Shown in pieces: positions 1 to 64,000 of a stretch of 64,000 nucleotides of DNA. Source of the DNA: Lentisphaerota bacterium (GTDB lineage: Bacteria; Verrucomicrobiota; Lentisphaeria; Victivallales; UBA1829). A model generated the notes under the pieces. The model saw only the letters and a program-made list of their open reading frames with translations. It made no database searches and was not told the DNA's origin. How positions within the stretch are numbered: the first letter of the stretch is position 1; the number at the start of each line of letters is the position of its first letter. The DNA is taken from contig SUVR01000001.1 in the NCBI GenBank assembly GCA_015061915.1, positions 7,976 through 71,975 on the forward strand. Reading direction: 5' to 3'. The translations under genes and the position numbers were made by a program.

Positions 1-266
1 TAATTCTGCAAACTTTCCTGCCCGATGATGGTGATCGTCCGGACCGGAGAATCCGCTTGCCAGCGCAATCTGCCGTCTTTTTCATAGATCATGCTGCCCT
101 GGATCGTGACCTGCATTTCCAGATCGGCGATCGTACGGATCTGAGTGTAATCCGCCGTGGTGACTTTAACTTTTTTCAGGGGCGCAAGACGCTCTGCCAG
201 CGGTTGGGCGGCAGGCAGAGAAACGCACAACAGAAGAAAGAAAACAGTCAGGATCAGAGTTCGCAT
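1..266 (-). CDS. LolA-like lipoprotein-carrier family protein, N-terminal 88 codons (gene runs off the left edge)
   Basis: Not in the ORF track because there is no stop in the window. Own translation from ATG at 266..264: MRTLILTVFFLLLCVSLPAAQPLAERLAPLKKVKVTTADYTQIRTIADLEMQVTIQGSMIYEKDGRLRWQADSPVRTITIIGQESLQN. This is a signal peptide followed by a LolA-like strand pattern. The start overlaps the end of the upstream gene (254), so it belongs to the same operon. Confidence 0.45.
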   Translation of the reverse strand, partial: MRTLILTVFFLLLCVSLPAAQPLAERLAPLKKVKVTTADYTQIRTIADLEMQVTIQGSMIYEKDGRLRWQADSPVRTITIIGQESLQN

Positions 267-1699
267 ATGGAAAGTTCTCCCGTGGCACAGACTGTGTCAT
301 CGGACGCCCGTTTGACTTTGAAATCCAGCGTGTGATAGTTGTCGATCTGACCCGATTCCCGGATGCAGATATGCAGCAGATCTCCGCTTCGCACCGGTTC
401 GATGAAACGGATGCTGCGGACTCCGGTCAGCATCCCGCCCAGATTGTGATCATTCTTTTCAAAGCCGGTAATGACGGCACACGCTTGTGCCACGATCTCC
501 GGCAGCGCTTCGTTGTCCAGAATCCCCGCTCCATTCAGGAAACGGTTGTCCGGCTTGATCTCCGACTCCACCACGCTCCATTCCGCAAATTCGATCAAAC
601 GGTCCACCATAGTCATCGGCGGACGATGCGGGATCCATTGCTGTGCATCGCAGGGGACGGGCGGTTTCTGCCGCAGCAGTTCGCTGTTGTGCCAGCAGAG
701 CGGATCGGAGGCAAGGTAGTCGCCGGTGAGCTGATACGCCGCACCCCGGCAGCCGTAACAGCTTTCCGCTTTTTCGCAAGTTTTGCACGGACCTTTGATC
801 GTGGACCGGAAGTCCCGCAGTTTCTGCAGCACCACACTGGTCTGAACGATCGTTGCCAGATCCTGTTCGTACACATTCCCGATCTTTACGGTCAGTCCCA
901 CGCAGGGGATCACATTCCCGTTGGCACCAACGACTGCCGAGAACTGATGCCGCATACATTTTGAACCGACCAGCGGCGGCTGCGGTTCCCAGTCATAGCC
1001 CTGTTCCCGGTCGAAGGCGGCGATCTCCTCAAAGATCTCTTTCAACCGTGCCGGTTCCACTTCCAGCTGACGGTTTTCCAGCAATCTGCCTTGCGGTGTC
1101 AGGATTTCCAGATAAGGTTTGATCCCGTTCCGGCGCAGATATTTCCACAGGTCCACCACTTCTTTTTCGTTGGCGGAACAGATCACGGAGCTGGCAACCA
1201 GTGTATTGGAATCGAAGCCCGCCTCTTTCAGCAGCGCAATGGCGTTCAGGGCTTTATCCAATGCCCCTTTCACACCGGTCAGTTCCTCCTGGATCTGCGG
1301 GTTCAGGGTATTCAGTTTGACCACGATCCGGCAGCCGTATTCGTGGAAAAATTCTGCCCATTCCTTTGTCATCAGGGCGGCATTGGTAAAGATTTCCGCC
1401 ACCATGCCGAGACTGGTGATCAGTTTGATCTTTTCCTTCAGTTCCGGATAAAGCATGGGTTCACCGCCGAGGATCACGATCTTCCGCGCCCCCAACGCAT
1501 TCGCCTGACGGATCACTTCATCCGCCTTTGCCGAATCCAGAAAAACATTGGTCACACCACCTGCCGCATAGCAGTAAGGACACCGGTAGTTGCAGGTGCG
1601 GTTGAACTCAATTTCAATGGTGAGGAGTCCCCGTTTTGAGGCGGTTTCCCGGATCTCCTCCATCGTAAAATCAAATTTATGTTTGTCAAAAGGGATCAT
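254..1699 (-). CDS. radical SAM/SPASM enzyme fused to a C-terminal FabA/FabZ-like hotdog (dehydratase) domain
   Basis: CNYRCPYCY (CxxxCxxC) sits near the N-terminus. A Cys-rich SPASM-like region follows (GPCKTCEKAESCYGCRGAAY...PLCWHN). The last ~130 aa start IPHRPPMTMVDRL, resembling the LPHRYPFLLVD start of FabZ-type hotdog dehydratases. Confidence 0.75.
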   Translation of the reverse strand: MIPFDKHKFDFTMEEIRETASKRGLLTIEIEFNRTCNYRCPYCYAAGGVTNVFLDSAKADEVIRQANALGARKIVILGGEPMLYPELKEKIKLITSLGMVAEIFTNAALMTKEWAEFFHEYGCRIVVKLNTLNPQIQEELTGVKGALDKALNAIALLKEAGFDSNTLVASSVICSANEKEVVDLWKYLRRNGIKPYLEILTPQGRLLENRQLEVEPARLKEIFEEIAAFDREQGYDWEPQPPLVGSKCMRHQFSAVVGANGNVIPCVGLTVKIGNVYEQDLATIVQTSVVLQKLRDFRSTIKGPCKTCEKAESCYGCRGAAYQLTGDYLASDPLCWHNSELLRQKPPVPCDAQQWIPHRPPMTMVDRLIEFAEWSVVESEIKPDNRFLNGAGILDNEALPEIVAQACAVITGFEKNDHNLGGMLTGVRSIRFIEPVRSGDLLHICIRESGQIDNYHTLDFKVKRASDDTVCATGELSICEL

Positions 1700-1702
1700 G
1701 AT

Positions 1703-2995
1703 TCACTCCTTGCGCAGATCAAAGAACCGGACCGGCTTGCGTGAGACTCCGAAGACCCGTTTGCGGGCGTCTTCTTCACTGACCCCGATCACCGGCACAT
1801 GGATCCTGGTCCGATTGTAAAGCTGTTCCCGGATGTTCAGACTTTCCACCGTATGCCCGGCTTTGCACGCAACGAACATACTGATCTCATCGGAAAGGGC
1901 GCTGCCGCTGACTTCCATGTAATATTCCGACACCCCGTCAATGCCGTCCAGCACATTGAAAAAGGCGCCGGGGAAAAGAGTTGTCCCGTGAACTTTCAGC
2001 ATCTGGGCTTTGCGTCCGAGGATCGGACCGAGACGCAGCGTGTTTCTGCCGCAGGAACATTTCTCCGGAATGATGAAGCTGATGTCGCCCGTCCGGAAAC
2101 GGACCAGCGGCATCCCGGAGACCTGCAGGGGAGTCACGGTCACTTCACCGGTCACGCCATCCGGTACCCGGTTTCCTTTTTCGTCCAGGATCTCCACGAT
2201 CGCCAGATCGGCGGGCGGGTGTCCGCCGCAACGGGCGGAACATTCCGTAAAGCTGGTGACGATCTCACTGGAGGCGTAAGTGGAATGGACCGCTCCCGGC
2301 CAGAATTCTTCCAGTTTCTGTCCCAGCGGAGTCAACTTCATATCGCGGGTCCGGATCGGTTCGCCGATGCAGACGATCCGTTTGACACAGCTGCCGTCGA
2401 TCCCGTTGTCTTTCAGATATTGTCCCAGTTTCGCAATGAAACTCGGAACCCCTACGATCCCTTCCGGATGGACCATGGAAAGAATCGAGGCGTGGCTGGC
2501 AATGGTGTTCAGTCCGTTCCGGACAGCGGACGCACCCACTTTGACCACGCCCTGATAGTACGCAAGCCCCGCAATGAAACAGCGGTCAATGGTGCAGGTC
2601 AGCAATACTTTATCCGTTGGGACCATCCCCGCAGCCTTGAACCCGACTGCATCGTTGTAGCCCAGGCGGTCCAGGTCACCGGCGGAATACACGATCCGGC
2701 AGGGATTCCCGGTCGTTCCGCTGGTGAAACAGATATCGGCGATCTGTTCTTCCGGTACGGCAAAAAATTCTTCGTTGTGTTCCGCAAGATCACTTTTGCT
2801 GGTGGTGGGCAGCTCCTGCAGGGAGTCATAGTCAAACACCTTATCCGGATCGAATCCGGCAAACCGTTTCCGGTAGAACGGGGAATTTTCCCGGCAGTAA
2901 CGGATATGTTCCGCCAGCAGACAGTCCTGTTCTTTCCGGATCTCCGCTGCGGGGAGAAAAGAAATATCATCCTTCAGTTCAAATTTTGTTTTCAT
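1703..2995 (-). CDS. PaaK / coenzyme F390 synthetase-like adenylate-forming acyl-CoA (or acyl-ACP) ligase
   Basis: TSGTTGNP adenylation motif, 430 aa, PaaK-like length and layout. There is a 3-nt gap to the next gene downstream. Confidence 0.75.
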   Translation of the reverse strand: MKTKFELKDDISFLPAAEIRKEQDCLLAEHIRYCRENSPFYRKRFAGFDPDKVFDYDSLQELPTTSKSDLAEHNEEFFAVPEEQIADICFTSGTTGNPCRIVYSAGDLDRLGYNDAVGFKAAGMVPTDKVLLTCTIDRCFIAGLAYYQGVVKVGASAVRNGLNTIASHASILSMVHPEGIVGVPSFIAKLGQYLKDNGIDGSCVKRIVCIGEPIRTRDMKLTPLGQKLEEFWPGAVHSTYASSEIVTSFTECSARCGGHPPADLAIVEILDEKGNRVPDGVTGEVTVTPLQVSGMPLVRFRTGDISFIIPEKCSCGRNTLRLGPILGRKAQMLKVHGTTLFPGAFFNVLDGIDGVSEYYMEVSGSALSDEISMFVACKAGHTVESLNIREQLYNRTRIHVPVIGVSEEDARKRVFGVSRKPVRFFDLRKE

Positions 2996-3783
2996 GACTT
3001 TTTCTCTTTCAGGAGTTCATCCATTTTTGCAAGTTCTTCTTCCATTCTGCGGAAAACGGTCTTTTTCAGGACAAATGCCGTGGCGCATTGCCGTACTTCC
3101 TCTGCCGGGATCGGGGTAAGACGCCGGATCAGCAGATCCCGGAACATACGGAAACGGAATTTCCGGTCCGGCATATATTCGTTGCCGGCGATACAAAGCA
3201 TATACACCGGCAATCCCAGATCCAGTGCGATCTTGAAGATCCCGCTGTGAAAGGCATTCATTTTTTCCGATTCGGACCGGGTTCCTTCAGGAAATGCCAC
3301 GATCACATCATTTTCTGCGATCACTTCCGCAGCATTTTTCTCCAATGTCTCAAAGTTCCAACCTGTGATGTCCAGATAACCGCCCAGTTTCGCTCCCCAA
3401 CCGATCACCGGCGCACGCATGGGCCAGCCGTTGACCGTCTGGGCGCAACTTTCTCCCATAACTGCCACCAGAAAAGCATCCGTTGCCGCCCGGTGATTGA
3501 CTACCACGATCCCCGGCGCACGATCCTTCCCGCATCCGGAAAGATCTTCGTAACGGACCCGGAAGAAGGGCAGCCACATGATCCGCACCATTGTCCAGCC
3601 GAACAGAAACAGCAGAAACCGCATAAAATGGCGGCGTTTGCTGCGGGGGAAAAGCAGGCTGATTCCCACCGGCAGCAGCATGGCGGTCCAGTAGAACGCA
3701 GTCCAGAAGACCGTCAGAAAATAGATCGGAAAGCTGCGGCAGAAGGTGGAAAGCGCAGATGATTTTTGCGGTTCACTGCTCAC
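2992..3783 (-). CDS. lysophospholipid acyltransferase (LPLAT/PlsC family), membrane-anchored
   Basis: NHRAATD (HX4D) and FPEGTRS motifs with hydrophobic N-terminal helices. 4-nt overlaps with both neighbours. Confidence 0.8.
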   Translation of the reverse strand: MSSEPQKSSALSTFCRSFPIYFLTVFWTAFYWTAMLLPVGISLLFPRSKRRHFMRFLLFLFGWTMVRIMWLPFFRVRYEDLSGCGKDRAPGIVVVNHRAATDAFLVAVMGESCAQTVNGWPMRAPVIGWGAKLGGYLDITGWNFETLEKNAAEVIAENDVIVAFPEGTRSESEKMNAFHSGIFKIALDLGLPVYMLCIAGNEYMPDRKFRFRMFRDLLIRRLTPIPAEEVRQCATAFVLKKTVFRRMEEELAKMDELLKEKKS

Positions 3784-4052
3784 AGTTTTTCTGCCAGTTC
3801 CGGATGTTCTGCAATGAGTTTTTCAAAAAGCGTGTAAACATCTTCCAGCGTCTTGACTTCCCGGATCTCTTTGTTTTCACGCAGCATGATCCCGAACTTC
3901 TGCTGAAGTCCTACGATCATATCCACAATATCCAGACTGTCCAGTCCAAGATCATCCAGAATGTGCTTTTCCGGTGTCAGGTCTGCTTCTTCAAATTCAA
4001 AACGCTCAATAAAAATTGAGTTCACTGCTTTCACGATCGCATCACGGTTCAT
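3780..4052 (-). CDS. dedicated acyl carrier protein
   Basis: 90 aa with the LGLDSLDIV phosphopantetheine-attachment motif. Confidence 0.85.
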   Translation of the reverse strand: MNRDAIVKAVNSIFIERFEFEEADLTPEKHILDDLGLDSLDIVDMIVGLQQKFGIMLRENKEIREVKTLEDVYTLFEKLIAEHPELAEKL

Positions 4053-4087
4053 CGTTTTTTCTCCTCAAAATGTATGTTATTCTTGTT

Positions 4088-5311
4088 TCAGTCAACAGAT
4101 TTACAGACCAGACTTGCATTCACACCGCCGAAGGCAATGCTGTTTTTGATACACACCCGTACTTTGTGATCCATCAGCTGACGGGGCAGCAGGATCCCTG
4201 CACAGTCATCCACCTGTTCCAGATTCCGGGTTGGCAGTACGATCCCGTTCTGCATCATCCCGTGGACCGCCGCAAGTTCCAATGCGCCGGATGCACCCAG
4301 CGTGTGACCGAGATGCCCCTTCAGACTGGAGACCGGAACTTTGTCGCCCAGAACGGATCGGATCGCCGCCGCTTCCGCTGCGTCGCCTACTTTTGTGCCG
4401 GTGGCGTGGGCGCTGACATAGTCCACATCTTCTGCATTGATCCCCGCATCGGCGAGGGCGGTACGCATACAGTTGGCGATCTGTACTTCATCGGAGTGGC
4501 TCACGTGCCAGCCGGAACAGTTTGTGGCGTATCCGGCAAGCTCAAAAAGAATATTGGCACCGCGGGCTTTGGCGTGTTCGTATTCTTCCACCACCAGAAT
4601 CCCTGCTCCTTCCGCACAGACAAGTCCTTCCCGGTTGGCGTCAAAGGGGCGTGCCAGCTTTTCCGGTTCCGGCGTTTCCCGTTCTGCCAGCGCATAAAGC
4701 AGCTGGAAAGAGGATGCCACAAGACTGGTCGTTTCATCCGAACCGCCGGAAATGACCACATCTGCCTTGCCGAGCCGGATCAGCTCCTGTGCCGCACCCA
4801 GGGCTTGAAGACCGGAGGCACAGGCGGAGCAGGGCGCGAGCTGGATCCCGTTGATCCCGAACATATCCGCCACATTGAACGCGGAAGAATGGCTCATCAA
4901 CCGGAAAAAGTGGCAGGCGGAAAGATCATCCCGTCTTCCCTCGGCTTCAGCGGTACAGGCATCCGTCATACTGGAGGCGCTGCCCACGGTGCTGCCGATA
5001 ACGCAAGCAACTCTGCCCGTGGTGAAAAGTGCCGGATCAAGACCGCTGCTCAAAACTGCTTCCTGCGCCGCAAGTCCCGAAAACAATGCCGCATTGCCCA
5101 TTGTCCGGCGGACTTTCCGGTTGATCTTTTTGACCTGGACCGGATCCACACTCACCGGTGCATTGGCAATGTTTTTTCCGAAATGATCATACCATTCCGG
5201 CATGGCACGGACTCCGGAACGGTTCGCAAGGAGAGCCTCCCAAAGTTCTTTTACCGAGTTCCCCAGCGGGCTGATGACCCCGATCCCTGTTACAACTGCG
5301 CGTCTGTTCAT
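4088..5311 (-). CDS. beta-ketoacyl-ACP synthase (FabF/FabB-like KS), catalytic triad intact
   Basis: CSACASG active-site Cys, HATGT and GHTLGASG His motifs. Confidence 0.85.
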   Translation of the reverse strand: MNRRAVVTGIGVISPLGNSVKELWEALLANRSGVRAMPEWYDHFGKNIANAPVSVDPVQVKKINRKVRRTMGNAALFSGLAAQEAVLSSGLDPALFTTGRVACVIGSTVGSASSMTDACTAEAEGRRDDLSACHFFRLMSHSSAFNVADMFGINGIQLAPCSACASGLQALGAAQELIRLGKADVVISGGSDETTSLVASSFQLLYALAERETPEPEKLARPFDANREGLVCAEGAGILVVEEYEHAKARGANILFELAGYATNCSGWHVSHSDEVQIANCMRTALADAGINAEDVDYVSAHATGTKVGDAAEAAAIRSVLGDKVPVSSLKGHLGHTLGASGALELAAVHGMMQNGIVLPTRNLEQVDDCAGILLPRQLMDHKVRVCIKNSIAFGGVNASLVCKSVD

Positions 5312-5368
5312 AGATTTTCTGTCTGCAATTTTTGCGTATGTTATTTTATTTTTACTTTACAAAAACAA

Positions 5369-5396
5369 AATATACTGTAAAAACAGAAAAAATCAA
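5369..5396 (-). promoter_or_regulatory. candidate internal sigma70-like promoter inside the lipid cluster
   Basis: On the minus strand: TTGATT (5396..5391), 16-nt spacer, TATATT (5374..5369). It lies in the only AT-rich gap (5312..5424) of an otherwise tightly packed operon. Confidence 0.35.
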
Positions 5397-5424
5397 GGCG
5401 TGATAAGACATAGTATGGATTTTT

Positions 5425-6912
5425 TCAGAGAAAACGGCGGATCAAACCGGTGTAGATGTCTTCTCCCAGCACCTGACGGAAAACGGAAAAAGAGGCAAGC
5501 ATCGTTCCCATGACACCCGGTACCAGCGCACTTTGTCCCGCCGCAAAAAAGTTGGAGACCGGCAGCTGACCGCAGATCCGTGCCTGACCGCAGATACATC
5601 TTGCGCCGTAGGCACTTCCGGTGGGCGGATCGTAGTCCAGACAAGTCCACGGGCTGCCGCTGGCAACCACATGAAGTTTTCCCTTCAGCGCAGGGTGGAC
5701 CGCTTCGATCTCTGCCGCTGCTTCCTGCACCATCGCCGCCTTGAATGTCTGATACGCTTCATCGTTCTGCCGTTCCCGGTGAGTGGCAGAAAATCCCTGC
5801 GGCATCCCTTCAAAACGCATCGTCCGGAATGCAGAGACCGTATGACGCAGGACGCCGGTCCGATCCGTTTCCCGGTTGAACAGGATCCCGGTGCTGTGAG
5901 CGCGGGTGCCGTCGGTCAGAATGTGATCGATATCGTTGCCGGAAAAATAGGAGACCAGCCCTTCCGGTACCGCTTCGTCGGCGGTAAAATAGGAACAGAA
6001 AAAGCTGCAGGATTCTTTCAGACGCCGGATCCGCCGTTCGTGGGACGGCGTTTTTGCTTCGTCCGGCAGAACATTCTGGATCGCAAGGGGATGCGTTGTG
6101 AAGAAAATATGTTCCGCATCCAGTGTTGTGCCGTCGGAAAGGCGGACTTCATGGCAAGCACCGTCGGAATCGGGAGCGGTGAATTTCAGCAGTTCCGTAC
6201 CGGTCCGGATGTCGATCCCGTACCTTTCCGCTTCCCGTTTGAAGGCGCGGATCATGGCATCACCGCCATCGTCCGGACGGGCGAGATCGGTGTGCAGGGC
6301 GTACCCCACCCGTGCGTGAAAACTCATTGGTGCTTCCGAAAGGGGCGTGCCGTGACACATGGCAAAAGATCCGGTACAGGCCGTTGCTGCCGGAGAAAGT
6401 CCCAGAGACTGACAGATCTCTCCCGCAGTCGTGAGATCATATCGGGAAAAATCGGGTGTCAATGGCGAAAGATCCCGCAGATCGTGCATGGGAGTCGTAT
6501 CCCAGATCTCCTGTTCGATCCGGAAAAATTCCCGGATCTTTTCCGCTTCATCCGGAAACGCATTGCAGCAGGCTTCCGCCGCTCCGGTATGACCGCAATC
6601 CGCCGGGAGCAGGATCTCTTTCCCGCTTTCGGCAAGTACGATCCGGTTGGAAATCGGGGTGCTGCCGACTGCATCGGACAGCCCCAGCACCTGCATCATC
6701 TGTTCCATTATTCCGTTCCGGCTGAATCCGCCTGAAAAATGATAGCCCGTATCGAAGGGGATCCCGTTCCGGTAAAAACGCCGCAGATAGCCGCCGATCT
6801 CCGGCTGACTTTCAATCAGCGTCACCGGTCTGCCGGACCGGGCAAGAAGCAGGGCAAGGGTCAAGCCGCCGGCTCCGGAGCCGCAGACAATATTGGTCCG
6901 TTCCCGCCGCAT
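5425..6912 (-). CDS. FAD/NAD(P)-dependent oxidoreductase, phytoene desaturase (CrtI)-like family
   Basis: N-terminal dinucleotide-binding fold IVCGSGAGGLTLALLLARSG. 495 aa, CrtI-like length. Confidence 0.7.
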   Translation of the reverse strand: MRRERTNIVCGSGAGGLTLALLLARSGRPVTLIESQPEIGGYLRRFYRNGIPFDTGYHFSGGFSRNGIMEQMMQVLGLSDAVGSTPISNRIVLAESGKEILLPADCGHTGAAEACCNAFPDEAEKIREFFRIEQEIWDTTPMHDLRDLSPLTPDFSRYDLTTAGEICQSLGLSPAATACTGSFAMCHGTPLSEAPMSFHARVGYALHTDLARPDDGGDAMIRAFKREAERYGIDIRTGTELLKFTAPDSDGACHEVRLSDGTTLDAEHIFFTTHPLAIQNVLPDEAKTPSHERRIRRLKESCSFFCSYFTADEAVPEGLVSYFSGNDIDHILTDGTRAHSTGILFNRETDRTGVLRHTVSAFRTMRFEGMPQGFSATHRERQNDEAYQTFKAAMVQEAAAEIEAVHPALKGKLHVVASGSPWTCLDYDPPTGSAYGARCICGQARICGQLPVSNFFAAGQSALVPGVMGTMLASFSVFRQVLGEDIYTGLIRRFL

Positions 6913-6916
6913 CGGA

Positions 6917-7654
6917 TCAGATCACCAGACCGCCGTTGACGGCGATCACCTGACCGTGGATATACGTGCTGTCCGGTCCGCAGAGAAAACTCACGGTTCC
7001 GGCGATTTCCGCCACTTTCCCGGTCCGGTGCAGGGGGATCAGGGGCAGGATCTGATCTTTCGGAAGATCTTTGGTCATATCGGTTTCGATCACGCCGGGA
7101 GCAACCACGTTCACAAGGACGCCTTTTCTGCCTACTTCACGGGCAAGTGCCTTTGCTGCACCGATCAACGCCGCTTTCGTGGCGGAATAGTTCACCTGAC
7201 CTGCCTGTCCGGTCTGACCGGAGGCGGAACTGATAATGACCACCCGCCCGCGACGCTTTGCCAGCATCCCGAAGACCAGCGGCTGGACCGTATTGTAAAA
7301 TCCGTTCAGATTGGTATCCAGCACGCTTTCCCATTCGTTGTCATCCATAAACACGAAAAGGTTGTCTTTGGCGATCCCGGAGTTGTAAACGACCACATCC
7401 GGCGGATTTTCTGTGGGGAACGTTTCAGCCAGAACGGTCCGTGCCGCCGCCCGGTCGCAGACATCCAGTTCCAGAATATTGCAACACCCGCCTGCAGCGG
7501 TGATCGCTTCGACCAGCGCAGCAGAATCTGCACCCTGTTTCCGGCAGGTCGCAGTGACTTCAAATCCATCTTTTGCAAGGCGTTCCGAAATTGCCTTTCC
7601 GATTCCCCGGCAACCGCCGATCACGAGAGCTTTTCTGCTGTTTTCTGCTGTCAT
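6917..7654 (-). CDS. 3-oxoacyl-ACP reductase (FabG-family SDR)
   Basis: 245 aa short-chain dehydrogenase. Contains GGCRGIG cofactor loop, NYSATKAAL (YxxxK) and FabG-like C-terminus IHGQVIAVNGGL. Confidence 0.85.
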   Translation of the reverse strand: MTAENSRKALVIGGCRGIGKAISERLAKDGFEVTATCRKQGADSAALVEAITAAGGCCNILELDVCDRAAARTVLAETFPTENPPDVVVYNSGIAKDNLFVFMDDNEWESVLDTNLNGFYNTVQPLVFGMLAKRRGRVVIISSASGQTGQAGQVNYSATKAALIGAAKALAREVGRKGVLVNVVAPGVIETDMTKDLPKDQILPLIPLHRTGKVAEIAGTVSFLCGPDSTYIHGQVIAVNGGLVI

Positions 7655-7676
7655 TTCAGTTTATCCTTCTATTTGA

Positions 7677-8933
7677 TCACTCTGTATATTTTTTGAAGAT
7701 GAGGGCGGCATTGTGTCCACCGAAACCGAGACTGTTGCTGAGGATGAATTCCGGATCTGCCTGACGCGCAATGTTCGGAGTGACATCCAGATCACATTCC
7801 GGGTCCGGTGTGGTGTAATTGATCGTGGGCGGTACAAGCCCGGTCTCAGCCGTTTTTACGCAGGCGACTGCCGCCAGTGCGCCCGCCGCTCCCAAGGCGT
7901 GTCCGATCATACTTTTGACTGCACTGACTGCGATTTTATCCGCATGAGCGCCGAAGACTGCCCGGATGGCTTTCGTTTCGCATTTGTCATTGGCTATTGT
8001 GCCGGTTCCGTGAGCGGAGATACAGGTAATATCCTCCGGTCTGCATCCTGCGTGAGCGATTGCCATTTGCATCGCCCGGATGTCGCCGGTACCTTCGGGA
8101 TCGGGGCTGGTGATGTGCCAGGCGTCGCAGGTCGCACCGTATCCGATCAGTTCTGCCAGAATGGTTGCACCCCGTTGTTTTGCGTGTTCCAGCTCTTCCA
8201 GTACCAGCAGGGCGGCACCTTCTGCGATCACGAAGCCGTCCCGGTTCAGATCAAAGGGTTTACAGGCTTTTTCCGGTTCTCCGTTCTGAAGGCTGAGTGC
8301 CGTCAATGCAGCGAAACCGCCGGTCAGGAGACGGGTCACACAAGTTTCTGAACCGCCGGCCAACATCAGATCGGCATCGCCCCGTTTGATCTGCCAGAAG
8401 GCTTCCCCGATGGCGTGTGAGGAGGAAGCACAGGCGGAGGATACGCTGAAATTCGGACCTTTCAGCCCGAAACGGATCGCCACGGATCCGGAAGCGGTAT
8501 TGGTGATATAGGACGGCACAAAAAAGGCGGAAAGCCCGCTTCCCCGTGCCAGTGCCGCTGCGTTTTTGTCATAGACTTCCACCCCGCCAGCACCGGATGA
8601 GATCAGAGCACCTGCACGGAATGGGTCCGGCAGAGTGATTTTTGCCGTTTCTGCATCCAGCAGTTTTGCTTGCGTCAGGGCTTCGTGTGCGGCAGCAATG
8701 GCAAAGCGTGTGAACCGGGCGGTGCGCCGTTCTTCTTTCACGGTCATGCCCGGCACAACCAGATCCCGCACTTCTCCGGCAATGGTCACCGGCAGTTTCG
8801 GTTCCGGTTCAAAAAGGGAGATCTGCCGGATCCCGCTTCTGCCGTGGGACAGAGTCTCCCACAGTTCCTGCACGGAATTTCCGCCGCAGCTTACTGCGCC
8901 CATACCGGTAATGACGATCCGCCGTTCTTTCAT
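7677..8933 (-). CDS. beta-ketoacyl-ACP synthase (FabF-like KS), catalytic triad intact
   Basis: SSACASSSHAIGEA, HGTGT and GHALGAAG motifs. I place the start at MKERRIVITGMG (ATG 8933), which forms an ATGA overlap with the stop of the upstream hydrolase gene. The ORF-track start 9008 is an extension. Confidence 0.85.
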   Translation of the reverse strand: MKERRIVITGMGAVSCGGNSVQELWETLSHGRSGIRQISLFEPEPKLPVTIAGEVRDLVVPGMTVKEERRTARFTRFAIAAAHEALTQAKLLDAETAKITLPDPFRAGALISSGAGGVEVYDKNAAALARGSGLSAFFVPSYITNTASGSVAIRFGLKGPNFSVSSACASSSHAIGEAFWQIKRGDADLMLAGGSETCVTRLLTGGFAALTALSLQNGEPEKACKPFDLNRDGFVIAEGAALLVLEELEHAKQRGATILAELIGYGATCDAWHITSPDPEGTGDIRAMQMAIAHAGCRPEDITCISAHGTGTIANDKCETKAIRAVFGAHADKIAVSAVKSMIGHALGAAGALAAVACVKTAETGLVPPTINYTTPDPECDLDVTPNIARQADPEFILSNSLGFGGHNAALIFKKYTE

Positions 8934-9889
8934 ATTTCTTCTTCTCTCTTTCCATCGTGGTTGAGGATCTTCTGTTCCTGCAGAAATTTCAGCAATTCTC
9001 CGGACCACGCCGCCGTTTCGGGATAAAGCTGTTTTTGTTTTTCATTCAGGAGTCCCATTCCGTGGGGACCGTGCTGAAAGATCAATGTCTTATGGGGGAT
9101 ATTATGTTTTTTCAATGCTGCATCCATCTGTTTTCCGTTTTCCGGATCAACGCATTGGTCTTCCAGTGTCAGCCACAGAAAAGTGGGTGGGAAACCGGGT
9201 GCGACCTGTTTTTCGAGGGAAAGAGCATCTATTTGTTCCGGGGTCGGATTGCTTCCCAGCAGATTGCTCCGGCTGGTCTTGTGGGCAGCTGTATCCATGG
9301 TAACGACCGGATAGCACATGATCACAAAGTCCGGTTTGGCGGAAAACCGTTTGACCGGATCTGCGGCATCTTTTTCACCTTCCGTATTGCCCAGTGCGGT
9401 CAGCGCGGCAAGGTGTCCTCCTGCCGATGAACCCATCGTGCCGACTTTCGCAGGATCAATGTTCAACGCCTTGGCATGAATACGGATCAGCCGCACCGTA
9501 TGTTGTGCCGCCTGCTGCATGGCGGGGTGTCGCCGGAAATGACCGAAGATCGAGCCCAGCGGATATTTGACTACGATCCCTGCAACGCCGTTCGCCGCAA
9601 GAAATTTTGCATATTCCGTCCCTTCCACATGGAAATCCAGCACCCCGTACGCTCCGCCGGGGAATATGATTGCCGCCGGTACGGGCTTGGTTGTTTTTGC
9701 CGGCAAAAAGATCTGAAGCGCACAGAACCAGTCGTCATCATACAAGTGATATGTTTTTTTACCGGGTTGATGCTTTGCTGCGTTTGCGATTTCGAATGTC
9801 GGTTCATCGGGCAGGACAAAGAGAAAACAGCCGGAAAGCAGCAGGAGTGCAGCTGCACAGAAAAAAAGACTGACCCATTTCCGACTCAT
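8930..9889 (-). CDS. alpha/beta-hydrolase (esterase/lipase-like) lipoprotein
   Basis: Signal peptide with lipobox LLLLSGC. GSSAGGH nucleophile elbow (GxSxG). Confidence 0.7.
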   Translation of the reverse strand: MSRKWVSLFFCAAALLLLSGCFLFVLPDEPTFEIANAAKHQPGKKTYHLYDDDWFCALQIFLPAKTTKPVPAAIIFPGGAYGVLDFHVEGTEYAKFLAANGVAGIVVKYPLGSIFGHFRRHPAMQQAAQHTVRLIRIHAKALNIDPAKVGTMGSSAGGHLAALTALGNTEGEKDAADPVKRFSAKPDFVIMCYPVVTMDTAAHKTSRSNLLGSNPTPEQIDALSLEKQVAPGFPPTFLWLTLEDQCVDPENGKQMDAALKKHNIPHKTLIFQHGPHGMGLLNEKQKQLYPETAAWSGELLKFLQEQKILNHDGKREEEI

Positions 9890-9915
9890 ATTTGTCCGTA
9901 TATTTTGTGTTCGTA

Positions 9916-10413
9916 TTACAGTTCTGTTACGCCGTCGTCGATCAGATACGGCATCTCCTCGTGGACCGTCGTATTGCCGGAGATCACTTTTGTATCCAGT
10001 TTGATATATTTGATCGTGCCGTCTGCCAGTACGGTCCCTTCCATATCCATAAGCTGGGATTCCACTACCACAAAACGGCTGGTCTCCCGCACAACCACAC
10101 CCTTTGCGATCAGGTCAGTTGCGTAGGGGACCGGCTTGCGGTAGTTTGTGGTCAGGTTGATGGTGACACCGAAATCTTTTTCTTCGCCGCCGTGATATGC
10201 CCAGAGTCCCCGCAGTCCCAGTTCATCCAGCATGGCAGTGATCAGCCCGCCGTGAACACGCCCCGGATAACTCTGGTGATTCGGGTGATACTGAAATTTC
10301 GTCATTACGCTGCCGTCTTCCATGTTGTAAAAAGCGGCACGCACACCGAATTCATTGTCAAGTCCGCAAATAATGCACATTTTACTGTTGCGCTGTCTGC
10401 TCAAAACTTTCAT
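9916..10413 (-). CDS. PaaI/4HBT-family hotdog thioesterase
   Basis: HGGLITAMLDE motif. Start set at MKVLSRQ (ATG 10413) with AAGGAG 8 nt upstream. This is the first gene of the minus-strand cluster. Confidence 0.75.
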   Translation of the reverse strand: MKVLSRQRNSKMCIICGLDNEFGVRAAFYNMEDGSVMTKFQYHPNHQSYPGRVHGGLITAMLDELGLRGLWAYHGGEEKDFGVTINLTTNYRKPVPYATDLIAKGVVVRETSRFVVVESQLMDMEGTVLADGTIKYIKLDTKVISGNTTVHEEMPYLIDDGVTEL

Positions 10414-10552
10414 TTGCTGCTCCTTGTTCCGGTAAAGATTATTTTTCTGTAATTTATAGCAAAAAAAAGAAAAGTCAAGGCTTGAACCGGGGCGGATCAC
10501 GGTTTAAAGTAATGCGTGAACACAAAAGGAAATTACCCGAAGGAGATTTTTT

Positions 10553-11776
10553 ATGGATAATACCCGCCTCAAAGCCTATGCCGAATTGATCGTGAAGAAG
10601 GGGCTTAACCCCGATCCCGGTCAGGAAGTGATCATTCTCGCCGCTCTGGATCAGCCGGAATTTGTGCGGCTGGTCGCTGAAGAATGTTACCGTGCCGGTG
10701 CCGCAAAAGTTACTGTGGATTGGCAGGATATGCCCCTGAACAAGTTGGCGCAGCTCTATCAGACTGAGGAAAAACTCGGATCCATCGAGGATTGGGAGAT
10801 CGAAAAACTCAAGTGGCGCGTGGAAAAACTGCCCGCTTTTCTCTGGCTGGATTCCGATGATCCGGACGGCATGGACGGCATTGATCAGGGCAAGCGTGCC
10901 CGCGCTCAGATGGCTCGTTTCCCGAAGATCAAACCTTACCGCGATGCCATGGAAAACCGCTTTCAGTGGTGTATCGCCGGAGTCCCCGGAAAGGAATGGG
11001 CGTGCAAAGTCTTCCCCGGTATTTCTGCGGAGGAGGCTGTGGAAAAACTGTGGGAAGCGATCCTGACCACCGCCCGCGCGGAAGGGGATCCCATCGCCAA
11101 CTGGGAGGAACACAACCGGGTCATCCACGAGCGCTGCAGCGCCCTGAACGACTATAAGTTTATCGCACTGGAGTATCAGAGCAGCAACGGCACGGATTTC
11201 CGTGTCGGACTGATGGAGCAGGGCATCTTTGCCGGTGGCGCGGAAAAAGATCTTTCCGGACGCATCTTTAACCCGAACATCCCCTCCGAAGAAATCTTCA
11301 CCAGCCCGAAACGGGGCGAGGCGGAAGGGGTGCTTGTCTCTACGAAACCCCTTTCCTGGCAGGGCAGCCTGATCGAAAACTTTTCCATCCGGTTCGAGAA
11401 GGGGAAAGCCGTGGAGGTCAAAGCGGAGAAAGGGCAGGAAGCGTTGGAACGGATGATCGCCATGGATGAGGGCGCGGCGTATCTGGGCGAATGTGCCCTC
11501 ATCGGCTGGGATTCCCCCATCAACCGGACCGGGATCCTCTTTTACAGCACCCTTTACGACGAAAACGCCAGCTGTCATGTGGCGCTGGGACGCGGCTTTG
11601 AAAACTGCGTTGCCGATTACGACAAGTACAGCCAGGAACAGCTCCGCGCCATGGGCGTCAACGACAGCATGATCCATGTGGACTTTATGATCGGCTGTCG
11701 GGATCTCAATATCACCGGGATCACAGCCGACGGACGGAAGATTCCCGTCTTCCGGTTCGGCGAATGGTGTTTCTGA
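10553..11776 (+). CDS. M29-family aminopeptidase (AmpS/PepS-like)
   Basis: 407 aa. The N-terminus MDNTRLKAYAELIVKKGLNPDPGQEVII is typical of aminopeptidase T/S family proteins. Confidence 0.75.
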   Translation: MDNTRLKAYAELIVKKGLNPDPGQEVIILAALDQPEFVRLVAEECYRAGAAKVTVDWQDMPLNKLAQLYQTEEKLGSIEDWEIEKLKWRVEKLPAFLWLDSDDPDGMDGIDQGKRARAQMARFPKIKPYRDAMENRFQWCIAGVPGKEWACKVFPGISAEEAVEKLWEAILTTARAEGDPIANWEEHNRVIHERCSALNDYKFIALEYQSSNGTDFRVGLMEQGIFAGGAEKDLSGRIFNPNIPSEEIFTSPKRGEAEGVLVSTKPLSWQGSLIENFSIRFEKGKAVEVKAEKGQEALERMIAMDEGAAYLGECALIGWDSPINRTGILFYSTLYDENASCHVALGRGFENCVADYDKYSQEQLRAMGVNDSMIHVDFMIGCRDLNITGITADGRKIPVFRFGEWCF

Positions 11777-12823
11777 TCAGGAAACAGTCCAGCGGCAGTA
11801 ATTCAGTTCTGCGCTCATTCCGTTGTGTTCATACCAGAGCGTAAAGAATGTGCCGTCCGGCATTTCGACGGTGGAAGGATATCCGAGATCTCTGTTCAGC
11901 CCACGGTCATGGATGATCCATTCTTCTCCCCAGGTTTTGCCGCCGTCTGCTGAAAACATTGCCCGGACACCGAATGGTTCTTTGCGCCAGCCGTATGTCA
12001 TGAGCAGATTCCCGTTTCGGGTACGCTGCAGGAATGAAGGAAAACCGTCGCAGATGTAATGCGGTTCACTCCATGTCGCACCGCCATCCATTGATTCCGT
12101 CTGCCATGTCCGTGTAATACATTCCTCTTTTCTGCAGGCGCGGATCTGGACAATGAGATCCCCGTTTTCCGTTTCCGCCGCATGAAGTTCGTGACAATTC
12201 GCATTTTCGTGTTCCGGCGGCGGTGGGATCTGCCCGATGATCTGCCAGGTTTTGCCGTTATCATCGGAAATACTGGCTGCCATTTCCGGTTTCATCATTG
12301 CCGAATCGACCGGATAATAGGAGTGTACTTTTCCGGGCATGAAAAGACGACCGCTTTTCAACAGGACCGGTCCGTGGGGATTGTTGACGGCGGTCCGGTA
12401 TTTTTCGCTCCAGGTCAACCCGTTATCCGTGGAGCGACGCATCCACAGACCATGTTCATCCCGCAATGTTTCGAGTGAAATACTGCGTGCAACCACATCC
12501 CATGGATGGGGTTTTCCCCATTTTTCCAGAATGGTGGCAACACTGGTGAAGTAGTTGACCAGAATTGAGCCGTCTGCTGCAATACAGATTCCCGCATCCC
12601 GGTCATCCAGTGGCCCCTGACTCAGAAATTCCGGAGCGGTCCAGGTTTCTCCACCATCCTTGGAACGATAGAAAAATACGCGTCCGTATGGACACATGTG
12701 TCCTTCCCGGTTTCCGGAGCAGACGGCGAGCAGTTCGCCGCTTTCCGTAATTGCCACGGTTGGCCAGCCGTGATAGGTTGGATTCAATGTGATTTTTCCG
12801 GTTTTGAGCTTTTTTACATTCAT
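11777..12823 (-). CDS. BNR/Asp-box repeat protein, sialidase-like (GH33-like), no signal peptide seen
   Basis: Five SxDxGxTW Asp-boxes: SKDGGETW, STDNGLTW, SDDNGKTW, SMDGGATW, SADGGKTW. Confidence 0.7.
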   Translation of the reverse strand: MNVKKLKTGKITLNPTYHGWPTVAITESGELLAVCSGNREGHMCPYGRVFFYRSKDGGETWTAPEFLSQGPLDDRDAGICIAADGSILVNYFTSVATILEKWGKPHPWDVVARSISLETLRDEHGLWMRRSTDNGLTWSEKYRTAVNNPHGPVLLKSGRLFMPGKVHSYYPVDSAMMKPEMAASISDDNGKTWQIIGQIPPPPEHENANCHELHAAETENGDLIVQIRACRKEECITRTWQTESMDGGATWSEPHYICDGFPSFLQRTRNGNLLMTYGWRKEPFGVRAMFSADGGKTWGEEWIIHDRGLNRDLGYPSTVEMPDGTFFTLWYEHNGMSAELNYCRWTVS

Positions 12824-12941
12824 TTTTTTATCTCCTGTTTGAAAGATGAATGGTTGGATGCTATTGTAACTTTAGGTCGCCGGAATGTTGTTTTCAATCA
12901 TACGGAAAAGTTATTGATCATACAAACAGGAACAAAAATAT

Positions 12942-13790
12942 ATGAATCTCTCGGAAGACAGAGATAAGATTGTTTCAGTATTGGAAAAAATCCTTTCAGA
13001 CCGTCCGCTGAACGCTTTCCGTTTTGCGGAACACTATATCGGGAACGGGGATGTGTCCGATGCCGTTATCCTGCCCATTCACCGTCTGACCTGTGTATTG
13101 GATGGGCAATTTTGTTTGAAAGTCGGCAGCGGCAGGCAGATCACGCAGGAAGTTTATTCTGCCGGAACGACATTGATGATGCGTCCGTTCTGTACGACGG
13201 CTTTCGCACCGGGGAGTTGCTGCGAAGCGTTCGGCCTTGTCTGCCGTCCCGGATTTTTACGGATCTTTTACTGCGAAGCAGAGGATGGCAGGCATTATTT
13301 TTATCACTTGAAGGATACGCTCCGCACCAGTACACACCATGCCCTTTCCGCCCTGTTCCATTTGCAAGATGACCGGGACTCCCGAAGTACGATGTCCGAC
13401 TTGCTGTATCTGGTTTTTACGCTCTTGAAAGAAGACCTGAAACGATCCCGGATCTGCGATTGCGGAAAATCCTTCCAGTTGTGGTGCCGGATCTCCGAGC
13501 GGTTGGAAGAATATTATGATGCCGATCCGACACGCAGCGAACTTGCCGCAGAATTTGAGGTGACAGAAACGTATATTTCCAGACTGTTCCGGCGGTATGC
13601 CGGTACGACATTCAAAGAATATCTGCGTCTGATACGGTTGAAAAAATCAGAACGTCTGCTGAATGAAACGAATCTGACAGTCAGTGAGATCGCATGGCAG
13701 TGCGGATTTCATTCCACCACTTATTTCATCCGCAGTTTCCGGTCGGTCCATCATGTTTCGCCCGGTCATTACCGGCGGCTGAAAAAATAA
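12942..13790 (+). CDS. AraC-family transcriptional regulator
   Basis: C-terminal double-HTH region (TETYISRLFRRYAGTTFKEYLRLIRLKKSERLL...IAWQCGFHSTTYFIRSFR). Confidence 0.85.
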   Translation: MNLSEDRDKIVSVLEKILSDRPLNAFRFAEHYIGNGDVSDAVILPIHRLTCVLDGQFCLKVGSGRQITQEVYSAGTTLMMRPFCTTAFAPGSCCEAFGLVCRPGFLRIFYCEAEDGRHYFYHLKDTLRTSTHHALSALFHLQDDRDSRSTMSDLLYLVFTLLKEDLKRSRICDCGKSFQLWCRISERLEEYYDADPTRSELAAEFEVTETYISRLFRRYAGTTFKEYLRLIRLKKSERLLNETNLTVSEIAWQCGFHSTTYFIRSFRSVHHVSPGHYRRLKK

Positions 13791-13856
13791 AAAACACACT
13801 TGAAAAAATAACAGGTGCGTACTATTTTAGAAGAGAAACTCAACAGGAGAGTAAAT

Positions 13857-14714
13857 ATGAAAACAAAAAAAATGATCGTGGGCGTCCTTTCCGGCTTCGG
13901 TCCGGAACTGGAAAATCCCTTCACAAAGATCGTGGGTCACGGCGTTGATGTGACCCAGGTGTGCAACTGGAAGGTCGATCTGTGGACCAAAGAAAACGCA
14001 AAGAAGATCAAGAAGTATGCGAAGGACAGCAAGATCCGGATCAACTCGTTCTGGTCCGGCTATACCGGTCCTGCCGTCTGGAACTTCATTGAAGGTCCCA
14101 CCACCCTCGGTCTGGTTCCCCCCGAATACCGGAAACAGCGCATCGCCGACCTGAAGAAGGGCGCAGACTTTGCCGAAATGATCGGCGCTCCCGCTATCGT
14201 GACCCATTGCGGTTTCATCCCGGAATATCCCGCCGACCCCCTGTATCAGGGCACGCTGGATGCCATCGGCGAAGTGGCGGAATACTGTAAGAAAAAAGGT
14301 CTCGGCTTCTGGTTTGAAACCGGGCAGGAAACGCCCACCACCCTGCTGCGTGTCATCGAAGATCTGGCACTGGATAACCTGGGGATCAACTTCGATACCG
14401 CAAATGTGATCCTTTACGGAAAAGCAAACCCGCTGGACGCTCTGGATGTCTTCGGCAAGTACGTGCGCTGTCTCCACGCCAAGGACGGTATGTACCCCAC
14501 CAACGGACGCAACCTCGGTCACGAAGTGCCCGTCGGCAAGGGCAAGAGCCAGTACAGCAAACTGATTCCGAAACTGAAAGAGATCGGCTACGAAGGCGAC
14601 CTGATCATCGAACGGGAAATCGGCGGCGAACAGCAGACCAAAGACATCATGAAGACCATCGTCTATCTGCGGAAACTGGTCGATAAAGCCGAAGCCAAGT
14701 ACGCGGCGAAATAA
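13857..14714 (+). CDS. sugar phosphate isomerase/epimerase (xylose isomerase-like TIM barrel)
   Basis: Family-typical layout. Start moved to ATG 13857 (MKTKKMIVGV) behind AGGAG. Confidence 0.7.
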   Translation: MKTKKMIVGVLSGFGPELENPFTKIVGHGVDVTQVCNWKVDLWTKENAKKIKKYAKDSKIRINSFWSGYTGPAVWNFIEGPTTLGLVPPEYRKQRIADLKKGADFAEMIGAPAIVTHCGFIPEYPADPLYQGTLDAIGEVAEYCKKKGLGFWFETGQETPTTLLRVIEDLALDNLGINFDTANVILYGKANPLDALDVFGKYVRCLHAKDGMYPTNGRNLGHEVPVGKGKSQYSKLIPKLKEIGYEGDLIIEREIGGEQQTKDIMKTIVYLRKLVDKAEAKYAAK

Positions 14715-14728
14715 GAGAAAGACATCAG

Positions 14729-14932
14729 GCGGGAAAAACCTTTCAGGAAAGGTTCTTTTCCCGCACCCTTTTTCCAAAGATTTTTACAGCGAAAGAGCAA
14801 AACGCAGTTTTTGCTCTTTCGCATTTTTTATACGCAGATAAAAAATGCGAAGCACGGAGTGAACACTCCGTGCTTCGCTGCAGAAGTCTTTGAGGGGGTG
14901 CCGGGGAAGCTTTCTTCAGAAAGTTCCCCGGC
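14729..14932. terminator. stack of four or five GC-rich stem-loops at a convergent gene junction
   Basis: Hairpins at about 14729..14764, 14789..14822 (14-bp stem), 14847..14878 (14-bp stem) and 14900..14932. CGCATTTTTTAT/ATAAAAAATGCG forms a bridging pair between the second and third hairpins. Confidence 0.6.
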
Positions 14933-14946
14933 AGAATCCCCTTCTC

Positions 14947-16296
14947 TTACTTATACTTCGGAAGCATATCGCCGTGCGCCTTGATGAGGTCGTCGCACAT
15001 CTTGATGATGGAATCGATGGGCAGTTCGGCGGAGGTATGGGGATCCAGCAGGGCTGCCTGATAGATCTTATCCTTCTTTCCGGTGAGGGCGGCTTCGATA
15101 GTGAGGAGCTGCACATTGATATTGGTCCGGTTCAGAGCGGCGCACTGTTCGGGCAGATCGCCAACATAAGTACCCTGAACGCCGTTCCGGTCTACGAGAC
15201 ACGGCACTTCCACCACGGCTTTCTGGGGCAGGTTGGGAATGAGACCATTGTTCAGCACGTTCCCGCCGATCCGGTACGGCGTATCGGTCACGATGGCGTT
15301 GATGATGCCGGAGCCGTATTCGCGGGAGAGGGTATGACCCAGCTTCGGATCTTCCTTCAGTTCGGCGTACTGTTTCTTCCAGCCGGCGATCTGGTTGATA
15401 CAGCGGCGCGGGTATTCATCCAGCGGGATGTTCCACTTGTCGATCAGTTCCGGATAGCCGCTCTTGATGAAGTAGGGCAGATATTCCGCATTGTGTTCGC
15501 TGGATTCCGTCACATAGTAGCCGAAACGGCGCATCATTTCCAGACGCACCATGTTCCAGGATTTCTGATCCTTCGGACCCTTCAGCCATTCTTTCAGTTT
15601 TTTATCGGCGACCTTCTTGATCTCGGGGTACAGGTCCTTGCCGTCTTCCGTGATCTCAAGCAGCCATGCCATGTGGTTGATCCCGGCGATCTTGGACTGG
15701 ATTTTATCGCGGCGTTCCTGCGTGTTTTCCAGCCCCAGCGCACCCAGCAGACTTTCCACGCAGACCTGCACGGAGTGGCAGAGACCCACGGTCTTGACAC
15801 TGGTGCCCTGAAGCATGGCACCGGTCAGCATCGCCATGGGGTTGGTGTAGTTGAGGAACCAGGCGTTGGGGGCGACTGCCTCCATATCACGGGCGAAATC
15901 CAGCATCACGGGGATGGTACGCAGACCGCGGAAGATCCCCCCGATCCCAAGCGTATCGGCGATGGTCTGACGCAGACCGTATTTTTTCGGGATCTCGAAG
16001 TCGATCACGGTGGAGGGTTCATAACCGCCGACCTGAATGGCATTGATCACAAAATCCGCCCCCTGCAAGGCTTTCCGACGGTTCTTCACGCCCAGTGCGG
16101 TGGAGATCTTTGCGCGACCGTCATTGATGTTCTTATTGATCACATTCAGGATGAACTCGGATTCTTTCAGCCGTTCTGCATCAATGTCGTACAGCACAAA
16201 TTCCGAATCCTTCAACGCCTCCCGGCACATACAGTCTCCGATCACATTCCGTGCGAATACGGTGCTGCCGGCACCCATAAATACGATTTTTGCCAT
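14947..16296 (-). CDS. GH4-family NAD-dependent alpha-galactosidase/alpha-glucosidase
   Basis: N-terminal MAKIVFMGAGSTVFARNVIGD Rossmann start typical of GH4 (MelA/AglA-like). 449 aa. Confidence 0.8.
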   Translation of the reverse strand: MAKIVFMGAGSTVFARNVIGDCMCREALKDSEFVLYDIDAERLKESEFILNVINKNINDGRAKISTALGVKNRRKALQGADFVINAIQVGGYEPSTVIDFEIPKKYGLRQTIADTLGIGGIFRGLRTIPVMLDFARDMEAVAPNAWFLNYTNPMAMLTGAMLQGTSVKTVGLCHSVQVCVESLLGALGLENTQERRDKIQSKIAGINHMAWLLEITEDGKDLYPEIKKVADKKLKEWLKGPKDQKSWNMVRLEMMRRFGYYVTESSEHNAEYLPYFIKSGYPELIDKWNIPLDEYPRRCINQIAGWKKQYAELKEDPKLGHTLSREYGSGIINAIVTDTPYRIGGNVLNNGLIPNLPQKAVVEVPCLVDRNGVQGTYVGDLPEQCAALNRTNINVQLLTIEAALTGKKDKIYQAALLDPHTSAELPIDSIIKMCDDLIKAHGDMLPKYK

Positions 16297-16324
16297 AGTT
16301 TTTTTCTCCTTGTGGTTTCATTAT

Positions 16325-17614
16325 TCAGTAGGCAATAAAATAACATTCCAGTTCTTTGAGCGTGACCGTGACTGTGTCGCCATTGACTTCCAGCTTTCTG
16401 CCGGTCCATACATCATTCAGAGATGCCGCATCAACGCCTTCCGGCAGATTCAGATCGGACACTTTGAACCGGATGGGACGCTCCTCCCAACCGATATTGA
16501 ACAATCCCAGCCAGCCGTGAGCCGGATCGTTCCGGTCCGGTGTCTGATAGATCGAAAGGTAACGCTGACCGAAGATCTGCTTTCCCATGATCCCGTTCTG
16601 ATTGCACTTGAGCATTTCCGGATTGGTCAGTAATGCAAATTCATCGTCATCTGTTTTTTCCAGATTGCCGCCGTAAAGGATCGGCGTGGCGGAAAGTGCG
16701 TGCTGGGTGATGAACGTGCGTTTCTGTTCCATGTTCAGACGGCTTCTGCGGCGGCGGTCCAGATCGTGCGGCACATCCAGCACCACACCTTCCGGAATGT
16801 AGGACTGCAGTTCGCCGAAGGGGACCATATCCAGATCCATCCAGCAATCCGGTCCGCTCTGATTTTCAAAAATATCCCAGCGGGTGAAACGTTTGTGAAT
16901 ATCATCCGGGCGATCCCACACATCCCCGGAGATCCGCAGCATATTCGCATACTTCCGGTAAACCGGCAGATTGCAGCGGCAGGACCGGTCACCGGGAGAG
17001 AGACTCAGAAAGATGGGGCGGGAGGCTTTTTCAATGGCTCTGCCCACTGCGGCGATCTCGTCCGGCGATTCTGTAATATCATCCACTTTCAGAAAATCCA
17101 CACCGTTTTCATCGAAGTACCGGATCACGCTGTCGTAATATTCCTGGGCGCCGGGCTTGCTCATATCCACACCGTAGTTGGGAACGCCCCACTCGCAGGT
17201 GTTGATGGTGTCGATAATATCCCCGGCGTGCAGATCGATCCCCATGATCTTTGTATTGCGTTCCACTGCCAGCTTCGGAATACCCCGGAAAAAATGGATC
17301 CCGAACTTGATTCCGTTGGCGTGACAATAGTCCGTAATGAACTTGAGTCCGTGGGGAAACTTGACCTTTGACGCATTCCAGCGACCGAACTCATCCAGTT
17401 CATTGGAGCCTTTCCGTTCCGGATCGCGTTCTGCGTGAAAGGGATCATCGCAGTACCAGGCGGCATCAAAGCAGAAATATTCATATCCGTGTGGTTTCAG
17501 TTTCTTTACAAAAATATCGATCGCACGCAATGCGATCTCTTCCGTCATGTAGAGACTCCAGCAGTCGTAGGAGTTTGTGCCGAGAACCGGTTTGGGTGTG
17601 CTTTCAATTTTCAT
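16325..17614 (-). CDS. GH27-like alpha-galactosidase (melibiase-fold)
   Basis: GYEYFCFDAAWY, GIKFGIHFFRG and FLKVDD resemble the GH27 GYEY..DD.W / GLKFGIY / DYLKYD motifs. Start moved to ATG 17614 (MKIEST). Confidence 0.6.
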   Translation of the reverse strand: MKIESTPKPVLGTNSYDCWSLYMTEEIALRAIDIFVKKLKPHGYEYFCFDAAWYCDDPFHAERDPERKGSNELDEFGRWNASKVKFPHGLKFITDYCHANGIKFGIHFFRGIPKLAVERNTKIMGIDLHAGDIIDTINTCEWGVPNYGVDMSKPGAQEYYDSVIRYFDENGVDFLKVDDITESPDEIAAVGRAIEKASRPIFLSLSPGDRSCRCNLPVYRKYANMLRISGDVWDRPDDIHKRFTRWDIFENQSGPDCWMDLDMVPFGELQSYIPEGVVLDVPHDLDRRRRSRLNMEQKRTFITQHALSATPILYGGNLEKTDDDEFALLTNPEMLKCNQNGIMGKQIFGQRYLSIYQTPDRNDPAHGWLGLFNIGWEERPIRFKVSDLNLPEGVDAASLNDVWTGRKLEVNGDTVTVTLKELECYFIAY

Positions 17615-17778
17615 AGGAATATTCCTTTCGTGCTGTATTATATACGCCGGATCGTTGAGAATCAATAGCAAAATTATGTGAAACATCAAAAAAATGTGCG
17701 GAATATGGAAAAAAGTTGAAAAATCCCGTTGAAAACTGCGGAAAAAATCTTACATTATGAGAAAATGAAAGGATTTTT

Positions 17779-18555
17779 ATGACTTTTCAGGAACTGATCC
17801 TGCTATCTGAAAAACGCAGCTCCTGCAGTGTGTCGGTGGAGACGCTGCATCCTGCATTCCGTGTGCGCCGGTCGTTGCAGGTGGGACCGGAACAGAAGCT
17901 GCATCACTCCCCGTTCTGCCGGAAAAAGAAACTGACCGAAGCGCTGCAGCCCCAATGCAGCTGCAACAAACAGCGCAGTCTGGAGATCGCACGGCGGGGC
18001 AGGGTATTCAGTGGATATTGTCCCCGGGGCTGGTGGGAGATCGCGTTTCCCTTTCTGTTCAACGGCGAACTGGCGGCTGTCTGCTACTTCGGCTGCGAAA
18101 AAATGCCGGATGGGACCGTGATGAAAAAGATTCATGCCGCCGGACGCTTCATGCTGGAGTATCTGCAGCTGGAATTTCTGCTCGCCGGATACGAAAATGA
18201 ACTGGGCGGGCAGACGAAGGACATTCCCCTGAAAGACCGGGTACAGTTGTATCTGGACCGGTACTATACGGAAGGCGCATCCCTCAAGGATCTGGCGGAT
18301 AAACTCCATTGTCACACCGGTTATCTGGGGGAACGGATCCGGGCGCAATTCGGAAAGACGTTCCGTCAGCTGCTGGCGGAACGGCGGGTGGAGGAGTCAA
18401 AAGTGTTTCTGAAACTGCATCGGGAATATACCGTTGGAAAGATCGCTTCTCTGTGCGGTTTTGACGACAGCAACTATTTCTCCTCGGTCTTCCGGAAGAT
18501 CACCGGCATTTCCCCTGCCGCCTACCGGAAACAACATCATTCCGGAGAACGCTGA
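17779..18555 (+). CDS. AraC-family transcriptional regulator
   Basis: C-terminal HTH region (LKDLADKLHCHTGYLGERIRAQFGKTFRQLL...IASLCGFDDSNYFSSVFRKITGISPAAYR). Confidence 0.8.
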   Translation: MTFQELILLSEKRSSCSVSVETLHPAFRVRRSLQVGPEQKLHHSPFCRKKKLTEALQPQCSCNKQRSLEIARRGRVFSGYCPRGWWEIAFPFLFNGELAAVCYFGCEKMPDGTVMKKIHAAGRFMLEYLQLEFLLAGYENELGGQTKDIPLKDRVQLYLDRYYTEGASLKDLADKLHCHTGYLGERIRAQFGKTFRQLLAERRVEESKVFLKLHREYTVGKIASLCGFDDSNYFSSVFRKITGISPAAYRKQHHSGER

Positions 18556-18619
18556 AATAAGAAAGCCGGCGGATCTGCTGTTTTTGCACATCCACCGGCA
18601 GAAAAACGCTTCCGGGATC

Positions 18620-19423
18620 TCAAAGCTTCACATCTGCGAACGCTGCACCCAAACTGCCGAAAGGTTCATTGGAACCGGGCATGGGGAATGCTTCCAGCAC
18701 TTTGTTTTGAGCTGCGAAGATCTTATCCGTACCGATCTTTGCCAGATCCAGCAGTTTATTGAGTTCATCCCGGGAGAACGGTTCTTCTTCTGCGGTACCC
18801 TGGATCTCAATATATTTGCCGGATTCGGTCATGATCACATTCATATCCACATCGGCAGCAGAATCTTCTTCATAGCACAGGTCCAGCACAGGATTGCCCT
18901 TTACGATCCCGACGGACACTGCCGCCACATTCTCCCGCATGGGGAAACGGGGGATCTTCTTCTGTTCCAGCAGACGGCGGAACGCCATTTGAAGGACCAC
19001 AGACGCACCGCTGATACTGGCGCAGCGGGTACCGCCGTCCGCATCGATCACATCGCAGTCGATGTAGAGGGTGTTCTGACCGAGCGCCTGCAGATCGATC
19101 ACACTGCGGAAGGATCTGCCGATCAGCCGCTGGATCTCCATGGTGCGTCCGCTCTGTTTGCCTTTGGAGGCTTCCCGCTGGACACGGCTTCCGGTGCTGC
19201 CGGGGATCATACCGTATTCACTGGTGACCCAACCGCCGGAAACATTCTGGGCACGCATCCAGGAAGGCACGCCGGATTCAAAAGAAACGGAGCAGATGAC
19301 TTTTGTGCCGCCCATTTCGATCAGAGCTGAAGCGATGGGGTGTGCCAGAAAATCCGGGGTGATTTTGATCTTGCGTGTCTGATCCCACGCTCTGCCGTCG
19401 GTCCGTTTTGTATTGTTTGCCAT
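18620..19423 (-). CDS. rph: ribonuclease PH
   Basis: RNase PH-typical sequence (RTDGRAWDQTRKIKITPDFLAHPIASALIEMGGTKVICSVS). Start set at ATG 19423 because the ORF-track extension to 19489 runs into the SRP RNA. Confidence 0.85.
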   Translation of the reverse strand: MANNTKRTDGRAWDQTRKIKITPDFLAHPIASALIEMGGTKVICSVSFESGVPSWMRAQNVSGGWVTSEYGMIPGSTGSRVQREASKGKQSGRTMEIQRLIGRSFRSVIDLQALGQNTLYIDCDVIDADGGTRCASISGASVVLQMAFRRLLEQKKIPRFPMRENVAAVSVGIVKGNPVLDLCYEEDSAADVDMNVIMTESGKYIEIQGTAEEEPFSRDELNKLLDLAKIGTDKIFAAQNKVLEAFPMPGSNEPFGSLGAAFADVKL

Positions 19424-19450
19424 AGATTTTATCCTTTTTTCATAAGAAAA

Positions 19451-19563
19451 GCCGCTGACTGACAGAGTTCCTGCGGCGCACAGATTCATCGCTTAGGGCT
19501 GCTTTGTTCCCAACCTGACCCGGTTCACGGGAATCTGTCGCACAAGTTCCGGCAGTCAGCGGC
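19451..19563 (-). ncRNA. ffs: signal recognition particle RNA (small bacterial 4.5S type)
   Basis: The minus strand reads GCCGCUGACUG...CGUGAACCGGGUCAGGUUGGGAACAAAGCAGCCCUAAGCGAUGAAUCUGUGCGCCGCAGG...CAGUCAGCGGC. It has the conserved domain IV motifs (GGUCAGGU, GGAA-type loop, AGCAGCC) and a terminal helix GCCGCUGACUG/CAGUCAGCGGC. Confidence 0.88.
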
Positions 19564-19594
19564 AAATTTACCATTTTTACCGCTTTATTCAGCG

Positions 19595-20566
19595 TTATTC
19601 GGCTTTTACGGCTTTTTTGCCGTTCTTTATTACTTTACAGCGTGAAACGAAATATTCAAGTAAAAGTCCCACTTCTTCACGCATTTTTTTACGATCCACG
19701 ATCCGGTCGATCAGTCCCTTCTTCAGGAGGAACTCTGCCGTCTGGAAACCTTCGGGCAGCTGTGCCTGCGTGGTATCCCGGATCACACGGGGACCGGCAA
19801 AGCCGATCAGGGCTTCCGGTTCTGCAATGATCAGGTCGCCGAGGGATGCAAAACTGGCGGTGACCCCTGCTGTTGTGGGATGGGTCATAATGACCAGATA
19901 GGGCAGCCCGGCTTCTTTGTGGCGTTCGGCTGCTCCGCTGGTCTTCGCCATCTGCATCAGGCTGATCATACCTTCATACATTCTGGCGCCGCCGCTGGCG
20001 GTCACGATGATGAGAGGCAGTTTTTTCGCCGTGGCATATTCAAAAAGACGGGTGATTTTTTCGCCGACGACCGCGCCCATACTGGCACCGAGAAAACGGA
20101 AATCCATCACGCCCAACGCATAGGGAATCCCGTTCAGGGTGGCTTCACCGCAGATCACGGCATCTTTCATACCGGTCTTTTTCTGATTGGAGGCGAGCTT
20201 TTCCGTGTAGGAGGCAACCCCTTCAAACTTGAGGGTGTCGATCGCAGTCATATCCGGATCGATTTCCTTGAACGAACCTTCATCGGTCAGCAGTTGGATC
20301 CGGCGGGGGGCGGGCAGCGGATAATGATAGCCGCACTTGGGGCAGATGTTCCAGTTCTGTTCCCGTTCCCGGGTGAAGATCGTTTCATCGCACTGTTTGC
20401 ATTTTTCCCAGAGTCCTTCAGGAATGTCGCGGCGGGGTACAAGTTCAGAAAGGGCGCCGGGGTGCTGCGGAGGCGGAAGCGGGGCTTCCTGAGGAACCGG
20501 AGTCGGGCTCTGATCGGTATCCTGACTGATCGTCGAATACTTCGCTTTTGTAAAAAATTCTGCCAT
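19595..20566 (-). CDS. accD: acetyl-CoA carboxylase carboxyltransferase beta subunit
   Basis: Zinc ribbon CKQCDETIF...CPKCGYH followed by a carboxyltransferase domain. Start at MAEFFTKAKYS (ATG 20566) behind AAAGGA. Confidence 0.85.
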   Translation of the reverse strand: MAEFFTKAKYSTISQDTDQSPTPVPQEAPLPPPQHPGALSELVPRRDIPEGLWEKCKQCDETIFTREREQNWNICPKCGYHYPLPAPRRIQLLTDEGSFKEIDPDMTAIDTLKFEGVASYTEKLASNQKKTGMKDAVICGEATLNGIPYALGVMDFRFLGASMGAVVGEKITRLFEYATAKKLPLIIVTASGGARMYEGMISLMQMAKTSGAAERHKEAGLPYLVIMTHPTTAGVTASFASLGDLIIAEPEALIGFAGPRVIRDTTQAQLPEGFQTAEFLLKKGLIDRIVDRKKMREEVGLLLEYFVSRCKVIKNGKKAVKAE

Positions 20567-20597
20567 ATTTTTTTGTCCTTTCTGCCTGCCGACGGCA

Positions 20598-21326
20598 TTA
20601 TTGGCGTCTTGCAAGCGTCAAAATACAGACCTTTGCCGCGCCGGCTTTCAGCAGCGTTTCCGCCGCTGACGCCAGTGTGGATCCGGTCGTCATAACATCA
20701 TCCACCAATAATATAGCACAGCTTTTCAGATTTGTCGAACGATTTATGAAAAAAGCGCCTTTTAAATTTGAAATTCTTTGTTTCCGGGTCAATCTGGACT
20801 GCTGACCGGTCCTTTTTTTCCGCTTCAAAATGGACTTGACCGGAATATTGGCAACAGCTCCGAATGCTCTGGCGAACTCCTCCGCCTGATTGTAGGAACG
20901 CCGCATTTTCCGCCACCAGTGAAGCGGTACCGGTACGATCAGATCAAAAGATTCCTGCCGGATCGCTTCACCGCAGCGCAGCAGGGCAAGTGATGCCAGC
21001 GCCCTGGCAAGATCCGGACGGGACTGATATTTGAAGGTATGGACCAACTCTCTCCCCGCACCCCGCATCCGGAAAACGGTAAAGGCATTTTTCCACGGAC
21101 GCCGTGCTTCCTCTTTCATGCAGTCCGTACACATCTCAAAGATCCCGTCCAGTGTGCCGCCGCAACCGGGACAAAATGGCGGTTGGATGAATTCGATCTG
21201 GGCAAGACAATCCCGGCACAGGGTATTGGCTGTGCCATCACCGGGCTTTCCGCCGCAGAGCGGACAATCCAGCGGAACGATCTTCCGGAGGCAGGAAAGA
21301 AAAAACTGTTTGAGTTGCATCATCAT
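20598..21326 (-). CDS. comF: ComF-family phosphoribosyltransferase-domain protein
   Basis: N-terminal CPLCGG...CRDC and CPGCGG...CTDC zinc-finger pairs and a C-terminal PRTase motif ILLVDDVMTTGSTL. The start codon is uncertain (MMM at 21326..21318). Confidence 0.65.
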   Translation of the reverse strand: MMMQLKQFFLSCLRKIVPLDCPLCGGKPGDGTANTLCRDCLAQIEFIQPPFCPGCGGTLDGIFEMCTDCMKEEARRPWKNAFTVFRMRGAGRELVHTFKYQSRPDLARALASLALLRCGEAIRQESFDLIVPVPLHWWRKMRRSYNQAEEFARAFGAVANIPVKSILKRKKRTGQQSRLTRKQRISNLKGAFFINRSTNLKSCAILLVDDVMTTGSTLASAAETLLKAGAAKVCILTLARRQ

Positions 21327-21496
21327 ACAAAGAAAAAGAGCTGAAATCTGTTCGTATAAAATATCGCCGTTTTCCGAAAATAAAAGCAGTTTTTGAAAAA
21401 AAATGCGTTGGAACTGGTATTTTACCAATTAAAGTGTATATTATATGCGTGTAAGAGACGATTGAAACAGAAAACAGCCAAATCAGGAGAAAAAAC

Positions 21497-22735
21497 ATGG
21501 CAGAAAGTTTCCTTCAGAGCAATTTTGCGAACCGGATCGGCGGCGATCAGTTCGGCAAAGATACCAAGATCTACAAGTTTGAAAAAATCAAACGCGCCAA
21601 ACGTGCCGCTATGGCGGAAAATCCCGGCGTGGAACTGATCGATATGGGTGTGGGCGAACCGGATGATATGGCGTTCCCCCCGGTCGTCAATGCCATGAAG
21701 AGCGAAGTGGAAAAGTGGGAAAACCGTATCTACGCCGATAACGGCTGTGCCGACTTCAAGGCTGCCGCCGCCCGCTATATGAAAGCACTTTACGGCGTGG
21801 AACTGGATCCTGATACCGAGATCTGCCACTCTATCGGCAGCAAGTCTTCCCTTTCTCTGCTCCCCAGCTGCTTCATCAACCCCGGTGACATCGCTCTGCT
21901 GACCATTCCCGGCTACCCCGTTATGGGCACCTGGACCAAGTATCTGGGCGGCGAAGTGATCAATCTGCCCCTGCTGGAAGAAAACGGATACCTGCCGGAT
22001 CTGGATTCCCTCACGGATGACCAGAAGAAACGGGCGAAACTGCTCTATCTGAACTACCCGAACAACCCCACCGGCGCAACTGCCACGGAAGAATTTTTCC
22101 AGAAGGCTGTGAACTTTGCAAAGGAAAACCATATCCTCATCGTCAGTGACGCTGCGTATGCACCGCTGAACTTCAAGGGCAAGCCCCTCTCCATCCTGTC
22201 CATCCCCGGCGCTATGGATTGTGCTGTGGAACTGCACAGTATGTCCAAGGGCTTCAACATGACCGGCTGGCGTCTGGGATGGGTCTGCGGTAATGCACTG
22301 GCTGTCAAGGCGTTCGCAACGGTGAAGGACAATGCGGACTCCGGTCAGTTCCTGGCGATCCAGAAAGCTGCCATCGCCGCTCTGGACGATCAGGCTGCGA
22401 TCACGCCCGCCATCAGCGAAAAGTACGAACGCCGTCTGACCAGCATGGTGAACACCCTCAAGAAGCTGGGGTTCAATGCCAAAGTCCCCGCCGGCAGCTT
22501 CTATCTCTACGTGAAGGCGCCGAAAGCCTCCTCCGACGGCACGAAGTTTGCCACCGGTGAAGACTTCAGCCAGTGGCTCATCAAGACGAAACTGATCAGC
22601 TCCGTACCCTGGGATGATGTCGGACCCTATGTCCGCTTCAGTGCCACCTTTGTCGCCCGCGGCGGCAAGGCGGAAGAAGACCGGGTGCTGGCTGAATTTG
22701 CAAACCGCCTTGCAGACGCAAAATTTGAGTTTTGA
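21497..22735 (+). CDS. dapL: LL-diaminopimelate aminotransferase (class I PLP aminotransferase, DapL-like)
   Basis: 412 aa. Contains NYPNNPTG and SMSKGFNMTGWRLG (PLP lysine) and a DapL-like N-terminus. Confidence 0.65.
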   Translation: MAESFLQSNFANRIGGDQFGKDTKIYKFEKIKRAKRAAMAENPGVELIDMGVGEPDDMAFPPVVNAMKSEVEKWENRIYADNGCADFKAAAARYMKALYGVELDPDTEICHSIGSKSSLSLLPSCFINPGDIALLTIPGYPVMGTWTKYLGGEVINLPLLEENGYLPDLDSLTDDQKKRAKLLYLNYPNNPTGATATEEFFQKAVNFAKENHILIVSDAAYAPLNFKGKPLSILSIPGAMDCAVELHSMSKGFNMTGWRLGWVCGNALAVKAFATVKDNADSGQFLAIQKAAIAALDDQAAITPAISEKYERRLTSMVNTLKKLGFNAKVPAGSFYLYVKAPKASSDGTKFATGEDFSQWLIKTKLISSVPWDDVGPYVRFSATFVARGGKAEEDRVLAEFANRLADAKFEF

Positions 22736-22742
22736 GTAAGTA

Positions 22743-23408
22743 ATGACTGAAAACACGCCGACAGCCGCGATCCCGTATTCGCAGGAAGTTTTCCGGAAAC
22801 TGATCCACCTCAGCTCCCTCTGGATGGTGGTGCTGATCTGGTTCTTCCCATTTCCGAAACTGCTGCTCTTTTACGGGTTCGCCATCTGTCTGGTGCTGAA
22901 TCTGCTCTGTGAATACGCATACTCCTGCCGGGTCCGGTTCATCACGCCCCTTTATGCCTTTTTCTTCAAAAATATGCTGCGGGGGGATGTGAAGCGCGGA
23001 CAGTGGGTGGTCAGCGGCAGTCCTCCGGTCTTTGCGGCGGCGGCACTGGTGACTTTGCTGTTCCCGCTGAAGATCGCTGCGATCGCATTGGGCGTGATGC
23101 TCATTGCCGATACCGCAGCGGCATTGATCGGACGCCGTTTCGGCAAACACAAAGTGGCAAACGGAAAATCGCTGGAAGGCGTGCTGGCGTTTTGTATCGC
23201 AGGCAGTCTCTGGGCGTGCTGGCTTCTGTACTGCGCAGGTCTGTTGAACGGATGGACAGCAGCCGCTGCTGTGCTGGGCGTGTTTCTCGCATCCATGGCG
23301 GAACTGTTTGAAAAGCAGCTGCATATGGATGACAATTTTTCGATCCCCCTGATCTCCGGGGCTGTGATCTGGCTCTCAACGATTCTTTTCTTACAACATT
23401 CAACATAA
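22743..23408 (+). CDS. CTP-dependent polyprenol/diacylglycerol kinase-like membrane protein (CdsA/dolichol kinase superfamily)
   Basis: Polytopic membrane protein with ADTAAALIGRRFGKHK. Confidence 0.55.
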   Translation: MTENTPTAAIPYSQEVFRKLIHLSSLWMVVLIWFFPFPKLLLFYGFAICLVLNLLCEYAYSCRVRFITPLYAFFFKNMLRGDVKRGQWVVSGSPPVFAAAALVTLLFPLKIAAIALGVMLIADTAAALIGRRFGKHKVANGKSLEGVLAFCIAGSLWACWLLYCAGLLNGWTAAAAVLGVFLASMAELFEKQLHMDDNFSIPLISGAVIWLSTILFLQHST

Positions 23409-23427
23409 CACACGAAGGTACAAAAAA

Positions 23428-24639
23428 ATGAAAATCCTCGTTCTCAATGCAGGAAGTTCGTCCCTCAAGTTCACTCTGTTTGATATGCAGGGTGCTGAAA
23501 ACAGTGTCATCGCCAGCGGTCAGGTGGAACGCGTCGGCAGCGATAAGCCGAACGTGATCTACAAGCGTCCGGATGGCTTCAAGGCAGAACACACCCTCGC
23601 CGCCGGTGCCGACCATGCCGCCGGTCTGCAGGCGATCTGCGATGAACTGGTGGATGCCGAACACGGCGTTCTCAAGAGCCTGAGCGAAGTCGCTGCGATC
23701 GGTCACCGCGTGCTGCACGGCGGTGAAAAAGTGACTCAGCCCGTGGAAGTGACGGAAGAAGTCAAGGCGATCATCCGGGAATGTTTCCCCCTCGGTCCCC
23801 TGCACAACCCGGCAAACCTCATGGGTATCGAAGCCTGCGAAAAACTGTTCCCCGGTGTTCCCAATGTGGGCGTGTTCGATACGCAGTTCCACCAGACCAT
23901 GGCTCCGGAAGCCTATCTCTATGCCATTCCCTATGAATACTACACCGAACACGGCATCCGCAAGTACGGTTTCCACGGCACCAGCCATCACTTTGTGACC
24001 ATCAGCACCGCTGAATTCCTGGGCAAGAGCCTGGATGACACCAACATCATCACCTGCCACCTGGGCAACGGCTGCAGTATGGCTGCCATCAAGAATGGTA
24101 AAGTCGTTGATACGACGATGGGGCTGACCCCGCTGGAAGGTCTGATGATGGGTACGAGAAGCGGTGACATCGACGCTGCCGCAGCCCTGCGTATGGTGGA
24201 ACTGGGCAAGACCGCATCCGAAGTGGATACGATCCTGAACAAGAAGTCCGGTCTCTTCGCCATCGCCGGTATCAACTCCGGGGATATGCGCGACATCATC
24301 GGCGCAGCGGAAGGCGGCAATGAACGCGCTCAGCTGGCTCTCAAGATGTTTGTCCGCCGCGTGGTGAAATACATCGGTTCCTACTTCGTGCTGGTCGGCG
24401 GCGCAGAAGCGATCGTCTTCACCGGCGGGATCGGCGAATACTCCGTCGGCATCCGCGAAGAGATCATCAAGGGCGTGGAATCCCTCGGCTTCAAGATGGA
24501 TGCCGAAAAGAATGCTGCACACTTCGGTAAGAAGGGCATCGTCTCCACCGATGACAGCAAGGGTAAGGTCATCATCATGCCCACCAACGAAGAACTTATG
24601 ATCGCCAAGTCCACCGTCCAGGTCCTCAAACTGGCATAA
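23428..24639 (+). CDS. ackA: acetate kinase
   Basis: MKILVLNAGSSSLKF start. 403 aa. Confidence 0.92.
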   Translation: MKILVLNAGSSSLKFTLFDMQGAENSVIASGQVERVGSDKPNVIYKRPDGFKAEHTLAAGADHAAGLQAICDELVDAEHGVLKSLSEVAAIGHRVLHGGEKVTQPVEVTEEVKAIIRECFPLGPLHNPANLMGIEACEKLFPGVPNVGVFDTQFHQTMAPEAYLYAIPYEYYTEHGIRKYGFHGTSHHFVTISTAEFLGKSLDDTNIITCHLGNGCSMAAIKNGKVVDTTMGLTPLEGLMMGTRSGDIDAAAALRMVELGKTASEVDTILNKKSGLFAIAGINSGDMRDIIGAAEGGNERAQLALKMFVRRVVKYIGSYFVLVGGAEAIVFTGGIGEYSVGIREEIIKGVESLGFKMDAEKNAAHFGKKGIVSTDDSKGKVIIMPTNEELMIAKSTVQVLKLA

Positions 24640-24680
24640 GGTCGGGTGATCGGGAATTTCCCCGAAGCTCTTTCCAGCGG

Positions 24681-24715
24681 AGCGCAGACGGCACAGTCTG
24701 CGCTTCGCTTTTTTT
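24681..24715 (+). terminator. rho-independent terminator of ackA
   Basis: AGCGCAGAC-GGCACA-GTCTGCGCT stem-loop followed by TCGCTTTTTTT. Confidence 0.7.
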
Positions 24716-24740
24716 ACACACACAACGCCAGCACAGAAGC

Positions 24741-24879
24741 CGCAAAAAAAGCAGGGCGCGGTGCCGCAGTCCGGTTTGACCGGACTGCTCCGCATGAAAA
24801 AAGCGCGCATCCTGCCAGCGCGCTTTTTTTATGCGGTCGGCAGCTGAGCTGCCGGGCACCGCGCCCTGCTTTTTTTGCG
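24741..24879. repeat. 139-nt nested palindromic element (25-bp perfect closing stem enclosing three hairpins)
   Basis: 24741..24765 CGCAAAAAAAGCAGGGCGCGGTGCC is the exact reverse complement of 24855..24879. The inner hairpins are 24766..24788, 24796..24830 (itself closed by CCGCAT/ATGCGG) and 24838..24854. Confidence 0.8.
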
Positions 24880-24969
24880 GCGATCTACCATTTTTTTGTC
24901 TTTCTGCTTGAAAAAAGCTTCGGCGGCATTACATTAACATATCAGCTCAACCTGTCAGGAGAAAAAATT

Positions 24970-26289
24970 ATGATGAAACTGAAGTATGTTCTGGTCGGCA
25001 CGGGAAGCCGTTGTGGTATGTATATTGATGCTTTGAGCAATGGTTTCAAGGAATACGGCGAGCTGCTGGCGATTTGCGATACCAACAGCACGCGGATGAA
25101 ATTCTGGGCGGACCGCATTGAAGCGAAGTATAATATGCCCCGTCCGGCGATGTACAAGGCGGCGGACTTTGAAAAGATGATCGCGGAGCAGCAGCCGGAT
25201 AAAGTCATTGTGACGAGTATGGACCGGACGCACCATCTCTACATCTGCAAAGCGATGGAGATGGGCTGCGATGTCATTACGGAAAAGCCTATGACTGTGG
25301 ATGCGGAAAAGTGCCAGCAGATCATCGACACGAAGAAGCGCACCGGCAAAAACGTTACTGTCACGTTCAACTACCGTTATTCTCCCCGCAACACGAAGAT
25401 CAAAGAAGTGTTGAAATCGGGGATCGCCGGCACGATCACCAGTGTTACATTTGAATGGCTGCTGGATACCAGTCACGGAGCGGACTACTTCCGCCGCTGG
25501 CACCGCTGCAAGAACAATTCCGGTGGTCTGCTGGTCCACAAGTCCACGCACCACTTTGACCTGATGAACTGGTGGCTGGACTCTATGCCGGAAACGGTCT
25601 TTGCTATGGGAGATCTGAAGTTTTACGGCAAAGAAAATGCGGAAAAACGGGGCGTTACGGAATTTTATTCCCGTTCCCGCGGCAGCGAACTGGCGGAAAA
25701 AGATCCTTTTGCCATCAAGATCCGGGATACGGATGAGATCCTGCAGGGGCTGTACTACAACGCAGAACATGAAGACAGCTACTACCGGGACCAGAGCGTG
25801 TTCAGCGACGGCATCTCCATTGAAGACAATATGAATGTGATGGTCCGTTATAAAAACAAAGTCACCATGAACTACTGTCTTTATGCTCACGCACCGTGGG
25901 AAGGCTACCGTGTCTGCTTCAACGGCACCAACGGCCGTCTGGAATTCAATGTGGTGGAAAACAGCTATGTTTCCGGCGGACATGAAGACTTCAACCAGCC
26001 GGGGATGCGTGAGCTGGAACATCCGAAAGCCAGCCTGGTGCCGGAGATCATCTTCCAGCCGCTGTGGGGCAAACCCCGTGTCATCACGTACGAACAGAAC
26101 GACAAAGGCGGTCACGGCGGCGGTGATGTGCGTTTGCTGCACCATATCTTTGTTGGTGCGGAAGACGACCCGCTGGGTCATGCCGCCGGGTACATTGATG
26201 GTGCAAAATCCATCCTGACCGGTATTGCGGCGAACCAGTCCATCAAAACCGGACTTCCGGTCAAAGTGGCGGATCTGGTCCAGTTCTGA
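24970..26289 (+). CDS. Gfo/Idh/MocA-family NAD(P)-dependent oxidoreductase
   Basis: MMKLKYVLVGTGSRCGMY Rossmann start behind GGAGAAAAAA. The ORF-track start 24646 is an artefact that reads through the palindromic element. Confidence 0.8.
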   Translation: MMKLKYVLVGTGSRCGMYIDALSNGFKEYGELLAICDTNSTRMKFWADRIEAKYNMPRPAMYKAADFEKMIAEQQPDKVIVTSMDRTHHLYICKAMEMGCDVITEKPMTVDAEKCQQIIDTKKRTGKNVTVTFNYRYSPRNTKIKEVLKSGIAGTITSVTFEWLLDTSHGADYFRRWHRCKNNSGGLLVHKSTHHFDLMNWWLDSMPETVFAMGDLKFYGKENAEKRGVTEFYSRSRGSELAEKDPFAIKIRDTDEILQGLYYNAEHEDSYYRDQSVFSDGISIEDNMNVMVRYKNKVTMNYCLYAHAPWEGYRVCFNGTNGRLEFNVVENSYVSGGHEDFNQPGMRELEHPKASLVPEIIFQPLWGKPRVITYEQNDKGGHGGGDVRLLHHIFVGAEDDPLGHAAGYIDGAKSILTGIAANQSIKTGLPVKVADLVQF

Positions 26290-26312
26290 GTCTGGTTCCT
26301 CACCTTGAAAAA

Positions 26313-26359
26313 CAAAAATGCGAAGCGCAGCCGTTGAGACTGAACTTCGCATTTTTTTA
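26313..26359. terminator. bidirectional terminator between convergent genes
   Basis: AAAAATGCGAAG...CTTCGCATTTTTTT: an A-run, an 8-bp stem base with a larger loop, then a T-run. Confidence 0.55.
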
Positions 26360-26376
26360 TGCCGTAATATTCTGTC

Positions 26377-27285
26377 TTACAACCCGTTCTGTCTGCGGCA
26401 GGCGCGGATGGTGTTTTTCATCAGCATGGCAATGGTCATGGGACCGACACCGCCGGGGACGGGGGTGATCTTTGCTGCTTTGGGTGCGACTTCATCGAAC
26501 GCCACATCGCCCACCAGTTTGAAGCCGGTCTTTGCCGTTTCACAGGGAACGCGGTTGATGCCAACGTCCACGACCACCACGCCCTCGCTGACCATATCGC
26601 CCTTCAGAAATTCGGGCTTGCCGATGGCGGCGATGATGATGTCGGCGCGGCGGGTGTAGTCTGCAAGATCTTTTGTCCGGGAGTGGCAGACCGTCACAGT
26701 GGCATCTCCGGTCACGCCTTTGCCCAGCAGCAGTGCCGCCATGGGCTTACCCACGATATTGGATCTGCCGAGAACGACCACATTCTTCCCGGCGGTACTG
26801 ATCCCGGACCGTTCCAGCAGGACGGTAACGCCCCACGGAGTGCAGGGCAGGAATCCATCCCGTTCGCCCATCAGGACCCGCCCCACATTCTGAGCGTGGA
26901 AACAGTCCACATCCTTTTCCGGATCGATCGCTTCCACGATCGCTTTTTCGTCGATATGTTTCGGCGGGGGAGACTGGACCAGGATCCCATGGATGGAGGC
27001 ATCCTTGTTCAGGCGGTCCACCACGGCAAGCAGTTCCTCCTGCGTCGTTTCCTTCGGCAGCACGATCTTTTCCGAGCGGATGCCCAGTTCCACGCACATT
27101 TTTGCCTTCCTTGACACATAAACCTGTGATGCGGGATCTTCCCCCACCAGGATCACTGCCAGTGCCGGTTCAATGCCGTGTTTTTCTTTCAGTTCAGCCA
27201 CTTCCATAGCGGTTTCCGCATTGACGCTTGCAGAGATCGTCTTGCCGTCGATCAGTTTTTCTTCAGGGATCATAACTTTCTCCAA
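26377..27285 (-). CDS. folD: bifunctional methylenetetrahydrofolate dehydrogenase/methenyl-THF cyclohydrolase
   Basis: FolD-typical sequence ([44 protein letters not shown]). Confidence 0.92.
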
Positions 27286-27302
27286 TCCGGTATATTCAAA
27301 AA

Positions 27303-28013
27303 TTATTTTTTCAGCAGTTTATCCAGTTCGGCATCCACGGATTTCAGATCACGGTTGATCTGCTTCGCTTCTTCCGTGCTTTCGATGATCAGGGTCATTG
27401 CCGCAGAAATCTCTTTCATACGGGCGACTTCCGGCAGATGATCCTGACGGATGACCCGGCGCATTGTGTTCCGCAGGTCTTTCTGCAACGCATCACGCCG
27501 CCGGGGGATCTCTGCCAGATCCTTCTGCAGCTGTTTGATTTCCTTCTGCAGTTTTTCCACCGTCTTATAGCCCTCTGAAGCGATCTTGGCATCGGAAGAT
27601 TTTATGGACTCCCGTGCGGCGGCAAGCTGCTTTTCCCGGTCTGCCATTGTCCGGGGCAGAGTCTGCGCCTCTTTTTCCAGCAGTGCGATCCGGTTTTGAA
27701 TGGTGCGGACAGCTTCTTTTCCGGCGAGCGTCTTACCCAGTTTCAACAGACAGGCATCAAACTCCGTCTGCAGCTTTCCCAGTTCCGCATTTTCTTTGAC
27801 GAGTTTCTTTTTCAGGGACCCCAGCTTTGAAACGATCGCACGGCGTTTTTCCAGCAGTTCTTTCGCTTTGCCCGGATCCTTATATTTTGCGGGATTTTGT
27901 TCCGCACGATAGACTTTGGCAAAGACATATTCCGACCTCATCTGCTGGGCTTGCGCCGACAGCGGCAGCAGCAGAAAAAGTCCGGTAAGGATCAGGATCG
28001 TTTTTTTCAGCAT
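27303..28013 (-). CDS. secreted coiled-coil protein of unknown function
   Basis: Signal peptide [22 protein letters not shown] followed by a K/E/L-rich heptad-like sequence. No recognisable domain. Confidence 0.5.
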
Positions 28014-28170
28014 GGCAAACAGCCTTTCCCGGTTAAGATTTTTGCATCACAGCTACTAAATATAGCGATAAAACAGAAAAAATCAAACTCTTTTTACTCT
28101 TTTATTTTAAAAATGCAATTCGTATGATATATTACATATTGAGACAACAGATACCAGAAGAAAGAACCTT

Positions 28171-28800
28171 ATGTCATTTTTTGCATTGATCGATTACAAA
28201 ATGGGCAACCTTTCCAGCGTAAATAAAGCACTGGAAAAAGCCGGCGCCTCTGTACGGATCGTTACAACTCCCGCAGAAGCACTGGACGCCTGCGCCCTGA
28301 TCCTGCCGGGCGTCGGCAGCTTCGGTGATGCCATGGCGAACCTGAATGCTGCAGGCTGGAGCGATTTTATCCGCCAATGGATCGCAGCGGACCGCCCCTT
28401 CCTCGGAATCTGCCTCGGTATGCAGATGCTGTTGGAGGAAAGTGAAGAATCGCCCGGTGTGCCGGGTCTGGGGATTTTCAAAGGACAGGTACGCCGTTTC
28501 CCCGATACGCCCGGAATGAAAGTTCCTCATATGGGCTGGAATACCGTTTGCGGAACCGGAAATTCACCATTCTTCACCGGTCCGGAGGAACACTTTTACT
28601 TTGTCCATTCATTCTATATCGATCCCGTTGATCGGACACTTGCCGCGGCGGTGACCGATTACATCCATCCTTTTACCTGCGCCATTGCCCGGGGAAATCT
28701 TCTGGCGACCCAGTTCCACCCGGAGAAAAGTCAGAGCGCAGGGCTTGAATTATTGAAAAAATTTGTATTGAACATAACAGCAGAGGAAAAAACAATATGA
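28171..28800 (+). CDS. hisH: imidazole glycerol phosphate synthase, glutaminase subunit
   Basis: GATase-I motifs (LPGVGSFG, GICLGMQ, HSF). Confidence 0.9.
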   Translation: MSFFALIDYKMGNLSSVNKALEKAGASVRIVTTPAEALDACALILPGVGSFGDAMANLNAAGWSDFIRQWIAADRPFLGICLGMQMLLEESEESPGVPGLGIFKGQVRRFPDTPGMKVPHMGWNTVCGTGNSPFFTGPEEHFYFVHSFYIDPVDRTLAAAVTDYIHPFTCAIARGNLLATQFHPEKSQSAGLELLKKFVLNITAEEKTI

Positions 28801-29528
28801 AGATCATTCCTGCAATCGACATCCGCGGCGGCAACTGCGTCCGCCTCTTTCAGGGCGATTACGCCCGGGAAACCGTTTACGGCACCGATCCCGCCGCACA
28901 GGCAAAAGCGTGGCAGGATGCCGGCGCTGAGATCATTCACCTGGTGGACCTGGATGGTGCCAAAGCAGGACATCCGGTCAATCTGGAAGCCATTGAAGCC
29001 ATCTGCAAAAATGTGACAGTCCCCTGCGAACTGGGTGGCGGGATCCGCACGGTGGAAGATGCAAAAAAAGTGCTGGATCTGGGAATCTCACGGGTGATCC
29101 TCGGAACGGTCGCCTGCGATGATCCCAAGCTGGCAGAATCATTCATCAGTCAGTTCGGTACCGAAAAAATCGTGGTGGGAATTGATGCCAAGGACGGCAA
29201 AGTGGCGACCCGCGGCTGGATCGAGACCAGCTCCACCGATGCCTTTGAACTGGCAAGAAAACTTTATCTCTTCGGCGTTTCCCGGATCATCTATACGGAT
29301 ATCGCCACGGATGGCGCTCTCTGCGGACCCAACCTGAAAAGCGTGGCTAATCTGTGCGACCTGATCCCGGAATGTCATGTGATCGCCTCCGGCGGCGTTT
29401 CCTCTGCAAAAGACATTGCCAACCTGAACGCACTGCGGAAAGCAAATCTGGAAGGGGCAATCGTGGGTAAGGCACTGTATGACGGTCGTGTTACCTTCGC
29501 TGATCTGAACATCGCAACAAAAGCCTGA
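28797..29528 (+). CDS. hisA: ProFAR isomerase
   Basis: MKIIPAIDIRGGNCVRL start. 4-nt overlap with hisH. Confidence 0.9.
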   Translation: MKIIPAIDIRGGNCVRLFQGDYARETVYGTDPAAQAKAWQDAGAEIIHLVDLDGAKAGHPVNLEAIEAICKNVTVPCELGGGIRTVEDAKKVLDLGISRVILGTVACDDPKLAESFISQFGTEKIVVGIDAKDGKVATRGWIETSSTDAFELARKLYLFGVSRIIYTDIATDGALCGPNLKSVANLCDLIPECHVIASGGVSSAKDIANLNALRKANLEGAIVGKALYDGRVTFADLNIATKA

Positions 29529-29552
29529 TGAAAGAGACAAGGAGTGAACACC

Positions 29553-30395
29553 ATGGCTGATTCTTCTTTCAATCCGTTCCCGAATGATTCTTACGATACC
29601 CCTGCCAATACCCGGAAATCCATCTGGGAATATCTGCTGCTGGGGACGCGCCTTTCTTTTTACATCCGCAATTTCTTCGTGTTCTGCCGGTCCGGTTATC
29701 TGGCGAAACATACGGAATTTACCGCGGAAACCCAGACTCTTTACTCCTTCAAAAATCTGCAGATCACTGAAAGCTGCGGCGGAAAGATCCACCTGCGCGG
29801 TCTGGATAATATTGACAAAGTCCATGGTCCGGCGGTCATCATTGCCAACCACATGAGTTTGCTGGAAACAGCGGTGATCCATGCCTTCCTGCGCCCGCGA
29901 AAAGATTTCTGTTTCGTGATCAAACAATCCCTGCTGGATGTGCCGTTCTTCGGAAACATCATGCGCAAACTGGGATGTATCGCGGTCACCCGCCAGAACC
30001 CCCGTGACGACTTCAAAGTGGTTATGAGTGAAGGCGCCAAACGCCTTGCAGAAGGAAAAACGGTTATTATCTTCCCCCAGCACAGCCGGTCCGCTGTATT
30101 TCAGGAAGAAACCTTCAATACCATCGGCGTAAAACTGGCAAAGCACGCCGGAGTGCCGATCCTGCCCCTGGCTCTGCGTACCGACTTCCTGCAGAACGGA
30201 AAGCTGCTCAAAGACCTGGGACCCATCCGCCGGAAGCGTCCCATCTGGTTTGAATTCGGCGAACCGATCACGGAAGTCAAGGGGACCGGTAAAGAAGAAC
30301 ATAAAGCCGTGGTGAATTTCATTGCATCCCGTCTGAAAAAATGGGGCTGTGAAGTGGAAATGCAGTCCGATGCCAAAACAGAAGAGAAAGCGTGA
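29553..30395 (+). CDS. 1-acyl-sn-glycerol-3-phosphate acyltransferase-like (LPLAT family)
   Basis: ANHMSLLE (HX4E variant of HX4D) and IFPQHSRS. Start at ATG 29553 behind AAGGAG. Confidence 0.65.
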   Translation: MADSSFNPFPNDSYDTPANTRKSIWEYLLLGTRLSFYIRNFFVFCRSGYLAKHTEFTAETQTLYSFKNLQITESCGGKIHLRGLDNIDKVHGPAVIIANHMSLLETAVIHAFLRPRKDFCFVIKQSLLDVPFFGNIMRKLGCIAVTRQNPRDDFKVVMSEGAKRLAEGKTVIIFPQHSRSAVFQEETFNTIGVKLAKHAGVPILPLALRTDFLQNGKLLKDLGPIRRKRPIWFEFGEPITEVKGTGKEEHKAVVNFIASRLKKWGCEVEMQSDAKTEEKA

Positions 30396-31504
30396 TCCCC
30401 ATGAATCCGACTCCCGAAAAAGTACGTGTTGAATTGGGAAACCGCTCTTACGATATTTATGCCGCTCCCGGACTCCTTTCCGGTCATCCGGAACTCCTGC
30501 GTCCCTTCGTGGAAGGCAGAGGTGTCCTGGTGGTGGCGGACAGCAATACCGGCGCTCTTTACGGTAAAAAGATCACTGATCTTGTCGGGACGATGAATCC
30601 GGCAAGTTGTTCCCTGCATATTTTTCCCGCCGGGGAAAGTTCCAAAAACTTTGCCACGGTGGAACAGATCTGCCGCGCGGCGTGTCAGGCAAAACTGGAC
30701 CGGAAAGGGATCGTACTCGCTCTCGGCGGCGGCGTGACCGGCGATATGGCGGGTTTTGCTGCTTCCATTTATATGCGGGGGATCGAATTCATCCAGATCC
30801 CCACCAGTATGCTTGCTATGATCGATTCTTCTGTCGGCGGCAAAACCGGCGTGGACCTGCCGGAAGGTAAAAACCTGATGGGTACATTCCATCAGCCGAA
30901 ACTGGTGCTGATCGATACGGATCTGCTTCAAACACTTCCCCCGGATCAGCTCCGCAGCGGACTGGCTGAACTGCTGAAGCACGCTGTCCTTTTTGATCCG
31001 GAACTTTTTGAAACGCTGGAAACAGAAGCAGAAACGCTCCTCTCCCTGAAAGATCCCGCATTTACAGCACGCATCATTGCCCGGTCCTGCTCCCTGAAAG
31101 CGGCGGTGGTCTCCGGCGATGAACGGGAAGGCGCTCAACGGGCTTTGTTGAATCTGGGGCACAGCTTCGGTCATGCCGTGGAAAAACTCCAGAATTTCTG
31201 CGGCTTTTCTCACGGAGCTGCCGTGGCGTATGGTACGGCTGTTGCGGCGGAACTCGCCTGCCGGACGGGACATCTCTCCCGTACAGAAGCCGACCGGATC
31301 ACGGATCTTTTCCGGCGCTATGAACTGCCGGTTACACTCAACGAATTTTCCCCGGAACAGATTTTGGATGCAATGGCTGGCGATAAAAAGAATATGGGGG
31401 GCAAAAAGCGCCTGATCCTGCCGACACGGATCGGAAATTGTGAGATCTTTGCCGATATTGCCGATGAAGACATCCTCTCTGCCATCGGAGCGTGCCGTGA
31501 CTGA
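30392..31504 (+). CDS. aroB: 3-dehydroquinate synthase
   Basis: GGGVTGDMAGFAA, the metal-binding region and 370 aa length. Confidence 0.88.
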   Translation: MIPMNPTPEKVRVELGNRSYDIYAAPGLLSGHPELLRPFVEGRGVLVVADSNTGALYGKKITDLVGTMNPASCSLHIFPAGESSKNFATVEQICRAACQAKLDRKGIVLALGGGVTGDMAGFAASIYMRGIEFIQIPTSMLAMIDSSVGGKTGVDLPEGKNLMGTFHQPKLVLIDTDLLQTLPPDQLRSGLAELLKHAVLFDPELFETLETEAETLLSLKDPAFTARIIARSCSLKAAVVSGDEREGAQRALLNLGHSFGHAVEKLQNFCGFSHGAAVAYGTAVAAELACRTGHLSRTEADRITDLFRRYELPVTLNEFSPEQILDAMAGDKKNMGGKKRLILPTRIGNCEIFADIADEDILSAIGACRD

Positions 31505-32657
31505 ACGGGAGGCATATCTTGTTCTGAATATGCTCAGCGGTATCGGTCCGGTCCGGCTGGCGGCGCTTCAGGAATTTGTGGATTCTGTGGAAGAGATCTT
31601 CACCCTTTCCGAAACGGAACTCGCCCGGATCCCCGGGATCAGTGAATCGCTGGCACACAAACTCTGCCATTGGGCGGATCACGTGGACCTGGAAAAGGAA
31701 CTGCGCCTCATCGAACGGGGCGGCGTTACCGTGCTGATCCGCAGCGATGAAGCATACCCGCAGCCCTTGCGGGAGATCCATGATTCGCCCATCTGCCTCT
31801 ATGTCCGCGGTACGATCCCGCCGGAAACTGCCACCCACGCCATTGCCATGGTCGGTACACGCCATATTTCCCATTACGGAGAACAGATGGCACGGCATCT
31901 GGCGGAGTCGGCGGCATACGCAAAATGGGTGGTGGTCAGCGGTTTGGCAGTGGGGATCGATACGGTTGTCCACCGGAGTACCGTGAATGCGGGCGGAAAG
32001 ACCATTGCCGTGCTGGGCAGCGGTCTGGCGCGGCTGCATCCGCAGGAGAACCTGCAGTTGGCACGGGATATTATTGCAACCGGCGGGGCGGTGATCTCCG
32101 AGTTCCCTATGACGATGTCCCCGACACGCCATACTTTCCCTATGCGGAACCGGATCATTTCCGGTCTGTCTCAAGGGACTGTTGTGGTGGAAGCGGGGCT
32201 GAACAGCGGTTCGCTCATCACGGCGGCGCAGGCGATCGAACAGGGAAGACGGGTCTTTGCCGTTCCGGGCAATGTGGATACCGGTGCTGCCGGCGGATGC
32301 AATACCCTGATCCGGAAAGGCGCAGTGCTGGTGGAGTCTTTCGATCACATTCTGGAAGAATTTGATTTCCTGCCCGGATTTGATACCTTGAGAAGTCTCT
32401 CTGTCCTGCGGGACGATTCCGCACCGGGCGTAACACCGGAAATGCCTGCCGGATTTGATGATCAGCCGGATGAAATCCACCTCGGACCCGCTGCGGATGC
32501 CGTTCTGCAGGTCCTGAAAAAAGGGGATCTTTCGCTGGATTCCATGGCGGCGCAAACCGGATTCCCCGCACAGGAACTGCTTTCTGCCGCCATCGCACTG
32601 GAAATCATGTGCCGGATCAAGCGGAATACAGACGGCACCTACCGCAGGATCCGCTGA
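31497..32657 (+). CDS. dprA: DNA-processing protein DprA
   Basis: EREAYLVLNMLSGIGPVRL N-terminus and Rossmann-like core ending FAVPGNVDTGAAGGCNTLIRKGA. The likely GTG start at 31497 overlaps the aroB stop. Confidence 0.8.
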   Translation: MTEREAYLVLNMLSGIGPVRLAALQEFVDSVEEIFTLSETELARIPGISESLAHKLCHWADHVDLEKELRLIERGGVTVLIRSDEAYPQPLREIHDSPICLYVRGTIPPETATHAIAMVGTRHISHYGEQMARHLAESAAYAKWVVVSGLAVGIDTVVHRSTVNAGGKTIAVLGSGLARLHPQENLQLARDIIATGGAVISEFPMTMSPTRHTFPMRNRIISGLSQGTVVVEAGLNSGSLITAAQAIEQGRRVFAVPGNVDTGAAGGCNTLIRKGAVLVESFDHILEEFDFLPGFDTLRSLSVLRDDSAPGVTPEMPAGFDDQPDEIHLGPAADAVLQVLKKGDLSLDSMAAQTGFPAQELLSAAIALEIMCRIKRNTDGTYRRIR

Positions 32658-32666
32658 CCGTTCTTT

Positions 32667-33398
32667 TTATCTGCCCGTGATCAGCCGGATCACTGCTGCT
32701 GCACAATGGCAGCCGAACAGGTTTGGCATATAGGAGATCGTGCCGGTAATGGAGCGTTTGTAAGGTCCGGCATCTGCCGATTCCACCACGGAACCGGGTA
32801 CCGGATCTTCCGGCGAAAACACCGCACGGATCCCCTTTTCGATCCCCGCTTTCCGCAACATACTCCGGACGACCTTTGCCAGCGGACAATGAGTCGTTTT
32901 GGAGATGTCTGCACACCGGATCTGCTCCGGATCCAGACGGGCACCCGATCCCATACAGCTGACCACCGGCAGAGAACGCTCCACGCACTGCTGAAGAAGC
33001 TGGACTTTGGGCGTGATGCTGTCAATGGCATCCAATACACAGGTGTACGGCGCCGCATCCAGCAGCGCTGTGATCCTCTCCTGTTCCAGATAAACTTCCG
33101 CCTCATGCAGCACCAGATCCGGGTTGATGTCACGCAGACGCTCCGCCATCACTGCAACTTTGCTTCTGCCGGAGGTGGAGACCAATGCTCCGATCTGACG
33201 GTTCCGGTTCGTGATGTCAAAGGTATCGCCATCCACGATCGTCATTTCCCGCACGCCGGCGCGGGCGATCATTTCCGCTGCGATCCCGCCGACACCACCA
33301 AGCCCGACGACCAGCACATGAGCTTGAAACAGGCGGTCCGCTGCATCCTGACCCAGTAAAAGTTTTGTCCGGCTCTGCCAGTCCTGATCGTTCATCAT
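32667..33398 (-). CDS. tcdA: tRNA threonylcarbamoyladenosine dehydratase (ThiF/E1-like)
   Basis: VLVVGLGGVGG nucleotide loop, about 240 aa. ATGA overlap with the upstream tatD-like stop. Confidence 0.75.
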   Translation of the reverse strand: MMNDQDWQSRTKLLLGQDAADRLFQAHVLVVGLGGVGGIAAEMIARAGVREMTIVDGDTFDITNRNRQIGALVSTSGRSKVAVMAERLRDINPDLVLHEAEVYLEQERITALLDAAPYTCVLDAIDSITPKVQLLQQCVERSLPVVSCMGSGARLDPEQIRCADISKTTHCPLAKVVRSMLRKAGIEKGIRAVFSPEDPVPGSVVESADAGPYKRSITGTISYMPNLFGCHCAAAVIRLITGR

Positions 33399-34042
33399 TG
33401 GAAAATCCTCCTGAAATTTGCCTGCACGGCTGCACAAAGTTCATCCACCGGAACACCCCGCATGGAAGCTGCCAGCGCATAGATCGCCCGGATGTCGGTG
33501 CTTGGGTCATCATCCGTTTCAAAAAAGAGACGGTCTGCGGGAATCCGGCTGAAAAATGGTTCCAGATTTCCCGCATCTTTCAGCAATCCCGCCCCGAAGG
33601 AGATGAGGAAACCGGCGTCCAGCAGGGAGAACAAGGTGCGCTCCTTCCCGCGGAATCCGTGCATGATCCAGGGGATGGTCGGCGCAAGATCTTTTGCCGC
33701 ACGGCAGATCTCTTCATGTGTCCGCACACTGTGGATCAACAGGGGCTTATGCAGGATTTCCGCCTGCTGTGCCTGCGCCCGGAAGAGCGCAGATTGTCTG
33801 GGAAGATCCGGATATCTCCGGTCCATGCCGCACTCGCCGACTGCAAGACAGCGGGGATCGTTCCAGGTTGCTTCAAAATCTTTGATCTCAAACTGTTCTG
33901 CATCTTTCGGATGGAGCCCCGCAGTAAAAAATCCGGTATCAGGAATCGCGGGCATAAGACAACTCTGCAACGCAAAAATATCCGGTCCGGCAACGGCGTG
34001 ATGTGTATGCAAATCAAGATATTTCTGTGCCGGTCCGATCAT
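33395..34042 (-). CDS. TatD-family metal-dependent hydrolase
   Basis: DLHTHH start motif and TatD-like length. Confidence 0.7.
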   Translation of the reverse strand: MIGPAQKYLDLHTHHAVAGPDIFALQSCLMPAIPDTGFFTAGLHPKDAEQFEIKDFEATWNDPRCLAVGECGMDRRYPDLPRQSALFRAQAQQAEILHKPLLIHSVRTHEEICRAAKDLAPTIPWIMHGFRGKERTLFSLLDAGFLISFGAGLLKDAGNLEPFFSRIPADRLFFETDDDPSTDIRAIYALAASMRGVPVDELCAAVQANFRRIFQ

Positions 34043-35283
34043 ATTTTTCTCCGCAGTACGGCGACAAATGAGCCGTCACAATCTCCGTCTCCGGGGAAGG
34101 TCTGCAACATTCCGTCCGTGAATGTTCCGGTCCAGGGCGATACAAACGGAAGCAGTTCAAAATCAGGATGTTCTGCCAAAAATTTTTGAATTGTCAAAAC
34201 ATTTTCCACCGCAAAGACCGAGCAGGTTCCATACACCAGTTTTCCGCCGGGTCGGACCTGTTTTGCCCGATGGGAAAGGATTTCCAGTTGCGTGCGGTTG
34301 ATCTCTGCCACCTTTTCCGGTGTCAACCCCCAGCGACCGTCGGGATTTCGCCGCCAACGTCCGGAGGAACTGCACGGAGCATCTATCAGAATACCATCGT
34401 AAGTATTTTGCTTTGTTTCTCTTTTGATCATTTTGCTGTATGGCGTCCGGGTAGCACGCTCCTCCAGTTCATCCAATTTCCGCTCCCGGATGTCATAGAC
34501 CGTGATCGTACCTTTTCCGTTCATCATTGCGGCGAGCTGCAGCGTTTTACCGCCGCCACCGGCACAGGCGTCCAGCCAATGTTCTCCTTCCTGTGCTCCG
34601 GCGGCAATGCCGATGCATTGACTGGAAAGATCCTGCACTTCAAAAGAGCCGGCTTTCCAGCTTTTCATCGTGTCGAACTTCACCCGTTCGTTGGGAAAAC
34701 GGAACGCACCGGGGATGGCGGGGTGGGGCGTAAAGGTCAATCCGGCTTCCCGCCATTCCTGCAGTACGGCGGTTTCTCTGCCCGGCAGGACCCGGACCCA
34801 CAGGGGAGACCGGGATTCCAGTCGTGGGAGATAGCGCTCTTCTGCGCCCTCTGCAAACAGAGGCAGCGTCCATTCCGGTACCAGCTGGACACCGGTTATA
34901 TCGATGCCGGTAAATGCTTTGAACCGTTCCTGCGGTGTGGGCAGGCGGGGGTAATCGAATGCGGGATCTCCGGTGAGTGCCGCCATGGCAGGTGGGATCG
35001 GGTCAACGCCGTCCGTCACCAGTGCAGCCAGCAGCCGTTTTGCCGGATCATCCGGCATCTTCTGCAGGTATCCGTACCAGCGGAACCAGGCGAAAATAGC
35101 GAGGTAAAAGAATTGTCTGTCTCTGGATCCGTAGCAGCGGTTTTCCCGGTAGATCCTTGCCAGTGTCCGGTCTGCAGGGGTTCCGTTTTTCAATGCGGTG
35201 CAAACATCGTTCAGGATCCGGAGGCAATTTTCTGCCTGAGTAAGCCATTTTTTAGCGATGGGTTCCATACTGACCCCGCTCAA
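34039..35283 (-). CDS. RsmB/NOP2-family rRNA cytosine-C5 methyltransferase
   Basis: DACAGGGGKT SAM loop. ILIDAPCSSSGRWRRNPD and YGTCS catalytic Cys motifs. Confidence 0.8.
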   Translation of the reverse strand: MSGVSMEPIAKKWLTQAENCLRILNDVCTALKNGTPADRTLARIYRENRCYGSRDRQFFYLAIFAWFRWYGYLQKMPDDPAKRLLAALVTDGVDPIPPAMAALTGDPAFDYPRLPTPQERFKAFTGIDITGVQLVPEWTLPLFAEGAEERYLPRLESRSPLWVRVLPGRETAVLQEWREAGLTFTPHPAIPGAFRFPNERVKFDTMKSWKAGSFEVQDLSSQCIGIAAGAQEGEHWLDACAGGGGKTLQLAAMMNGKGTITVYDIRERKLDELEERATRTPYSKMIKRETKQNTYDGILIDAPCSSSGRWRRNPDGRWGLTPEKVAEINRTQLEILSHRAKQVRPGGKLVYGTCSVFAVENVLTIQKFLAEHPDFELLPFVSPWTGTFTDGMLQTFPGDGDCDGSFVAVLRRKI

Positions 35284-36110
35284 TCAAAAGGCAGTTCGAT
35301 CCGCTGTTTCTGCCGGAAAGTGTTGATACATTTGTACCCCACACTGCGGGCGAGTTCTTCGGCAAGATCAAAGTCCTGTCCCACTTCCCGCGGCAGATGG
35401 GAATCGGATCCGAAGGTGAGACCCACTCCGGCATCGAATGCCATTTTTACGATAGCAGGCACAGGGTAGATCTCTTTTGCCGCCTTGCGCAGACCGGCAG
35501 TATTCAATTCCATACAAATGCCTTTTTCTGCGGCGACTTTGAGGATGTCGTGCATTGCCAGCACATACTTTGTGCGGTCGGCGGGGTAGACATTGAATTT
35601 TTTGGGCAGGTCCATGTGACCGATGATCTCGAAGTTGCCCTCATTGACCATCTGTGCCATATATTCAGCATAAAGTTCCCACATCTTTTCTGTTCCGCCA
35701 ACGGCATCCCATTCCTCCACGGTATTGTCTACCGGCACTTCACCGATGAAGTGAATGGAGGAGATCCGATAGTCAAAGGGTTCCGCTTCCATGGCGGGAC
35801 GGGTGCGTTCCATGCGTCCGGGCAGGAAATCGAATTCCGTGCCGTACAGGAGTTCCACGCCGGAACCTTCCAGCGTCTTGCGGAGCCGGGGCATCCAGTC
35901 ATCCCGGTAGAGGGGATATTGATCGAAGGGGATGCAGCAGCGAGTGGGATAGCCTTCCGGCAGGGGGAAGTGGTCACTGCAGCCGTAGAATGCCAGTCCG
36001 GCGGCGATGGCTTGTGCGGCGTATTCCTCCGCTTCACCGGCAGCGTGTCCGCTCAACGGGGTATGGGAATGAAGATCCGCGTATTTCCGTTTGCTGTTTG
36101 CGCTTGCCAT
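35280..36110 (-). CDS. PHP-domain histidinol-phosphatase (HisJ family)
   Basis: YADLHSHTPLSGHA start and PHP His/Asp pattern. Confidence 0.7.
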   Translation of the reverse strand: MASANSKRKYADLHSHTPLSGHAAGEAEEYAAQAIAAGLAFYGCSDHFPLPEGYPTRCCIPFDQYPLYRDDWMPRLRKTLEGSGVELLYGTEFDFLPGRMERTRPAMEAEPFDYRISSIHFIGEVPVDNTVEEWDAVGGTEKMWELYAEYMAQMVNEGNFEIIGHMDLPKKFNVYPADRTKYVLAMHDILKVAAEKGICMELNTAGLRKAAKEIYPVPAIVKMAFDAGVGLTFGSDSHLPREVGQDFDLAEELARSVGYKCINTFRQKQRIELPFD

Positions 36111-36152
36111 GGTTCACCTTGCCTTTCCGGCGCACCGTTTTCTGATCCGGGA

Positions 36153-37598
36153 TCAGCTGTACTGGAGTCGCCGCTGCAGATTGGAGATTTTATGTTTCAG
36201 ATCCTCATTCGTGTGAGAATCCTGTTCGATCTGATTGATGGCGTGCAGTACGGTGGAATGAGTCCTTCCGCCGAATGCCGCACCGATGTCCTGCTGGGTA
36301 TTATCGGTCAGTTTCCGGCAGAGATACATTGCAATCATACGGGCTTCTGCGATCTTCTGCGGACGGGCTTTTCCAGTCAGATCCCGAACCTGCAGATCGA
36401 AATATTCGGCTACTGCCTTCTGGATCTGGTGAATACTCAACCGGCTGTTCTTTTCTTCCGCTTCTTTGTCCAACAGGTCGCCCAGCAGTTCGCCGGCACG
36501 ATCCACGGTGATTTCCATACCGGCAGCAGCAAAGACGGAAAGCCGGATCAATGCGCTCTTGAGGGGGCGGATATTGGAAGTGATCCGTGCTGCCAGGAAG
36601 TTCAATACTGCATCCGGGAACTTACAGGTCATGGAATCCTGTACCTGCCGGAGGATCGCCAGACGGGTTTCAAAGGTGGATTCCGTGATCTGCATGGTCA
36701 TACCGGATTGGAAGCGGGAGACCAGGCGTTTTTCCAGTCCGGGGATATCCGAAGGCTGTTTATCGCTGGTCAGAATGATCTGTTTTCCGGCATTGTGCAG
36801 GGAGTTGAATGTATTGAAAAATTCTTCCTGAAGCTGGGTTTTGTTGCCGCTGAGGAAATGCACGTCATCGATCAGCAGCAGGTCAACATTGCGGAACCGT
36901 TCCCGGAACTTGAAGTCTGTTTTGCTGCGCAGAGATGCCACATATTCGTTCAGGAATTCTTCGCAGGTCACATACCGGATCACAGCCTTCCGGTTCTGGG
37001 AGACCATTTCATTGGCAACTGCCTGGATCAGGTGTGTTTTGCCCATGCCGGAACCGCCGTAGATATAAAGCGGGTTCCACATACCGGGGGATTTCACTGC
37101 CGTGGTGGCTGCGGTGTAAGCGTAACGGTTTTCTTCGCCCACCACAAAGTTTTCAAAGGTATTTTCCGGCAGACATTTTTCCGCTGTGACACGGGTCAGA
37201 CCGGCAAGTTCCCCGTCTGTTGATGCCATCGGCGCAATGGGGGATTCCTCTGCAACTGCCGCCGGTGTTTCTTCAACCAGGGGCAGGGATTGATCATAAA
37301 GGCTGTCCACTCCGGCTGTGGCATCTTCACCTGCCACATAGCCGATTTCAAAGCGGAAACGGAAGGATTCACCGAACGCATAAGTGATCGCTTCCTGAAG
37401 CTGCTCGCTTGCCTCTTCATTGTCCAGGATCCAGTCCGCAAGAAACTCGCTGGAGATCCCCAGGAGAAGTTCACCCTTCTCCAGGGACAGGGCAGCTACG
37501 CCTTTGAAAAATGTTTCGTACAGCGATGTGGACTTGCTTTTGAGAAAAGCGCAAGCATTACCCCACAGGCGCTGAACGTCTGTTACCGTCATTTCCAT
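36153..37598 (-). CDS. dnaA: chromosomal replication initiator protein DnaA
   Basis: Walker A GGSGMGKTHL, the AAA+ core, and the C-terminal DNA-binding domain (IAMYLCRKLTDNTQQDIGAAFGGRTHSTVLHA). Confidence 0.95.
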   Translation of the reverse strand: MEMTVTDVQRLWGNACAFLKSKSTSLYETFFKGVAALSLEKGELLLGISSEFLADWILDNEEASEQLQEAITYAFGESFRFRFEIGYVAGEDATAGVDSLYDQSLPLVEETPAAVAEESPIAPMASTDGELAGLTRVTAEKCLPENTFENFVVGEENRYAYTAATTAVKSPGMWNPLYIYGGSGMGKTHLIQAVANEMVSQNRKAVIRYVTCEEFLNEYVASLRSKTDFKFRERFRNVDLLLIDDVHFLSGNKTQLQEEFFNTFNSLHNAGKQIILTSDKQPSDIPGLEKRLVSRFQSGMTMQITESTFETRLAILRQVQDSMTCKFPDAVLNFLAARITSNIRPLKSALIRLSVFAAAGMEITVDRAGELLGDLLDKEAEEKNSRLSIHQIQKAVAEYFDLQVRDLTGKARPQKIAEARMIAMYLCRKLTDNTQQDIGAAFGGRTHSTVLHAINQIEQDSHTNEDLKHKISNLQRRLQYS

Positions 37599-38102
37599 TT
37601 GTCTGTTCTTTTTCGTTAAATTGACTACCTGCTATGCTGATGTCACACGGCGCAGCAAATGCCGATGACCCGTCTCCGGATACGCCACGCGTCAAACAAA
37701 ACTTCCGCAGGCAGGAATACAGAAAGTACCCGGCCGGTCCGATTTTTCTGCCGTGTTATCAACATACTACAATGTACCACCAAAGAGCGTTTTTCTCAAG
37801 TGTTTTTCTGAAAATTTTTTACAAATATTTTTTCAAAACCCTCTTGACGCTGACGGAAGGTATTAGAAACTGCAGATTTAGCAAAAAATGTGCTGAAATG
37901 ACTTTTTGAAAAACGGTTGGAATCGGAATGCAGTAACGTCAAAAGTCAAGTCGATTTTTGAAAAAATATGGAAAATATTTTCGTTGTGCTGAAAAAAAAA
38001 TTTTTCCAAAGAGATACGTCAAAAAAACGCCACTTCAGAACAAGTTGTTTACCTTTCGATAATGATTCTTATTTGCGTTGTATTTGGCAGTTTTGGCAGA
38101 TT
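37599..38102. other. candidate replication origin (oriC) / dnaA upstream region
   Basis: This is the longest and most AT-rich non-coding stretch in the window (about 500 bp), directly upstream of dnaA. It has one near-consensus DnaA box TTATCAACA (37756..37764). Repeated motifs are TGTGCTGAAA (37889, 37985), ACGTCAAAA (37936, 38016) and TTTTTGAAAAA. Confidence 0.45.
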
Positions 38103-38873
38103 TCACAGAAAATAATCCGGCAGCTCCTTTTCCAATTTCCGCAGTTTTCGACGACATTCTAAAAACTCCGGACAATATTTTTCCACTTCTTTCCAGAAGC
38201 GCTCCGAGTGGTTCATCTGCCGGAGATGGCACAGCTCATGGATCAGGATATATTCCACGATTTCTTCCGGGAGCAGCAACAGCATTGCGTTCAGGGAAAT
38301 GGCGCCGTCTCTGGAGGAACAGCTGCCCCAGCGTCCTTTCTGGATCCGGATTGTGCAGGTTCCGGGGTTGAACGAAAATTTTTCTGCCAGTCCCTGAACG
38401 TGCGGGATCAGAAAATCGGCGGTGCAGCGTTTAAGCATATCCTTGAGGGCATCCCGGACCCGGTCGTGGTCCAGCACGTTTCCGGTTACGGTGATACGGC
38501 GGTGCTCCGGTTCACACTTTGCCGCAGTCCAGGAGCAGGAGCGGAACACGTATTCCACGGTGAAGTCGCCGCCCAGATACCGGAGTGACAGTTTTTTGGG
38601 AAAAAGATCATTCTTCCGGTCGTTCTTTTTTGCGGCATACTGTTGGAGTACCGACTGGCGTGAACGGATGATCCAGTCCAGTTTGGAGAGTGCAAATTTT
38701 TTGGCAGTCTCCGGATCTGTATGCCGGGGCAGGACCAGTTCCACCTCGCCTTCGGGCGGCAGGACCCGCAAACGGATCGTCCGGGCGCGCTCCGAGAGAC
38801 GAACCCGGCAAAGCATCCGGGAGCCGTCCGGCAGAGGCAGAGACAGAGGCGCTGGTAATGGTCTGGACGTCAT
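38103..38873 (-). CDS. M48/YgjP-like (DUF45) zinc metallohydrolase
   Basis: HELCHL (HExxH) near the C-terminus. 256 aa. Confidence 0.7.
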   Translation of the reverse strand: MTSRPLPAPLSLPLPDGSRMLCRVRLSERARTIRLRVLPPEGEVELVLPRHTDPETAKKFALSKLDWIIRSRQSVLQQYAAKKNDRKNDLFPKKLSLRYLGGDFTVEYVFRSCSWTAAKCEPEHRRITVTGNVLDHDRVRDALKDMLKRCTADFLIPHVQGLAEKFSFNPGTCTIRIQKGRWGSCSSRDGAISLNAMLLLLPEEIVEYILIHELCHLRQMNHSERFWKEVEKYCPEFLECRRKLRKLEKELPDYFL

Positions 38874-39011
38874 ATTTATGGGGTTCCTTCTTTATTCCTT
38901 CTATAAAATACAGTAGAGATGGAAAAAAGCAACCATTTCAACTTGAAAAAACGGAAAAGAGCTGTAAATTTCTGCTGGATACGGATCAGATAAAAACAGA
39001 AAGGAACCGCT

Positions 39012-40669
<1,658 letters not shown>

Positions 40670-40782
40670 GAGGCGGAGTTCCCGGCGGATACAGAAAGAC
40701 AATTTTGTGATGGGCAAATTTCCCTGTTGAGGGCGGACTGTGAAGTGTTTGCTGTTGCGGTGTGAAAGTCACCCGCAGATGA

Positions 40783-41817
40783 TCAGCCTTCGTCGTCGTC
40801 AGCAGCGTCTGTGACCTTGCCGTAGGGACCTTTCAGGTCTGCCTGTGTATCGCTGGGGCCCAGTTGCAGACTGCCCACAGTTTCCACCGGGATCGCTTCC
40901 GCATGACCGTCAAAAAATCCGTGCAGGGTCATACCGCTGTGTCTGCCTTCCATAACATCCTTCTTGATCAGGTCAAGGCGTTCGCCATCCAGCTCATCTT
41001 CCGAGATTGTGCTGTCATAACCGATCCGTTCCATCTTTTCCAGACCGATGCCGCCGCCGCCGATACCGGGGATGTAACCGGTGGCAGTCCCCTTGGAAAA
41101 TTCACCGCGGGAAATGGCTTCATTGTACTTGACATATTGAACGGTATGGGTACCGTTATCCTGATTGGTCGCTTCCCCTTCTTCCACGATGAAGGCACGC
41201 TTCCCGGGACTCTTGATCTGACTCATATGCAGAAAGCTGACCGGCAGATTGTTCACATTCCGGGTTATAATGTCACCATTCATATTGACTGCAAAGTTCC
41301 CGAAGGAGTAAACGGCGTCCTGCGTACCCTGACTGCCGCCGATCACGAACCCGATGTCCCCGTGGCTGCCCTGATTACCCGGTTTGATCTTTTGCCAGAC
41401 AGGTTCCAGAATGACGTTCTTTTTGCCTTTGACATAGCCGTTGGCGTTCATCGTTGCACCGGCGTTCCAGTACGGCAGCACATTGGTACACATAAACATC
41501 CACCAGTGCGGATCCCGTTTGTTCCGCGCTTCGGGGATCAGACTGGTCATAATACGGGCGCTCCAGTCTTCTGGTTCGGACACTCCGTCACTGTGCGTGT
41601 AACGGGCAGAGATGGGAACCTGACCATTGTTTTGTGCTGCATATTTTGCTCCCAGCTGGGAGACGTCACGCACGCGGGAAAGGCATTGGACCTGCTTGGC
41701 TCTTTCCTTCACGGAGTTCAATGCGGGCAGCAGAAGCATAAAAAGAATAATGACGATTGCCATGACCACCATCATTTCAATCAGGGTAAAATAGTGTGAT
41801 CTGAATCTGTTTTTCAT
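40783..41817 (-). CDS. H-X9-DG prepilin-type N-terminal cleavage/methylation domain protein (intact paralog P1)
   Basis: Start at ATG 41817: MKNRFRSHYFTLIEMMVVMAIVIILFMLLLPALNSVKERAK (class III signal/pilin-like N-terminus). The C-terminus has H-SGMTLHGFF-DG (H-X9-DG) and an acidic tail DAADDDEG. Confidence 0.8.
   Translation of the reverse strand: MKNRFRSHYFTLIEMMVVMAIVIILFMLLLPALNSVKERAKQVQCLSRVRDVSQLGAKYAAQNNGQVPISARYTHSDGVSEPEDWSARIMTSLIPEARNKRDPHWWMFMCTNVLPYWNAGATMNANGYVKGKKNVILEPVWQKIKPGNQGSHGDIGFVIGGSQGTQDAVYSFGNFAVNMNGDIITRNVNNLPVSFLHMSQIKSPGKRAFIVEEGEATNQDNGTHTVQYVKYNEAISRGEFSKGTATGYIPGIGGGGIGLEKMERIGYDSTISEDELDGERLDLIKKDVMEGRHSGMTLHGFFDGHAEAIPVETVGSLQLGPSDTQADLKGPYGKVTDAADDDEG
41699..41733. 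repeat. left copy of 35-bp perfect inverted repeat (inside P1 5' coding region)
   Basis: The reverse complement of 41699..41733 is CTGCTGCCCGCATTGAACTCCGTGAAGGAAAGAGC, identical to 43814..43848. Flanking codons differ at many synonymous positions. Confidence 0.9.
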
Positions 41818-41854
41818 AAAGCAGCTCTCCATAATGTTGCATTTTATCAACACT

Positions 41855-41883
41855 AAAATAGCATATATGCAACGACTTGTCAA
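41855..41883 (-). promoter_or_regulatory. sigma70-like promoter of P1
   Basis: On the minus strand: TTGACA (41883..41878, overlapping the recombinase stop codon), 17-nt spacer containing the palindrome GCATATATGC, then TATTTT (41860..41855). GGAGAG RBS lies at 41830..41825. Confidence 0.6.
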
Positions 41884-43691
41884 ATTATTTTTTTATGTTT
41901 TTCGGAGATTTCATCTGTTTTTATTTTTTTTATACCTGATCCCGGCGTGCCGTTTCTCAGAATGATCCGGTAACAGGGGGTATCCAGCAGAATTTTCTCT
42001 TTCATTTTTCTGCACACTTCTCCGGTGTCATAAAAAAAGACGGTCACCTTGTAATCTGTCTGTTCCTGAACGATCTGCACCTGTCCGGGAGGAAGTCTTT
42101 TGGAACGGTATTTTCCGGTGATCCGTGGTAAGCAGAACACATTTCCGTCGAAAAGCGTGATCCGGACCTGTTCCGCAAAAACGGCGATTTCCCGGATTGC
42201 AGCCCGTGCCAGCAGAAAGTAGCGTTCCGGCGTCAGCAGAGAACCGGTATAACCTATTTTTTCCAGTTCTTTCCTGTGTTGAGCAAAGTGGTTTTCTGCG
42301 GCATCCTCCGCCCGGCTTCTCAATTCCAGCAAACGGTTTTCTTTCTGCCGGATCTGTCCGGAAAGATCAGCTGCTTTCCATTTGAATGTTTCTCTATCCA
42401 GCAAACCGCTGAAATGCAGGTCGATCATTCCTGCAAGATTTTTCCGGTTGACGGCGATCTCCTCTGTCAGCTCCCGGATTGCCTGTTGGAGTTTATTGCC
42501 GGGATCCGGATGATTGTTCCGGTGATAAAGATAAAGCGGAAACAACGCCTGAATGGTCAGCAGCTGATCTGTTTCCTTCCGGAGAGTGGAAATACGGATC
42601 CGGCTTTGAGTGCATTGTTTATCCTTCAGAAGGGAAGTATGTTTGCAGAAATAAACAACACCGTTTTCTCCGGCTGCCGAGAGGCGTTTCCCGCAATTTC
42701 CGCAGACCAGAAGGCCGCTCAACGGCAGAAAACGGGTCGGTTTGGAAGTGTTGAGTTTCTGTTTTGTATTTTTTCCTTTCCGGTCGGAAACCCGTTGCCG
42801 GATTTCGAGAAAACGATGCAGGGGAAGGATCGGTTCGCAACCCATATTGGCGATCGCAGTATATTCGCCATTTTTCAGAAAATATCCGCAGTAAACGGGA
42901 TTTTTCAGAATGTTGTAGATATTGGTCTCGTAAAAACACCTTGCCTGTTTCCCGTTCCGGGTGGTTCGCAGATGAAAATAATGGGTGTTCAGGGTATTCA
43001 GGATCTTTCCGTAACTCCACCCTTTTTCAACACCGTCAAAGACCATCCGGAGTGCTTCCCGGCAATCCGGCGGGAATACGATCTTTTTATCGACCCAGCC
43101 GACTCCGAAGGCATTGGAATAGTAAATCCCCTTTTCCTTCTGTTCGGCACGGACCCGCTTGCTCTGGGCTGCTTTTTCATCAATTTTGCTCATTTCATAG
43201 GTCGCCAGAAGTTTCTGAACGGCAATATCGATCACATTATCAAGATTGTCCACTTTTCCGCTGGTCACATCCACGATGGCGATCCCTTTTTCCGCCAGTT
43301 CGTTGGTAATGAAACCATCCAGAAAACTGTTGTTCGGTGAACGGTAAAGACGGGTTCGCTCGTGAACGATCACATAATCCACACTGTTGTTGCGGAGACA
43401 GGTGAAAAGTTCTCCCAGCTGCCGGCGGTAATCTTTCGTGAATGCCCGGGATTTCCGCCATACCTGCCAGGCTTTGTCTGTGTTGCAGAAAGCACGCGCC
43501 TCCGGCGTGTTCGGATAAAGTTCTCCCGGTGTATTGAAATCAGAAAATTCCTTCAGAATTTCAACTCCGTGGGCTTCTGCCCAGTTCCTGCACTGGATGA
43601 TCTGGTCGGCTATGCTCAGGGATACATCATCCCCACCGCTGCTCTGCCGGTAATAGGCTACTGCTTTTTTACGCTTCTTGTTTTCCTGCAT
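41880..43691 (-). CDS. large serine recombinase (resolvase catalytic domain + recombinase domain + zinc ribbon + coiled-coil)
   Basis: AVAYYRQSSGGDDVSLSIADQ (catalytic Ser context), ILKNPVYCGYF recombinase-domain motif, zinc ribbon LLVCGNCGKRL...YFCKH, and a long helical C-terminal region. 603 aa. Confidence 0.88.
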   Translation of the reverse strand: MQENKKRKKAVAYYRQSSGGDDVSLSIADQIIQCRNWAEAHGVEILKEFSDFNTPGELYPNTPEARAFCNTDKAWQVWRKSRAFTKDYRRQLGELFTCLRNNSVDYVIVHERTRLYRSPNNSFLDGFITNELAEKGIAIVDVTSGKVDNLDNVIDIAVQKLLATYEMSKIDEKAAQSKRVRAEQKEKGIYYSNAFGVGWVDKKIVFPPDCREALRMVFDGVEKGWSYGKILNTLNTHYFHLRTTRNGKQARCFYETNIYNILKNPVYCGYFLKNGEYTAIANMGCEPILPLHRFLEIRQRVSDRKGKNTKQKLNTSKPTRFLPLSGLLVCGNCGKRLSAAGENGVVYFCKHTSLLKDKQCTQSRIRISTLRKETDQLLTIQALFPLYLYHRNNHPDPGNKLQQAIRELTEEIAVNRKNLAGMIDLHFSGLLDRETFKWKAADLSGQIRQKENRLLELRSRAEDAAENHFAQHRKELEKIGYTGSLLTPERYFLLARAAIREIAVFAEQVRITLFDGNVFCLPRITGKYRSKRLPPGQVQIVQEQTDYKVTVFFYDTGEVCRKMKEKILLDTPCYRIILRNGTPGSGIKKIKTDEISEKHKKII

Positions 43692-43750
43692 TGTTTTACC
43701 CCAATGTCCTTAATTTAATACTTGTCCGTACTTTTTCAAACTGTCTTGAC

Positions 43751-43795
43751 TGAAAACCGTACTATTTTGCAATAGTGGTCGTTATGGCGATCATT
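43751..43795 (+). repeat. attR-like hybrid recombination site (dyad arm + GT + 5' end of the P2 body)
   Basis: 27-nt arm TGAAAACCGTACTATTTTGCAATAGTG (43751..43777), GT (43778..43779), then CGTTATGGCGATC, which encodes (V)VMAI. Confidence 0.55.
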
Positions 43796-44770
43796 GTGAT
43801 TCTCTTTATGCTCCTGCTGCCCGCATTGAACTCCGTGAAGGAAAGAGCAAAACGTGTAGAGTGTCTTACCCGTCTGAAAGGATCAACGGAAATGGCGTTT
43901 CTTGCATCAAGTCTTTACGATAACCGTGTTATATTTTCAGGAGTCAATTATCATCCTGTATATAAATTGGTTGACGAATTCAATTTCCCGGAGCTTGTTA
44001 TGGCGGTTGTGAAGCCGGATAAATTAGGAAAAAAAGATGAGGAATGGCGTGGTTTTGTATGTACAAATGTGTTGCCGGGGTGGACCAGAGCATATTCTGC
44101 AACTCCTTCCGGAATACCATATAACGCTGACCATCCCTCTGATTATGTCCGGGAGGGCTGGGCAAGTGTAAATCCTGCCGGTCCCGTCGGGGCACCATGG
44201 TATATGGTAGGAGAACAAGCCGGACCTCTGTATCCTTTGGGAAATTTCGGAACGAATACGAATGGACTCCTTTTGGAGTATAAAACGGAAGTGAGCGACA
44301 ATGGGCGATACGGAAAAGTGGGGCATATGTCCCGCATCCCAAGTCCTGATAGACGTGCCTATATCGTTGAAGTTTCTGAAACCGCTCCTCAGGTCACAAG
44401 TCATGTTATGTACCCGCTTTACAATGATCCGATTGATAGAGGAGATGGACAAGACAATCGTCCCGGTACTGGTAATGGAGGCTTCATTCCCGGTATGGGG
44501 GGCGGAGGAATCGGAAAAGAAAAAATGGAAAAGATCGGTTATGCCGCAAATATCAGCGAGTTGACTCCGGAGCAATTTGAAAGGGTCGACAAGGATATAA
44601 AAGAGGGCAGGCATGACGGTATGACCCTGCATGGCTTCTTTGATGGTCATGTAGAGGCAATCCCGGTGGAAACAGTGGGCAGCCTTCAGTTGGGACCGGG
44701 GCAGACCGCATCAGAAGATTTGAAAGGTCCTTACGGATATTTCAGCCGTCCCGCCGATGATGATGAATAA
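43775..44770 (+). CDS. leaderless H-X9-DG prepilin-type gene body (paralog P2), inverted relative to its promoter and leader; predicted silent in this orientation
   Basis: The reading frame opens only at ..IVVVMAIIVILFMLLLPALNSVKERAKRVECL. It lacks the MK..FTLIEM leader, has no SD and no ATG. It is otherwise colinear with P1, including GGGGIGKEKMEKIGY, H-DGMTLHGFF-DG and the PADDDE tail. Confidence 0.7.
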   Translation: MVVMAIIVILFMLLLPALNSVKERAKRVECLTRLKGSTEMAFLASSLYDNRVIFSGVNYHPVYKLVDEFNFPELVMAVVKPDKLGKKDEEWRGFVCTNVLPGWTRAYSATPSGIPYNADHPSDYVREGWASVNPAGPVGAPWYMVGEQAGPLYPLGNFGTNTNGLLLEYKTEVSDNGRYGKVGHMSRIPSPDRRAYIVEVSETAPQVTSHVMYPLYNDPIDRGDGQDNRPGTGNGGFIPGMGGGGIGKEKMEKIGYAANISELTPEQFERVDKDIKEGRHDGMTLHGFFDGHVEAIPVETVGSLQLGPGQTASEDLKGPYGYFSRPADDDE

Positions 44771-44883
44771 ATGGTGAAAAAGGCTGGATTTCCGCGATTT
44801 TTTTGCTGTGTTTTGTAAAAGTCCGGGGAGAAAACAAGGGAGGAGATTTTTTTCTCATGAAAACCGTTTTATTTTGCAGTGGT
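43780..44883. mobile_element. predicted invertible segment carrying the P2 body
   Basis: Bounded by the two hybrid att-like sites. Their GT crossover dinucleotides lie on opposite strands (43778..43779 plus, 44885..44884 minus). Confidence 0.5.
43814..43848. repeat. right copy of 35-bp perfect inverted repeat (inside P2 5' coding region)
   Basis: CTGCTGCCCGCATTGAACTCCGTGAAGGAAAGAGC, the exact reverse complement of 41699..41733. Confidence 0.9.
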
Positions 44884-44905
44884 CACCATCATTTCAATCA
44901 GGGTA
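44857..44905 (-). repeat. attL-like hybrid recombination site (3' end of leader + GT + dyad arm)
   Basis: The minus strand reads TTGAAATGATG-GT-GACCACTGCAAAATAAAACGGTTTTCA. The arm 44883..44857 is the inverted partner of 43751..43777 (22 of 27 positions identical when compared on the plus strand). Confidence 0.55.
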
Positions 44906-44930
44906 AAATGCAGTTTTTTCAATGTTTTCA
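44868..44930 (-). other. orphan prepilin leader cassette (20 codons then stop)
   Basis: Own translation gives MKTLKKLHFTLIEMMVTTAK*. It is nucleotide-identical to the P1 leader over ATTTTACCCTGATTGAAATGATGGTG, then diverges into the dyad arm and terminates. Confidence 0.75.
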
Positions 44931-44963
44931 TAATTGGTTCCCGGGGTTGCAGTTTCTGTTGTA

Positions 44964-44992
44964 AAAATAGCATAAAAACGGGATGTTGTCAA
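44964..44992 (-). promoter_or_regulatory. sigma70-like promoter driving the orphan leader
   Basis: On the minus strand: TTGACA (44992..44987), 17-nt spacer, TATTTT (44969..44964). It has the same architecture and the same ATGCTATTTT -10 context as the P1 promoter. Confidence 0.6.
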
Positions 44993-45088
44993 ACCATTTT
45001 TCCATTTTTTTGAAAGAAAGACTTGTTTTTTTGCCGGAAGGGGGCATATTATGCAGGAAAGACACTTACAGGACCGAAGGAGAACTTT

Positions 45089-46249
45089 ATGGCAAAAAGC
45101 CGCAAACTTTTTCTGACCGATTACGCCCTGACACCGCTGGAGCGGATCCCGGCGTGCGGTATACTCTGCGAACGGGACCGGATCATCGGCACCGGCGGCG
45201 CAACCGCGTTTTCTCTTTTGGAAGAAGGTCTTGAGATCCACGATTTTACCGATTGTTATGCCGTTCCCGGCTTTATTGACAGCCATATTCACGGGATCAG
45301 CACCTTCGATTCCTCCAACCCGGATCCCACCGGCGAGACCCTGGCAAAAATGAGCCTTGCCCTCGTCCGGCACGGTGTTACCACATTCTGTCCTACCATG
45401 GTTTCCCGTCCCGCAAAAGAGATGCTTCATGTTGCGTCGGCGCTGGCGGAGATGATCGACCGCGGCGTGGAAGGGGCGGATATCGCCGGTATTCACGTGG
45501 AAGGACCTTTTCTGAGTATGAGCAAACGGGGATCGCAGGACGCCGAGGCGATTCTGGAAACGATCGATCTCGGACTTGCCCGTGAAATCATGGAAGCCGG
45601 GAAAGGAAAGATCCGGATCATGACTTTTGCGCCCGAACTGGAAAATGCCGATAAACTCGTGGAACTTATGCTGGAACATAATGTGATCCCGTCTATGGGG
45701 CACAGCCTCGCTACAGAAGAACAGACATACCGCTGCATCGATGCCGGTGCGCACCGCTGCACCTATATTTTCAATGGTATGCCCCAGCTCTACCACCGGG
45801 AATCCAGTCTTACCAGTGTGGCGCTCTGTGACGACCGGGTGGCGATCGAGATGATCAGCGACGGTCTGCACATTCACCCCCGTTTTGTGGACCTGACCAC
45901 CCGCTGCAAACCGCCTGATAAGATCATCGGCATCAGTAACGGTGTGGCATCGCTGGAAACTCCCGTCGCCGCAGAGGATAACAAGGATGTTGTCACGACA
46001 TCGGACGGCATCATTACCGGTTCCACCATGACGCTGGAAAATTCCTGGAAACACCTGATTTCCTACGCCGGAATGAAACCCTCCCTTGCAGCTTCCTGCT
46101 TTACGGTCAATCCCGCCGCCAATCTGGGGCTGACCAACCGGGGCGAACTGCTCCCCGGCAGACGGGCGGATATCGTCTTTTTCGACCTCAAGACCAATCA
46201 GGTCCGTGCCACCGTGGTTCGTGGCGAGGTTATTTACCGTAAATCGTAA
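45089..46249 (+). CDS. nagA: N-acetylglucosamine-6-phosphate deacetylase
   Basis: PGFIDSHIHG metal motif and amidohydrolase fold length. Start at ATG 45089 behind GAAGGAG. Confidence 0.8.
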   Translation: MAKSRKLFLTDYALTPLERIPACGILCERDRIIGTGGATAFSLLEEGLEIHDFTDCYAVPGFIDSHIHGISTFDSSNPDPTGETLAKMSLALVRHGVTTFCPTMVSRPAKEMLHVASALAEMIDRGVEGADIAGIHVEGPFLSMSKRGSQDAEAILETIDLGLAREIMEAGKGKIRIMTFAPELENADKLVELMLEHNVIPSMGHSLATEEQTYRCIDAGAHRCTYIFNGMPQLYHRESSLTSVALCDDRVAIEMISDGLHIHPRFVDLTTRCKPPDKIIGISNGVASLETPVAAEDNKDVVTTSDGIITGSTMTLENSWKHLISYAGMKPSLAASCFTVNPAANLGLTNRGELLPGRRADIVFFDLKTNQVRATVVRGEVIYRKS

Positions 46250-46273
46250 CCAGTTACAATAAAGAAATTTGAG

Positions 46274-47143
46274 ATGAAAGAATACCCCGCATATCAGCAA
46301 TTGGATTCCGGTAACTGCCGGAAACTGGAGCAAGTCGGTCCCTACCGGATCATCCGTCCCGCTCTCAACGCCTTCTGGAAACCCTCCATGCCCGAAAAGG
46401 AATGGGCGAAGGCGGACGCCGTTTTCTCCCGGGAAAGTTCCGGCGGCGGCGTATGGGACTGGAAGCGGGGCAAGGCTCCGGATCACACCGGCGGCGAGTG
46501 GATCGTCCGTTGGGGCGGAGTCAATCTTACGGTCAAGCCCACCAACTTCGGACATCTTGGATTTTTTGCAGAACAGGCGGGCAACTGGGCGCGGCTGCGG
46601 AAATGTGTTTCCGCTATGGAAAATGCCCGTACCCTCAATCTTTTTGCCTATTCCGGCGGTGCCACCCTTGCAATGGCACAGGCGGGGGCGGATGTGACCC
46701 ATCTGGACGCTTCCAAGGGGATCATTGACTGGGCGAAGAAAAATCAGACGATCAATCCGGAAACCGCCAATCATATCCGGTGGATCTGCGATGATGCCAT
46801 GAAATTTGTCTCCCGCGAACAGCGCCGCAACAGCAAGTACAACGGGATCGTATTGGATCCTCCCAGTTTCGGGCGCGGTGCGCAGGGGCAGGTCTGGAAG
46901 ATCGAGGATGGTCTGGCGGATATCCTGCACAACTGCAAAAAGATCCTGGATCTTTCCAAGCCGTACTTCATTCTGCTGAGCTGTCACTCTCAGGGATTCT
47001 CCGCCTCCAGTCTGGGGCGTTGTCTGGCAGATGTTTTCCCGGAAGCGGAAAAACAGATCGAATCCGGCGAAATGCTGATCCCGGAATCCAACGGCAAAGT
47101 CCAGCCCGCCGGACTCTACGCCGGCGTGTTCAACGCAAGATAG
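46274..47143 (+). CDS. class I SAM-dependent methyltransferase (RlmI/RlmK-like catalytic domain, no PUA)
   Basis: NLFAYSGGATLAMAQAGA SAM loop and IVLDPPSFGRG motif. Confidence 0.65.
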   Translation: MKEYPAYQQLDSGNCRKLEQVGPYRIIRPALNAFWKPSMPEKEWAKADAVFSRESSGGGVWDWKRGKAPDHTGGEWIVRWGGVNLTVKPTNFGHLGFFAEQAGNWARLRKCVSAMENARTLNLFAYSGGATLAMAQAGADVTHLDASKGIIDWAKKNQTINPETANHIRWICDDAMKFVSREQRRNSKYNGIVLDPPSFGRGAQGQVWKIEDGLADILHNCKKILDLSKPYFILLSCHSQGFSASSLGRCLADVFPEAEKQIESGEMLIPESNGKVQPAGLYAGVFNAR

Positions 47144-47157
47144 GAATACTTATCTCT

Positions 47158-47712
47158 ATGGCTTCTGTTAAAGGATTTGTGCGTAGCGGTCGCTTTTTCA
47201 TTTGCATCTTTTTTTTCTTTTTTGGTGTGTGTTTTGCACTTGAGAAAAGACCGGGCGACCGGGAAAAAACTGCTGTTGCACAAATAAATATTGCCTGCAG
47301 AAACCAGAAATGGAGCGATGCTCTGTTGAAATTGGATCATTTTTTTTCGGAGTTCCCGGACAGTAAAACAATTCCTAAAGCCCGGGTTCTTGCCGGTTAT
47401 GTTTGTGTTAGGATTGAGGAAGAAAAAAGTCGGCAGGCAAAACAGATGGGAAAGAATTATCAACCGGATTATACCAGGGCGATCTATCATTTTCTTGTGG
47501 TTGTTGAAAAGTATAAAAATGAACCGGCTGTTCGTGCAGAGGCAATGTTTTTTGCTGCGTTTTATCTGAAGGAACAAGGTACTGACGAAAGCAAAAAACA
47601 GGCATATAGCATACTGAATAGCCTATACACGGATTATCCTGACTCCAAATGGACAAAAATGTGGCTGGGATGGATTGGATCCCCGCAATGTAAAATTGCC
47701 CGAAAAAAATAA
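47158..47712 (+). CDS. secreted TPR-like protein (BamD/YbgF-like)
   Basis: N-terminal hydrophobic signal/anchor and YTDYPDSKWT-type repeat ends. Start moved to ATG 47158. Locally AT-rich. Confidence 0.4.
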   Translation: MASVKGFVRSGRFFICIFFFFFGVCFALEKRPGDREKTAVAQINIACRNQKWSDALLKLDHFFSEFPDSKTIPKARVLAGYVCVRIEEEKSRQAKQMGKNYQPDYTRAIYHFLVVVEKYKNEPAVRAEAMFFAAFYLKEQGTDESKKQAYSILNSLYTDYPDSKWTKMWLGWIGSPQCKIARKK

Positions 47713-47724
47713 AGCAGGTTCAAT

Positions 47725-48420
47725 TTACTTTTTATCCACCGTAATGGCGTTGAGGGCGTTTTCCACTTTGAGCCGGTACGCTTCAAATTCTTCCGGTGTC
47801 AGATCGGCAGGGATCATGATCTCATCGCCTACTACCAAGGTGATTTTTGACCATGGTTTCGGAATCTGGAAACCATCCCAGCTTTTCAGTTCCCAGTAGG
47901 AAGAATAATTGACCGCCATCGGTACGATGGGGATCCCCATTTTTGAGGCAAGCTGGATCGCTCCCTTGTGCATCTGGTACTTCGGGCCCCGGGGACCATC
48001 CGGCGTCATGGCAATGAAACTGCCGCCTTTCAGTGACTTGAATGCGTCGTACAGCACTTTCACCGCATTGCGGGAGGAGCTTCCGCGCACACTTCTGATC
48101 CCGAACTGGGCGATCAGGTCCGCAATGTACTGACCATCCCGGGAGGCGCTGATCACTGCAACCGTTCTCCGCCGTGCTTTCCGCGGGCACATGGAGGGAT
48201 AAAACAGCAGCCGGTTGTGCCAAACGACCCCGATGACCTGATGTCCGTCCGGTTTATCATATTCGTCCAGAAGTTTGTTTGGGTCAATGATCTCGTGGCG
48301 CATGATGACCGAGAGCAGATCCAGTATTTTTGCGGGCAGGAAAAAGATCCAGGAGGGAAATTTTTTGATCTGCCGGAACCAATATTTGAAACCGTGTTTT
48401 TCTTTTTTTTCTTCGCTCAT
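47725..48420 (-). CDS. DUF374-type lysophospholipid acyltransferase family protein
   Basis: ISASRDGQYIADLIAQFGIRSVRGSSSR and MTPDGPRGP are typical of DUF374. Confidence 0.7.
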   Translation of the reverse strand: MSEEKKEKHGFKYWFRQIKKFPSWIFFLPAKILDLLSVIMRHEIIDPNKLLDEYDKPDGHQVIGVVWHNRLLFYPSMCPRKARRRTVAVISASRDGQYIADLIAQFGIRSVRGSSSRNAVKVLYDAFKSLKGGSFIAMTPDGPRGPKYQMHKGAIQLASKMGIPIVPMAVNYSSYWELKSWDGFQIPKPWSKITLVVGDEIMIPADLTPEEFEAYRLKVENALNAITVDKK

Positions 48421-49097
48421 TTTTTTGTCTTCCGGTTAAAGTTTTTGCACAGATCCCGGATCTCGCAGTTGGTGCAGTCCGGACGCCGTGCGGGGCAGCG
48501 TGTCCGCCCGTGAATGATCAGCTGGTGGGAGAATTGGCTCCAGTATTCCGGGGGCAGGGCGCTGCAAAGGATCCGTTCGATCTCCACGGCATCTTCCGTT
48601 TTCACCAGCCCGATCAGATTGATGAGCCGGATCACATGGGTATCCACCGGCAGACCCGGCACCTCGAAAGCATCGCCCAGCACCACATTTGCGGTTTTTC
48701 TGCCCACACCGGGGAGGGTGATCAGGTCTTCCATCTGCTGCGGCACAACTCCGCCGAAACGTTCCACGATCCCCCGTGCCATACCGATGAGATTAGTCGC
48801 CTTTGCGTGATAAAATCCGCAGGGATGGATCATTTCTTCCAGTTCGTTCTGATCTGCCGCCGCCATTGCTTCCGGGGTGGGATATTTCTCAAATAAGGCG
48901 GGCGTGATGCTGTTGACTTTTTTATCCGTGCATTGAGCGGAAAGGATCGTTGCCGCCAGCAGCTGAAACGGCGTGGAATGGTCGAGACAGCACTCCAGTT
49001 CCCCGTAGCGGGCGTGGAGTCTCTCATAGATCGCAAGCAATGTGTTTTTCAGGTCGGATTTTCGCATAATAGAGCAATTTACCACGCAAGACGCCAT
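48417..49097 (-). CDS. nth: endonuclease III
   Basis: HhH-GPD LPGVGRKTANVVL and the 4Fe-4S cluster Cys pattern C..CPARRPDCTNCEIRDLC. The start may be ATG 49067. Confidence 0.88.
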   Translation of the reverse strand: MASCVVNCSIMRKSDLKNTLLAIYERLHARYGELECCLDHSTPFQLLAATILSAQCTDKKVNSITPALFEKYPTPEAMAAADQNELEEMIHPCGFYHAKATNLIGMARGIVERFGGVVPQQMEDLITLPGVGRKTANVVLGDAFEVPGLPVDTHVIRLINLIGLVKTEDAVEIERILCSALPPEYWSQFSHQLIIHGRTRCPARRPDCTNCEIRDLCKNFNRKTKK

Positions 49098-49183
49098 CTT
49101 TCAAGTGCCGGTGCTTGAAAAAACGCTGATTTTGCAGTATATTAAAGAATACTTCAGAACTTGTCAAGAAAGAAATACCAGTT

Positions 49184-50434
49184 ATGAAAATTTCCAATCT
49201 CACCCTCGGTCGATACGATTTTGCCGCATACGCATCCTTTACCGCTTACGCTCTCTGCTCTCTCGCCATTCCCATTGTGATCGTTTCCATGGCGAAGGAC
49301 CTGGACTTCCCGCTGGCGGAGGGCGGTATGGCGCAGGGCGGCGCACTTCATCTGGTCCGCAGTATTGCCATGATCGTGACCCTGCTCCTCTGCGGTCCCA
49401 TTGCCGGACGCTTCGGTAACCGTCTGACCCTCGGCACCGGGATGCTGTTTATGGGGATCGGCGTGCTGTTTTGTGCGCTTTCTCCGGTCTACTGGCTGCT
49501 GCTGCCTCTGCTGGCGATCGCCGGTCTGGGGGAAGGGATCTGCGAGGGCGTGGCGACTCCGTTCGTTCAGAATCTGCACCCGGATCAGCCGGAACGCTAT
49601 GTGAACATTGCCCACTCCTTCTGGTCGGTGGGGATCCTGGTCTGTGTGCTGCTTGCCGGCGGTCTGATCACCCTCGGTTTTGACTGGCGGATCGTTCTCG
49701 GCGGATGTGGTGTCCTTGCTCTGCTGGCGTCGCTGCTGGTCTGCTGGAAAGAGACCAAAGGCAAAGAATATCCCGAACGGAAAGAAAAAGTGAACCTGAA
49801 AGAAGTCTGGCAGCAGACGGTCAAAATCCACAAGACTCCCCGTTACTGGGTGTACTGCGCCGGAATGTTCATGGGTGCCGGCTCCGAATTCTGCCTTACA
49901 TTCTGGGCAGCCGCATATCTGGAATTGAATTTTGCCGCCACCACTTTTGTTGCCGGTCTCGGTACCGGAGCCATTGCGGCGGGGATGTTCCTCGGCAGAA
50001 CGGTATTCGGTTATTTTGCCAGCAAAAATGCACTCCCGAAGATCCTGCTTGCCTGCGGGCTCGGCACGATCCCCCTGTCTCTGGCGCTGGTCTTCCTCAA
50101 ACCGGATCTGTTCCCCAATGCCGCACTTATGTATGCAACCGTGTTCGTGCTGCTGTTCCTCTGCGGGATCGGGATCGCCCCCTACTGGCCCACCATGCAG
50201 GTACACGGTGTCAACAATATGCCGGAACTGGATTCCACATTGCTTTACATCTACTTCTCTGCGTGGGGCATCCCCGGCTGCGGATTCTTTACCTGGATCT
50301 TCGGCGTGGTGGGCGATTATTACAAGTCTCCCTGCGCAGCCGTGGTGCTGATCCCGGTTTCGCTGGTCGCATTCTCCCTGATCGTATTCTGTGAACACTG
50401 GGTCTTCAAAAACAAACGGAAACTTGCCGAATGA
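49184..50434 (+). CDS. MFS transporter
   Basis: 416 aa with about 12 hydrophobic segments. Confidence 0.75.
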   Translation: MKISNLTLGRYDFAAYASFTAYALCSLAIPIVIVSMAKDLDFPLAEGGMAQGGALHLVRSIAMIVTLLLCGPIAGRFGNRLTLGTGMLFMGIGVLFCALSPVYWLLLPLLAIAGLGEGICEGVATPFVQNLHPDQPERYVNIAHSFWSVGILVCVLLAGGLITLGFDWRIVLGGCGVLALLASLLVCWKETKGKEYPERKEKVNLKEVWQQTVKIHKTPRYWVYCAGMFMGAGSEFCLTFWAAAYLELNFAATTFVAGLGTGAIAAGMFLGRTVFGYFASKNALPKILLACGLGTIPLSLALVFLKPDLFPNAALMYATVFVLLFLCGIGIAPYWPTMQVHGVNNMPELDSTLLYIYFSAWGIPGCGFFTWIFGVVGDYYKSPCAAVVLIPVSLVAFSLIVFCEHWVFKNKRKLAE

Positions 50435-51135
50435 TGAGACTGGATAAATTTCTCTCCGAAGCCAGCTCGTACAGCCGAAAAGATGTGCGCGGGCTGGTCA
50501 AACGCAGCGCCGTTTCTGTCAATGGTTCCCCCGCCAAAACACCGGATATGAAGGTGGATGAGACGGCGGATACCGTCAGCGTCAATGGCGAAACGATCCG
50601 CTACCGGAAGTTTATTTATCTTATGCTGAACAAACCGCAGGGATACCTGAGCGCCACGGAAGACGATCACGATCCTGTGGTGGTGGATCTGGTGCCGGAG
50701 GATCTGAAACATTTTGCCCCGTTCCCCGTGGGAAGACTGGATAAGGACACGGAAGGTCTGCTTCTGCTGACCAACGACGGCAAGTTCGACCATGAACTTA
50801 TGTCGCCACGGAAAAATCTTTATAAACGCTACTATGCCGAACTGGACGCCCCTGCAGTTCCGGAGGATATTGATTCCTTCGCCGCCGGGATGGAGTTCAA
50901 GGAATTTACCGCCAAGCCCGCACGACTGGAGATCGATCCCGCCGACCCGAAAAAGGTGTATGTGGAGATCGCGGAAGGAAAGTTCCATCAGGTCAAACGG
51001 ATGTGCGAACGGGTCGGAAAAAATGTGCTGTTTCTGAAGCGGGTCGCCATCGGGGAACTGCAACTGGATGAAACTCTGCCCTGCGGAAGTGTCCGGGAAC
51101 TGACGGCGGAAGAACTTGCCCTTTTCGGCTGGTGA
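50431..51135 (+). CDS. rsuA: rRNA pseudouridine synthase (RsuA/RluB family, S4 domain)
   Basis: MRLDKFLSE S4 start and GRLDKDTEGLLLLTNDG catalytic Asp motif. Confidence 0.8.
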   Translation: MMRLDKFLSEASSYSRKDVRGLVKRSAVSVNGSPAKTPDMKVDETADTVSVNGETIRYRKFIYLMLNKPQGYLSATEDDHDPVVVDLVPEDLKHFAPFPVGRLDKDTEGLLLLTNDGKFDHELMSPRKNLYKRYYAELDAPAVPEDIDSFAAGMEFKEFTAKPARLEIDPADPKKVYVEIAEGKFHQVKRMCERVGKNVLFLKRVAIGELQLDETLPCGSVRELTAEELALFGW

Positions 51136-51247
51136 GCAGTAAAACGAATCCCGTTCTGCGGCAACTTTGCACTTTTTTTACTTTTTTTCCGTAAACCCGT
51201 TTGACATTTGACGCAATCGGGCTATATTATACACAGTTTCTACTTGA

Positions 51248-51323
51248 GGCGTGATGGTCGAGCGGCTAAGGCAACGGTCTGCAAAACCGGTTCTGGTGGG
51301 TTCAACTCCCACTCACGCCTCCA
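51248..51323 (+). tRNA. tRNA-Cys (GCA), CCA encoded
   Basis: Hand fold: acceptor GGCGTGA/TCACGCC, anticodon stem CGGT/ACCG with loop CTGCAAA, T arm GTGGG-TTCAACT-CCCAC, discriminator T plus CCA. 76 nt. Confidence 0.85.
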
Positions 51324-51327
51324 TTTT

Positions 51328-51692
51328 GTTTTTAAACCCCGGATGCGACCGATGTACTACGTATATATTCTGCACCTTGCCAATAATCAGTTATACACGG
51401 GGTACACAGCCGACTTGAAACGACGCCTTCACGAACATCAGAATGGCAAATCAGATTTTACCTCTAAGCATCTTCCGGTGAAGCTGATCCATTACGAAGC
51501 CTATGCTTTGGAATCGGATGCAAGACGCCGGGAACATTTTTTGAAAACAACAGAGGGAAAGCGTCTTCTGCACCAGCAACTCCGCGATCTTTTAAGAACT
51601 TTTCCCCGCCCGGAAGAGTAACGGGTTCACCATGTCATCCGACATGGTGCCGTATCGGCTGATACGGCAACTCCCACTCACGCCTCCATTTT
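51328..51692 (+). mobile_element. mini-insertion at the tRNA-Cys 3' end carrying the GIY-YIG gene, bounded by a 25-bp direct repeat
   Basis: CAACTCCCACTCACGCCTCCATTTT occurs at 51303..51327 (the true tRNA 3' end) and again at 51668..51692. No integrase lies between the copies. Confidence 0.6.
51352..51621 (+). CDS. small stand-alone GIY-YIG nuclease-domain protein
   Basis: MYYVYILHLANNQLYTGYTADLKRRLHEHQNG (GIY/YIG motifs and conserved Arg). About 89 aa, with an alternative ATG at 51343. The ORF-track start 51208 reads through the tRNA. Confidence 0.8.
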   Translation: MYYVYILHLANNQLYTGYTADLKRRLHEHQNGKSDFTSKHLPVKLIHYEAYALESDARRREHFLKTTEGKRLLHQQLRDLLRTFPRPEE

Positions 51693-51694
51693 TT

Positions 51695-51712
51695 TGCCCT
51701 GATTTCAGGGCA
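51695..51712. terminator. bidirectional terminator hairpin (probable original tRNA-Cys terminator)
   Basis: T-run, TGCCCTGA-TT-TCAGGGCA, A-run, immediately after the second repeat copy. Confidence 0.6.
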
Positions 51713-51944
51713 CAAAAAACGAAGACGCAAGTCTTCCCTTCACCGTGCCGTCAGGCACAACTTCATATCTTCATGCGGCAGTCCGCACCCATCCACACTC
51801 CTTTAAAACAAAATCGGGATTGCGAACGCCGTAAGGCGGAGCAATCCCTGTAAATGTTTTTGGAAAAAGGGGTGCGGGGAAAATGACCTTTTGCAAAAGG
51901 TCTTTGCCCCGCGAAATCTTATCCGTTTTCCCGTCAAAACCGCC

Positions 51945-53516
51945 TTACTGCTTCAGCAGTGCGGCGTCGTGGGGCATCACGGTAATGACATATTTCCGTT
52001 TGCCCAGATCCTGCAGCAGTTCTTCGGCGTCCTGTTCCGGATCCAGCCCCATATCCTCAAACTTGACCGTGACCGGTTCATTGGTGGTATTGAGTACAGC
52101 GCCGGCTTTTCTGCCGTCGATGGTTCCGGAGAATGCCACGGGCCAGCAGCCTGTGCCCCAGTGACCGGCGGGACGGAAATCCCGCATCCGGATCTGCGCG
52201 GACTTGCCCAGCAGTTCCAGACGGTCGGCGGCGATGGTGTTCAGGTTGTCGCTGGTAATGGAAACGCCGGTCATGATGCCGGTCATAATGGAGAGACGGT
52301 TGTCGCCGATACTGGCGGTGGACCGGTCCTGACGGGCGATGACCACGTCCGGATCGCAGCGGAAGAACTTATCGAACATCCACCAGCGTGCGAAGTTGGT
52401 CTTTGTTACGTGATCGATGGCGTTGCGGCAGGCGCGGGTATCGTTGGAGATACGGGCGCCGTCGATATAACCGAGACACGCCATGAACGGGGGACAGCAT
52501 CCCAGCAGATAGCTGTCCGGCACGGCTTCGCGGATCGCTTTCATACCCAGACGGAATGCGCTCAGAGGCGTGGCGCTGGGATCGCTGCGTTTGCCGTCCA
52601 TCAGACCGAATCCGAGACCATCCATCTTGAAGTAAGTGATCCCCCACTTCCGGAAGGTCTGGAACACATTTTTGAGATGTTCCTGCACGGCGGGGATGGT
52701 GGTATCCAGACACACCCACAGGTCATCGGGCGGGGGAGACCAGCCTTTGCTGACTTTGGGGTTTCCGTTTTCGTCCTTCACGAACCAGTCCGGATGTTCC
52801 CGGAAGACGCGGCTGGCGGTGGAGGCGAGGAAGGGCATGAGCCAGATCCCGGCACGCATACCGGAATCGGTCATGCGTTTTGCAATTTCCGGCAGGGGCG
52901 TGGGCCAGGTTTCGTCCTGATCGTTCCAGTCGCCCTGGAATGTCTGGTAACCGTCGTCGATCTGCACCACATCTGCAGCGTAGCAGGAGGAGCGATGCTT
53001 TGCCATGGCGTCGAGATTTTCCAGCAGATCTTTTTCGGTGACATCGGCATAGTAGTAATACCAGGTGCAGTAACCGGTGAGGTTTTTGCCTTCGCCGAAC
53101 TTGGGCAGATTGTTCCGTTCTGCCACGATCGTTGCGTAGTCTTCCAGCAGTTTCTTCCAGTCATTGCCCCGGAGAACGACCACTTCTTCCGGCGTTTCGC
53201 CTTCCATGATATCCGGCTGACGCACTTCGATTTTGTGCTGGTTCGCCGCCTTCTTGATGAGGGTGAAGAATGTAAACGAACGGTATGCCGTCACTGCGCC
53301 CGCCAGAAGGTAGGTGTTGCTGACTTCATCCCCCACCACGATCACGTCATCGCTGGTATATTCGGTGTCGAAACCGGCGGTGTAGATGGTGCAGGAGGGT
53401 TCTGCCAGAAAGCCCATATTGTTGCACTGGCGGTACATGAAATTGGATCCCGGCGGAAGGTCCAGCAGGATCTCCCGGCGATAGAAATTCTTGACCGGTC
53501 TGAGTTCGCTGTTCAT
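51945..53516 (-). CDS. GH36-like alpha-galactosidase
   Basis: CTWYYYYADVTEKDL...VVQIDDGYQ...GIWLMPF resemble GH36/melibiase catalytic-domain motifs. 523 aa. Confidence 0.65.
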   Translation of the reverse strand: MNSELRPVKNFYRREILLDLPPGSNFMYRQCNNMGFLAEPSCTIYTAGFDTEYTSDDVIVVGDEVSNTYLLAGAVTAYRSFTFFTLIKKAANQHKIEVRQPDIMEGETPEEVVVLRGNDWKKLLEDYATIVAERNNLPKFGEGKNLTGYCTWYYYYADVTEKDLLENLDAMAKHRSSCYAADVVQIDDGYQTFQGDWNDQDETWPTPLPEIAKRMTDSGMRAGIWLMPFLASTASRVFREHPDWFVKDENGNPKVSKGWSPPPDDLWVCLDTTIPAVQEHLKNVFQTFRKWGITYFKMDGLGFGLMDGKRSDPSATPLSAFRLGMKAIREAVPDSYLLGCCPPFMACLGYIDGARISNDTRACRNAIDHVTKTNFARWWMFDKFFRCDPDVVIARQDRSTASIGDNRLSIMTGIMTGVSITSDNLNTIAADRLELLGKSAQIRMRDFRPAGHWGTGCWPVAFSGTIDGRKAGAVLNTTNEPVTVKFEDMGLDPEQDAEELLQDLGKRKYVITVMPHDAALLKQ

Positions 53517-53528
53517 CTCGTTTTCTCC

Positions 53529-55217
53529 TTACTTTGCGGCGATTTTTGCCCAGGAATCCTTGAGGGTGACCGTGCGGTTGAACACCGGTTTGCTGCCGGG
53601 AACGTGATCTTTTTCATCTGCACAGAAGTAGCCGATCCGTTCAAACTGACACTTGAAGCCGGGTTCGACGGTGCCGAGGGAGGGTTCCAGTTTGGCAGTG
53701 ACGATCTTCAGGGATTCCGGGTTCAGGAATTCCTTGTAGTCCTTGTCTTCCGGGATCGCATTGGTATCGGCAATGGTGAACAGGCGGTCGTACAGGCGTG
53801 CTTCGGCGTCTACTGCGTGGGCTGCGGAGACCCAGTGAATGGTGCCTTTGACCTTGCGTCCATCGGGAGCGTTGCCGCCCTTTGTTTCGGGATCGTAGGT
53901 GCAATGGATCACGCTGACTTCGCCGTTTTCGTCCTTTTCCACACCGGTACAGGTCACAAAGTAGGCGCAGCGGAGACGCACTTCCTTGCCCGGAGCCAGA
54001 CGGTGGAACTGCTTGATGGGTTCTTCCATGAAGTCGTCCCGTTCAATATAGAGTTCACCGGAGAAGGGCACTTTGCGGCTTCCGGCTTCCGGATCTTCCG
54101 GGTTGTTGATGACTTCCATCTCTTCGACCTGACCGGCAGGATAGTTGTCAATGACCAGTCTGACCGGGTTCATGACCGCCATTCTGCGCTGGGATGTCTT
54201 GTTGAGGTTTTCCCGGATACAGTGTTCCAAGAGCGCAACGTCCGTCAGACTGTTGAATTTGGTGATCCCGATCTTTTCGCAGAAATCCCGGAGTGCTTCC
54301 GGGGGAACGCCGCGGCGGCGGAAGGCGCAGACCGTAGGCATACGGGGATCGTCCCAGCCGTTGACGTAGTGTGTTTCCACCAGTTCACGGAGTTTGCGTT
54401 TGCTCATAACCGTGTAGGAGAGAGCAAGACGGGCGAATTCGATCTGGCGGGGCTTGGACGGGGTATCCAGATTTTCGATGAACCAATCGTACAGGGGACG
54501 GTGGATCTCAAATTCCAGGGTGCAGATGGAGTGGGTGATCCCTTCAATGGCGTCTTCCAGCGGATGCGCAAAGTCGTAGAGCGGGTACACGCACCAGGTA
54601 TTGCCGGTGTTGTGATGTTCGGCATGACGGATCCGGTAGATCGCCGGGTCACGCATATGCATATTGGGATGAGCCATATCGATCTTTGCACGCAGGACCT
54701 TGCTGCCGTCGGGGAACTCACCGTTTTTCATCCGGGTGAAGAGATCCAGGTTTTCTTCCACGGAGCGGTCCCGGTAGGGGCTGGGCTTGCCGGGGGTGGT
54801 CAGGTTGCCCTTGTATTCTTTGAACTCATCGTCCGTGAGTTCGCAAACATATGCCTTGCCCTGTTTGATCAGATCCACAGCGTAATTATACATCTGCCCG
54901 AAATAGTCGGATGCGTGGTAGAGGCGGTCTTCCCAGTCTGCTCCCAGCCACTTCACGTCATTGAGAATGGACTGGACAAATTCCGTGTCTTCCTTCGTGG
55001 GGTTGGTGTCGTCCATACGCAGGTTGAATTTACCGCCGTACTTGACTGCAGTCAGGTAGTCCATATAGATCGCTTTTGCGTGACCGATATGGAGATAACC
55101 GTTCGGTTCCGGCGGGAAACGGGTAATGACTTTGCCGCCGTTTTTTCCTGCTGCCAGATCTTCTTCAATGATCGCGTGAATAAAATTCACGGGTGCTTCT
55201 GTGGTTGTTTCACTCAT
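53529..55217 (-). CDS. glnS: glutamine--tRNA ligase
   Basis: [17 protein letters not shown] (HIGH) and VMSKRKL (KMSKS-like). 562 aa. Confidence 0.92.
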
Positions 55218-55291
55218 GTTGTTCTTTCCGGCGTCTGTCCGTTGCGGGATTTCTGCCTGATATTTGTTTGTATGTTTAGAATCTTTCTAAC

Positions 55292-56506
55292 TTACTTCAA
55301 GCCCATTTTCCGGAGCAGTTCCTCTTCTTTTTTCGCTGTGGAAGCGGGAACATCAGAAGAATTGTATTGCTCCGGGTCAAAATCCGGATTTTCCAGCACG
55401 TCATCCGCTTCATCCAGTGCGGATGAAAGACTTTCCTCCGGCGTGACGGCGGGCGTGAACCCGTTACCTGCGGAGATGGAGAAACTTGCAGACCGGAAAC
55501 GGGGGGAAAATGCGATTCCCTGTTCTTCCTTCTTTTCCGGTTCGGAAACGGTTTCCTCTGCTGCCGGAGTTTCCGGTTCTTCCGCTGTCTGTTGTGCCTG
55601 AGCCAGCTTTTCCTGTTCGAGCATCTTGACTACAACAGACTTCCGGATCGCCTCGTTGTCGTTGGCACGGAGACGGTCGATCAGTGCTTTCTGGGAACCG
55701 AGATAACCTTCTTCGTCGATCTCTGCGATCCGTGCTTTTTTCATCAGTTTTGCAGAGGGCGGTTCGCAGGGGATACCCCGTACTTTGCAGTCGATATAGT
55801 TGACGAACTGCAGCAATGCCGTTTCAAAAACGAATGTTTCCGGGGGATCGTCATCGTGATTATGGTGCTGTTCCACGACCCGCCAGACAGCTTCGCTGAA
55901 GCCCCATGCTTTGAGCAGTTCGGCACCGGCTTTTGCATGATCGATCTGCAGCACGGCATTTTCCAGCTTGTAGAGGGGAACTTCGCTGCTGGCATTGGCA
56001 TGATTTTCCACCAGCTTGTACTTTTTCGGAGACCAGTCCCGGAATACGTTTTTACCAATGTCGTGCAAATGTGCCGCCCGGATCAGTTCCGGATTGTCGA
56101 TCCCGTTGTCGTCCAAAATACTTTCCATAAGGATCCGGCAGGAGTATGCGTGATTCCATTCCTGCACTTCCCGGTCACCGAATGTTTCCAGAATGTGCGG
56201 CACGTAAGTCAGCGTCTGGATCCGGTCAATGGGCAGCATGGCGGCTGCATCCAGTGGAGAGGTGGGGTTGACGCCGGGGAAGGAACGGTAAAAGATCCGG
56301 AGCATCTGCGCCAGCATCACGTGGTCATGAGCAAAACAGTTGGCGACGGCGGTCAGATCCACCGGTTCTGTCTTGAGGATCGTGGAAAGTTCCAGCATAG
56401 TACAGGAGGGCAGGGGGAGCGATTCCAGTTCTTTGATCCTTGCCTGAAGCAGCTTCTGTTCCAGCTGTGATGTCTTCGGTATATCTTTGATCAGGTTGTT
56501 TATCAT
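55292..56506 (-). CDS. HDOD-domain signalling protein with a long acidic, low-complexity C-terminal tail
   Basis: HDOD-like core (AHLHDIGK). The C-terminal ~110 aa are rich in E/P/A/S. Start at ATG 56506 behind GGGAG. Confidence 0.65.
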   Translation of the reverse strand: MINNLIKDIPKTSQLEQKLLQARIKELESLPLPSCTMLELSTILKTEPVDLTAVANCFAHDHVMLAQMLRIFYRSFPGVNPTSPLDAAAMLPIDRIQTLTYVPHILETFGDREVQEWNHAYSCRILMESILDDNGIDNPELIRAAHLHDIGKNVFRDWSPKKYKLVENHANASSEVPLYKLENAVLQIDHAKAGAELLKAWGFSEAVWRVVEQHHNHDDDPPETFVFETALLQFVNYIDCKVRGIPCEPPSAKLMKKARIAEIDEEGYLGSQKALIDRLRANDNEAIRKSVVVKMLEQEKLAQAQQTAEEPETPAAEETVSEPEKKEEQGIAFSPRFRSASFSISAGNGFTPAVTPEESLSSALDEADDVLENPDFDPEQYNSSDVPASTAKKEEELLRKMGLK

Positions 56507-56700
56507 TTTTTTCTCCCATCGTATGAGATTTTTGTTCAACCTATACTATAATTGTAAATCGGAGAAAAAGCAACTGCGCACCGGTAAAAAAGAATAAAAT
56601 TTTTTGCCTTTTAAATTGGATTTTTCTGAAAAACAGTGCATATTATTCCCTGAGACTGTACATGAAGTATGGCTTGAAAACAGATTGCTGTGCCAGGATT

Positions 56701-57915
56701 ATGAAAAAAGACGTTTTTGAAATTGATATCAATGCCTTCGCGTTCGGCGGTGCCGGCGTAGGAAAACTCCCCGATGGAAAAGTGTGTTTCGTGCGCGGTG
56801 CCGCACCCGGTGAAAAAGTTTCCATCGAGGTGACAGATGATAAGTCCAGTTTCGCTTACGGAAAGCTCCTTTCCGTGGTGCAGACTGTACGGACACGGAT
56901 CACTCCCGAATGTCCCCTGGCGATCAATGGAAAAGATAACGGTATGTGCTGCCCCGGTTGTTCTTACGGACACGTGGATTACGAAACCGAACTGGCATGG
57001 AAACAGCGCCAGCTGGAGGGGTTCCTTCTGCGAAGCGGGCTGACCACACGCAGCCGGTTCCGTCCGCCGGTCCCCGCTCCCGCCCGGTATGGATGGCGCA
57101 ACAAGATCCGCCTGACTGCCGAAAATGGAAAACTGGGGTACAAAGGCGATGACAATACCACTGTGCTGGATGTGCCGGAATGTCCCCTCGCCAGACGCAG
57201 TATCAATGAGGCTCTTGCAGCGTACCGGGCGGGTGAACCCGTTGCCGGTGCCAGCCACCTGACTTTCCGCTGGACTTTGCGGGACGGCGTGAAGATCCGT
57301 CCGAATACAGAGACTCCCTCCGATCGTTTTCTCTGCGAGCAGCTGGGCGCTCACGGTGACTTTTTTGTGCCGGAAAATTCGTTCTTTCAGATCAACGTTC
57401 CTATGGCATCGAAGTTGGCAACTGCTGCTGCGGACCGGGTGAAAGCAGGCGGTGCGGAATTTCTGCTGGAACTGTTCTGCGGCGTTGGTGTTCTTTCGAT
57501 CGCTGCAGCGCAGAAGATCGATTCCCTCAAAGTGCGCGGGATCGAACTGGATAAACTGGCGATCAAGGCGGCGAAGCTGAATGCTTCCCGGCATGGTCTT
57601 GCCGCACGCTGCCGTTATGAAGCGGGCGATGCAGAAGCGCAGTTCCAGTCCTTTGCCCGGTCCATGCCTGCGGAAAAGACGATGATCCTGGTGGACCCGC
57701 CCCGCTGTGGTATGTCTGCCGGACTTTGCAAAAAGATCCTGGCATACAAGCCGAAAATGGTCCTTTACATCTCCTGCGCTCCGGATACGCTCCGGCGGGA
57801 TCTGGAGATCATGACCCGCTCCGGACTGTATGAAGTGTGCGATGTGCAGCTCTTTGACCTGTTCCCCGCCACCGCTCACTTCGAGACGATGACCGTCCTG
57901 CGGAGAAAGTGCTGA
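56701..57915 (+). CDS. TRAM-domain RNA (uracil-C5)-methyltransferase (RlmD/RumA-TrmA family)
   Basis: N-terminal TRAM-like fold, a Cys cluster (CCPGC), the SAM-MTase core and C-terminal YISCAPDTLRRD. Confidence 0.8.
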   Translation: MKKDVFEIDINAFAFGGAGVGKLPDGKVCFVRGAAPGEKVSIEVTDDKSSFAYGKLLSVVQTVRTRITPECPLAINGKDNGMCCPGCSYGHVDYETELAWKQRQLEGFLLRSGLTTRSRFRPPVPAPARYGWRNKIRLTAENGKLGYKGDDNTTVLDVPECPLARRSINEALAAYRAGEPVAGASHLTFRWTLRDGVKIRPNTETPSDRFLCEQLGAHGDFFVPENSFFQINVPMASKLATAAADRVKAGGAEFLLELFCGVGVLSIAAAQKIDSLKVRGIELDKLAIKAAKLNASRHGLAARCRYEAGDAEAQFQSFARSMPAEKTMILVDPPRCGMSAGLCKKILAYKPKMVLYISCAPDTLRRDLEIMTRSGLYEVCDVQLFDLFPATAHFETMTVLRRKC

Positions 57916-57917
57916 CT

Positions 57918-58655
57918 ATGCCGGTGAACGCGGATACCCGTATCGGACACCGGAAACGGCTGCGGGAAAAATATCTGCTTGCCGGACCGGACGCTTTCCT
58001 GGATTATGAGATCCTGGAACTGCTCCTTTCTTATGCCATGGCACGGCGCGATGTAAAGCCTATGGCAAAACAGCTGATGGAAAAATACAGAAGTCTGGAT
58101 AAGATCATTGATGCAGAAGTTTCGGATCTGGCTTCCACTCCAGGTATCGGTGAAAATTCCGCAATCCTCATCAAATTGATCCGGTCTCTTATGGTCCGGT
58201 ATCTCGGTCAACGGATCAAGGAGGAGGATTTTATGGAAGATTCCGAGGCGTTTTGTGATTATGCCCGCACCCGGCTCGGTGAGGCGCCGGAAGAAAATAT
58301 GCTGGTCTTCTACCTCAATGCAAGAAATATGCTGATCCATACGGAAATCATCAGTCGCGGCGGAACCGATTGCGTTGTGGTGTTTCCCACGGAAGTGGCG
58401 AAGCACGCTTTGCTGCAATCGGCAAAATCGGTCGTAATGTGTCACAATCACCCCAGCGGGATCGTTTCTCCGTCACAACAGGATAACATTGTGACGCGCG
58501 AAGTCCGCCTCGCTTTGGAGCCCCTGAAGATCAACCTGCTGGATCACCTCATCGTTTCAAAATATGGTTATCACAGCTACCGTTTTGCCGATCGGGAACG
58601 ACCGCCCGCTTTCCGGATGCTGGGACCGTTGGGAAAGGAGCCGGATAAATTATGA
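57918..58655 (+). CDS. radC: RadC-family JAB/MPN-domain protein
   Basis: HNHPSG JAMM motif and HhH N-terminal region. Confidence 0.85.
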   Translation: MPVNADTRIGHRKRLREKYLLAGPDAFLDYEILELLLSYAMARRDVKPMAKQLMEKYRSLDKIIDAEVSDLASTPGIGENSAILIKLIRSLMVRYLGQRIKEEDFMEDSEAFCDYARTRLGEAPEENMLVFYLNARNMLIHTEIISRGGTDCVVVFPTEVAKHALLQSAKSVVMCHNHPSGIVSPSQQDNIVTREVRLALEPLKINLLDHLIVSKYGYHSYRFADRERPPAFRMLGPLGKEPDKL

Positions 58656-59035
58656 TCCTCGGAATCGGTAACGACATCACGGAAGTGGCGCGGATTCAGC
58701 GCCTTTATGAAAAAAACGGTATTACATTCCTGTTTACCATCCTCTCACAGGATGAGATCGCGATGGTGGAAAAAAGAAATGGCAGGGGAAGGGCGGAATT
58801 TATTGCGGGTCGCTGGGCTGCAAAGGAAGCTCTTGCCAAAGCCCTCGGTACCGGGCTCGGCGGAAACTGCTCCCCTTCCGAGATCACGATCCGCAACAAT
58901 GACTCCGGGGCGCCGGAAGTGTATCCCGTCGGAAGAACGGCGGCGTTCCTGGCAGAAAAGGGCGTTGGAAAAATCTGGATCACCATCTCCCACGAAAAGG
59001 AATATGCTGTCGCCACGGTCCTGTTGGAAAATTGA
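58652..59035 (+). CDS. acpS: holo-ACP synthase (4'-phosphopantetheinyl transferase)
   Basis: MILGIGNDITEV start. 127 aa. Confidence 0.9.
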   Translation: MILGIGNDITEVARIQRLYEKNGITFLFTILSQDEIAMVEKRNGRGRAEFIAGRWAAKEALAKALGTGLGGNCSPSEITIRNNDSGAPEVYPVGRTAAFLAEKGVGKIWITISHEKEYAVATVLLEN

Positions 59036-59192
59036 AAAATGCGAAAAAAATGCAGAAAAACAGCAAAAAACGCATTTTTTTTCAAAAAAAAGTGACATCC
59101 GCACTTCCGTGATTTGAAATTTTGCAAAGTTGTGCTATATTGATTTTTCCGTAGATTGAAATCGAAACTTTTTAATAATCAGGAGTACTACA

Positions 59193-59369
59193 ATGGCAGT
59201 TCCAAAGAGAAAACAGTCCAAGATGAAAAAGCGTCAGCGTCAGGCTGCAAACGCTTATGAAGGCGTGCAGGCGAACTTCTGCAAGAATTGCGGCAAACCC
59301 GCAGCTCCCCACAGCGTCTGTGAACATTGCGGAACCTACAAAGGCAAGCAGATCATCACGGTCGATTGA
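59193..59369 (+). CDS. rpmF: 50S ribosomal protein L32
   Basis: Below the ORF-track size cut-off. Own translation: MAVPKRKQSKMKKRQRQAANAYEGVQANFCKNCGKPAAPHSVCEHCGTYKGKQIITVD, behind AGGAG. Confidence 0.92.
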   Translation: MAVPKRKQSKMKKRQRQAANAYEGVQANFCKNCGKPAAPHSVCEHCGTYKGKQIITVD

Positions 59370-59400
59370 CCTTTTCCGTGAGACGGAGGTCAGACCGGGT

Positions 59401-60453
59401 ATGAAAATCGCAGTTGATGCCATGGGCGGCGACTTTGCGCCGGCGGTAGTCATTGAGGCTGTCGCCACCGCACTGAAAGAGCTGCCCGATGTTGAGATCC
59501 TTCTCGTCGGCAATCTTCCCAAGATACAATATCATCTTGAGAAAGCGCGCCTGAAGGAATCTCCCCGTCTGTCTTTCGTTCACGCTGAGGAAGTTGTGGA
59601 GATGGGGGAACCCTCCACAAATGCTGTCCGCAGCAAAAAACATTCTTCCATTACCGTCTGTGCCGAGCTGGTCAAAGCCGGAAAAGCGGACGGCATCGTT
59701 TCTGCCGGGCACACCGGTGCAGCTGTCGCCGCCACAAAGGTGCGTCTGCGCATGGTGCCCGGGGTGGAACGCCCTGCATTGGCGGCACTTCTGCCGGCGA
59801 TCGGTGGTAAATTTATTCTGGTTGACGCCGGAGCAAATACGGATTGCGAGCCGTTGAATCTGGCGCAGTTCGCTGTGATGGGTGAGCTTTATTCCAAGTT
59901 CTTTCTGGGAATCGAAAATCCCCGGATCGGCTTGCTCTCCGTCGGCGGCGAAGATGTCAAAGGCAACGCTTTGACCAAAGAAACGTTCAAGATCCTTTCC
60001 AAAATGCCGATTAACTTCATCGGAAATGTGGAAGGGCATGACCTGTTCAATCTGGGCGCAGATGTGGTCGTGTGCGATGGCTTCAGCGGGAATGTTGTGC
60101 TGAAGTCGGTGGAAAGTATTTCCCACGCCATCGGCTACTGGCTGAAAGAAGCTCTGATGAAAAATGTGTTCCGCAAAGCCGGAGCGGTCCTGGCGCAGAA
60201 CGCTTTTAAAGAATTGAAAAATGTAAGTAATTATGAAGAGTATGGCGGCGCACCTCTGCTGGGGATCAATGGCGTTTGCATCATCGGTCATGGCGCATCC
60301 ACGGCGAAAGCGGTGGTCAGTGCGATCCGGGTGGCGGATGGTTTTGCCCGCAATGCGTTGCCGGAACTGATCTCAAAACGTGTTGCTGAATGTGGTATTG
60401 CAACCGCCGCTCACATTCACGAAACTGCAACCGAAACATCTGCTGAAAAATAA
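59401..60453 (+). CDS. plsX: phosphate acyltransferase PlsX
   Basis: MKIAVDAMGGDFAP start. The ORF-track start 59257 overlaps rpmF and is rejected. Confidence 0.92.
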   Translation: MKIAVDAMGGDFAPAVVIEAVATALKELPDVEILLVGNLPKIQYHLEKARLKESPRLSFVHAEEVVEMGEPSTNAVRSKKHSSITVCAELVKAGKADGIVSAGHTGAAVAATKVRLRMVPGVERPALAALLPAIGGKFILVDAGANTDCEPLNLAQFAVMGELYSKFFLGIENPRIGLLSVGGEDVKGNALTKETFKILSKMPINFIGNVEGHDLFNLGADVVVCDGFSGNVVLKSVESISHAIGYWLKEALMKNVFRKAGAVLAQNAFKELKNVSNYEEYGGAPLLGINGVCIIGHGASTAKAVVSAIRVADGFARNALPELISKRVAECGIATAAHIHETATETSAEK

Positions 60454-60480
60454 GTCAAAAAGATACAAACAGAGGTTATC

Positions 60481-61473
60481 ATGTCGATTCAAATCAAAGG
60501 TACTGGTTGTTTTGTGCCGGAAAAAGTGCTCTCAAATCAGGACCTGGAAAAGATCGTTGATACAACTGATGAATGGATCACCACCCGCACGGGCATCAAG
60601 AACCGCCACATCGCTCCCGAAGATATGCCCACGTCCGATATGGCTCTTGCCGCAGCAAAAAATGCTCTCGAAAATGCCGGAATCTCTGCCGATGATCTGG
60701 ATTTCATTATTGTCGCAACTTCTTCCGGTGACCATCCTTTCCCCTCCACGGCATGTGTGTTGCAGGGAAAACTGGGGATGAAGAAAAAATGCCAGTGTTT
60801 TGACATCTCCGCTGCCTGTTCCGGGCTGCTTTACTCGCTGGATACCGGGGCAAACCTGCTCCGCGGACATAAAAACTACCGTTACGGTCTGATGATCGGG
60901 GCGGAAAAACTTTCTTATCTGGCTGACTGGAAGGACCGCGCCACTTGCGTCCTCTTCGGTGATGCCGCCTCCGCTGTGATTCTGGAAAAAGTGGATGACG
61001 GCTCCGATGAAAGTTGTCTCCTTGCCACGGATCTCGGGGCTGATGGTTCCTGTGTGAGTCTGTTGCTCCATCCTGCCGGCGGTACGGCGATCCCTGTGAC
61101 GGCTGAAAATGTGGACACCCATGAAAATGCGCTGAATATGAATGGTCCGGAAGTCTTCAAGCACGCAGTTCCTGCTATGGTCAGTGCGGCTAAAACTGTT
61201 TTGGCAGACGCCAATATCCCTGCCGACCGCCTCCGCTGGGTCATTCCCCATCAGGCGAACAAGCGGATCATTGATGCCGTGGCTGCCCGTCTGGATGTGA
61301 CGGAAGATCATGTATATGTAAATATCCAGAACTACGGCAACACCTCTGCCGCTTCCATCGGGCTGTGCCTGGATGAGCTGAGCCGTTCCGGACAGTTGCA
61401 GAAAGGTGATCTGGTTCTTGCCACGACGTTCGGCGCCGGCCTTACCTGGGCAGCTGCTCTGATCCGCTGGTAA
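60481..61473 (+). CDS. fabH: 3-oxoacyl-ACP synthase III
   Basis: DISAACSGLLY active-site Cys, HQAN and GNTSAAS motifs. Confidence 0.92.
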   Translation: MSIQIKGTGCFVPEKVLSNQDLEKIVDTTDEWITTRTGIKNRHIAPEDMPTSDMALAAAKNALENAGISADDLDFIIVATSSGDHPFPSTACVLQGKLGMKKKCQCFDISAACSGLLYSLDTGANLLRGHKNYRYGLMIGAEKLSYLADWKDRATCVLFGDAASAVILEKVDDGSDESCLLATDLGADGSCVSLLLHPAGGTAIPVTAENVDTHENALNMNGPEVFKHAVPAMVSAAKTVLADANIPADRLRWVIPHQANKRIIDAVAARLDVTEDHVYVNIQNYGNTSAASIGLCLDELSRSGQLQKGDLVLATTFGAGLTWAAALIRW

Positions 61474-61535
61474 ATCATTTTTTGCGTTGAAATCTTTGCG
61501 TCACGGCTGAACCCGTGGCGCTTTTTTTATGCCTT

Positions 61536-61604
61536 TATCATACATTTATGCAATAAAATCTATCATATTTTTGTTTTTATCATAGTATTTATCAGTCTAT
61601 CATA
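61536..61604. repeat. four TATCATA heptamers in the upstream region of the 61719 gene
   Basis: TATCATA occurs at 61536, 61561, 61578 and 61598 (spacings 25, 17 and 20 nt) in an AT-rich intergenic region. Confidence 0.7.
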
Positions 61605-61718
61605 GTTTTTTGCAGTAAAAAACGGTAAAAATTCACAGCATTATCTTGATTTTCTTCTCCGGGGCAGTTATACTACTTCAGAATCGTAGGTCCCTAATCA
61701 TAACTTTGGAGAAAAAAT

Positions 61719-63593
61719 ATGTCCCTTTTCTCTCGCCTTGCTGTCGGAGCTGCCGTGCTTTGGTGCGGTGGCGTCCTGTTCGCTCAGGCACCCAACGAGC
61801 TGGAACAGAATCGGTTGTTCCGGCAGGCGGATGTCATTCTGAAAGATGCGCCGGATGCTTTGAAGGCCATTGCTGTTGACAAAAAGAACAGTGATCTCAA
61901 GCGTTACAATGCGTTGCGTGTGGCGCAGGATCTTGCCGGAAAGAAGTCGGATCTGGTGTATTATTCTGTTCCGGCGCTGTCCAATGTGCAGTATCTGCCG
62001 GACCAGTACCCGGTGGACGGCACGGCGCTCTGTCCGCTGGATATTGTGATGTGCCGCGGTGAGTTTGAGCCGGGTTCGCTGTTGCTCTATTCTGCAAAGG
62101 ATGTGGAGAAAGTCCAGCTGACCGTGACGGACCTCAAAAGCAAAGATGGCAAGGTTATCCCGAAAGCGGATGTGGACCTGAAAGTCATCAAGGTCTGGTA
62201 TCAGAACGGCAATGCGTGGTACAACTATTTCGGCGATTTCAGTCACAAACTGGTGCCGGAACTGCTCCTCAACGATGAAAATATGATCCTTGTGGACCGG
62301 GTCAAACAGGAAAACTATCTCCGGGTCAATTACGACTTCGGCACAAAATATTTCTGGTGTTCGGCGCCGGAGCAGATCGACCCCGGCTTCGCCCAGCACC
62401 GGGAACCGGTTTACGATGCCAAAACGCTCCAGCCGGTAAAGCTCATTGCCGGTGAGTTCAAGCAGTTCTTCGTGACGGTCAAGACCACAGAAAAGACCGC
62501 TCCCGGACTTTATGAAGGCACTATCAGCCTCGGCGGCAGGATGAATGTGCCGGTCCGTGTCCGCGTCCTCCCGGTCGTTCTGCCCGACCCCAAGACCTAT
62601 TACAACACGGATTACGATTTCTACACCATGCTTTACTGCGTGCCCGGATCCGGACAGTATTACGGCACCAACGGTAACGATCAAGCCCTTTCGGACAAAG
62701 TGGCGCTCGCCCGTTTCCAGAACCAGTCCGATCACAATGTGAAGTACCCGCTGTATCTCGGTCTGTGGAGAGGCTGGGAAGGCTATGAAAATGTCAAAAA
62801 CGGCATCGCTCTGGCGAAAAAAGCCGGTATGAAACTGGATCCCTTCTTTGAAGCGTTCGGTTGCCATGCCACCAGCTCGGTGGAAGCGTTCCTCCACCAG
62901 AAACGCAACGCCGGAATCGCAAAAAAGGCGTTCAAAGATCTGTTGGGACATACCAACCTCTGGCCTGCAGGCGGGGAGGAACCCGGCTACGGCAGAATCG
63001 TCGGTGCCCGCAGAAACTGGAAAATGGTCCATGACATGGATATGCACGTGATGTGCAACGGCGGCGACCGCCGGAACTTCTCCGGGTACAACGATGAATT
63101 CCGCGTGGGCGGCGGCTTTGCCCGGTTCAAGGAAGCCGATTTCATGCACCGCATCAAAGGACGCATCGGCAACTACGCCGGTCCTCACACCGGTCCCGAA
63201 AACCCGGACTATATGCGCCGTCAGCATGGTCTCGGTCTTTACAAGAAGGACTACGACATGATGTATAACTACGGCTACCACGAAGGCGGCTGGAACGACT
63301 TCCATACCAACACATACCGTAATATGAATCTGGTGCAGTATGTGCGGGACGGCATCATCGACACTCTCGCCTGGGAAGGGATCCGGGAAGGGATCGACGA
63401 CATCCGCTATGCCACCTGTATGCTGAAACTGGCAGAGGATGCGGTCGCCACCGGTAAGACGGATCAGGTTTATGCTGGCAAGAAAGCTATGCAGTTTCTT
63501 GCCTTGCTCAAGGAAGATGAAGCCTGTCTCTATGCCGCCCGCATGGAGATGATCTGCCATATCCTCACACTCTCCAAAATGCTCGGCAAGTGA
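61719..63593 (+). CDS. secreted protein of unknown function (possibly a glycan-active enzyme)
   Basis: Signal peptide MSLFSRLAVGAAVLWCGGVLFAQA. 624 aa. I cannot confidently name a motif. Confidence 0.45.
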   Translation: MSLFSRLAVGAAVLWCGGVLFAQAPNELEQNRLFRQADVILKDAPDALKAIAVDKKNSDLKRYNALRVAQDLAGKKSDLVYYSVPALSNVQYLPDQYPVDGTALCPLDIVMCRGEFEPGSLLLYSAKDVEKVQLTVTDLKSKDGKVIPKADVDLKVIKVWYQNGNAWYNYFGDFSHKLVPELLLNDENMILVDRVKQENYLRVNYDFGTKYFWCSAPEQIDPGFAQHREPVYDAKTLQPVKLIAGEFKQFFVTVKTTEKTAPGLYEGTISLGGRMNVPVRVRVLPVVLPDPKTYYNTDYDFYTMLYCVPGSGQYYGTNGNDQALSDKVALARFQNQSDHNVKYPLYLGLWRGWEGYENVKNGIALAKKAGMKLDPFFEAFGCHATSSVEAFLHQKRNAGIAKKAFKDLLGHTNLWPAGGEEPGYGRIVGARRNWKMVHDMDMHVMCNGGDRRNFSGYNDEFRVGGGFARFKEADFMHRIKGRIGNYAGPHTGPENPDYMRRQHGLGLYKKDYDMMYNYGYHEGGWNDFHTNTYRNMNLVQYVRDGIIDTLAWEGIREGIDDIRYATCMLKLAEDAVATGKTDQVYAGKKAMQFLALLKEDEACLYAARMEMICHILTLSKMLGK

Positions 63594-63616
63594 CCGGAGA
63601 AAGGAAAGATAACACT

Positions 63617-64000
63617 ATGAAAACAAAACAGTTTTTGAAATATACTGCCATCGCTTTTGCCGGTTCGGTCCTGCTCAGTGCGTGCAGCAGCAATGTCGCG
63701 GAAATAGTCGCTCCGGCTGACAAAAAGGAAACGGCGAAACCTGTTGCCGCCAAGCCCCTGACGGAAAAGGAAAAACGGGCGCTTGCAGACAAAGAGGCTG
63801 ACGCCCTGACCAAACAGTTTGAAGCTGCCGTCAAGGAAAAAGAAATGGCAAAGATCAAGCCGTTACGTGATCAGATCTTTGCTCTGGATTGCAACTTCAA
63901 CAAGAAACTTCATATCGCCCAGCGCTACGCATGGACGCTGTTTCACGCAAAGGACAAAGCCGGTGCCCGTGCAGCGTGGGAAGATTACGCCGCATTGGAT
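63617..64000 (+). CDS. lipoprotein of unknown function, N-terminal part (runs off the right edge)
   Basis: Own translation from ATG 63617: MKTKQFLKYTAIAFAGSVLLSACSSN... (lipobox LLSAC). No stop before the window end. Confidence 0.5.
   Translation, partial: MKTKQFLKYTAIAFAGSVLLSACSSNVAEIVAPADKKETAKPVAAKPLTEKEKRALADKEADALTKQFEAAVKEKEMAKIKPLRDQIFALDCNFNKKLHIAQRYAWTLFHAKDKAGARAAWEDYAALD

Follow-up and report, generated by a model that had tools for sequence, protein, structure and literature searches.

A probable aryl-polyene-type operon with a radical SAM–dehydratase fusion in a ruminant-gut Lentisphaeria bacterium

The gene cluster at positions 1-10500 of the window (the whole 64,000-nucleotide stretch of DNA that was analysed), whose host is a ruminant-gut Lentisphaeria bacterium, probably belongs to an aryl-polyene-type (APE/flexirubin-like) type II PKS/FAS pathway producing a lipid-anchored unsaturated acyl chain for export to the outer membrane. 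The APE-like pathway is known, and what sets this variant apart is a radical SAM enzyme fused to a dehydratase subunit, the fusion gene being the signature gene of the variant, which is widespread among anaerobes. Genes, motifs, homology with the Ape proteins and Kuste3343, and synteny across phyla were read from the sequence, and we infer all of the chemical steps proposed below.

Extent and layout of the operon

ORF calling and Pfam/NCBIfam scans placed ten complete genes and the start of an eleventh in positions 1-10500, all co-directional on the minus strand, to which all coordinates below refer, and every domain named in an earlier sequence-only reading was found again in the gene-content scan of the window. 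A public contig (L001) that is 100% identical to the window runs on leftwards and adds the LolA-like gene, an MMPL exporter, an ApeI-like dehydratase and a YbgC-type thioesterase, together with a third ketosynthase (KS3), a truncated KS-like protein and a GT2-DUF2062-LpxL fusion, and a 97%-identical MAG locus (L005) contributes a second acyl carrier protein (ACP) and a fourth KS. The sequence-only reading had proposed checking the leftward extension for an MMPL exporter and further dehydratase and KS genes, and all of these were found. Combining the window, L001 and L005 gives an operon of at least 19 genes; the eleven-gene cluster described earlier thus holds for the genes in the window, with their named domains, but not for the whole cluster. 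Jointly with the APE-type reading, it is probable that the window carries the promoter-proximal half of this one operon.

ATGA overlaps occur at two junctions (LPLAT/ligase and hydrolase/KS1), a GTGA overlap at ACP/LPLAT and a 13-nt overlap at fusion/LolA, while the remaining genes lie 3-35 nt apart, save for the CrtI-like gene and KS2, which are separated by 113 nt. This sole long intergenic gap, upstream of KS2, contains two overlapping sigma-70-like promoter matches (5354..5396; consensus scan only, 9/12 each), weakly suggesting a possible internal promoter, and KS2 is the first cluster gene in some relatives. A candidate sigma-70-like promoter (10451..10478; TTGACT-16-TAAATT, 9/12 matches, consensus match only) precedes the first gene, within the divergent region that this gene has in common with the M29 peptidase gene. 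The right-hand border of the cluster is at about 10.5 kb, beyond which come the divergent M29 aminopeptidase and then glycan-utilisation genes. The GC content of the cluster (0.54-0.57) is ordinary compared with that across the window (0.48-0.57), so the 'atypical composition' previously attributed to it is applicable to gene content alone.

The three genes at the operon start, previously counted as cluster parts, are assigned from their distribution as lineage-specific additions. The first encodes a 165-aa 4HBT/PaaI-type hotdog thioesterase (9916..10413; 4HBT 42 bits, TIGR00369 44 bits against a cutoff of 36.6) that likely starts at the ATG at 10413, an alternative GTG ORF of 194 aa reaching 10500; 26 nt separate it from the hydrolase gene that follows, and it had no tblastn match in the relatives L017 or L018. 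The second, a lipoprotein alpha/beta hydrolase (8930..9889; BD-FAE, acetylesterase-like, 75 bits, with a signal peptide and an LLSGC lipobox), has a counterpart in only 2 of 26 related loci, and its part in the pathway is uncertain. The third, KS1, is a FabF-like ketosynthase of 418 aa (7677..8933) that only 2 of 28 related loci share.

The fusion protein and its partners

The signature gene (254..1699) encodes 481 aa in which Pfam and motifs show a radical SAM domain (CxxxCxxC; 85 bits), a SPASM domain (39 bits) and a C-terminal ApeP-like hotdog. The hotdog scored 16 bits with the Pfam ApeP-like model, under the gathering cutoff of 27, and is 22% identical to ApeP of Escherichia coli CFT073 (BLASTP, E 0.004). 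C36, C40, C43 and seven SPASM cysteines are invariant, and cysteine sets for all three clusters are present in the SPASM fold; H358, E401 and Q405 do not vary across 43 fused homologues. An AF2 model of the protein (pLDDT 93.8) comes closest, among solved folds, to SkfB, SuiB, CteB, PqqE and anSME (Foldseek, E about 1e-13 to 1e-12), and the NCBIfam models that fit the radical SAM part best (GeoRSP, AhbD, NirJ2) gave at most 125 bits against equivalog cutoffs of at least 400. [quoted passage not shown] The fusion retains the dehydratase Glu and the separate ApeI-like protein the His, the GHF (His) motif being confined to ApeI-like proteins and the E..AQ (Glu) motif to ApeP-like domains, a split identical to that of E. 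coli ApeI/ApeP.

In 57 of 59 loci the neighbour of the fusion gene is the gene for a PaaK/F390-type adenylating enzyme (1703..2995), which matched FlxY_rubin (NCBIfam) over its full length with 417 bits (cutoff 520), the PaaK models with 132-158 bits and PDB PaaK 4r1l with E 2.8e-33. These scores place it far nearer FlxY, the flexirubin 4-coumarate-CoA ligase, than PaaK. The activity of FlxY as a 4-coumarate/cinnamate/arylpropionate-CoA ligase has been characterised (PMC3992019), and the ligase of the operon presumably activates a starter acid. An ApeH orthologue was ruled out as its identity, there being no BLASTP match to E. coli ApeH. The ApeD-like LPLAT-family protein (lysophospholipid acyltransferase; 2992..3783, 263 aa, GTG start) was recognised by Pfam Acyltransferase (53 bits), HX4D (NHRAATD) and FPEGTRS motifs, and BLASTP identity to ApeD (25%), and was found in 51 of 52 loci. 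The dedicated ACP (3780..4052, 90 aa; PP-binding 32 bits, DSL motif LGLDSLD) is 37% identical to ApeF and occurs in 46 of 50 loci. The window holds the N-terminal 88 codons of the LolA-like periplasmic carrier (1..266; ATG at 266, MRTLILTVFF); on L001 the complete protein, with the same start, has 203 aa (gene 11434-12045), scoring 39 bits with Pfam LolA and 70 bits with NCBIfam LolA2_flexi (cutoff 125) and being 25% identical to ApeL.

KS2 (4088..5311) is a beta-ketoacyl synthase whose nearest relative is the APE initiating KS, ApeR (39% identity, 275 bits), and it was found in 40 of 45 loci. KS1 and KS2, together 36-39% identical to ApeR of CFT073 (BLASTP), each retain Cys163/His303/Lys335/His340 (E. 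coli FabF numbering), as the sequence-only reading had it, but its conclusion that there is no chain-length-factor partner was not supported: directly after KS3, and overlapping it by 4 nt, comes the gene of a 201-aa protein in whose family 3 of 13 members match the KS N-terminal domain (best E 1.9e-8), and a fourth KS lies further along. By hhalign, no link was seen between the 201-aa protein and ApeC. The FabG-type 3-ketoacyl-ACP reductase (ApeQ-like KR; 6917..7654; adh_short_C2 166 bits) is 40% identical to ApeQ, scored 280 bits with FabG NF004200 (cutoff 273) and 260 bits with FlxB_rubin (cutoff 340), and was found in 19 of 33 loci. The 495-aa FAD flavoprotein with a GxGxxG motif (5425..6912; Pfam, NCBIfam), found in 24 of 37 loci, had been called CrtI-like, which is apt only at the level of the amine-oxidase/phytoene-desaturase superfamily: it reached 52 bits with Pfam Amino_oxidase (cutoff 19.8) but 44 bits with crtI_fam (cutoff 238), and a profile search of PDB matched it to PDS (5mog, E 1.3e-6) and, at E 0.07, to CrtI (4dgk). 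At 24% identity to both kuste3336 and kuste3607, it is placed by its sequence in the divergent family common to these proteins.

Proposed pathway and alternative products

Considering these results, we propose the following scenario. The FlxY/PaaK-type ligase may activate the starter, for which an aryl-C3 or aryl acid is the likeliest candidate, and KS2 would prime the chain on the dedicated ACP. KS3 and the truncated 201-aa protein, as an ApeO/ApeC-like pair, would elongate it, the KR reducing each beta-keto group and a heterodimeric dehydratase removing water with a His from the small ApeI-like protein and a Glu from the C-terminal ApeP-like domain of the radical SAM protein. As no enoyl reductase is encoded, no ER-type domain having been seen in 17 proteins scanned, a conjugated polyene is expected. 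The radical SAM/SPASM domain, kept at the dehydratase through the fusion, may take hydrogen from an ACP-bound intermediate, with two auxiliary clusters as electron sink, in a two-electron oxidation (desaturation, C-C bond formation or decarboxylation), and the flavoprotein may tune the double-bond pattern. The YbgC-type thioesterase, LPLAT and GT2-DUF2062-LpxL protein would join the chain to a glycolipid anchor, and MMPL(-DUF3261) and LolA would move it to the outer membrane. The aryl head group is tentative, since the ligase is no ApeH orthologue and no starter-supplying enzyme (TAL, XanB2/UbiC) was seen in the cluster; with the radical SAM enzyme and the flavoprotein present, the chemistry of the chain may depart considerably from that of a simple polyene.

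An oxygen-independent polyunsaturated fatty-acid/hydrocarbon pathway, as in Rattray et al. (2009) for the Kuenenia and Desulfotalea clusters, is an unlikely alternative. There, FAS-like enzymes would build a saturated or monounsaturated chain to which the flavoprotein and radical SAM enzyme add double bonds later, and the ligase would act late, in lipid attachment, rather than in loading an aromatic starter. The identities to Kuste3343 and kuste3336/kuste3607 fit this view and bear out the link to unusual lipids in anaerobes suggested by the sequence-only reading, and so does the toolbox of K. stuttgartiensis and Desulfotalea psychrophila (SAM radical enzyme, phenylacetyl-CoA ligase, phytoene dehydrogenase, GT, membrane protein), the latter species making polyunsaturated hydrocarbons (PMC2649909); the missing starter-supplying enzyme points the same way. 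However, saturated chains are impossible from this cluster alone, as it encodes no enoyl reductase, the attachment/export set (ApeD, J, K, L, M and N-like) is complete and accompanied by an ApeI/ApeP-type split dehydratase, and the ligase is nearest an aryl-acid ligase. Moreover, kuste3336 and kuste3607 gave no phytoene desaturase activity, and fatty-acid desaturase activity is undemonstrated for them (PMC4790861).

A cyclised (ladderane-like or ring-bearing) or cross-linked acyl lipid, with the SPASM enzyme forming C-C bonds in an ACP-bound chain, appears improbable. PqqE, SuiB, SkfB and CteB are C-C/C-S cross-linking enzymes, Kuste3343 is a ladderane-candidate enzyme, and the dehydratase fusion would put the radical enzyme in contact with intermediates of chain elongation. 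Against this, plain dehydrogenation and decarboxylation are also among the reactions of SPASM enzymes, the Kuste3343-type enzyme is widespread in non-anammox Desulfobulbales, Nitrospirota and Lentisphaerota, and the cluster now held to be peculiar to ladderane producers is kuste3603-3608, with a B12-dependent radical SAM enzyme of which this operon has none. That housekeeping type II fatty-acid synthesis merely adjoins an export locus is very hard to credit. KS1 (TIGR03150 fabF, 511 bits, cutoff 494) and FabG (one FabG cutoff) do exceed housekeeping equivalog cutoffs, which also counts against the APE reading, but the operon has no FabD, FabH, FabI, FabZ, FabA or Acc genes, KS1 is rare in related loci, and an own ACP, ligase, LPLAT, radical SAM enzyme and LolA/MMPL pair stand in an order fixed across phyla.

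Known systems and conservation across relatives

Eleven operon proteins matched named Ape proteins of CFT073 (ApeR, Q, F, D, P, L, M, I, K and J) by BLASTP at identities of 22-40%, Ape functions being taken from PMC8253772, and the matches in the window (KS1/KS2-ApeR, FabG-ApeQ, ACP-ApeF, LPLAT-ApeD, hotdog-ApeP) support the APE/flexirubin-like signature recognised in the sequence-only reading. Like the APE clusters of E. coli CFT073 and Xenorhabdus doucetiae (ApeA-ApeS), the operon is a single long co-directional unit of overlapping genes with several KS, a KR, the split ApeI/ApeP dehydratase, a dedicated ACP, no ER, LPLAT (ApeD), GT2/acyltransferase (ApeJ), YbgC-type thioesterase (ApeK), LolA-like (ApeL) and MMPL (ApeM) proteins and a DUF3261-like region (ApeN). 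It differs in the fusion of its ApeP-like subunit to a radical SAM/SPASM enzyme, the embedded flavoprotein, a ligase of FlxY/PaaK rather than ApeH type, the joining of GT2, DUF2062 and LpxL in one protein, and a host from a strict-anaerobe lineage; homologues of ApeA, ApeB (methyltransferase) and ApeG were not detected in the operon. The absence of ammonia-lyase and methyltransferase genes noted earlier extends to all 19 genes, whereas the supposed lack of a glycosyltransferase ends just past the window edge with the GT2-DUF2062-LpxL fusion (36% identical to ApeJ), so that two of three differences from APE clusters drawn from the window vanish once the L001 continuation is read.

The operon shares with the flexirubin (flx) clusters of Chitinophaga pinensis and Flavobacterium johnsoniae an FAS-like polyene logic with acyltransferase, LolA, GT and exporter (PMC3992019), and its ligase, KR and LolA are nearest FlxY, FlxB and LolA2_flexi, though under the equivalog cutoffs (417 vs 520, 260 vs 340 and 70 vs 125 bits). 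Neither tyrosine ammonia-lyase nor DarA/DarB dialkylresorcinol genes were seen in it. Neither a radical SAM enzyme nor a CrtI-superfamily flavoprotein occurs in the APE and flexirubin clusters that have been characterised, and radical SAM and phytoene-desaturase-like enzymes are unmentioned in the flexirubin paper (PMC3992019). Extended FASII clusters of K. stuttgartiensis (kuste3335-3352) and D. psychrophila (Rattray et al., 2009) share the Kuste3343-type SPASM enzyme, a phytoene-dehydrogenase-like flavoprotein, a phenylacetyl-CoA-ligase-like enzyme, GT, FabG, FabZ-like, FabF and non-canonical FabF proteins and an MMPL-like membrane protein, but there the SPASM enzyme is standalone (~345 aa) and paired with a B12-binding radical SAM enzyme (L014), and SAM methylases are present, which the operon lacks. 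'Cluster I' of anammox bacteria (kuste3603-3608), at present the ladderane candidate and reportedly confined to ladderane producers, likewise is FAS-like and has its own ACP, a FabZ-like dehydratase, a KS paired with an inactive one, a flavoprotein resembling phytoene dehydrogenase and a radical SAM enzyme; the last is cobalamin-dependent and not SPASM, and the ligase, LPLAT, LolA, MMPL and GT set is missing. With SPASM enzymes (anSME, PqqE, SkfB, SuiB and CteB; AhbD/NirJ by sequence) the fusion shares CxxxCxxC and the seven-cysteine motif, but it stands in a lipid cluster, joined to an FAS/PKS hotdog domain, rather than in a peptide or tetrapyrrole context.

We know of no report of a pigment in Lentisphaeria, which counts against the APE reading. 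B12 radical SAM genes accompany 23 of 37 related loci and are absent in this lineage. The order FabG, CrtI-like, KS, ACP, LPLAT, ligase, fusion, LolA, MMPL, ApeI, TE, KS persists down to 42% identity in Lentisphaerota, including the cultured Victivallis vadensis, and Nitrospirota, and the co-conservation check proposed earlier found the radical SAM and desaturase-like genes kept with the cluster across phyla. An aryl-polyene BGC has been called by antiSMASH in a Victivallis-like genome (PMC8863827).

Extent and gene content of the operon

An ORF listing together with Pfam and NCBIfam models identified ten complete minus-strand genes at window positions 254-10413, which in transcription order encode a PaaI-type hotdog thioesterase (9916-10413), a BD-FAE lipoprotein alpha/beta hydrolase with the lipobox LLSGC (8930-9889), the FabF-like ketosynthase KS1 (7677-8933), a FabG-type ketoreductase (KR; 6917-7654), an FAD flavoprotein of the amine-oxidase/phytoene-desaturase superfamily (5425-6912), a second ketosynthase, KS2 (4088-5311), an ACP (3780-4052), an LPLAT (2992-3783), a PaaK-type adenylating enzyme, hereafter the ligase (1703-2995), and a radical SAM/SPASM protein with a C-terminal hotdog domain, hereafter the fusion (254-1699). 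The first 88 codons of an eleventh minus-strand gene, encoding a LolA-like N-terminus, occupied 1-266. The junctions between these genes, with two ATGA overlaps, one GTGA overlap, one 13-nt overlap, gaps of 3-35 nt and a single gap of 113 nt, are operon-like, and the catalytic motifs were intact in all operon genes inspected. The co-directional lipid cluster and the domains named in a sequence-only reading were thus recovered, whereas the atypical composition ascribed to the cluster was not, its base composition being ordinary and its GC content unremarkable.

Window positions 1-11000 were 100% identical to positions 700-11699 of the public contig L001 (ENA ERZ27248306). To the left of the window, L001 encodes the complete LolA (203 aa), an MMPL/HpnN-like RND protein (977 aa), an ApeI-like dehydratase (128 aa), a YbgC-type thioesterase (144 aa), the ketosynthase KS3 (354 aa), a 201-aa protein and a GT2-DUF2062-LpxL fusion (671 aa). 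The C-terminal part of the MMPL protein begins with a lipobox; in relatives, its counterpart either has its own gene (about 220 aa) or gives a faint DUF3261 match. L005, a contig of a 97%-identical MAG, extends the locus by approximately 1.2 kb, which encode another ACP, the second of the operon, and the beginning of a fourth ketosynthase. The L001 continuation and the L005 extension therefore give an operon of at least 19 genes instead of the eleven counted earlier, and the exporter and further dehydratase and ketosynthase genes for which a leftward extension had been advised are present.

The public gene calls on L001 place the start of the flavoprotein 68 codons late (4992-6275, 427 aa), with loss of the GxGxxG FAD-binding motif and all Pfam matches, and the start of KS2 36 codons late (6497-7612, 371 aa); the longer ORFs used here fit the domain models from their first residues. 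An Rfam scan of window positions 1-12000 gave no matches, and a promoter and terminator scan returned weak consensus matches only, the terminators not being enriched relative to shuffled sequences. On the right, the operon ends at a divergently oriented gene for an M29 aminopeptidase, after which come genes for glycan utilisation. Besides the aminopeptidase, this flank (10553-17689) encodes a BNR/sialidase-like protein, two AraC regulators and one enzyme each of the GH4 and melibiase-like types, a glycan-foraging neighbourhood that fits the lifestyle of gut Lentisphaeria and is unrelated to the lipid operon.

Comparison with aryl polyene and flexirubin clusters

BLASTP comparison with the proteins of the aryl polyene (APE) cluster of Escherichia coli CFT073 gave identities of 39% for KS2 and 36% for KS1 with ApeR, about 33% for KS3 with ApeR and ApeO, 40% for the KR with ApeQ, 37% for the ACP with ApeF, 25% for the LPLAT with ApeD, 25% for LolA with ApeL, 23% for the MMPL protein with ApeM, 28% for the small dehydratase with ApeI, 32% for the YbgC-type thioesterase with ApeK and 36% for the glycosyltransferase fusion with ApeJ. 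The core features of APE clusters were present, namely a dedicated ACP, multiple ketosynthases, a FabG-like KR and the lack of an enoyl reductase, no domain of which was detected among the 17 operon proteins scanned. The attachment and export set, consisting of the LPLAT, GT2, thioesterase, LolA-like and MMPL proteins, was also present, with DUF3261 represented by a faint match on the MMPL protein of the related locus L012; all of its genes except that for the LPLAT lie on L001 to the left of the window. However, the ligase had no BLASTP match to ApeH at E 0.1 and did not qualify as an ApeH-type aryl-acid (4-HBA) adenylating enzyme. Furthermore, ApeA, ApeB and ApeG have no counterparts in the operon, and its radical-SAM domain, flavoprotein, PaaI thioesterase and hydrolase have none in the E. 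coli cluster.

KS1, KS2 and KS3 all retain the Cys-His-His triad. The 201-aa protein was assigned as ketosynthase-like because three of 13 family members match PF00109, the ketosynthase N-terminal domain (best E 1.9e-8). Considering these matches and the 4-nt overlap that translationally couples its gene to KS3, the 201-aa protein is a plausible chain-length-factor-like partner of KS3, although hhalign of the family against ApeC, as well as against KS2, was negative. The Ape homologues and the export set thus uphold the earlier view of the operon as an APE-like pathway, whereas its statement that no chain-length-factor partner exists is put in doubt by this candidate, and the lack of a glycosyltransferase, which it noted for the visible part, does not extend to the whole operon, the GT2 fusion lying just left of the window. 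[quoted passage not shown]

The best curated model for the ligase was the flexirubin ligase FlxY, a characterised 4-coumarate/cinnamate/arylpropionate-CoA ligase (PMC3992019), with 417 bits over the full length against a cutoff of 520. The other flexirubin equivalogs also scored below their cutoffs (FlxB, 260 against 340 bits; LolA2, 70 against 125 bits), and neither the tyrosine ammonia-lyase FlxA nor the dialkylresorcinol enzymes DarA and DarB were found among the 19 genes or the genes conserved in the flanks of 37 related loci. Membership of the flexirubin family was rejected on these grounds.

The flavoprotein had been called CrtI-like. Its superfamily placement stands, with 52 bits for Pfam Amino_oxidase against a cutoff of 19.8, but membership of the phytoene desaturase family does not, since TIGR02734 (CrtI) gave 44 bits against a cutoff of 238 and matched residues 8-56 only. 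The flavoprotein was 24% identical to kuste3336 and kuste3607, two proteins of FAS-like clusters of Kuenenia stuttgartiensis, and resembled these more closely than any protein of solved structure; neither of the two showed phytoene desaturase activity in the work of Javidpour et al. (PMC4790861). An AlphaFold model of the flavoprotein computed without an alignment had a pLDDT of 37.6 and was not used.

The radical SAM-dehydratase fusion and its relatives

The N-terminal 340 residues of the fusion (481 aa) contained a CxxxCxxC motif (C36/C40/C43) and seven SPASM cysteines (C248, C266, C305, C308, C314, C317 and C335), all invariant in alignments of 22 and 48 sequences, and matched Pfam SPASM with 38.7 bits against a cutoff of 21.5. 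By these motifs, which include those for two auxiliary clusters, this part belongs to the SPASM-domain radical SAM family. The AlphaFold model of the fusion was confident (pLDDT 93.8, pTM 0.91); SkfB, SuiB, CteB, PqqE and anSME were the nearest solved folds, and GeoRSP, AhbD and NirJ2 the nearest curated NCBIfam families, all far under cutoff.

The C-terminal hotdog domain scored 16.2 bits with the Pfam ApeP-like model, under the cutoff of 27, and aligned with E. coli ApeP at 22% identity (E 0.004), and the small dehydratase scored 31.5 bits with the ApeI-like model, above the cutoff of 28.5. In the hotdog domain a FabZ-type Glu motif (E401..Q405) is retained, without variation among 43 fused homologues, and the GHF His motif is missing, whereas the ApeI-like protein, as well as E. 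coli ApeI, has the His motif and lacks the Glu, a split that matches that of ApeI and ApeP in E. coli. This complementary pattern fits a single composite active site in an ApeI/ApeP heterodimer, and heterocomplexes among Ape proteins have been reported (PMC8253772). The motif pattern thus suggests that the radical-SAM enzyme is tethered to the dehydratase of the elongation cycle. Among SPASM-domain relatives (P0452, P0474, P0492, P0523 and P0414), proteins of 650-1135 aa with the homologous region at the C-terminus and fused proteins with extra C-terminal sequence (720 aa) were also seen, so that the architecture described here is not the only kind of fusion in this radical-SAM family.

According to Rattray et al., K. 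stuttgartiensis, D. psychrophila, Geobacter and Pelobacter possess FAS-like clusters that carry SAM-radical enzymes, phytoene-dehydrogenase-like proteins, phenylacetyl-CoA ligase, a glycosyltransferase and a lipid-transport membrane protein (PMC2649909). Against the Kuenenia proteins, whose sequences were taken from S6 Table of Javidpour et al. (PMC4790861), the radical-SAM domain of the fusion showed 39% identity to Kuste3343 over 338 aa (E 5e-91), and the C-terminal CYGCRG..Q.TG..LASD..CW motif of the Kuste3343 family was invariant in both alignments with the fusion. The domain is thus homologous over its full length to the Kuste3343-type SPASM radical SAM family. Together with the flavoprotein match, this gives substance to the link to unusual lipids of anaerobes made in the sequence-only reading.

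Current work regards kuste3603-3608 as a cluster unique to ladderane producers. This ladderane Cluster I, restricted to anammox bacteria, comprises a cobalamin-dependent radical-SAM enzyme, amxACP, amxFabZ and amxFabF2/amxFabFmut, whereas no B12-binding radical-SAM enzyme occurs among the 19 genes of the operon. Membership of Cluster I was rejected for this reason and because of the Lentisphaeria host and the identity of only 24% between the flavoprotein and kuste3607. The operon is accordingly related to the other, non-specific type of cluster known from Kuenenia and Desulfotalea, which, seen from the operon side, is by homology APE-like; the result also speaks against Kuste3343-type enzymes being specific to ladderane synthesis. 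At 5525-19808 of L014, a 6.36-Mb Desulfobulbales-like genome, a standalone Kuste3343-type enzyme lies in a FAS-like cluster behind a TE-ACP-KS-LPLAT series and a B12-binding radical-SAM enzyme, and a second nearby block encodes an ApeI-like protein, an ACP, another radical-SAM-like protein, two ketosynthases, a thioesterase and PS-DH. This layout looks like the Desulfotalea-type arrangement of Rattray 2009.

The exact fusion sequence was found on 23 public contigs. A scan of genome contigs with the fusion alone yielded three loci, two from the MAG of the same species and one from a Desulfobulbaceae fragment; the closest genome was a Lentisphaeria MAG from water-deer cecum (97%). An exhaustive protein search yielded 222 clusters (50% identity) at E of 1e-30 or better, and roughly a third of the best 150 of them carry the hotdog fusion. 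Homologues of the fusion at 45-99% identity belong to Lentisphaeria and Victivallaceae, including one cluster from the cultured human-gut species Victivallis vadensis (WP_116883894.1, 53% identical to the fusion and encoded in the same gene order in the type strain), and those at 42-44% to a Nitrospirota branch; standalone forms of approximately 345 aa, 47-48% identical, are abundant in Desulfobulbales.

In tblastn of 17 operon proteins against 80 metagenome loci and further loci, the order FabG, flavoprotein, KS2, ACP, LPLAT, ligase, fusion, LolA, MMPL, ApeI-like, TE, KS3, 201-aa protein and GT held down to 42% identity. Counted over loci with enough flank around the fusion, which are not phylogenetically independent, the ligase was present in 57/59, LPLAT in 51/52, ACP in 46/50, KS2 in 40/45, LolA in 54/60, MMPL in 37/37, the ApeI-like protein in 32/37, the thioesterase in 35/37, KS3 in 31/33 and the 201-aa protein in 26/32 loci; the flavoprotein was present in 24/37 and FabG in 19/33, and the hydrolase and KS1 in 2/26 and 2/28, respectively. 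The neighbours of the fusion are thus kept in order across phyla, as a check for co-conservation in related genomes had called for. Two tandem genes for B12-binding radical-SAM enzymes, which the window lineage lacks, lie between the 201-aa gene and the GT gene in 23 of 37 long loci, so that clusters with three radical-SAM enzymes are frequent in the family, the Kuenenia cluster having three as well; examples of the pair are L010 (17722-20319), L030, L040, L071 and L092, and Victivallis-like human-gut loci are included. The operon is not an isolated oddity of this genome and belongs to a widespread anaerobe subfamily of APE-like clusters.

Proposed pathway and other features of the window

Considering these results, we propose that the operon probably encodes a pathway of the APE type, with two extra redox enzymes, and that this pathway makes an unsaturated acyl chain which is anchored to a lipid and exported to the outer membrane. 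A housekeeping FAS II operon would share its FabF-like and FabG-like proteins; these are the only such components, FabD, FabH and FabI being absent and the gene order different, and this explanation was rejected as extremely improbable. A route to anaerobic PUFA or hydrocarbons is an unlikely reading, and one to a cyclised or cross-linked lipid still more so. Radical-SAM chemistry is absent from the characterised APE and flexirubin clusters examined. In SPASM enzymes, abstraction of a hydrogen is typically coupled to a two-electron oxidation, and the radical-SAM step could therefore plausibly be a desaturation, a C-C bond formation or a decarboxylation, between which the data do not discriminate.

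As for the substrate in the proposed APE-type pathway, the co-conservation of the redox enzymes and the fusion of the radical-SAM enzyme to a predicted dehydratase argue that both would act on the ACP-bound chain. Since the SPASM domain shares a polypeptide with the Glu-bearing half of this predicted dehydratase, it may, as a more tentative suggestion, act directly on ACP-tethered elongation intermediates, alone or with the divergent flavoprotein. Saturated arylpropionate is common in herbivore guts; speculatively, the FlxY-like ligase may load such a starter, and one of the redox enzymes would then conjugate the starter ring with the polyene.

If direct action is true, the fusion would be the first case of a radical-SAM enzyme integrated into an elongation module of a type II FAS/PKS. 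Anaerobes of at least two phyla, the cultured human-gut species V. vadensis among them, would then have an O2-independent means of making an outer-membrane lipid of new structure, whether extra-desaturated, cyclised or cross-linked, and a role would be revealed for the Kuste3343-type enzymes of anammox and sulfate-reducing bacteria. The ingredients of such clusters were already noted in 2009, and antiSMASH flags such loci; no paper on a radical-SAM-ApeP fusion or on a characterised product of this cluster type was found in the open-access literature. In the operon, a Kuste3343-type radical-SAM enzyme is physically joined to the predicted dehydratase of an APE-like pathway, and what the radical-SAM and 'phytoene desaturase' genes do that anaerobes carry in FAS-like clusters, a question standing since 2009, can now be tested outside the slow-growing anammox bacteria, the fusion and its occurrence in a cultured gut bacterium making it experimentally accessible.

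Elsewhere in the window, a tRNA-Cys (GCA) gene at 51248-51323 (+) is the sole tRNA gene, and a 1236-aa plus-strand ORF opposite the Gln/Glu-tRNA synthetase gene at 53529-55217 (-) has no Pfam match and is probably not a gene. With dnaA at 36153-37598 (-; Bac_DnaA, 195 bits) and a minimum followed by a rise of the cumulative GC skew at about 32000-39500, the chromosomal replication origin probably lies in or near the gap at 37.6-39.5 kb. A large serine recombinase (Resolvase, Recombinase and Zn_ribbon_recom domains) is encoded at 41880-43691 (-) in the stretch of lowest GC of the window (0.476 at 42-44 kb), and an integrated mobile element may thus be present near the origin region.

Follow-up and report, generated by a model that had tools for sequence, protein, structure and literature searches.

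A genuine radical SAM/SPASM fusion with a putative ApeP-type dehydratase subunit in a lipid/polyketide gene cluster of Lentisphaerota

The gene at 254..1699 on the minus strand of the window, by which we mean the whole 64,000-nucleotide stretch of DNA that was analysed, is a genuine and conserved fusion in which an intact radical SAM core is followed by a SPASM domain for two clusters and then by a hotdog domain. With moderate confidence, we read this protein as the ApeP half of a heterodimeric dehydratase bearing a tethered radical SAM tailoring module in an aryl-polyene (APE)/flexirubin-type pathway. The initial annotation, made from the sequence alone, had described a single 481-aa ORF at exactly these positions without naming a strand, and the strings it quoted were all recovered from the minus-strand translation, namely CNYRCPYC, SELLRQKPPVPCDAQQW (residues 339-355), and IPHRPPMTMVDRL (residues 356-368). 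Pfam placed a radical SAM core, SPASM, and, weakly, a C-terminal ApeP-like domain along the protein, and the full-length sequence yielded a single confident AlphaFold2 (AF2) model (pLDDT 92.7, pTM 0.91). The features of the fusion gene are as follows.

254..1699, minus strand: complete radical SAM/SPASM/ApeP-like hotdog fusion gene, 481 aa, ATG start, stop codon at 254-256 (ORF list and translation)
1004..1624, minus strand: radical SAM core, residues ~26-232, including the GGE SAM-binding motif G78 G79 E80 (Pfam, invariant residues, Foldseek)
1571..1594, minus strand: CX3CX2C motif C36/C40/C43, predicted SAM-cleaving [4Fe-4S] site (sequence CNYRCPYC)
686..958, minus strand: SPASM domain, residues 248-338, seven Cys, predicted to hold two auxiliary [4Fe-4S] clusters (Pfam)
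635..685, minus strand: linker, residues 339-355, SELLRQKPPVPCDAQQW, containing P349, invariant in the alignment (translation)
257..634, minus strand: ApeP-like hotdog domain, residues 356-481 (AF2, Foldseek, phmmer, invariant residues)

The hotdog domain and its ApeI-like partner

Modeled alone, the hotdog domain reached an AF2 pLDDT of 94.6, and its first Foldseek match was a chain of the ApeI:P heterocomplex (6qsr_B, TMq 0.78), ahead of numerous FabZ structures (TM 0.75-0.83). The same chain was also the best PDB sequence match, a weak one (phmmer, E=0.0014), with PH..PM, FLN..G.L, and E..AQA motifs common to both proteins in the alignment. The first rank of 6qsr_B in both searches points to the single-hotdog fold of ApeP, and the AF2 and Foldseek results bear out the C-terminal hotdog fold that the initial annotation had proposed to verify by structure prediction. 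The ApeP-like Pfam family PF22817 matched residues 352-462 weakly and below threshold (16.2 bits against a cutoff of 27, E=0.0079), and precomputed Pfam annotation in the protein database assigns PF22817 to almost all fusion orthologues. In an unbootstrapped, midpoint-rooted neighbor-joining tree, read qualitatively only, the hotdogs of fused and pseudo-fused proteins (the latter described below) grouped separately from most of the ApeP-like proteins that stand alone or form a didomain with ApeI.

Across 41 orthologues, H358 of the PH motif and E401 and Q405 of the central helix were invariant, and the latter two, at the position of the FabZ catalytic Glu, were invariant also in relatives that are distant or pseudo. 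The domain has no counterpart of the catalytic His in the FabZ GHFP motif and reads 'NGAG' instead; the His and Glu that FabZ combines in one chain are therefore reduced here to the Glu, and active sites of the FabZ homodimer type are impossible. The earlier description of the domain as FabZ-like, together with the suggestion to look for a catalytic His/Glu pair, consequently holds for the fold and for the Glu (E401) but not for the His, and the domain conforms instead to one half, the ApeP-type one, of a dehydratase heterodimer. Similarly, the 'HR-P' motif that had been called dehydratase-like is the conserved N-terminal motif of FabZ and ApeP but does not supply the catalytic His.

A His-bearing partner is encoded in the same cluster. 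Contig L082, which is 100% identical to the window locus and extends past the window edge, carries an ApeI-like gene of 128 aa (L082:14972-15358) approximately 3.5 kb downstream of the fusion gene in the same genome. The His of its GHF motif was invariant in all 52 sequences compared, its Glu-equivalent position was variable, and the gene was present in 50 of the 59 loci with enough flank. ApeI and ApeP form a heterodimer with one active site, and ApeI can be fused to ApeH (PMC8041823); the account of ApeI:P given here follows statements in two secondary sources (PMC8041823, PMC8253772). Proteins with ApeP and ApeI as two domains of one chain also exist. These observations strongly argue that the hotdog is the ApeP subunit of the pathway, in which E401 and the ApeI-like His would together form the one composite active site of a putative heterodimeric 3-hydroxyacyl-ACP dehydratase.

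The lack of the canonical FabZ His could also be read in another way, with the hotdog as a non-catalytic recruitment module, comparable to an RRE, that binds acyl-ACP for the radical SAM site while dehydration is left to other enzymes such as a housekeeping FabZ. Such a role is in keeping with the closest structural neighbors of the N-terminal part, all of which act on protein- or peptide-borne substrates via accessory binding domains. However, a purely binding function is at odds with the invariance of E401/Q405 even in distant and pseudo relatives, with the co-occurrence of the His-bearing, Glu-variable ApeI-like protein, and with the order of genes elsewhere, where the same operon slot is filled by a standalone ApeP-like protein (an AMP-ligase, then P0126, then LolA). 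Moreover, no other ApeP/FabZ-type dehydratase gene beyond the fusion and the ApeI-like gene was found in the cluster as covered by the window and L082. We consider the recruitment module a fairly unlikely explanation.

The radical SAM/SPASM module and its natural variants

Our Pfam analysis, a check that the initial annotation had recommended, confirmed both the radical SAM core and the SPASM-type region, with Radical_SAM (PF04055) at residues 30-184 (E=7.6e-24, 85.2 bits against a cutoff of 29.5) and SPASM (PF13186) at residues 248-309 (E=1.2e-9, 38.7 bits against 21.5) above their gathering scores and ApeP-like PF22817 below its own. The motif, the profile score, and the partial TIM-barrel fold with GGE place the protein in the radical SAM superfamily. 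The cysteine spacing (C248-x12-G261-x4-C266; C305-x2-C308-x5-C314-x2-C317; C335) is complete and follows the seven-cysteine pattern CX9-15GX4C...CX2CX5CX2-3C...C, which places the protein in the SPASM subfamily. C36/C40/C43, GGE, and all seven SPASM Cys were invariant among the 41 orthologues (45-74% identity), and the invariance of CX3CX2C and GGE speaks for SAM binding and cleavage being under purifying selection. Foldseek matched the N-terminal part to SkfB, SuiB, CteB, PqqE, and anSME with E values of 1e-12 to 1e-14. The best NCBIfam similarities were to GeoRSP, AhbD, NirJ2, PqqE, and sactipeptide maturases, all below cutoff; among the 25 listed families, none was a radical SAM/SPASM equivalog for the fusion, the scores lying far below the cutoffs (about 125 bits against 400-500; GeoRSP, the best, 124.8 bits against 400).

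Relatives with a degraded radical SAM site also occur. In 11 representatives of related 50%-identity clusters, here called pseudo fusions, the CX3CX2C loop is deleted and GGE is degraded, while all seven SPASM Cys are kept in nine and the hotdog invariants in all 11, in the same operon context. One of these arrangements is a compact cassette of FabG, CrtI-like protein, KS, ACP, and pseudo fusion. Taken with the standalone ApeP-like proteins, the pseudo fusions show that the core of the pathway can run without SAM cleavage in some lineages, and the radical step is accordingly accessory, or the radical SAM domain also has a non-radical role. Other lineages fuse neighboring genes differently (LPLAT-ApeP, LPLAT-pseudo-rSAM-ApeP, and rSAM-SPASM-ApeP-LolA), which points to physical coupling of the pathway steps.

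The retention of SPASM cysteines, hotdog residues, and operon context in the pseudo fusions, along with the compact cassette, is what one would expect if the N-terminal part served mainly as an Fe-S redox unit or scaffold, for instance by exchanging electrons with the CrtI-like flavoenzyme or by stabilizing the dehydratase complex, with radical SAM chemistry vestigial or secondary. In the lineage of the window itself, however, CX3CX2C and GGE are invariant in the 41 orthologues down to 45% identity and the Pfam Radical_SAM match is strong, so that we judge this redox or scaffold role unlikely for the protein studied here.

Conservation and genomic setting of the fusion

The fusion gene lies in a minus-strand operon whose first gene encodes a thioesterase. 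The neighboring features are listed below.

3..266, minus strand: 5' part of a LolA-like (ApeL-like) gene, truncated at the window edge (88-aa fragment, Pfam LolA E=4.3e-4)
1703..2995, minus strand: AMP-binding acyl-ACP/CoA ligase, ApeH/FlxY-like (Pfam AMP-binding; NCBIfam FlxY 417 bits, cutoff of 520 not reached)
2992..3783, minus strand: lysophospholipid-type acyltransferase, ApeD-like (Pfam Acyltransferase; 56 of 60 loci)
3780..4052, minus strand: acyl carrier protein with the DSL serine present, LGLDSLD (Pfam PP-binding; 57 of 60 loci)
4088..5311, minus strand: ketosynthase with intact Cys-His-His triad (Pfam; PDB phmmer 7f27_A, E=4.3e-90)
5425..6912, minus strand: CrtI/phytoene-desaturase-like FAD oxidoreductase of the amine-oxidase family (Pfam Amino_oxidase and NAD_binding_8; weak NCBIfam CrtD/CrtI)
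6917..7654, minus strand: FabG/ApeQ-like ketoreductase (Pfam adh_short_C2 and KR)
7677..9008, minus strand: FabF-type ketosynthase (Pfam; NCBIfam fabF 510.8 bits, above cutoff)
8930..9889, minus strand: BD-FAE/alpha-beta hydrolase (Pfam)
9916..10500, minus strand: 4HBT hotdog thioesterase, first gene of the operon (Pfam 4HBT; L082 gene table)

The ligase gene lies immediately upstream of the fusion with a 3-nt gap, a position kept in 56 of 60 loci, and the LolA-like gene, a full 203 aa in L082, lies directly downstream with a 13-nt overlap. The CrtI-like gene accompanies the fusion in only 33 of 49 loci. The ketosynthase at 4088..5311 has as its closest solved relative the Acinetobacter baumannii 3-oxoacyl-ACP synthase 7f27, and the true start of the FabF-type ketosynthase is probably internal to its ORF, since it is called as 418 aa in L082. 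All three ketosynthases (KS) whose triads were compared retain Cys-His-His, with no chain-length factor among those three; a fourth KS lies further downstream (L081). The minus-strand ORF at 10475..11677 was discarded as a gene, as it has no Pfam or NCBIfam match and overlaps a plus-strand Peptidase_M29 gene. A survey of whether the fusion always sits in KS/ACP clusters, as the initial annotation had advised, placed it in such a cluster in nearly every genome examined, and its conserved neighborhood consists of lipid/polyketide machinery throughout.

This neighborhood bears on the notion that the fusion is a SPASM maturase of peptides or proteins, either a RiPP enzyme or a modifier of the ACP, KS, or ApeI rather than of the acyl chain. 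The closest solved structures, the maturases named above, and the best NCBIfam similarities (GeoRSP, PqqE, and sactipeptide maturases, far below cutoffs) lean toward such a function. On the other hand, the gap upstream and the overlap downstream leave no space for an adjacent precursor peptide, the surrounding genes are those of lipid machinery only, the protein contains no RRE-like domain, and it reaches no family cutoff. The RiPP version was rejected for lack of space for a precursor ORF within a wholly lipid-related neighborhood, and a maturase of any kind appears very unlikely.

The fusion architecture is widespread in databases under generic 'radical SAM/SPASM' labels and is neither rare nor unnoticed at that level. 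The identical 481-aa protein was found on at least 23 independent contigs (ENA, JGI, and Logan), and more than 120 orthologous 90%-identity clusters of ~480 aa share the same three domains. Among the best 80 of 530 matching species genomes, 76 loci carried the full-length fusion, and the orthologues belonged to Lentisphaerota, Verrucomicrobiota/Kiritimatiellia, Nitrospirota, Desulfobacterota, and Brocadiia. The hosts are strict-anaerobe lineages. Cultured Victivallis vadensis DSM 14823 and Oligosphaera ethanolica DSM 24202 carry full-length orthologues, and MAGs of Geobacteraceae, Deltaproteobacteria, and Brocadiia hold fused orthologues in a fully syntenic setting. The probability that a sequencing or assembly frameshift joined two genes, an artefact against which the initial annotation had cautioned, is negligible given the identical ORF on independent contigs, the full-length orthologues in cultured strains and in 76 of the 80 best loci, and the one confident AF2 model spanning the protein (pTM 0.91); nothing was found in its favor and it was dropped.

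A search within the same loci for a second copy of the fusion, intact or pseudo, found none. A second ORF of 481 aa in the window, at 36153..37598, is not a paralogue (BLASTP E=1) and encodes DnaA; a scan with the E. coli consensus detected no DnaA-box cluster beside it. A hotdog-less radical SAM/SPASM paralogue in L058 adjoins genes for an ion channel, an FAD oxidoreductase, and an AraC regulator, which offer no functional clue.

Proposed role and relation to known pathways

If the fusion hotdog is the ApeP subunit, the radical SAM/SPASM module would be held on the dehydratase, where ACP delivers the growing chain. A 5'-deoxyadenosyl radical could then take a hydrogen from an ACP-tethered beta-hydroxy or enoyl/polyenoyl intermediate, with the two auxiliary clusters dealing with the second electron. 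The likeliest outcome would be an O2-independent two-electron oxidation (desaturation/dehydrogenation) or a C-C cross-link or cyclization, and the CrtI-like flavoenzyme, which is co-conserved, may cooperate in this step. The acyltransferase/glycosyltransferase would then receive the product, and LolA-like and RND proteins would carry it to the outer membrane. Such radical chemistry on an ACP-tethered chain, as suggested by the initial annotation, is plausible. To our knowledge, few radical SAM enzymes work on chains that are still being elongated on a carrier protein, with Jaw5-type cyclopropanases as the main precedent. More tentatively, the fusion could possibly be the signature of O2-independent chain modification during assembly, in which radical desaturation or formation of a C-C ring or cross-link on ACP-bound enoyl intermediates, whether each of them or specific ones, would give anaerobic PVC, Nitrospirota, and Desulfobacterota bacteria a new class of lipids or pigments in their outer membrane.

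Few biosynthetic gene clusters of bacteria are as widespread as those of the APE type, and the present one would represent an anaerobe-associated variant marked by the radical SAM-dehydratase fusion and the CrtI-like flavoenzyme. The ApeP identity of the hotdog, its conserved partner and context, and the natural variants make the question directly testable: standalone ApeP-like protein, intact fusion, and pseudo fusion are three natural types that permit a comparison of products, and the two cultured carriers, V. vadensis and O. ethanolica, are available for reconstitution. From 2006-2009 onward, a role in the biosynthesis of ladderanes and anaerobic polyunsaturated lipids has been proposed for clusters with the same set of enzymes, and we know of no ladderane production in Lentisphaeria. 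If the proposed chemistry holds true, the cultured carriers would offer a tractable entry to the ladderane/polyunsaturated-hydrocarbon (PUHC) chemistry proposed for anammox bacteria and Desulfotalea.

The initial annotation was aware of no characterized member of this architecture, and neither the literature searched nor the NCBIfam equivalogs supplied one. Each of the parts nevertheless has known relatives. The N-terminal part shares CX3CX2C, the seven-Cys motif, and the fold with SPASM/twitch enzymes (anSME, PqqE, SuiB, CteB, SkfB, AhbD/NirJ), whereas it lacks an RRE or a peptide context, reaches none of their family cutoffs, and is unusual in its C-terminal hotdog and PKS/FAS operon setting. 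With FabZ, a homodimeric/hexameric dehydratase, the hotdog has in common the fold, an LPHRxPxxLVD-type N-terminal motif, and, in the central helix, the catalytic Glu and Gln, but not the GHFP His ('NGAG'). Its PH..PM and E..AQA motifs and the lack of GHFP repeat the pattern of 6qsr_B in the ApeI:P dehydratase (Xenorhabdus doucetiae, PDB 6QSR; A. baumannii ApeH-ApeI/ApeP). In contrast to characterized ApeP proteins, the fusion bears an N-terminal radical SAM/SPASM module of 340 residues, its hotdog is only about 21-23% identical in sequence, and its Pfam score is below cutoff. ApeH-ApeI is a precedent for the fusion of one dehydratase half to another pathway enzyme (PMC8041823).

At the level of gene content, the operon appears to be an aryl-polyene/flexirubin-type type II PKS cluster to which a CrtI-like flavoenzyme has been added. 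The APE-type gene set of KS, ACP, KR, ApeI plus ApeP, ligase, LPLAT, GT/acyltransferase, thioesterase, LolA-like, and RND proteins is present and conserved across loci. Compared with APE, flexirubin, and xanthomonadin clusters (E. coli apeA-R, for which the published gene table was used, PMC8253772; Chitinophaga flx), it holds counterparts of ApeD, ApeE/F, ApeH/FlxY, ApeI, ApeJ (GT and lipid A-type acyltransferase), ApeK (4HBT), ApeL (LolA), ApeM (RND), and ApeQ (KR), together with several KS. As in APE-type clusters, Pfam and NCBIfam detected no enoyl reductase in the window and L082. The cluster differs in adding the radical SAM/SPASM module, the CrtI-like FAD oxidoreductase, and the BD-FAE hydrolase, and ApeB methyltransferase, ApeA, ApeG, and aryl-starter enzymes (TAL, XanB2) were not seen in it.

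A second parallel lies in the FASII-like 'ladderane/PUHC' clusters of Kuenenia stuttgartiensis (kuste3335-3352) and Desulfotalea psychrophila, such clusters having been reported in 2009 in anammox bacteria, Geobacter, Pelobacter, and Desulfotalea (Rattray et al. 2009, PMC2649909). In the text searched, the papers on these clusters make no reference to a hotdog on their radical SAM proteins; literature searches with the Kuste3342/3343 locus tags turned up just the two papers already known, and the best 120 matches to a 'Brocadiaceae' MAG orthologue of the fusion bore generic names, none of them a Kuenenia-named protein. Set against the published description (PMC2649909), the fusion cluster contains the same enzyme set: one or more SAM radical enzymes, a phytoene-dehydrogenase-like protein, a phenylacetyl-CoA-ligase-like protein, a large membrane protein, a glycosyltransferase, and multiple FabF paralogues and ACPs.

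Domain composition of the fusion protein

The ORF list and translation placed a 481-codon ORF at exactly window 254..1699, on the minus strand, and confirmed every string quoted in the initial annotation, whose proposed CxxxCxxC core and Cys-rich SPASM-type region were both recovered by Pfam above threshold.

Features of the fusion protein (window 254..1699, minus strand)
Residues 30-184: Radical_SAM (Pfam E=7.6e-24, above threshold)
C36/C40/C43: CX3CX2C motif, CNYRCPYC (translation)
Residues 248-309: SPASM (Pfam E=1.2e-9, above threshold)
Residues 339-355: linker, SELLRQKPPVPCDAQQW (translation)
Residues 352-462: ApeP-like, PF22817 (weak Pfam match, 16.2 bits against a cutoff of 27)
Residues 356-368: opening of the hotdog domain, IPHRPPMTMVDRL (translation)

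The SPASM region displayed the complete seven-Cys pattern (C248, C266, C305, C308, C314, C317, C335), so two auxiliary [4Fe-4S] clusters are expected besides the SAM cluster. C36/C40/C43, GGE, and all seven SPASM cysteines were invariant in an alignment of 41 orthologues (45-74% identity). No NCBIfam equivalog came near its cutoff (best ~110-125 bits against cutoffs of 400-500), the top similarities, all sub-cutoff, being GeoRSP rSAM, AhbD, and NirJ2; its sequence places the protein in the radical SAM superfamily and the SPASM subfamily, but in no named equivalog. Three residues from the C-terminus, C479 (nt 263..265) was shared by at least 90% of close orthologues, with Trp at this position in most of the distant relatives and of those without CX3CX2C (pseudo fusions).

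The hotdog domain and its probable ApeI-like partner

Modelled alone, the C-terminal domain formed a single hotdog (pLDDT 94.6), whose top Foldseek match in the PDB was chain B of 6QSR, the Xenorhabdus aryl-polyene ApeI:P dehydratase heterocomplex, also its best PDB sequence match; dozens of FabZ structures ranked after it (TM 0.75-0.83). The earlier description of a FabZ-like hotdog opening with a dehydratase-like HR-P motif thus held for the fold (Foldseek, AlphaFold2) and for PH(R)xPM, a conserved N-terminal FabZ/ApeP motif in the alignments, but not for a complete FabZ. Of the catalytic His/Glu pair, the Glu was present on the central helix and invariant, together with a Gln (E401, Q405), whereas the His was missing, 'NGAG' replacing the 'GHFP' of FabZ. 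Because this His test fails, the domain is not a FabZ; its fold and residue pattern are those of an ApeP-type half-dehydratase.

A 128-aa ApeI-like protein is encoded 3.5 kb downstream of the fusion on L082, an ENA contig reaching past the window's left edge. It carries FDGHFEGNPVVPGV, including the catalytic His, and a Gln at the FabZ Glu position. In related loci, this His was invariant (52/52), while the Glu-equivalent position varied (Q 26, E 12, others 14; n=52), and the partner was present at 50/59 loci whose downstream sequence reached 5 kb or more. The complementary pattern, Glu in the fusion and His in the partner, matches the ApeI/ApeP heterodimeric dehydratase with its single active site (PMC8041823); in Acinetobacter, ApeI is joined to the ligase ApeH in one protein (PMC8041823). 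ApeP-ApeI didomain proteins of about 290-300 aa (P0162 and P0183, about 291-296 aa) provide independent support for the pairing, and the fused hotdog is the sole ApeP/FabZ-type gene within the cluster. A hotdog that serves purely for recruitment is unlikely, since its Glu is invariant and its partner complementary; we strongly infer that the domain is, quite probably, the cluster's ApeP, one subunit of an ApeI:P-type dehydratase.

Operon context, slot variants, and distribution

Window 1..11699 is 100% identical to L082 11699..1, and L082 11434..19505 continues the cluster 8 kb past the window's left edge.

Operon in transcription order, minus strand (Pfam/NCBIfam; window and L082)
1: 4HBT thioesterase (-)
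2: BD-FAE hydrolase (-)
3: FabF-type KS (-)
4: FabG-type KR (-)
5: CrtI-like FAD oxidoreductase (-)
6: KS, window 4088-5311 (-)
7: ACP (-)
8: LPLAT acyltransferase (-)
9: FlxY/ApeH-like ligase (-)
10: fusion, 254..1699 (-)
11: LolA-like protein, cut by the window's left edge
12: RND/MMPL-like transporter, 977 aa (L082 extension)
13: ApeI-like protein (L082 extension)
14: second 4HBT thioesterase (L082 extension)
15: KS (L082 extension)
16: 201-aa protein without assigned function (L082 extension)
17: GT2 + DUF2062 + lipid-A-type acyltransferase protein (L082 extension)

The operon starts with the 4HBT gene near 10500. A minus-strand ORF seemingly extending it (10475..11677, 400 aa; no Pfam or NCBIfam match) overlaps a plus-strand Peptidase_M29 gene (10553..11776) called in the identical contig, and is therefore probably a shadow ORF. 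Pfam/NCBIfam annotation revealed no enoyl reductase in the cluster; a close relative's cluster has one more ACP and KS. The closest PDB entry to the KS at 4088-5311 was 7f27, an A. baumannii 3-oxoacyl-ACP synthase (E=4e-90), and matches of the downstream KS included 6qsp_A (KS chain), the ishigamide KS 6kxd, and 7f28_B; we take 7f27/7f28 to belong to the A. baumannii and 6qsp to the X. doucetiae APE system.

Adjoining the cluster, 11777..17689 (BNR/sialidase-like protein, AraC regulator, xylose-isomerase-like TIM-barrel protein, GH4 glycosidase, melibiase-family protein) is a neighbourhood devoted to carbohydrate degradation, characteristic of gut Lentisphaeria; it seems to have no connection with the lipid operon. 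The window's other 481-aa ORF is dnaA (36153..37598, minus strand; Pfam Bac_DnaA, DnaA_C, DnaA_N). The cumulative GC skew minimum lies nearby, at ~32-36 kb, so a replication origin may be close; the adjacent gap (37599..38102) holds only one near-consensus DnaA box (E. coli-type), at 37756.

A hotdog-only search against 1.8 billion representatives yielded 450 relatives. A standalone ApeP-like protein (139 aa, 40% identical) occupied the fusion's exact slot, between AMP-ligase and LolA genes. In pseudo fusions of similar length (P0131, P0152, P0160, P0164, P0166, P0168, P0177, P0221, P0231, P0193; loci L085, L088, L089, L090), the CX3CX2C loop was deleted and GGE degraded; all seven SPASM cysteines were kept in 9/11 representatives and the hotdog P/H/E/Q invariants in all. 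They take up the fusion's slot too, either upstream of LolA or in a compact FabG/CrtI-like/KS/ACP/pseudo-fusion cassette. Their retained Fe-S/hotdog core suggests a function independent of SAM cleavage, and their existence hints at an Fe-S redox or scaffold role with vestigial radical chemistry; for the fusion itself this is quite unlikely, as CX3CX2C and GGE are invariant in the window's lineage. Across the slot variants, the hotdog is the constant element and the radical SAM module an add-on, lost or disabled in some lineages. A rough, unbootstrapped NJ tree grouped fused and pseudo-fused hotdogs apart from most standalone ApeP-like domains.

Operon neighbours were joined repeatedly, in differing combinations across lineages, as one would expect if their products belong to a single complex. 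Further ApeP-like fusions were LPLAT-ApeP, LPLAT-pseudo-rSAM/SPASM-ApeP, and rSAM-SPASM-ApeP-LolA (with the didomains: P0162, P0183; P0191, 389 aa; P0193, 717 aa; P0184, 720 aa).

The genomic context is strongly conserved. Among loci with enough flank, we counted the ligase in 56/60, acyltransferase in 56/60, ACP in 57/60, KS in 47/55, RND in 57/59, LolA in 50/59, CrtI-like protein in 33/49, and KR in 31/49; the fusion nearly always lies in a KS/ACP cluster. A protein or peptide maturase is highly improbable in such surroundings, since the neighbours are wholly lipid machinery, no space is left for a precursor ORF, and the fusion has no RRE domain.

The suspicion of a frameshift or assembly artefact was refuted by the recurrence of the identical protein in ENA, JGI, and Logan assemblies (at least 23 independent contigs), full-length orthologues, and a single confident AlphaFold2 model (pLDDT 92.7, pTM 0.91). 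The protein database search gave >120 90%-identity clusters of ~480 aa with all three domains, and a search from a distant orthologue 120 further such clusters among the matches listed. A scan of GTDB species, each represented by a single genome, turned up 530 relatives, with full length in 76 of the best 80. Hosts include Victivallales/Lentisphaeria, among them two cultured strains (Victivallis vadensis DSM 14823, Oligosphaera ethanolica DSM 24202), as well as Kiritimatiellia, Verrucomicrobiota, Nitrospirota, Geobacteraceae and other Desulfobacterota, and Brocadiia MAGs. A Lentisphaeria MAG from water-deer caecum matches the window at 92-97% identity. Victivallales MAGs also encode a 345-aa hotdog-less radical SAM/SPASM paralogue, 57% identical to fusion residues 4-340 (L058 9998..11035; L076 3923..4933), outside any lipid cluster and beside an ion-channel gene, FAD oxidoreductase, and AraC regulator.

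Proposed role and comparison with known clusters

The fusion would place a SAM-cleaving enzyme with two auxiliary clusters where ACP presents beta-hydroxy/enoyl intermediates, so that a hydrogen could be abstracted from the tethered chain. Typically, SPASM/twitch enzymes finish a two-electron oxidation or cross-link via their auxiliary clusters, a precedent favouring O2-independent desaturation/dehydrogenation or C-C bond formation, perhaps in concert with the CrtI-like flavoenzyme. Attachment and export of the product would then fall to the acyltransferase, glycosyltransferase, LolA-like, and RND proteins. We lean slightly towards this mechanism as a whole, and hold any specific chemistry with much less confidence than the ApeP assignment.

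As the initial annotation had supposed, no characterised radical SAM-SPASM-hotdog member was found in the open full-text literature, including a 2026 review on lipid-modifying radical SAM enzymes (PMC13459092). One paper (PMC4790861) records failed heterologous expression of Kuenenia radical SAM genes. By gene content, the cluster is of the APE/flexirubin type of type II PKS, with counterparts of ApeD, E/F, H, I, J, K, L, M, and Q plus KSs when set against the E. coli ape inventory (PMC8253772), but supplemented by radical SAM and CrtI-like functions. It is alike, by the described enzyme set, to the Kuenenia, Desulfotalea, Geobacter, and Pelobacter clusters that a 2009 study reports as sharing the same unusual enzymes, with anaerobic polyunsaturated lipids or ladderane precursors as the proposed product (PMC2649909).

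Follow-up and report, generated by a model that had tools for sequence, protein, structure and literature searches.

Gene content and organization of the locus

Within the 64,000-nt stretch of DNA analysed here (the window), the locus comprises an intact pilin-like gene, P1, a large serine recombinase (LSR) gene, and a second pilin-like gene, P2, which is split into two parts on opposite strands. P1 (40783..41817, minus strand) is an open reading frame whose translation is a 344-aa prepilin-like H-X9-DG paralog consisting of a leader (L1) and a body (B1). Its promoter-like site (41855..41883, minus strand; TTGACA-17-TATTTT with TG) overlaps the stop codon of the recombinase gene and thus moves together with the recombinase segment. 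The first part of P2 is an orphan leader, L2 (44869..44931, minus strand), of 20 codons, MKTLKKLHFTLIEMMVTTAK, plus a stop codon ending at 44869. Upstream of its ATG at 44931 lies a promoter-like site of the same type as that of P1 (TTGACA-17-TATTTT at 44992..44964, minus strand; 10/12, extended -10 TG), so that promoter and prepilin leader are present as described in the first-pass annotation, which was made from the letters alone. The second part, B2 (43778..44770, plus strand), is the intact P2 body, which is in frame to its stop codon and silent in the window arrangement. It is leaderless, full length and on the opposite strand as annotated, but the annotation was mistaken in giving it no ATG: the Met codon of its VVMAII motif (43784-43786) is ATG, and public gene callers begin there a 328-aa product (P0001/P0030) that is 100% identical to B2.

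The breaks in P2 are bordered by two 27-nt arms. Arm A (43751..43777, plus strand), a P-type half-site read towards the core, is joined to B2 in the window, and arm A' (44858..44884, plus strand; formerly placed one base off) is a second P-type half-site whose in-frame TAA terminates the orphan leader peptide. The arms are 22/27 identical, as the annotation had stated, direct on the plus strand, and followed by GT (43778-79) and AC (44885-86), respectively, which puts the two GTs on opposite strands. The central GT of the hybrid site A.B2 accordingly lies at 43778..43779 on the plus strand, with the crossover within TGGT (43776-43779), and the central dinucleotide of the hybrid site L2.A' (44885..44886) is GT on the minus strand. 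The arm core pattern has exactly two occurrences in the 64 kb (0.01 expected by chance), and the leader-end pattern has two in the window (P1 and the orphan leader; 0.00 expected). P1 holds a second gene-internal attB-like site, with its core GT at 41769-41768 on the minus strand. In three species, species 2 and 3 included, A and A' are 22/27 identical and both extend 27 nt from the core, while the L and B half-sites make up a distinct partial dyad (11–13/27 matching); the inner 12 nt are alike in all half-sites. This layout appears to be of the LSR type, with two half-site families, a crossover within TGGT and hybrid products, the attP-like dyad itself being unseen.

Inverting the predicted invertible segment 1 (43780..44884; 1,105 bp) in silico rebuilt P2, with ATGATGGT running on in frame into CGTTATGGCG, and the encoded protein, at 345 aa, was collinear over its whole length with the 344-aa P1. 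The same inversion joined the arms into a dyad (27+GT+27) located 59 bp upstream of the ATG of the recombinase gene. Both outcomes, an in-frame protein of about 345 aa and a dyad, had been foreseen for an exchange at the GTs. The junctions predicted for the window are CTGATTGAAATGATGGTCGTTATGGCGATCATTG for expressed P2 and TTTTGCAATAGTGGTGACCACTGCAAAA for the free dyad. The islet from 41880 to 44884 has a G+C content of 47.3%, compared with 53.2% for the window and 55–56% for flanking genes, which confirms an impression of AT-richness that had been gained by eye.

The recombinase

The LSR gene (41880..43691, minus strand) encodes 603 aa with Resolvase (PF00239, E = 2.1e-13), Recombinase (PF07508, E = 2.3e-12) and Zn_ribbon_recom (PF13408, E = 1.1e-6) domains, in agreement with the domains assigned in the first pass. 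The catalytic serine region Y13-x-R15-Q16-S17 and the zinc-ribbon residues C330, C333, C349 and C360 are invariant across 14 family members. A PDB search with the single sequence gave no match, and the class was derived from the family profile, which matches SPbeta integrase (E = 4e-7), and from a fold search. Best Foldseek matches of the AlphaFold2 (AF2) model were the SPbeta, phiC31, Bxb1 and LI integrases (down to E = 6e-18), with full-length alignments to the SPbeta, phiC31 and Bxb1 enzymes (E 6e-18 to 2.5e-14). The best NCBIfam match, XisF, was sub-threshold (64.5 bits versus a cutoff of 375). In the model, a long alphaE helix (153-186) is followed by the recombinase domain and zinc ribbon, and two long antiparallel helices (400-427 and 433-466; pLDDT about 80–89) are predicted to form the coiled-coil motif, a directionality-control element, inserted in the zinc ribbon; a coiled coil had already been suspected there. 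As judged from domains and predicted fold, the LSR is of the serine-integrase type and not a small invertase. A promoter-like site (43712..43739, minus strand; TTGAAA-16-TAAATT) lies between arm A and the ATG, and a TTGAAA/TTGACA...TAAATT pair also precedes other family members down to 33% identity. A search of the module for a directionality-factor gene returned only alternate-frame overlaps of two genes, which fragment differently between species.

LSR relatives at 28–62% identity have an arm and a leaderless H-X9-DG/DUF1559 body beside their start codon, followed by kilobases of cargo, and physical linkage between arm and recombinase start codon holds throughout the family, down to 28% identity. 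One relative sits on an IMG/VR viral contig. PHROGs annotation of the cargo genes beside distant relatives gave no matches, so that their mobile nature is deduced from gene content, from the truncation of the target gene and from this one contig. The elements that these distant relatives serve as integrases are mobile or proviral and have inserted into H-X9-DG/DUF1559 genes at the same codons as in P1 and P2, and by this comparison the window LSR looks like a domesticated phage-type integrase without its phage, in a gut Lentisphaerae bacterium.

The pilin-like proteins

For the prepilin-type N-terminal cleavage/methylation motif (G|FTLIE) the signals are mixed: rebuilt P2 scores 17.4 bits with TIGR02532 (cutoff 16.3), and the scores with PF07963 are 15.8 and 13.2 bits (cutoff 21.2). 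The residue preceding FTLIE in P1, P2 and their variants is H, Y, F, N or I, never G. Neither protein matched DUF1559 (PF07596) or TIGR04294 even at E ≤ 10; a P1/P2 profile aligned with a true DUF1559 protein (L014) at 97.5% probability, confined to the N-terminal 58 columns. The C-terminal H-x9-DG element, GRH[SD]GMTLHGFFDGH in P1 and P2, is invariant in 14 relatives. In the AF2 model of rebuilt P2 (mean pLDDT 41.7), the N-terminal helix alone is credible.

The silent bodies remain under purifying selection. Silent versus expressed orthologues have dN/dS values of 0.06–0.14 (0.06 for B2 versus the expressed orthologue in L009), and all distinct leaderless bodies (13+, across species) are intact open reading frames free of frameshifts and stop codons. 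Arms and bodies are conserved in relatives; the decay that would have spoken against a functional switch was not seen. As a separate observation, mosaic N-termini and a swapped central body cassette indicate that homologous exchange does happen at the locus.

Natural arrangements in related genomes

A survey of assembled contigs, at consensus level, showed two arrangements. In state 1, P1 is intact and P2 is split (window, L001 and 19 similar contigs, L004-L008, L010, L016-L019, L024 and 18 similar contigs, L025, L027-L029). In state 3, P2 is intact, P1 is split and the recombinase segment is flipped (L009, L020 and L021 complete; L003, L022 and L023 partial). The homologue of segment 1 is inverted between L003/L020 and L004/L024. 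The homologue of a predicted invertible segment 2 (41770..43777; 2,008 bp), which comprises the P1 leader and promoter, the recombinase gene and arm A, has in L009, L020 and L021 the opposite orientation to that in the window, L004 and L024. A flip of segment 2 against the P1 site would split P1, and the P1 orthologue is split at exactly the P1 core position in these same three contigs. In state-3 contigs the recombinase gene still adjoins, at its 3' end, leader 1 and the region upstream of that leader, and arm A is joined to B1; the corresponding window junctions would read TTTTGCAATAGTGGTGGTCATGGCAATCG (A.B1) and CACACTATTTTACCCTGATTGAAATGATGGTGACCACTGC (L1.A').

In sister lineages, the amidohydrolase-adjacent leader is either joined to A' or fused in frame to the body at ..ATG GT CGT.. 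(fusions in L003, L009 and L020-L023). The ON arrangement that the first-pass annotation proposed to look for in related genomes therefore exists, and these natural variants agree with its reading of an inverted attL/attR-like hybrid pair, with P2 currently OFF, in which inversion at the GTs places the body behind the leader. Two protein pairs have identical bodies in ON and OFF forms: P0086 (345 aa, 17 contigs) versus P0088 (327 aa, 6 contigs), and P0105 (372 aa) versus P0103 (355 aa, 25+ contigs). In species 2, an identical A' with its flank is found on leader 2 (L004-L008, L024) or on leader 1 (L003, L020-L022).

The sister-lineage contigs L020 and L024 have flanks that are 100.000% identical over 4,677 + 3,655 + 2,838 nt. 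Two in-silico inversions at the GT cores converted L024 into L020 with 0 mismatches over 10,883 nt. Only crossover shifts of -2 to 0 nt gave 0 mismatches, which confines the exchange to TGGT. The test was repeated with L021, L022 and L023 against L024, L028 and L029, and the conversion was seen in four independent assemblies (three assemblers and datasets). Both end states thus occur in a clonal background, at a locus with conserved arms, spacing and silent bodies and with an integrase-type LSR. Such state 1/state 3 pairs imply at least one recent event other than attP × attB in a clonal lineage.

All P2-ON contigs with downstream sequence (L003, L009, L020-L022) also have the recombinase segment inverted and P1 split. 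Inversion of P2 at the GTs therefore stands, but the simple 1.1-kb ON/OFF switch that had been predicted does not: P1 had been missed as the second partner site, and the locus is a three-site, two-gene toggle. The free 56-bp A-GT-A' dyad expected after inversion (state 2) was present in none of the contigs examined, and neither state 4 (leader 1 with body 2; predicted window junction CACACTATTTTACCCTGATTGAAATGATGGTCGTTATGGCG) nor the deletion product (leader 2 with body 1) occurred among more than 100 loci and cluster members; the junction search covered contigs other than those of P0089-P0091 (leader-2 forms, 11 contigs). Scans of JGI metagenomes with protein patterns and an arm A' DNA pattern gave no match, the collection evidently lacking these samples, and L010 was the one match in a scan of species-representative genomes.

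At consensus level the window's own species shows state 1 only (P1 full length in about 70 public contigs, P2 always leaderless), so that the expected ON orientation was met in sister lineages and not here. Species 3 likewise shows a single state. The P1 site of the window reads GT followed by GGTC, whereas lineages with observed switching have CGTC or CGTT after the GT; together with the single state, this suggests that switching of the window's copy may be rare or absent. The one hint of heterogeneity inside a single population comes from L026, in which a 3,372-nt unit with both ends exactly at the cores occurs as two identical copies, connected through an L1.A' junction. A short Logan contig from 6 samples (L002), which breaks just upstream of the recombinase, was considered as a graph branch at an invertible junction and rejected, as it contains the OFF junction and each of its ends falls in a stretch of about 30 nt that the N-termini of P1 and P2 have in common. 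A crossover further to the left, suggested by the L003 fused gene (GAAGTAATG) when compared with the L004 leader (GAAATGATG), was also discarded, because L010, L020 and L024 show a strain variant of leader 2 that is found in both states.

A probable three-site inversion toggle and its alternatives

We regard the locus as very probably a DNA-inversion toggle with three sites, driven by a domesticated large serine recombinase. Two B-type sites would lie in the 5' coding regions of the pilin-like paralogs (leader, GT, body; codons ..E-M-M-V before and V.. after the crossover), and one P-type site, A-GT-A' from the two 27-nt arms, would belong to the recombinase gene. The P-type site was always found joined to one of the two gene sites, in P1 or P2, and hence exactly one paralog is split. 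From state 1, in which P2 is divided into arm A plus body on one strand and promoter, leader and A' on the other, inversion of 43780..44884 (attL × attR type) would rebuild P2 and the A-GT-A' dyad; recombination of the dyad with the P1-internal site (attP × attB type) would then invert 41770..43777 and split P1. We infer that the adjacent LSR catalyses the switching, that the path passes through the both-intact intermediate, that directionality is somehow overcome with no directionality factor encoded in the module, and that the locus can switch in both directions, providing phase or antigenic variation of a surface or pseudopilus protein.

To our knowledge, canonical serine integrases do not recombine attL with attR when a directionality factor is absent. 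For phiC31 integrase, reversal without this factor is possible in vivo at low frequency (PMC11784100). A bolder version of the toggle, which we put forward tentatively and hold to be somewhat less probable than its opposite, is that a natural serine integrase inverts DNA in both directions, either with no directionality factor of its own or by borrowing one from related resident elements, and shuttles an attP-like site between two attB-like sites inside paralogous genes. Mutually exclusive expression would then be hard-wired, with one paralog always ON and never both OFF, and the 3.1–3.4-kb module may leave as a circle, as L026 hints.

The most serious competitor, though in our estimate an unlikely one, is a promiscuous three-site shufflon or mini mobile element, in which the LSR recombines any pair of sites whatever their P or B type. 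States 1 and 3 would then interconvert via state 4 (leader 1-body 2 fusion, arm A on body 1), formally a 3.1–3.4-kb element, consisting of the recombinase and its own pilin-like gene, canonically integrated in a host pilin-like gene. The route through L1.B2/A.B1 gives in silico the same end product as the state-2 path, down to identical sequence, and this counts against the latter; moreover, the relatives are mobile-element integrases at the same target. Direct-repeat pairs would additionally excise a circle or give tandem copies, and the L026 tandem is as expected from a circle or from inter-sister exchange (L1.B1 × L2.A'), but could equally be a mis-join in a mixed sample. Against such promiscuity, no L1.B2 or L2.B1 junction or chimeric protein occurred among the >100 contigs and cluster members, and known serine integrases are described as not synapsing attB with attL or attR (PMC3783163).

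One-way events, in which each lineage, starting from a both-intact ancestor with a free attP-like site, independently reached state 1 or state 3 through one irreversible attP × attB inversion and is now losing the split gene, would need nothing beyond the canonical, factor-free reaction and would fit the single states of the window's species and species 3. We consider them improbable: the backgrounds on which states 1 and 3 are found are identical over >11 kb, which would date the both-intact ancestor to very recent times, although none of the contigs examined shows it; furthermore, the split bodies are under strong purifying selection and the arms are conserved with exact spacing. Least credible of all, to a degree that we give it almost no weight, is an origin by homologous recombination between the P1 and P2 N-terminal inverted repeats, by a recombinase acting in trans or by assembly error, with the adjacent LSR as a bystander remnant. 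P1 and P2 do have inverted repeats in common on either side of the recombinase (106 nt at 80% and 121 nt at 76%), and the mosaic N-termini and swapped body cassettes would suit such exchange, but the junction partners (arm and leader, arm and body) have only TGGT in common and cannot be made by homologous recombination; an assembly error would have had to recur in four independent assemblies from three assemblers, and a bystander would hardly have the arm linked to its start codon throughout the family. Neither homologous recombination nor assembly artefact was accepted as the cause.

Comparison with known systems

Much of the surface variation in gut bacteria arises through programmed inversion. 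The enzymes known to carry it out belong to three kinds, small serine invertases, tyrosine recombinases and Piv-type enzymes, whose sites are matching inverted repeats, and it is these repeats that repeat-based searches for invertible DNA rely on. Since the two sites of the present locus have only one half-site and a 4-bp core in common, inverted-repeat searches would probably miss this class. No natural precedent for an LSR-driven inversion toggle was found in the literature searched, nor a described example controlling the H-X9-DG family, as the first-pass annotation had supposed. For this pilin-like family the locus offers a first hint of phase or antigenic variation, which fits the insertion of related elements, one of them on a viral-classed contig, into the same codons of such genes.

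The LSR has the domain architecture and predicted fold of phage and mobile-element serine integrases (phiC31, Bxb1, SPbeta SprA, Listeria A118/LI), and the locus, like these systems, has two site types, a short central crossover and hybrids of one P-type and one B-type half. It differs in having no element to integrate or excise and no directionality factor encoded nearby. The chromosome itself carries the P-type site and both B-type sites, which lie inverted at distances of 1.1 and 2.0 kb, and recombination therefore yields inversion. LSRs reconstitute genes by excision in SpoIVCA/skin-sigK, SprA/SPbeta-spsM and XisF/fdxN, where an interrupted gene is likewise rebuilt precisely and in frame. 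There the gene halves are direct and the element is lost as a circle in a terminal, one-way event in a differentiating cell; here the halves are on opposite strands, nothing is lost, and the rebuilding of one gene is coupled to the splitting of its paralog. The pneumococcal prophage group PPH100 resembles the distant LSR relatives in that its serine integrase uses a type IV pilin-like gene as attB, the site lying within comGC (PMC8637289). PPH100 is a plain insertion of a full prophage, unlike the toggle proposed here.

Small serine invertases (Hin, Gin, Cin, PinQ), which alter surface or tail-fibre proteins by programmed inversion (PMC3798978, PMC12529663), have serine-recombinase chemistry in common with the LSR. 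They are about 190 aa long, with a C-terminal HTH, two near-identical sites and a Fis-bound enhancer, whereas the LSR has 603 aa and is of integrase type, and its sites differ, with only one half-site type in common. Moraxella Piv (tfpQ/tfpI) is a DEDD-type enzyme and Rci of plasmid R64 a tyrosine recombinase. In such pilin and shufflon inversions, the crossover lies inside a pilin-type coding region and joins a constant N-terminus to alternative bodies, giving mutually exclusive variants (PMC11852207). The locus resembles them in that a constant, promoter-proximal N-terminus is joined by inversion within a pilin-type coding region, but they have a single shared expression site, while here a non-coding decoy, the arms, would move between two promoter-leader modules.

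If the toggle operates as proposed, the integrase logic of synthetic memory devices (attP/attB to attL/attR) is present in nature as a gene switch, in a design that the synthetic devices found do not have, one attP competing for two attBs with an either/or output. It would also be a natural case of attL × attR, or other non-canonical, pairing without a nearby factor, in which directionality control is directly testable. Synthetic rewritable memory and 'latch' modules combine phiC31 or Bxb1 integrase and a directionality factor with inverted attP/attB sites (PMC6511857, PMC6030632). As at the locus, recombination of the inverted sites flips a segment and leaves attL/attR, and reset needs attL × attR. 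These switches are man-made two-site constructs whose reset relies on an added directionality factor, whereas the locus is natural and has one attP-like site common to two gene-internal attB-like sites.

Architecture of the split gene and its recombination sites

A strong promoter-like site on the minus strand (44992..44964; TTGACA-17-TATTTT with an extended -10 TG) precedes an orphan leader ORF that starts at ATG 44931 and, read directly from the sequence, has 20 codons (MKTLKKLHFTLIEMMVTTAK, then stop). The complete body of the split gene P2, a paralog of the intact pilin-like H-X9-DG gene P1 (40783..41817, minus strand), begins on the plus strand at the leader's end point and is in frame from 43778 to its stop at 44770. 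One 27-nt arm lies at each break (43751..43777 and 44858..44884); the arms are identical at 22 of 27 positions, with a GT next to each on opposite strands, and arm A' provides the conserved in-frame TAA that terminates the leader peptide. The arm core occurs twice in 64 kb (0.01 expected), and the two occurrences of the leader-end motif are the orphan leader and P1. When 43780..44884 was inverted in silico, the rebuilt P2 protein (345 aa) was collinear with the 344-aa P1, and the two arms formed a 27+GT+27 dyad at 59 bp ahead of the recombinase ATG. The first-pass annotation, made from the sequence alone, had described the promoter and leader on the minus strand, the rebuilt gene with its dyad, and an islet judged AT-rich by eye, all of which we recovered (islet GC 47% vs 53% for the window). 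It was right that the body lacks a leader but wrong that it has no ATG, since one lies at 43784, where public gene callers start a 328-aa product; the arms are present as it described, although its coordinate for the second was off by one base.

P1 and P2 also form long imperfect inverted repeats flanking the recombinase gene (121 nt at 76%, 40856..40976 and 44577..44697; 106 nt at 80%, 41675..41780 and 43767..43872). In short-read assemblies such repeats produce k-mer breaks, of which contig L002 is an example, and they could mislead inverton finders based on inverted repeats.

Both proteins carry the H-x9-DG motif and show homology to DUF1559 proteins in their N-terminal region, where 58 columns align at 97.5% probability; the DUF1559 model itself did not match P1 or P2, and their predicted structures were unreliable. 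Prepilin peptidases normally require glycine before FTLIE. This residue is H, Y, F, N or I and never glycine in the window leaders (44887..44931 and 41770..41817) and in the public products P0002, P0086 and P0105, and P1/P2-type proteins are perhaps not processed as classical prepilins.

The recombinase gene (41880..43691, minus strand) encodes a 603-aa protein in which Resolvase, Recombinase and zinc-ribbon domains were detected. A single-sequence search with this divergent protein matched no solved structure, and a profile of 14 family members matched the SPbeta integrase (E=4e-7). In its AlphaFold model (pLDDT 73), a long alphaE helix accompanies the catalytic, recombinase and zinc-ribbon domains, and residues 400-466 form a pair of long antiparallel helices at the position of the coiled-coil motif of serine integrases. 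The closest structures were full-length integrases of SPbeta, phiC31, Bxb1 and Listeria, with E values reaching 6e-18. The enzyme is a large serine recombinase, as originally called, and belongs to the integrase type.

We name half-sites L1 and L2 (ends of the promoter-leader modules), B1 and B2 (body starts) and A and A' (arms). A and A' constitute one family, with an outer motif (GAAAACCGT..TTT[TA]GC) and a 27-nt distance to the core, the central GT, that are kept in three species (recombinases 77-78% identical). The L and B half-sites belong to another family, which has its own partial dyad (11-13/27), and all four types are alike over the inner 12 nt (6-9/12) and unlike farther out. By this pattern A.A' is attP-like and L.B attB-like, and the present sites are therefore attL/attR-like hybrids, as the first-pass annotation had proposed.

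Alternative states in relatives

A search with the rebuilt P2 retrieved the leaderless body itself and a full-length ortholog at 78% identity, and found no full-length P2 in the window's own species. At least seven distinct relatives have the break point, M[AT]IIVILFML, as their precise start, and several 90%-identity clusters hold leaderless and full-length members together. The 345-aa P0086, which has leader 1 and occurs on 17 contigs, is identical in its body to the leaderless P0088 of 6 contigs (327 aa); likewise P0105, with leader 2 and 372 aa, and the leaderless P0103, with 355 aa and on 25+ contigs, have identical bodies. Relatives thus show that the split recurs and is no accident.

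In state 1, L1.B1 is intact with the recombinase on the same strand, A.B2 is silent on the other strand, and L2.A' is the orphan leader, adjoining the amidohydrolase gene. This arrangement was seen in the window, L001 (and 19 similar contigs), L004-L008, L010, L016-L019, L024 (and 18 similar contigs), L025 and L027-L029. In state 3, seen in L009, L020, L021 and the partial contigs L003, L022 and L023, L2.B2 is intact, L1.A' is the orphan leader, the recombinase is flipped and A.B1 is silent. The predicted P2-ON junction (leader 2, GT, body 2) therefore occurs in nature. P1 is a second partner site, which the first-pass annotation missed: in 5/5 ON contigs with known downstream sequence (L003, L009, L020-L022) a second inversion via the arms also splits P1. 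Only state 1 was found in the window's species, with P1 full length in all ~70 contigs and P2 always leaderless; its P1 site reads GT/GGTC vs GT/CGTC in switching lineages.

Crossover in a clonal background

Contigs L020 (state 3) and L024 (state 1), from different samples of one study, have flanks that are 100.000% identical over 4,677 + 3,655 + 2,838 nt, and the half-sites of this lineage are distinct up to the core (L1 ..ATGATG, L2 ..GTAATG, A ..GTAGTG, B CGTC.., A' GATC..). Once L024 was inverted at 7997..9346 and then at 5977..7994, it matched L020 without a single mismatch in 10,883 nt. Because only crossover shifts of -2 to 0 nt were tolerated and every other shift created mismatches, the exchange lies within TGGT, consistent with a 27+2+27 site that is cut at its centre with a 2-bp stagger. 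Homologous recombination is ruled out because arm and gene sequences have only TGGT in common, and assembly error because the test, repeated with state-3 contigs L021, L022 and L023 from three assemblers and datasets, returned single 100% blocks of 7,788, 2,296 and 1,510 nt.

States 1 and 3 are two inversions apart. The path could lead via state 2 (both genes intact plus a free dyad), by an attL x attR-type step followed by attP x attB, or via state 4, where leader 1 is joined to body 2 and arm A to body 1, by attB x attR-type steps. Both paths yield the identical product in silico, and neither intermediate was found among the contigs examined. We favour the path via state 2 because it is compatible with known serine-integrase pairing rules; a free attP opposite two attBs is expected to persist only briefly, and this would account for the lack of state 2 in consensus assemblies. 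Whichever path was taken, the clonal lineage has recently undergone at least one reaction that is not attP x attB. The module encodes no directionality-factor candidate. phiC31 integrase performs low-frequency attL x attR recombination without a factor in vivo (PMC11784100); supply of a factor by related resident elements is an alternative possibility.

One attP-like and two attB-like sites would give stable states with exactly one paralog split, i.e. either/or output. Judged by geometry, in state 1 and not in state 3, the orphan leader-2 promoter is directed through antisense B2 into the recombinase gene (43692..44992, minus strand, no terminator-like site predicted), and the state could possibly feed back on recombinase expression.

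Contig L026 (ENA ERZ28594178 scaffold_1981, 5371..12115) holds two 3,372-nt units in tandem, 100% identical, each of recombinase plus arm A.body 2, with limits exactly at the recombination cores and a leader-1.A' junction as joint. Possible explanations are a genuine duplication, the collapse of a circle with the chromosome, or a mis-join where the sample contained both states.

Maintenance and exchange of silent bodies

The dN/dS was 0.06 between the window's silent P2 and its expressed ortholog in L009, 0.14 between two silent copies of different species, and 0.06 between silent and expressed copies within species 2, the sister lineage, compared with 0.10 for two expressed P1 orthologs. Every leaderless variant still forms an intact ORF; the silent copies are maintained.

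L017 belongs to a different strain of the window's species, and its left and right sides match the window at 98.6% and 94.5% identity; the central ~650 nt of its silent body differ (8070..8718 vs window 43850..44500), and the product, P0005, is 52% identical to P2. The cassette's variable core was therefore swapped between strains, with N- and C-terminal parts retained. Between two species-2 strains, the silent body at the B2 position (L016, 2474..3463) is 90% identical to the B1 body (L004, 3821..4812), and body N-termini are mosaic between paralogs, e.g. P0042 vs P0040. Such likeness points to gene conversion between inverted paralogs.

Origin and comparison with known systems

The recombinase family comprises 14 clusters (100% to 33% identity), with named members from Lentisphaerae MAGs, and the cargo-free arrangement between two paralogs was restricted to the closest clade (77-100%). 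Relatives of 28-62% identity (L011, L013, L014/L015, L031) likewise have a leaderless H-X9-DG/DUF1559 body and an arm beside the recombinase start codon, followed by kilobases of unrelated genes with no leader nearby; one of these relatives lies on an IMG/VR viral contig. The family is therefore one of integrases with attB at the conserved ..E-[LM]-[LM]-V/V.. codons of these genes, and the window's system looks like a domesticated derivative.

These relatives' recombinases lie at one end of larger elements, inserted in H-X9-DG/DUF1559 genes at the same codons as the window's site. Their cargo includes small ORFs, an 881-aa helicase-like protein and a Dam-type methyltransferase, with no PHROGs match. 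Comparison of the upstream DNA of four relatives (33-62% identity; L011, L013, L014/L015) showed a conserved promoter-like pair, TTGAAA/TTGACA..TAAATT, ahead of the recombinase gene in all of them.

The right flank is syntenic in all species (amidohydrolase, methyltransferase, DUF374, HhH-GPD, MFS). The left flank is tgt/DJ-1/YgjP/DnaA in the window's species vs RNase PH/carboxyltransferase in species 2 and a third species (species 3), and the P1 3' end coincides with a genome rearrangement breakpoint (window tgt 39569..40669 vs the RNase PH side of L004/L024).

Full-text literature searches turned up shufflons, systems with small invertases and synthetic switches in which an integrase inverts DNA, and no natural inversion switch with an integrase-type enzyme on attP/attB-type sites. 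They also turned up a systematic survey of gene-altering inversions, in which pilins are among the enriched families and which makes no mention of large serine recombinases, DUF1559 or Lentisphaerae (PMC9881135). The relatives' insertion in pilin-like genes has a published parallel in a pneumococcal prophage that has a serine integrase and inserts in comGC (PMC8637289). We class the locus as programmed inversion, which is known, with an unusual enzyme class and site logic.
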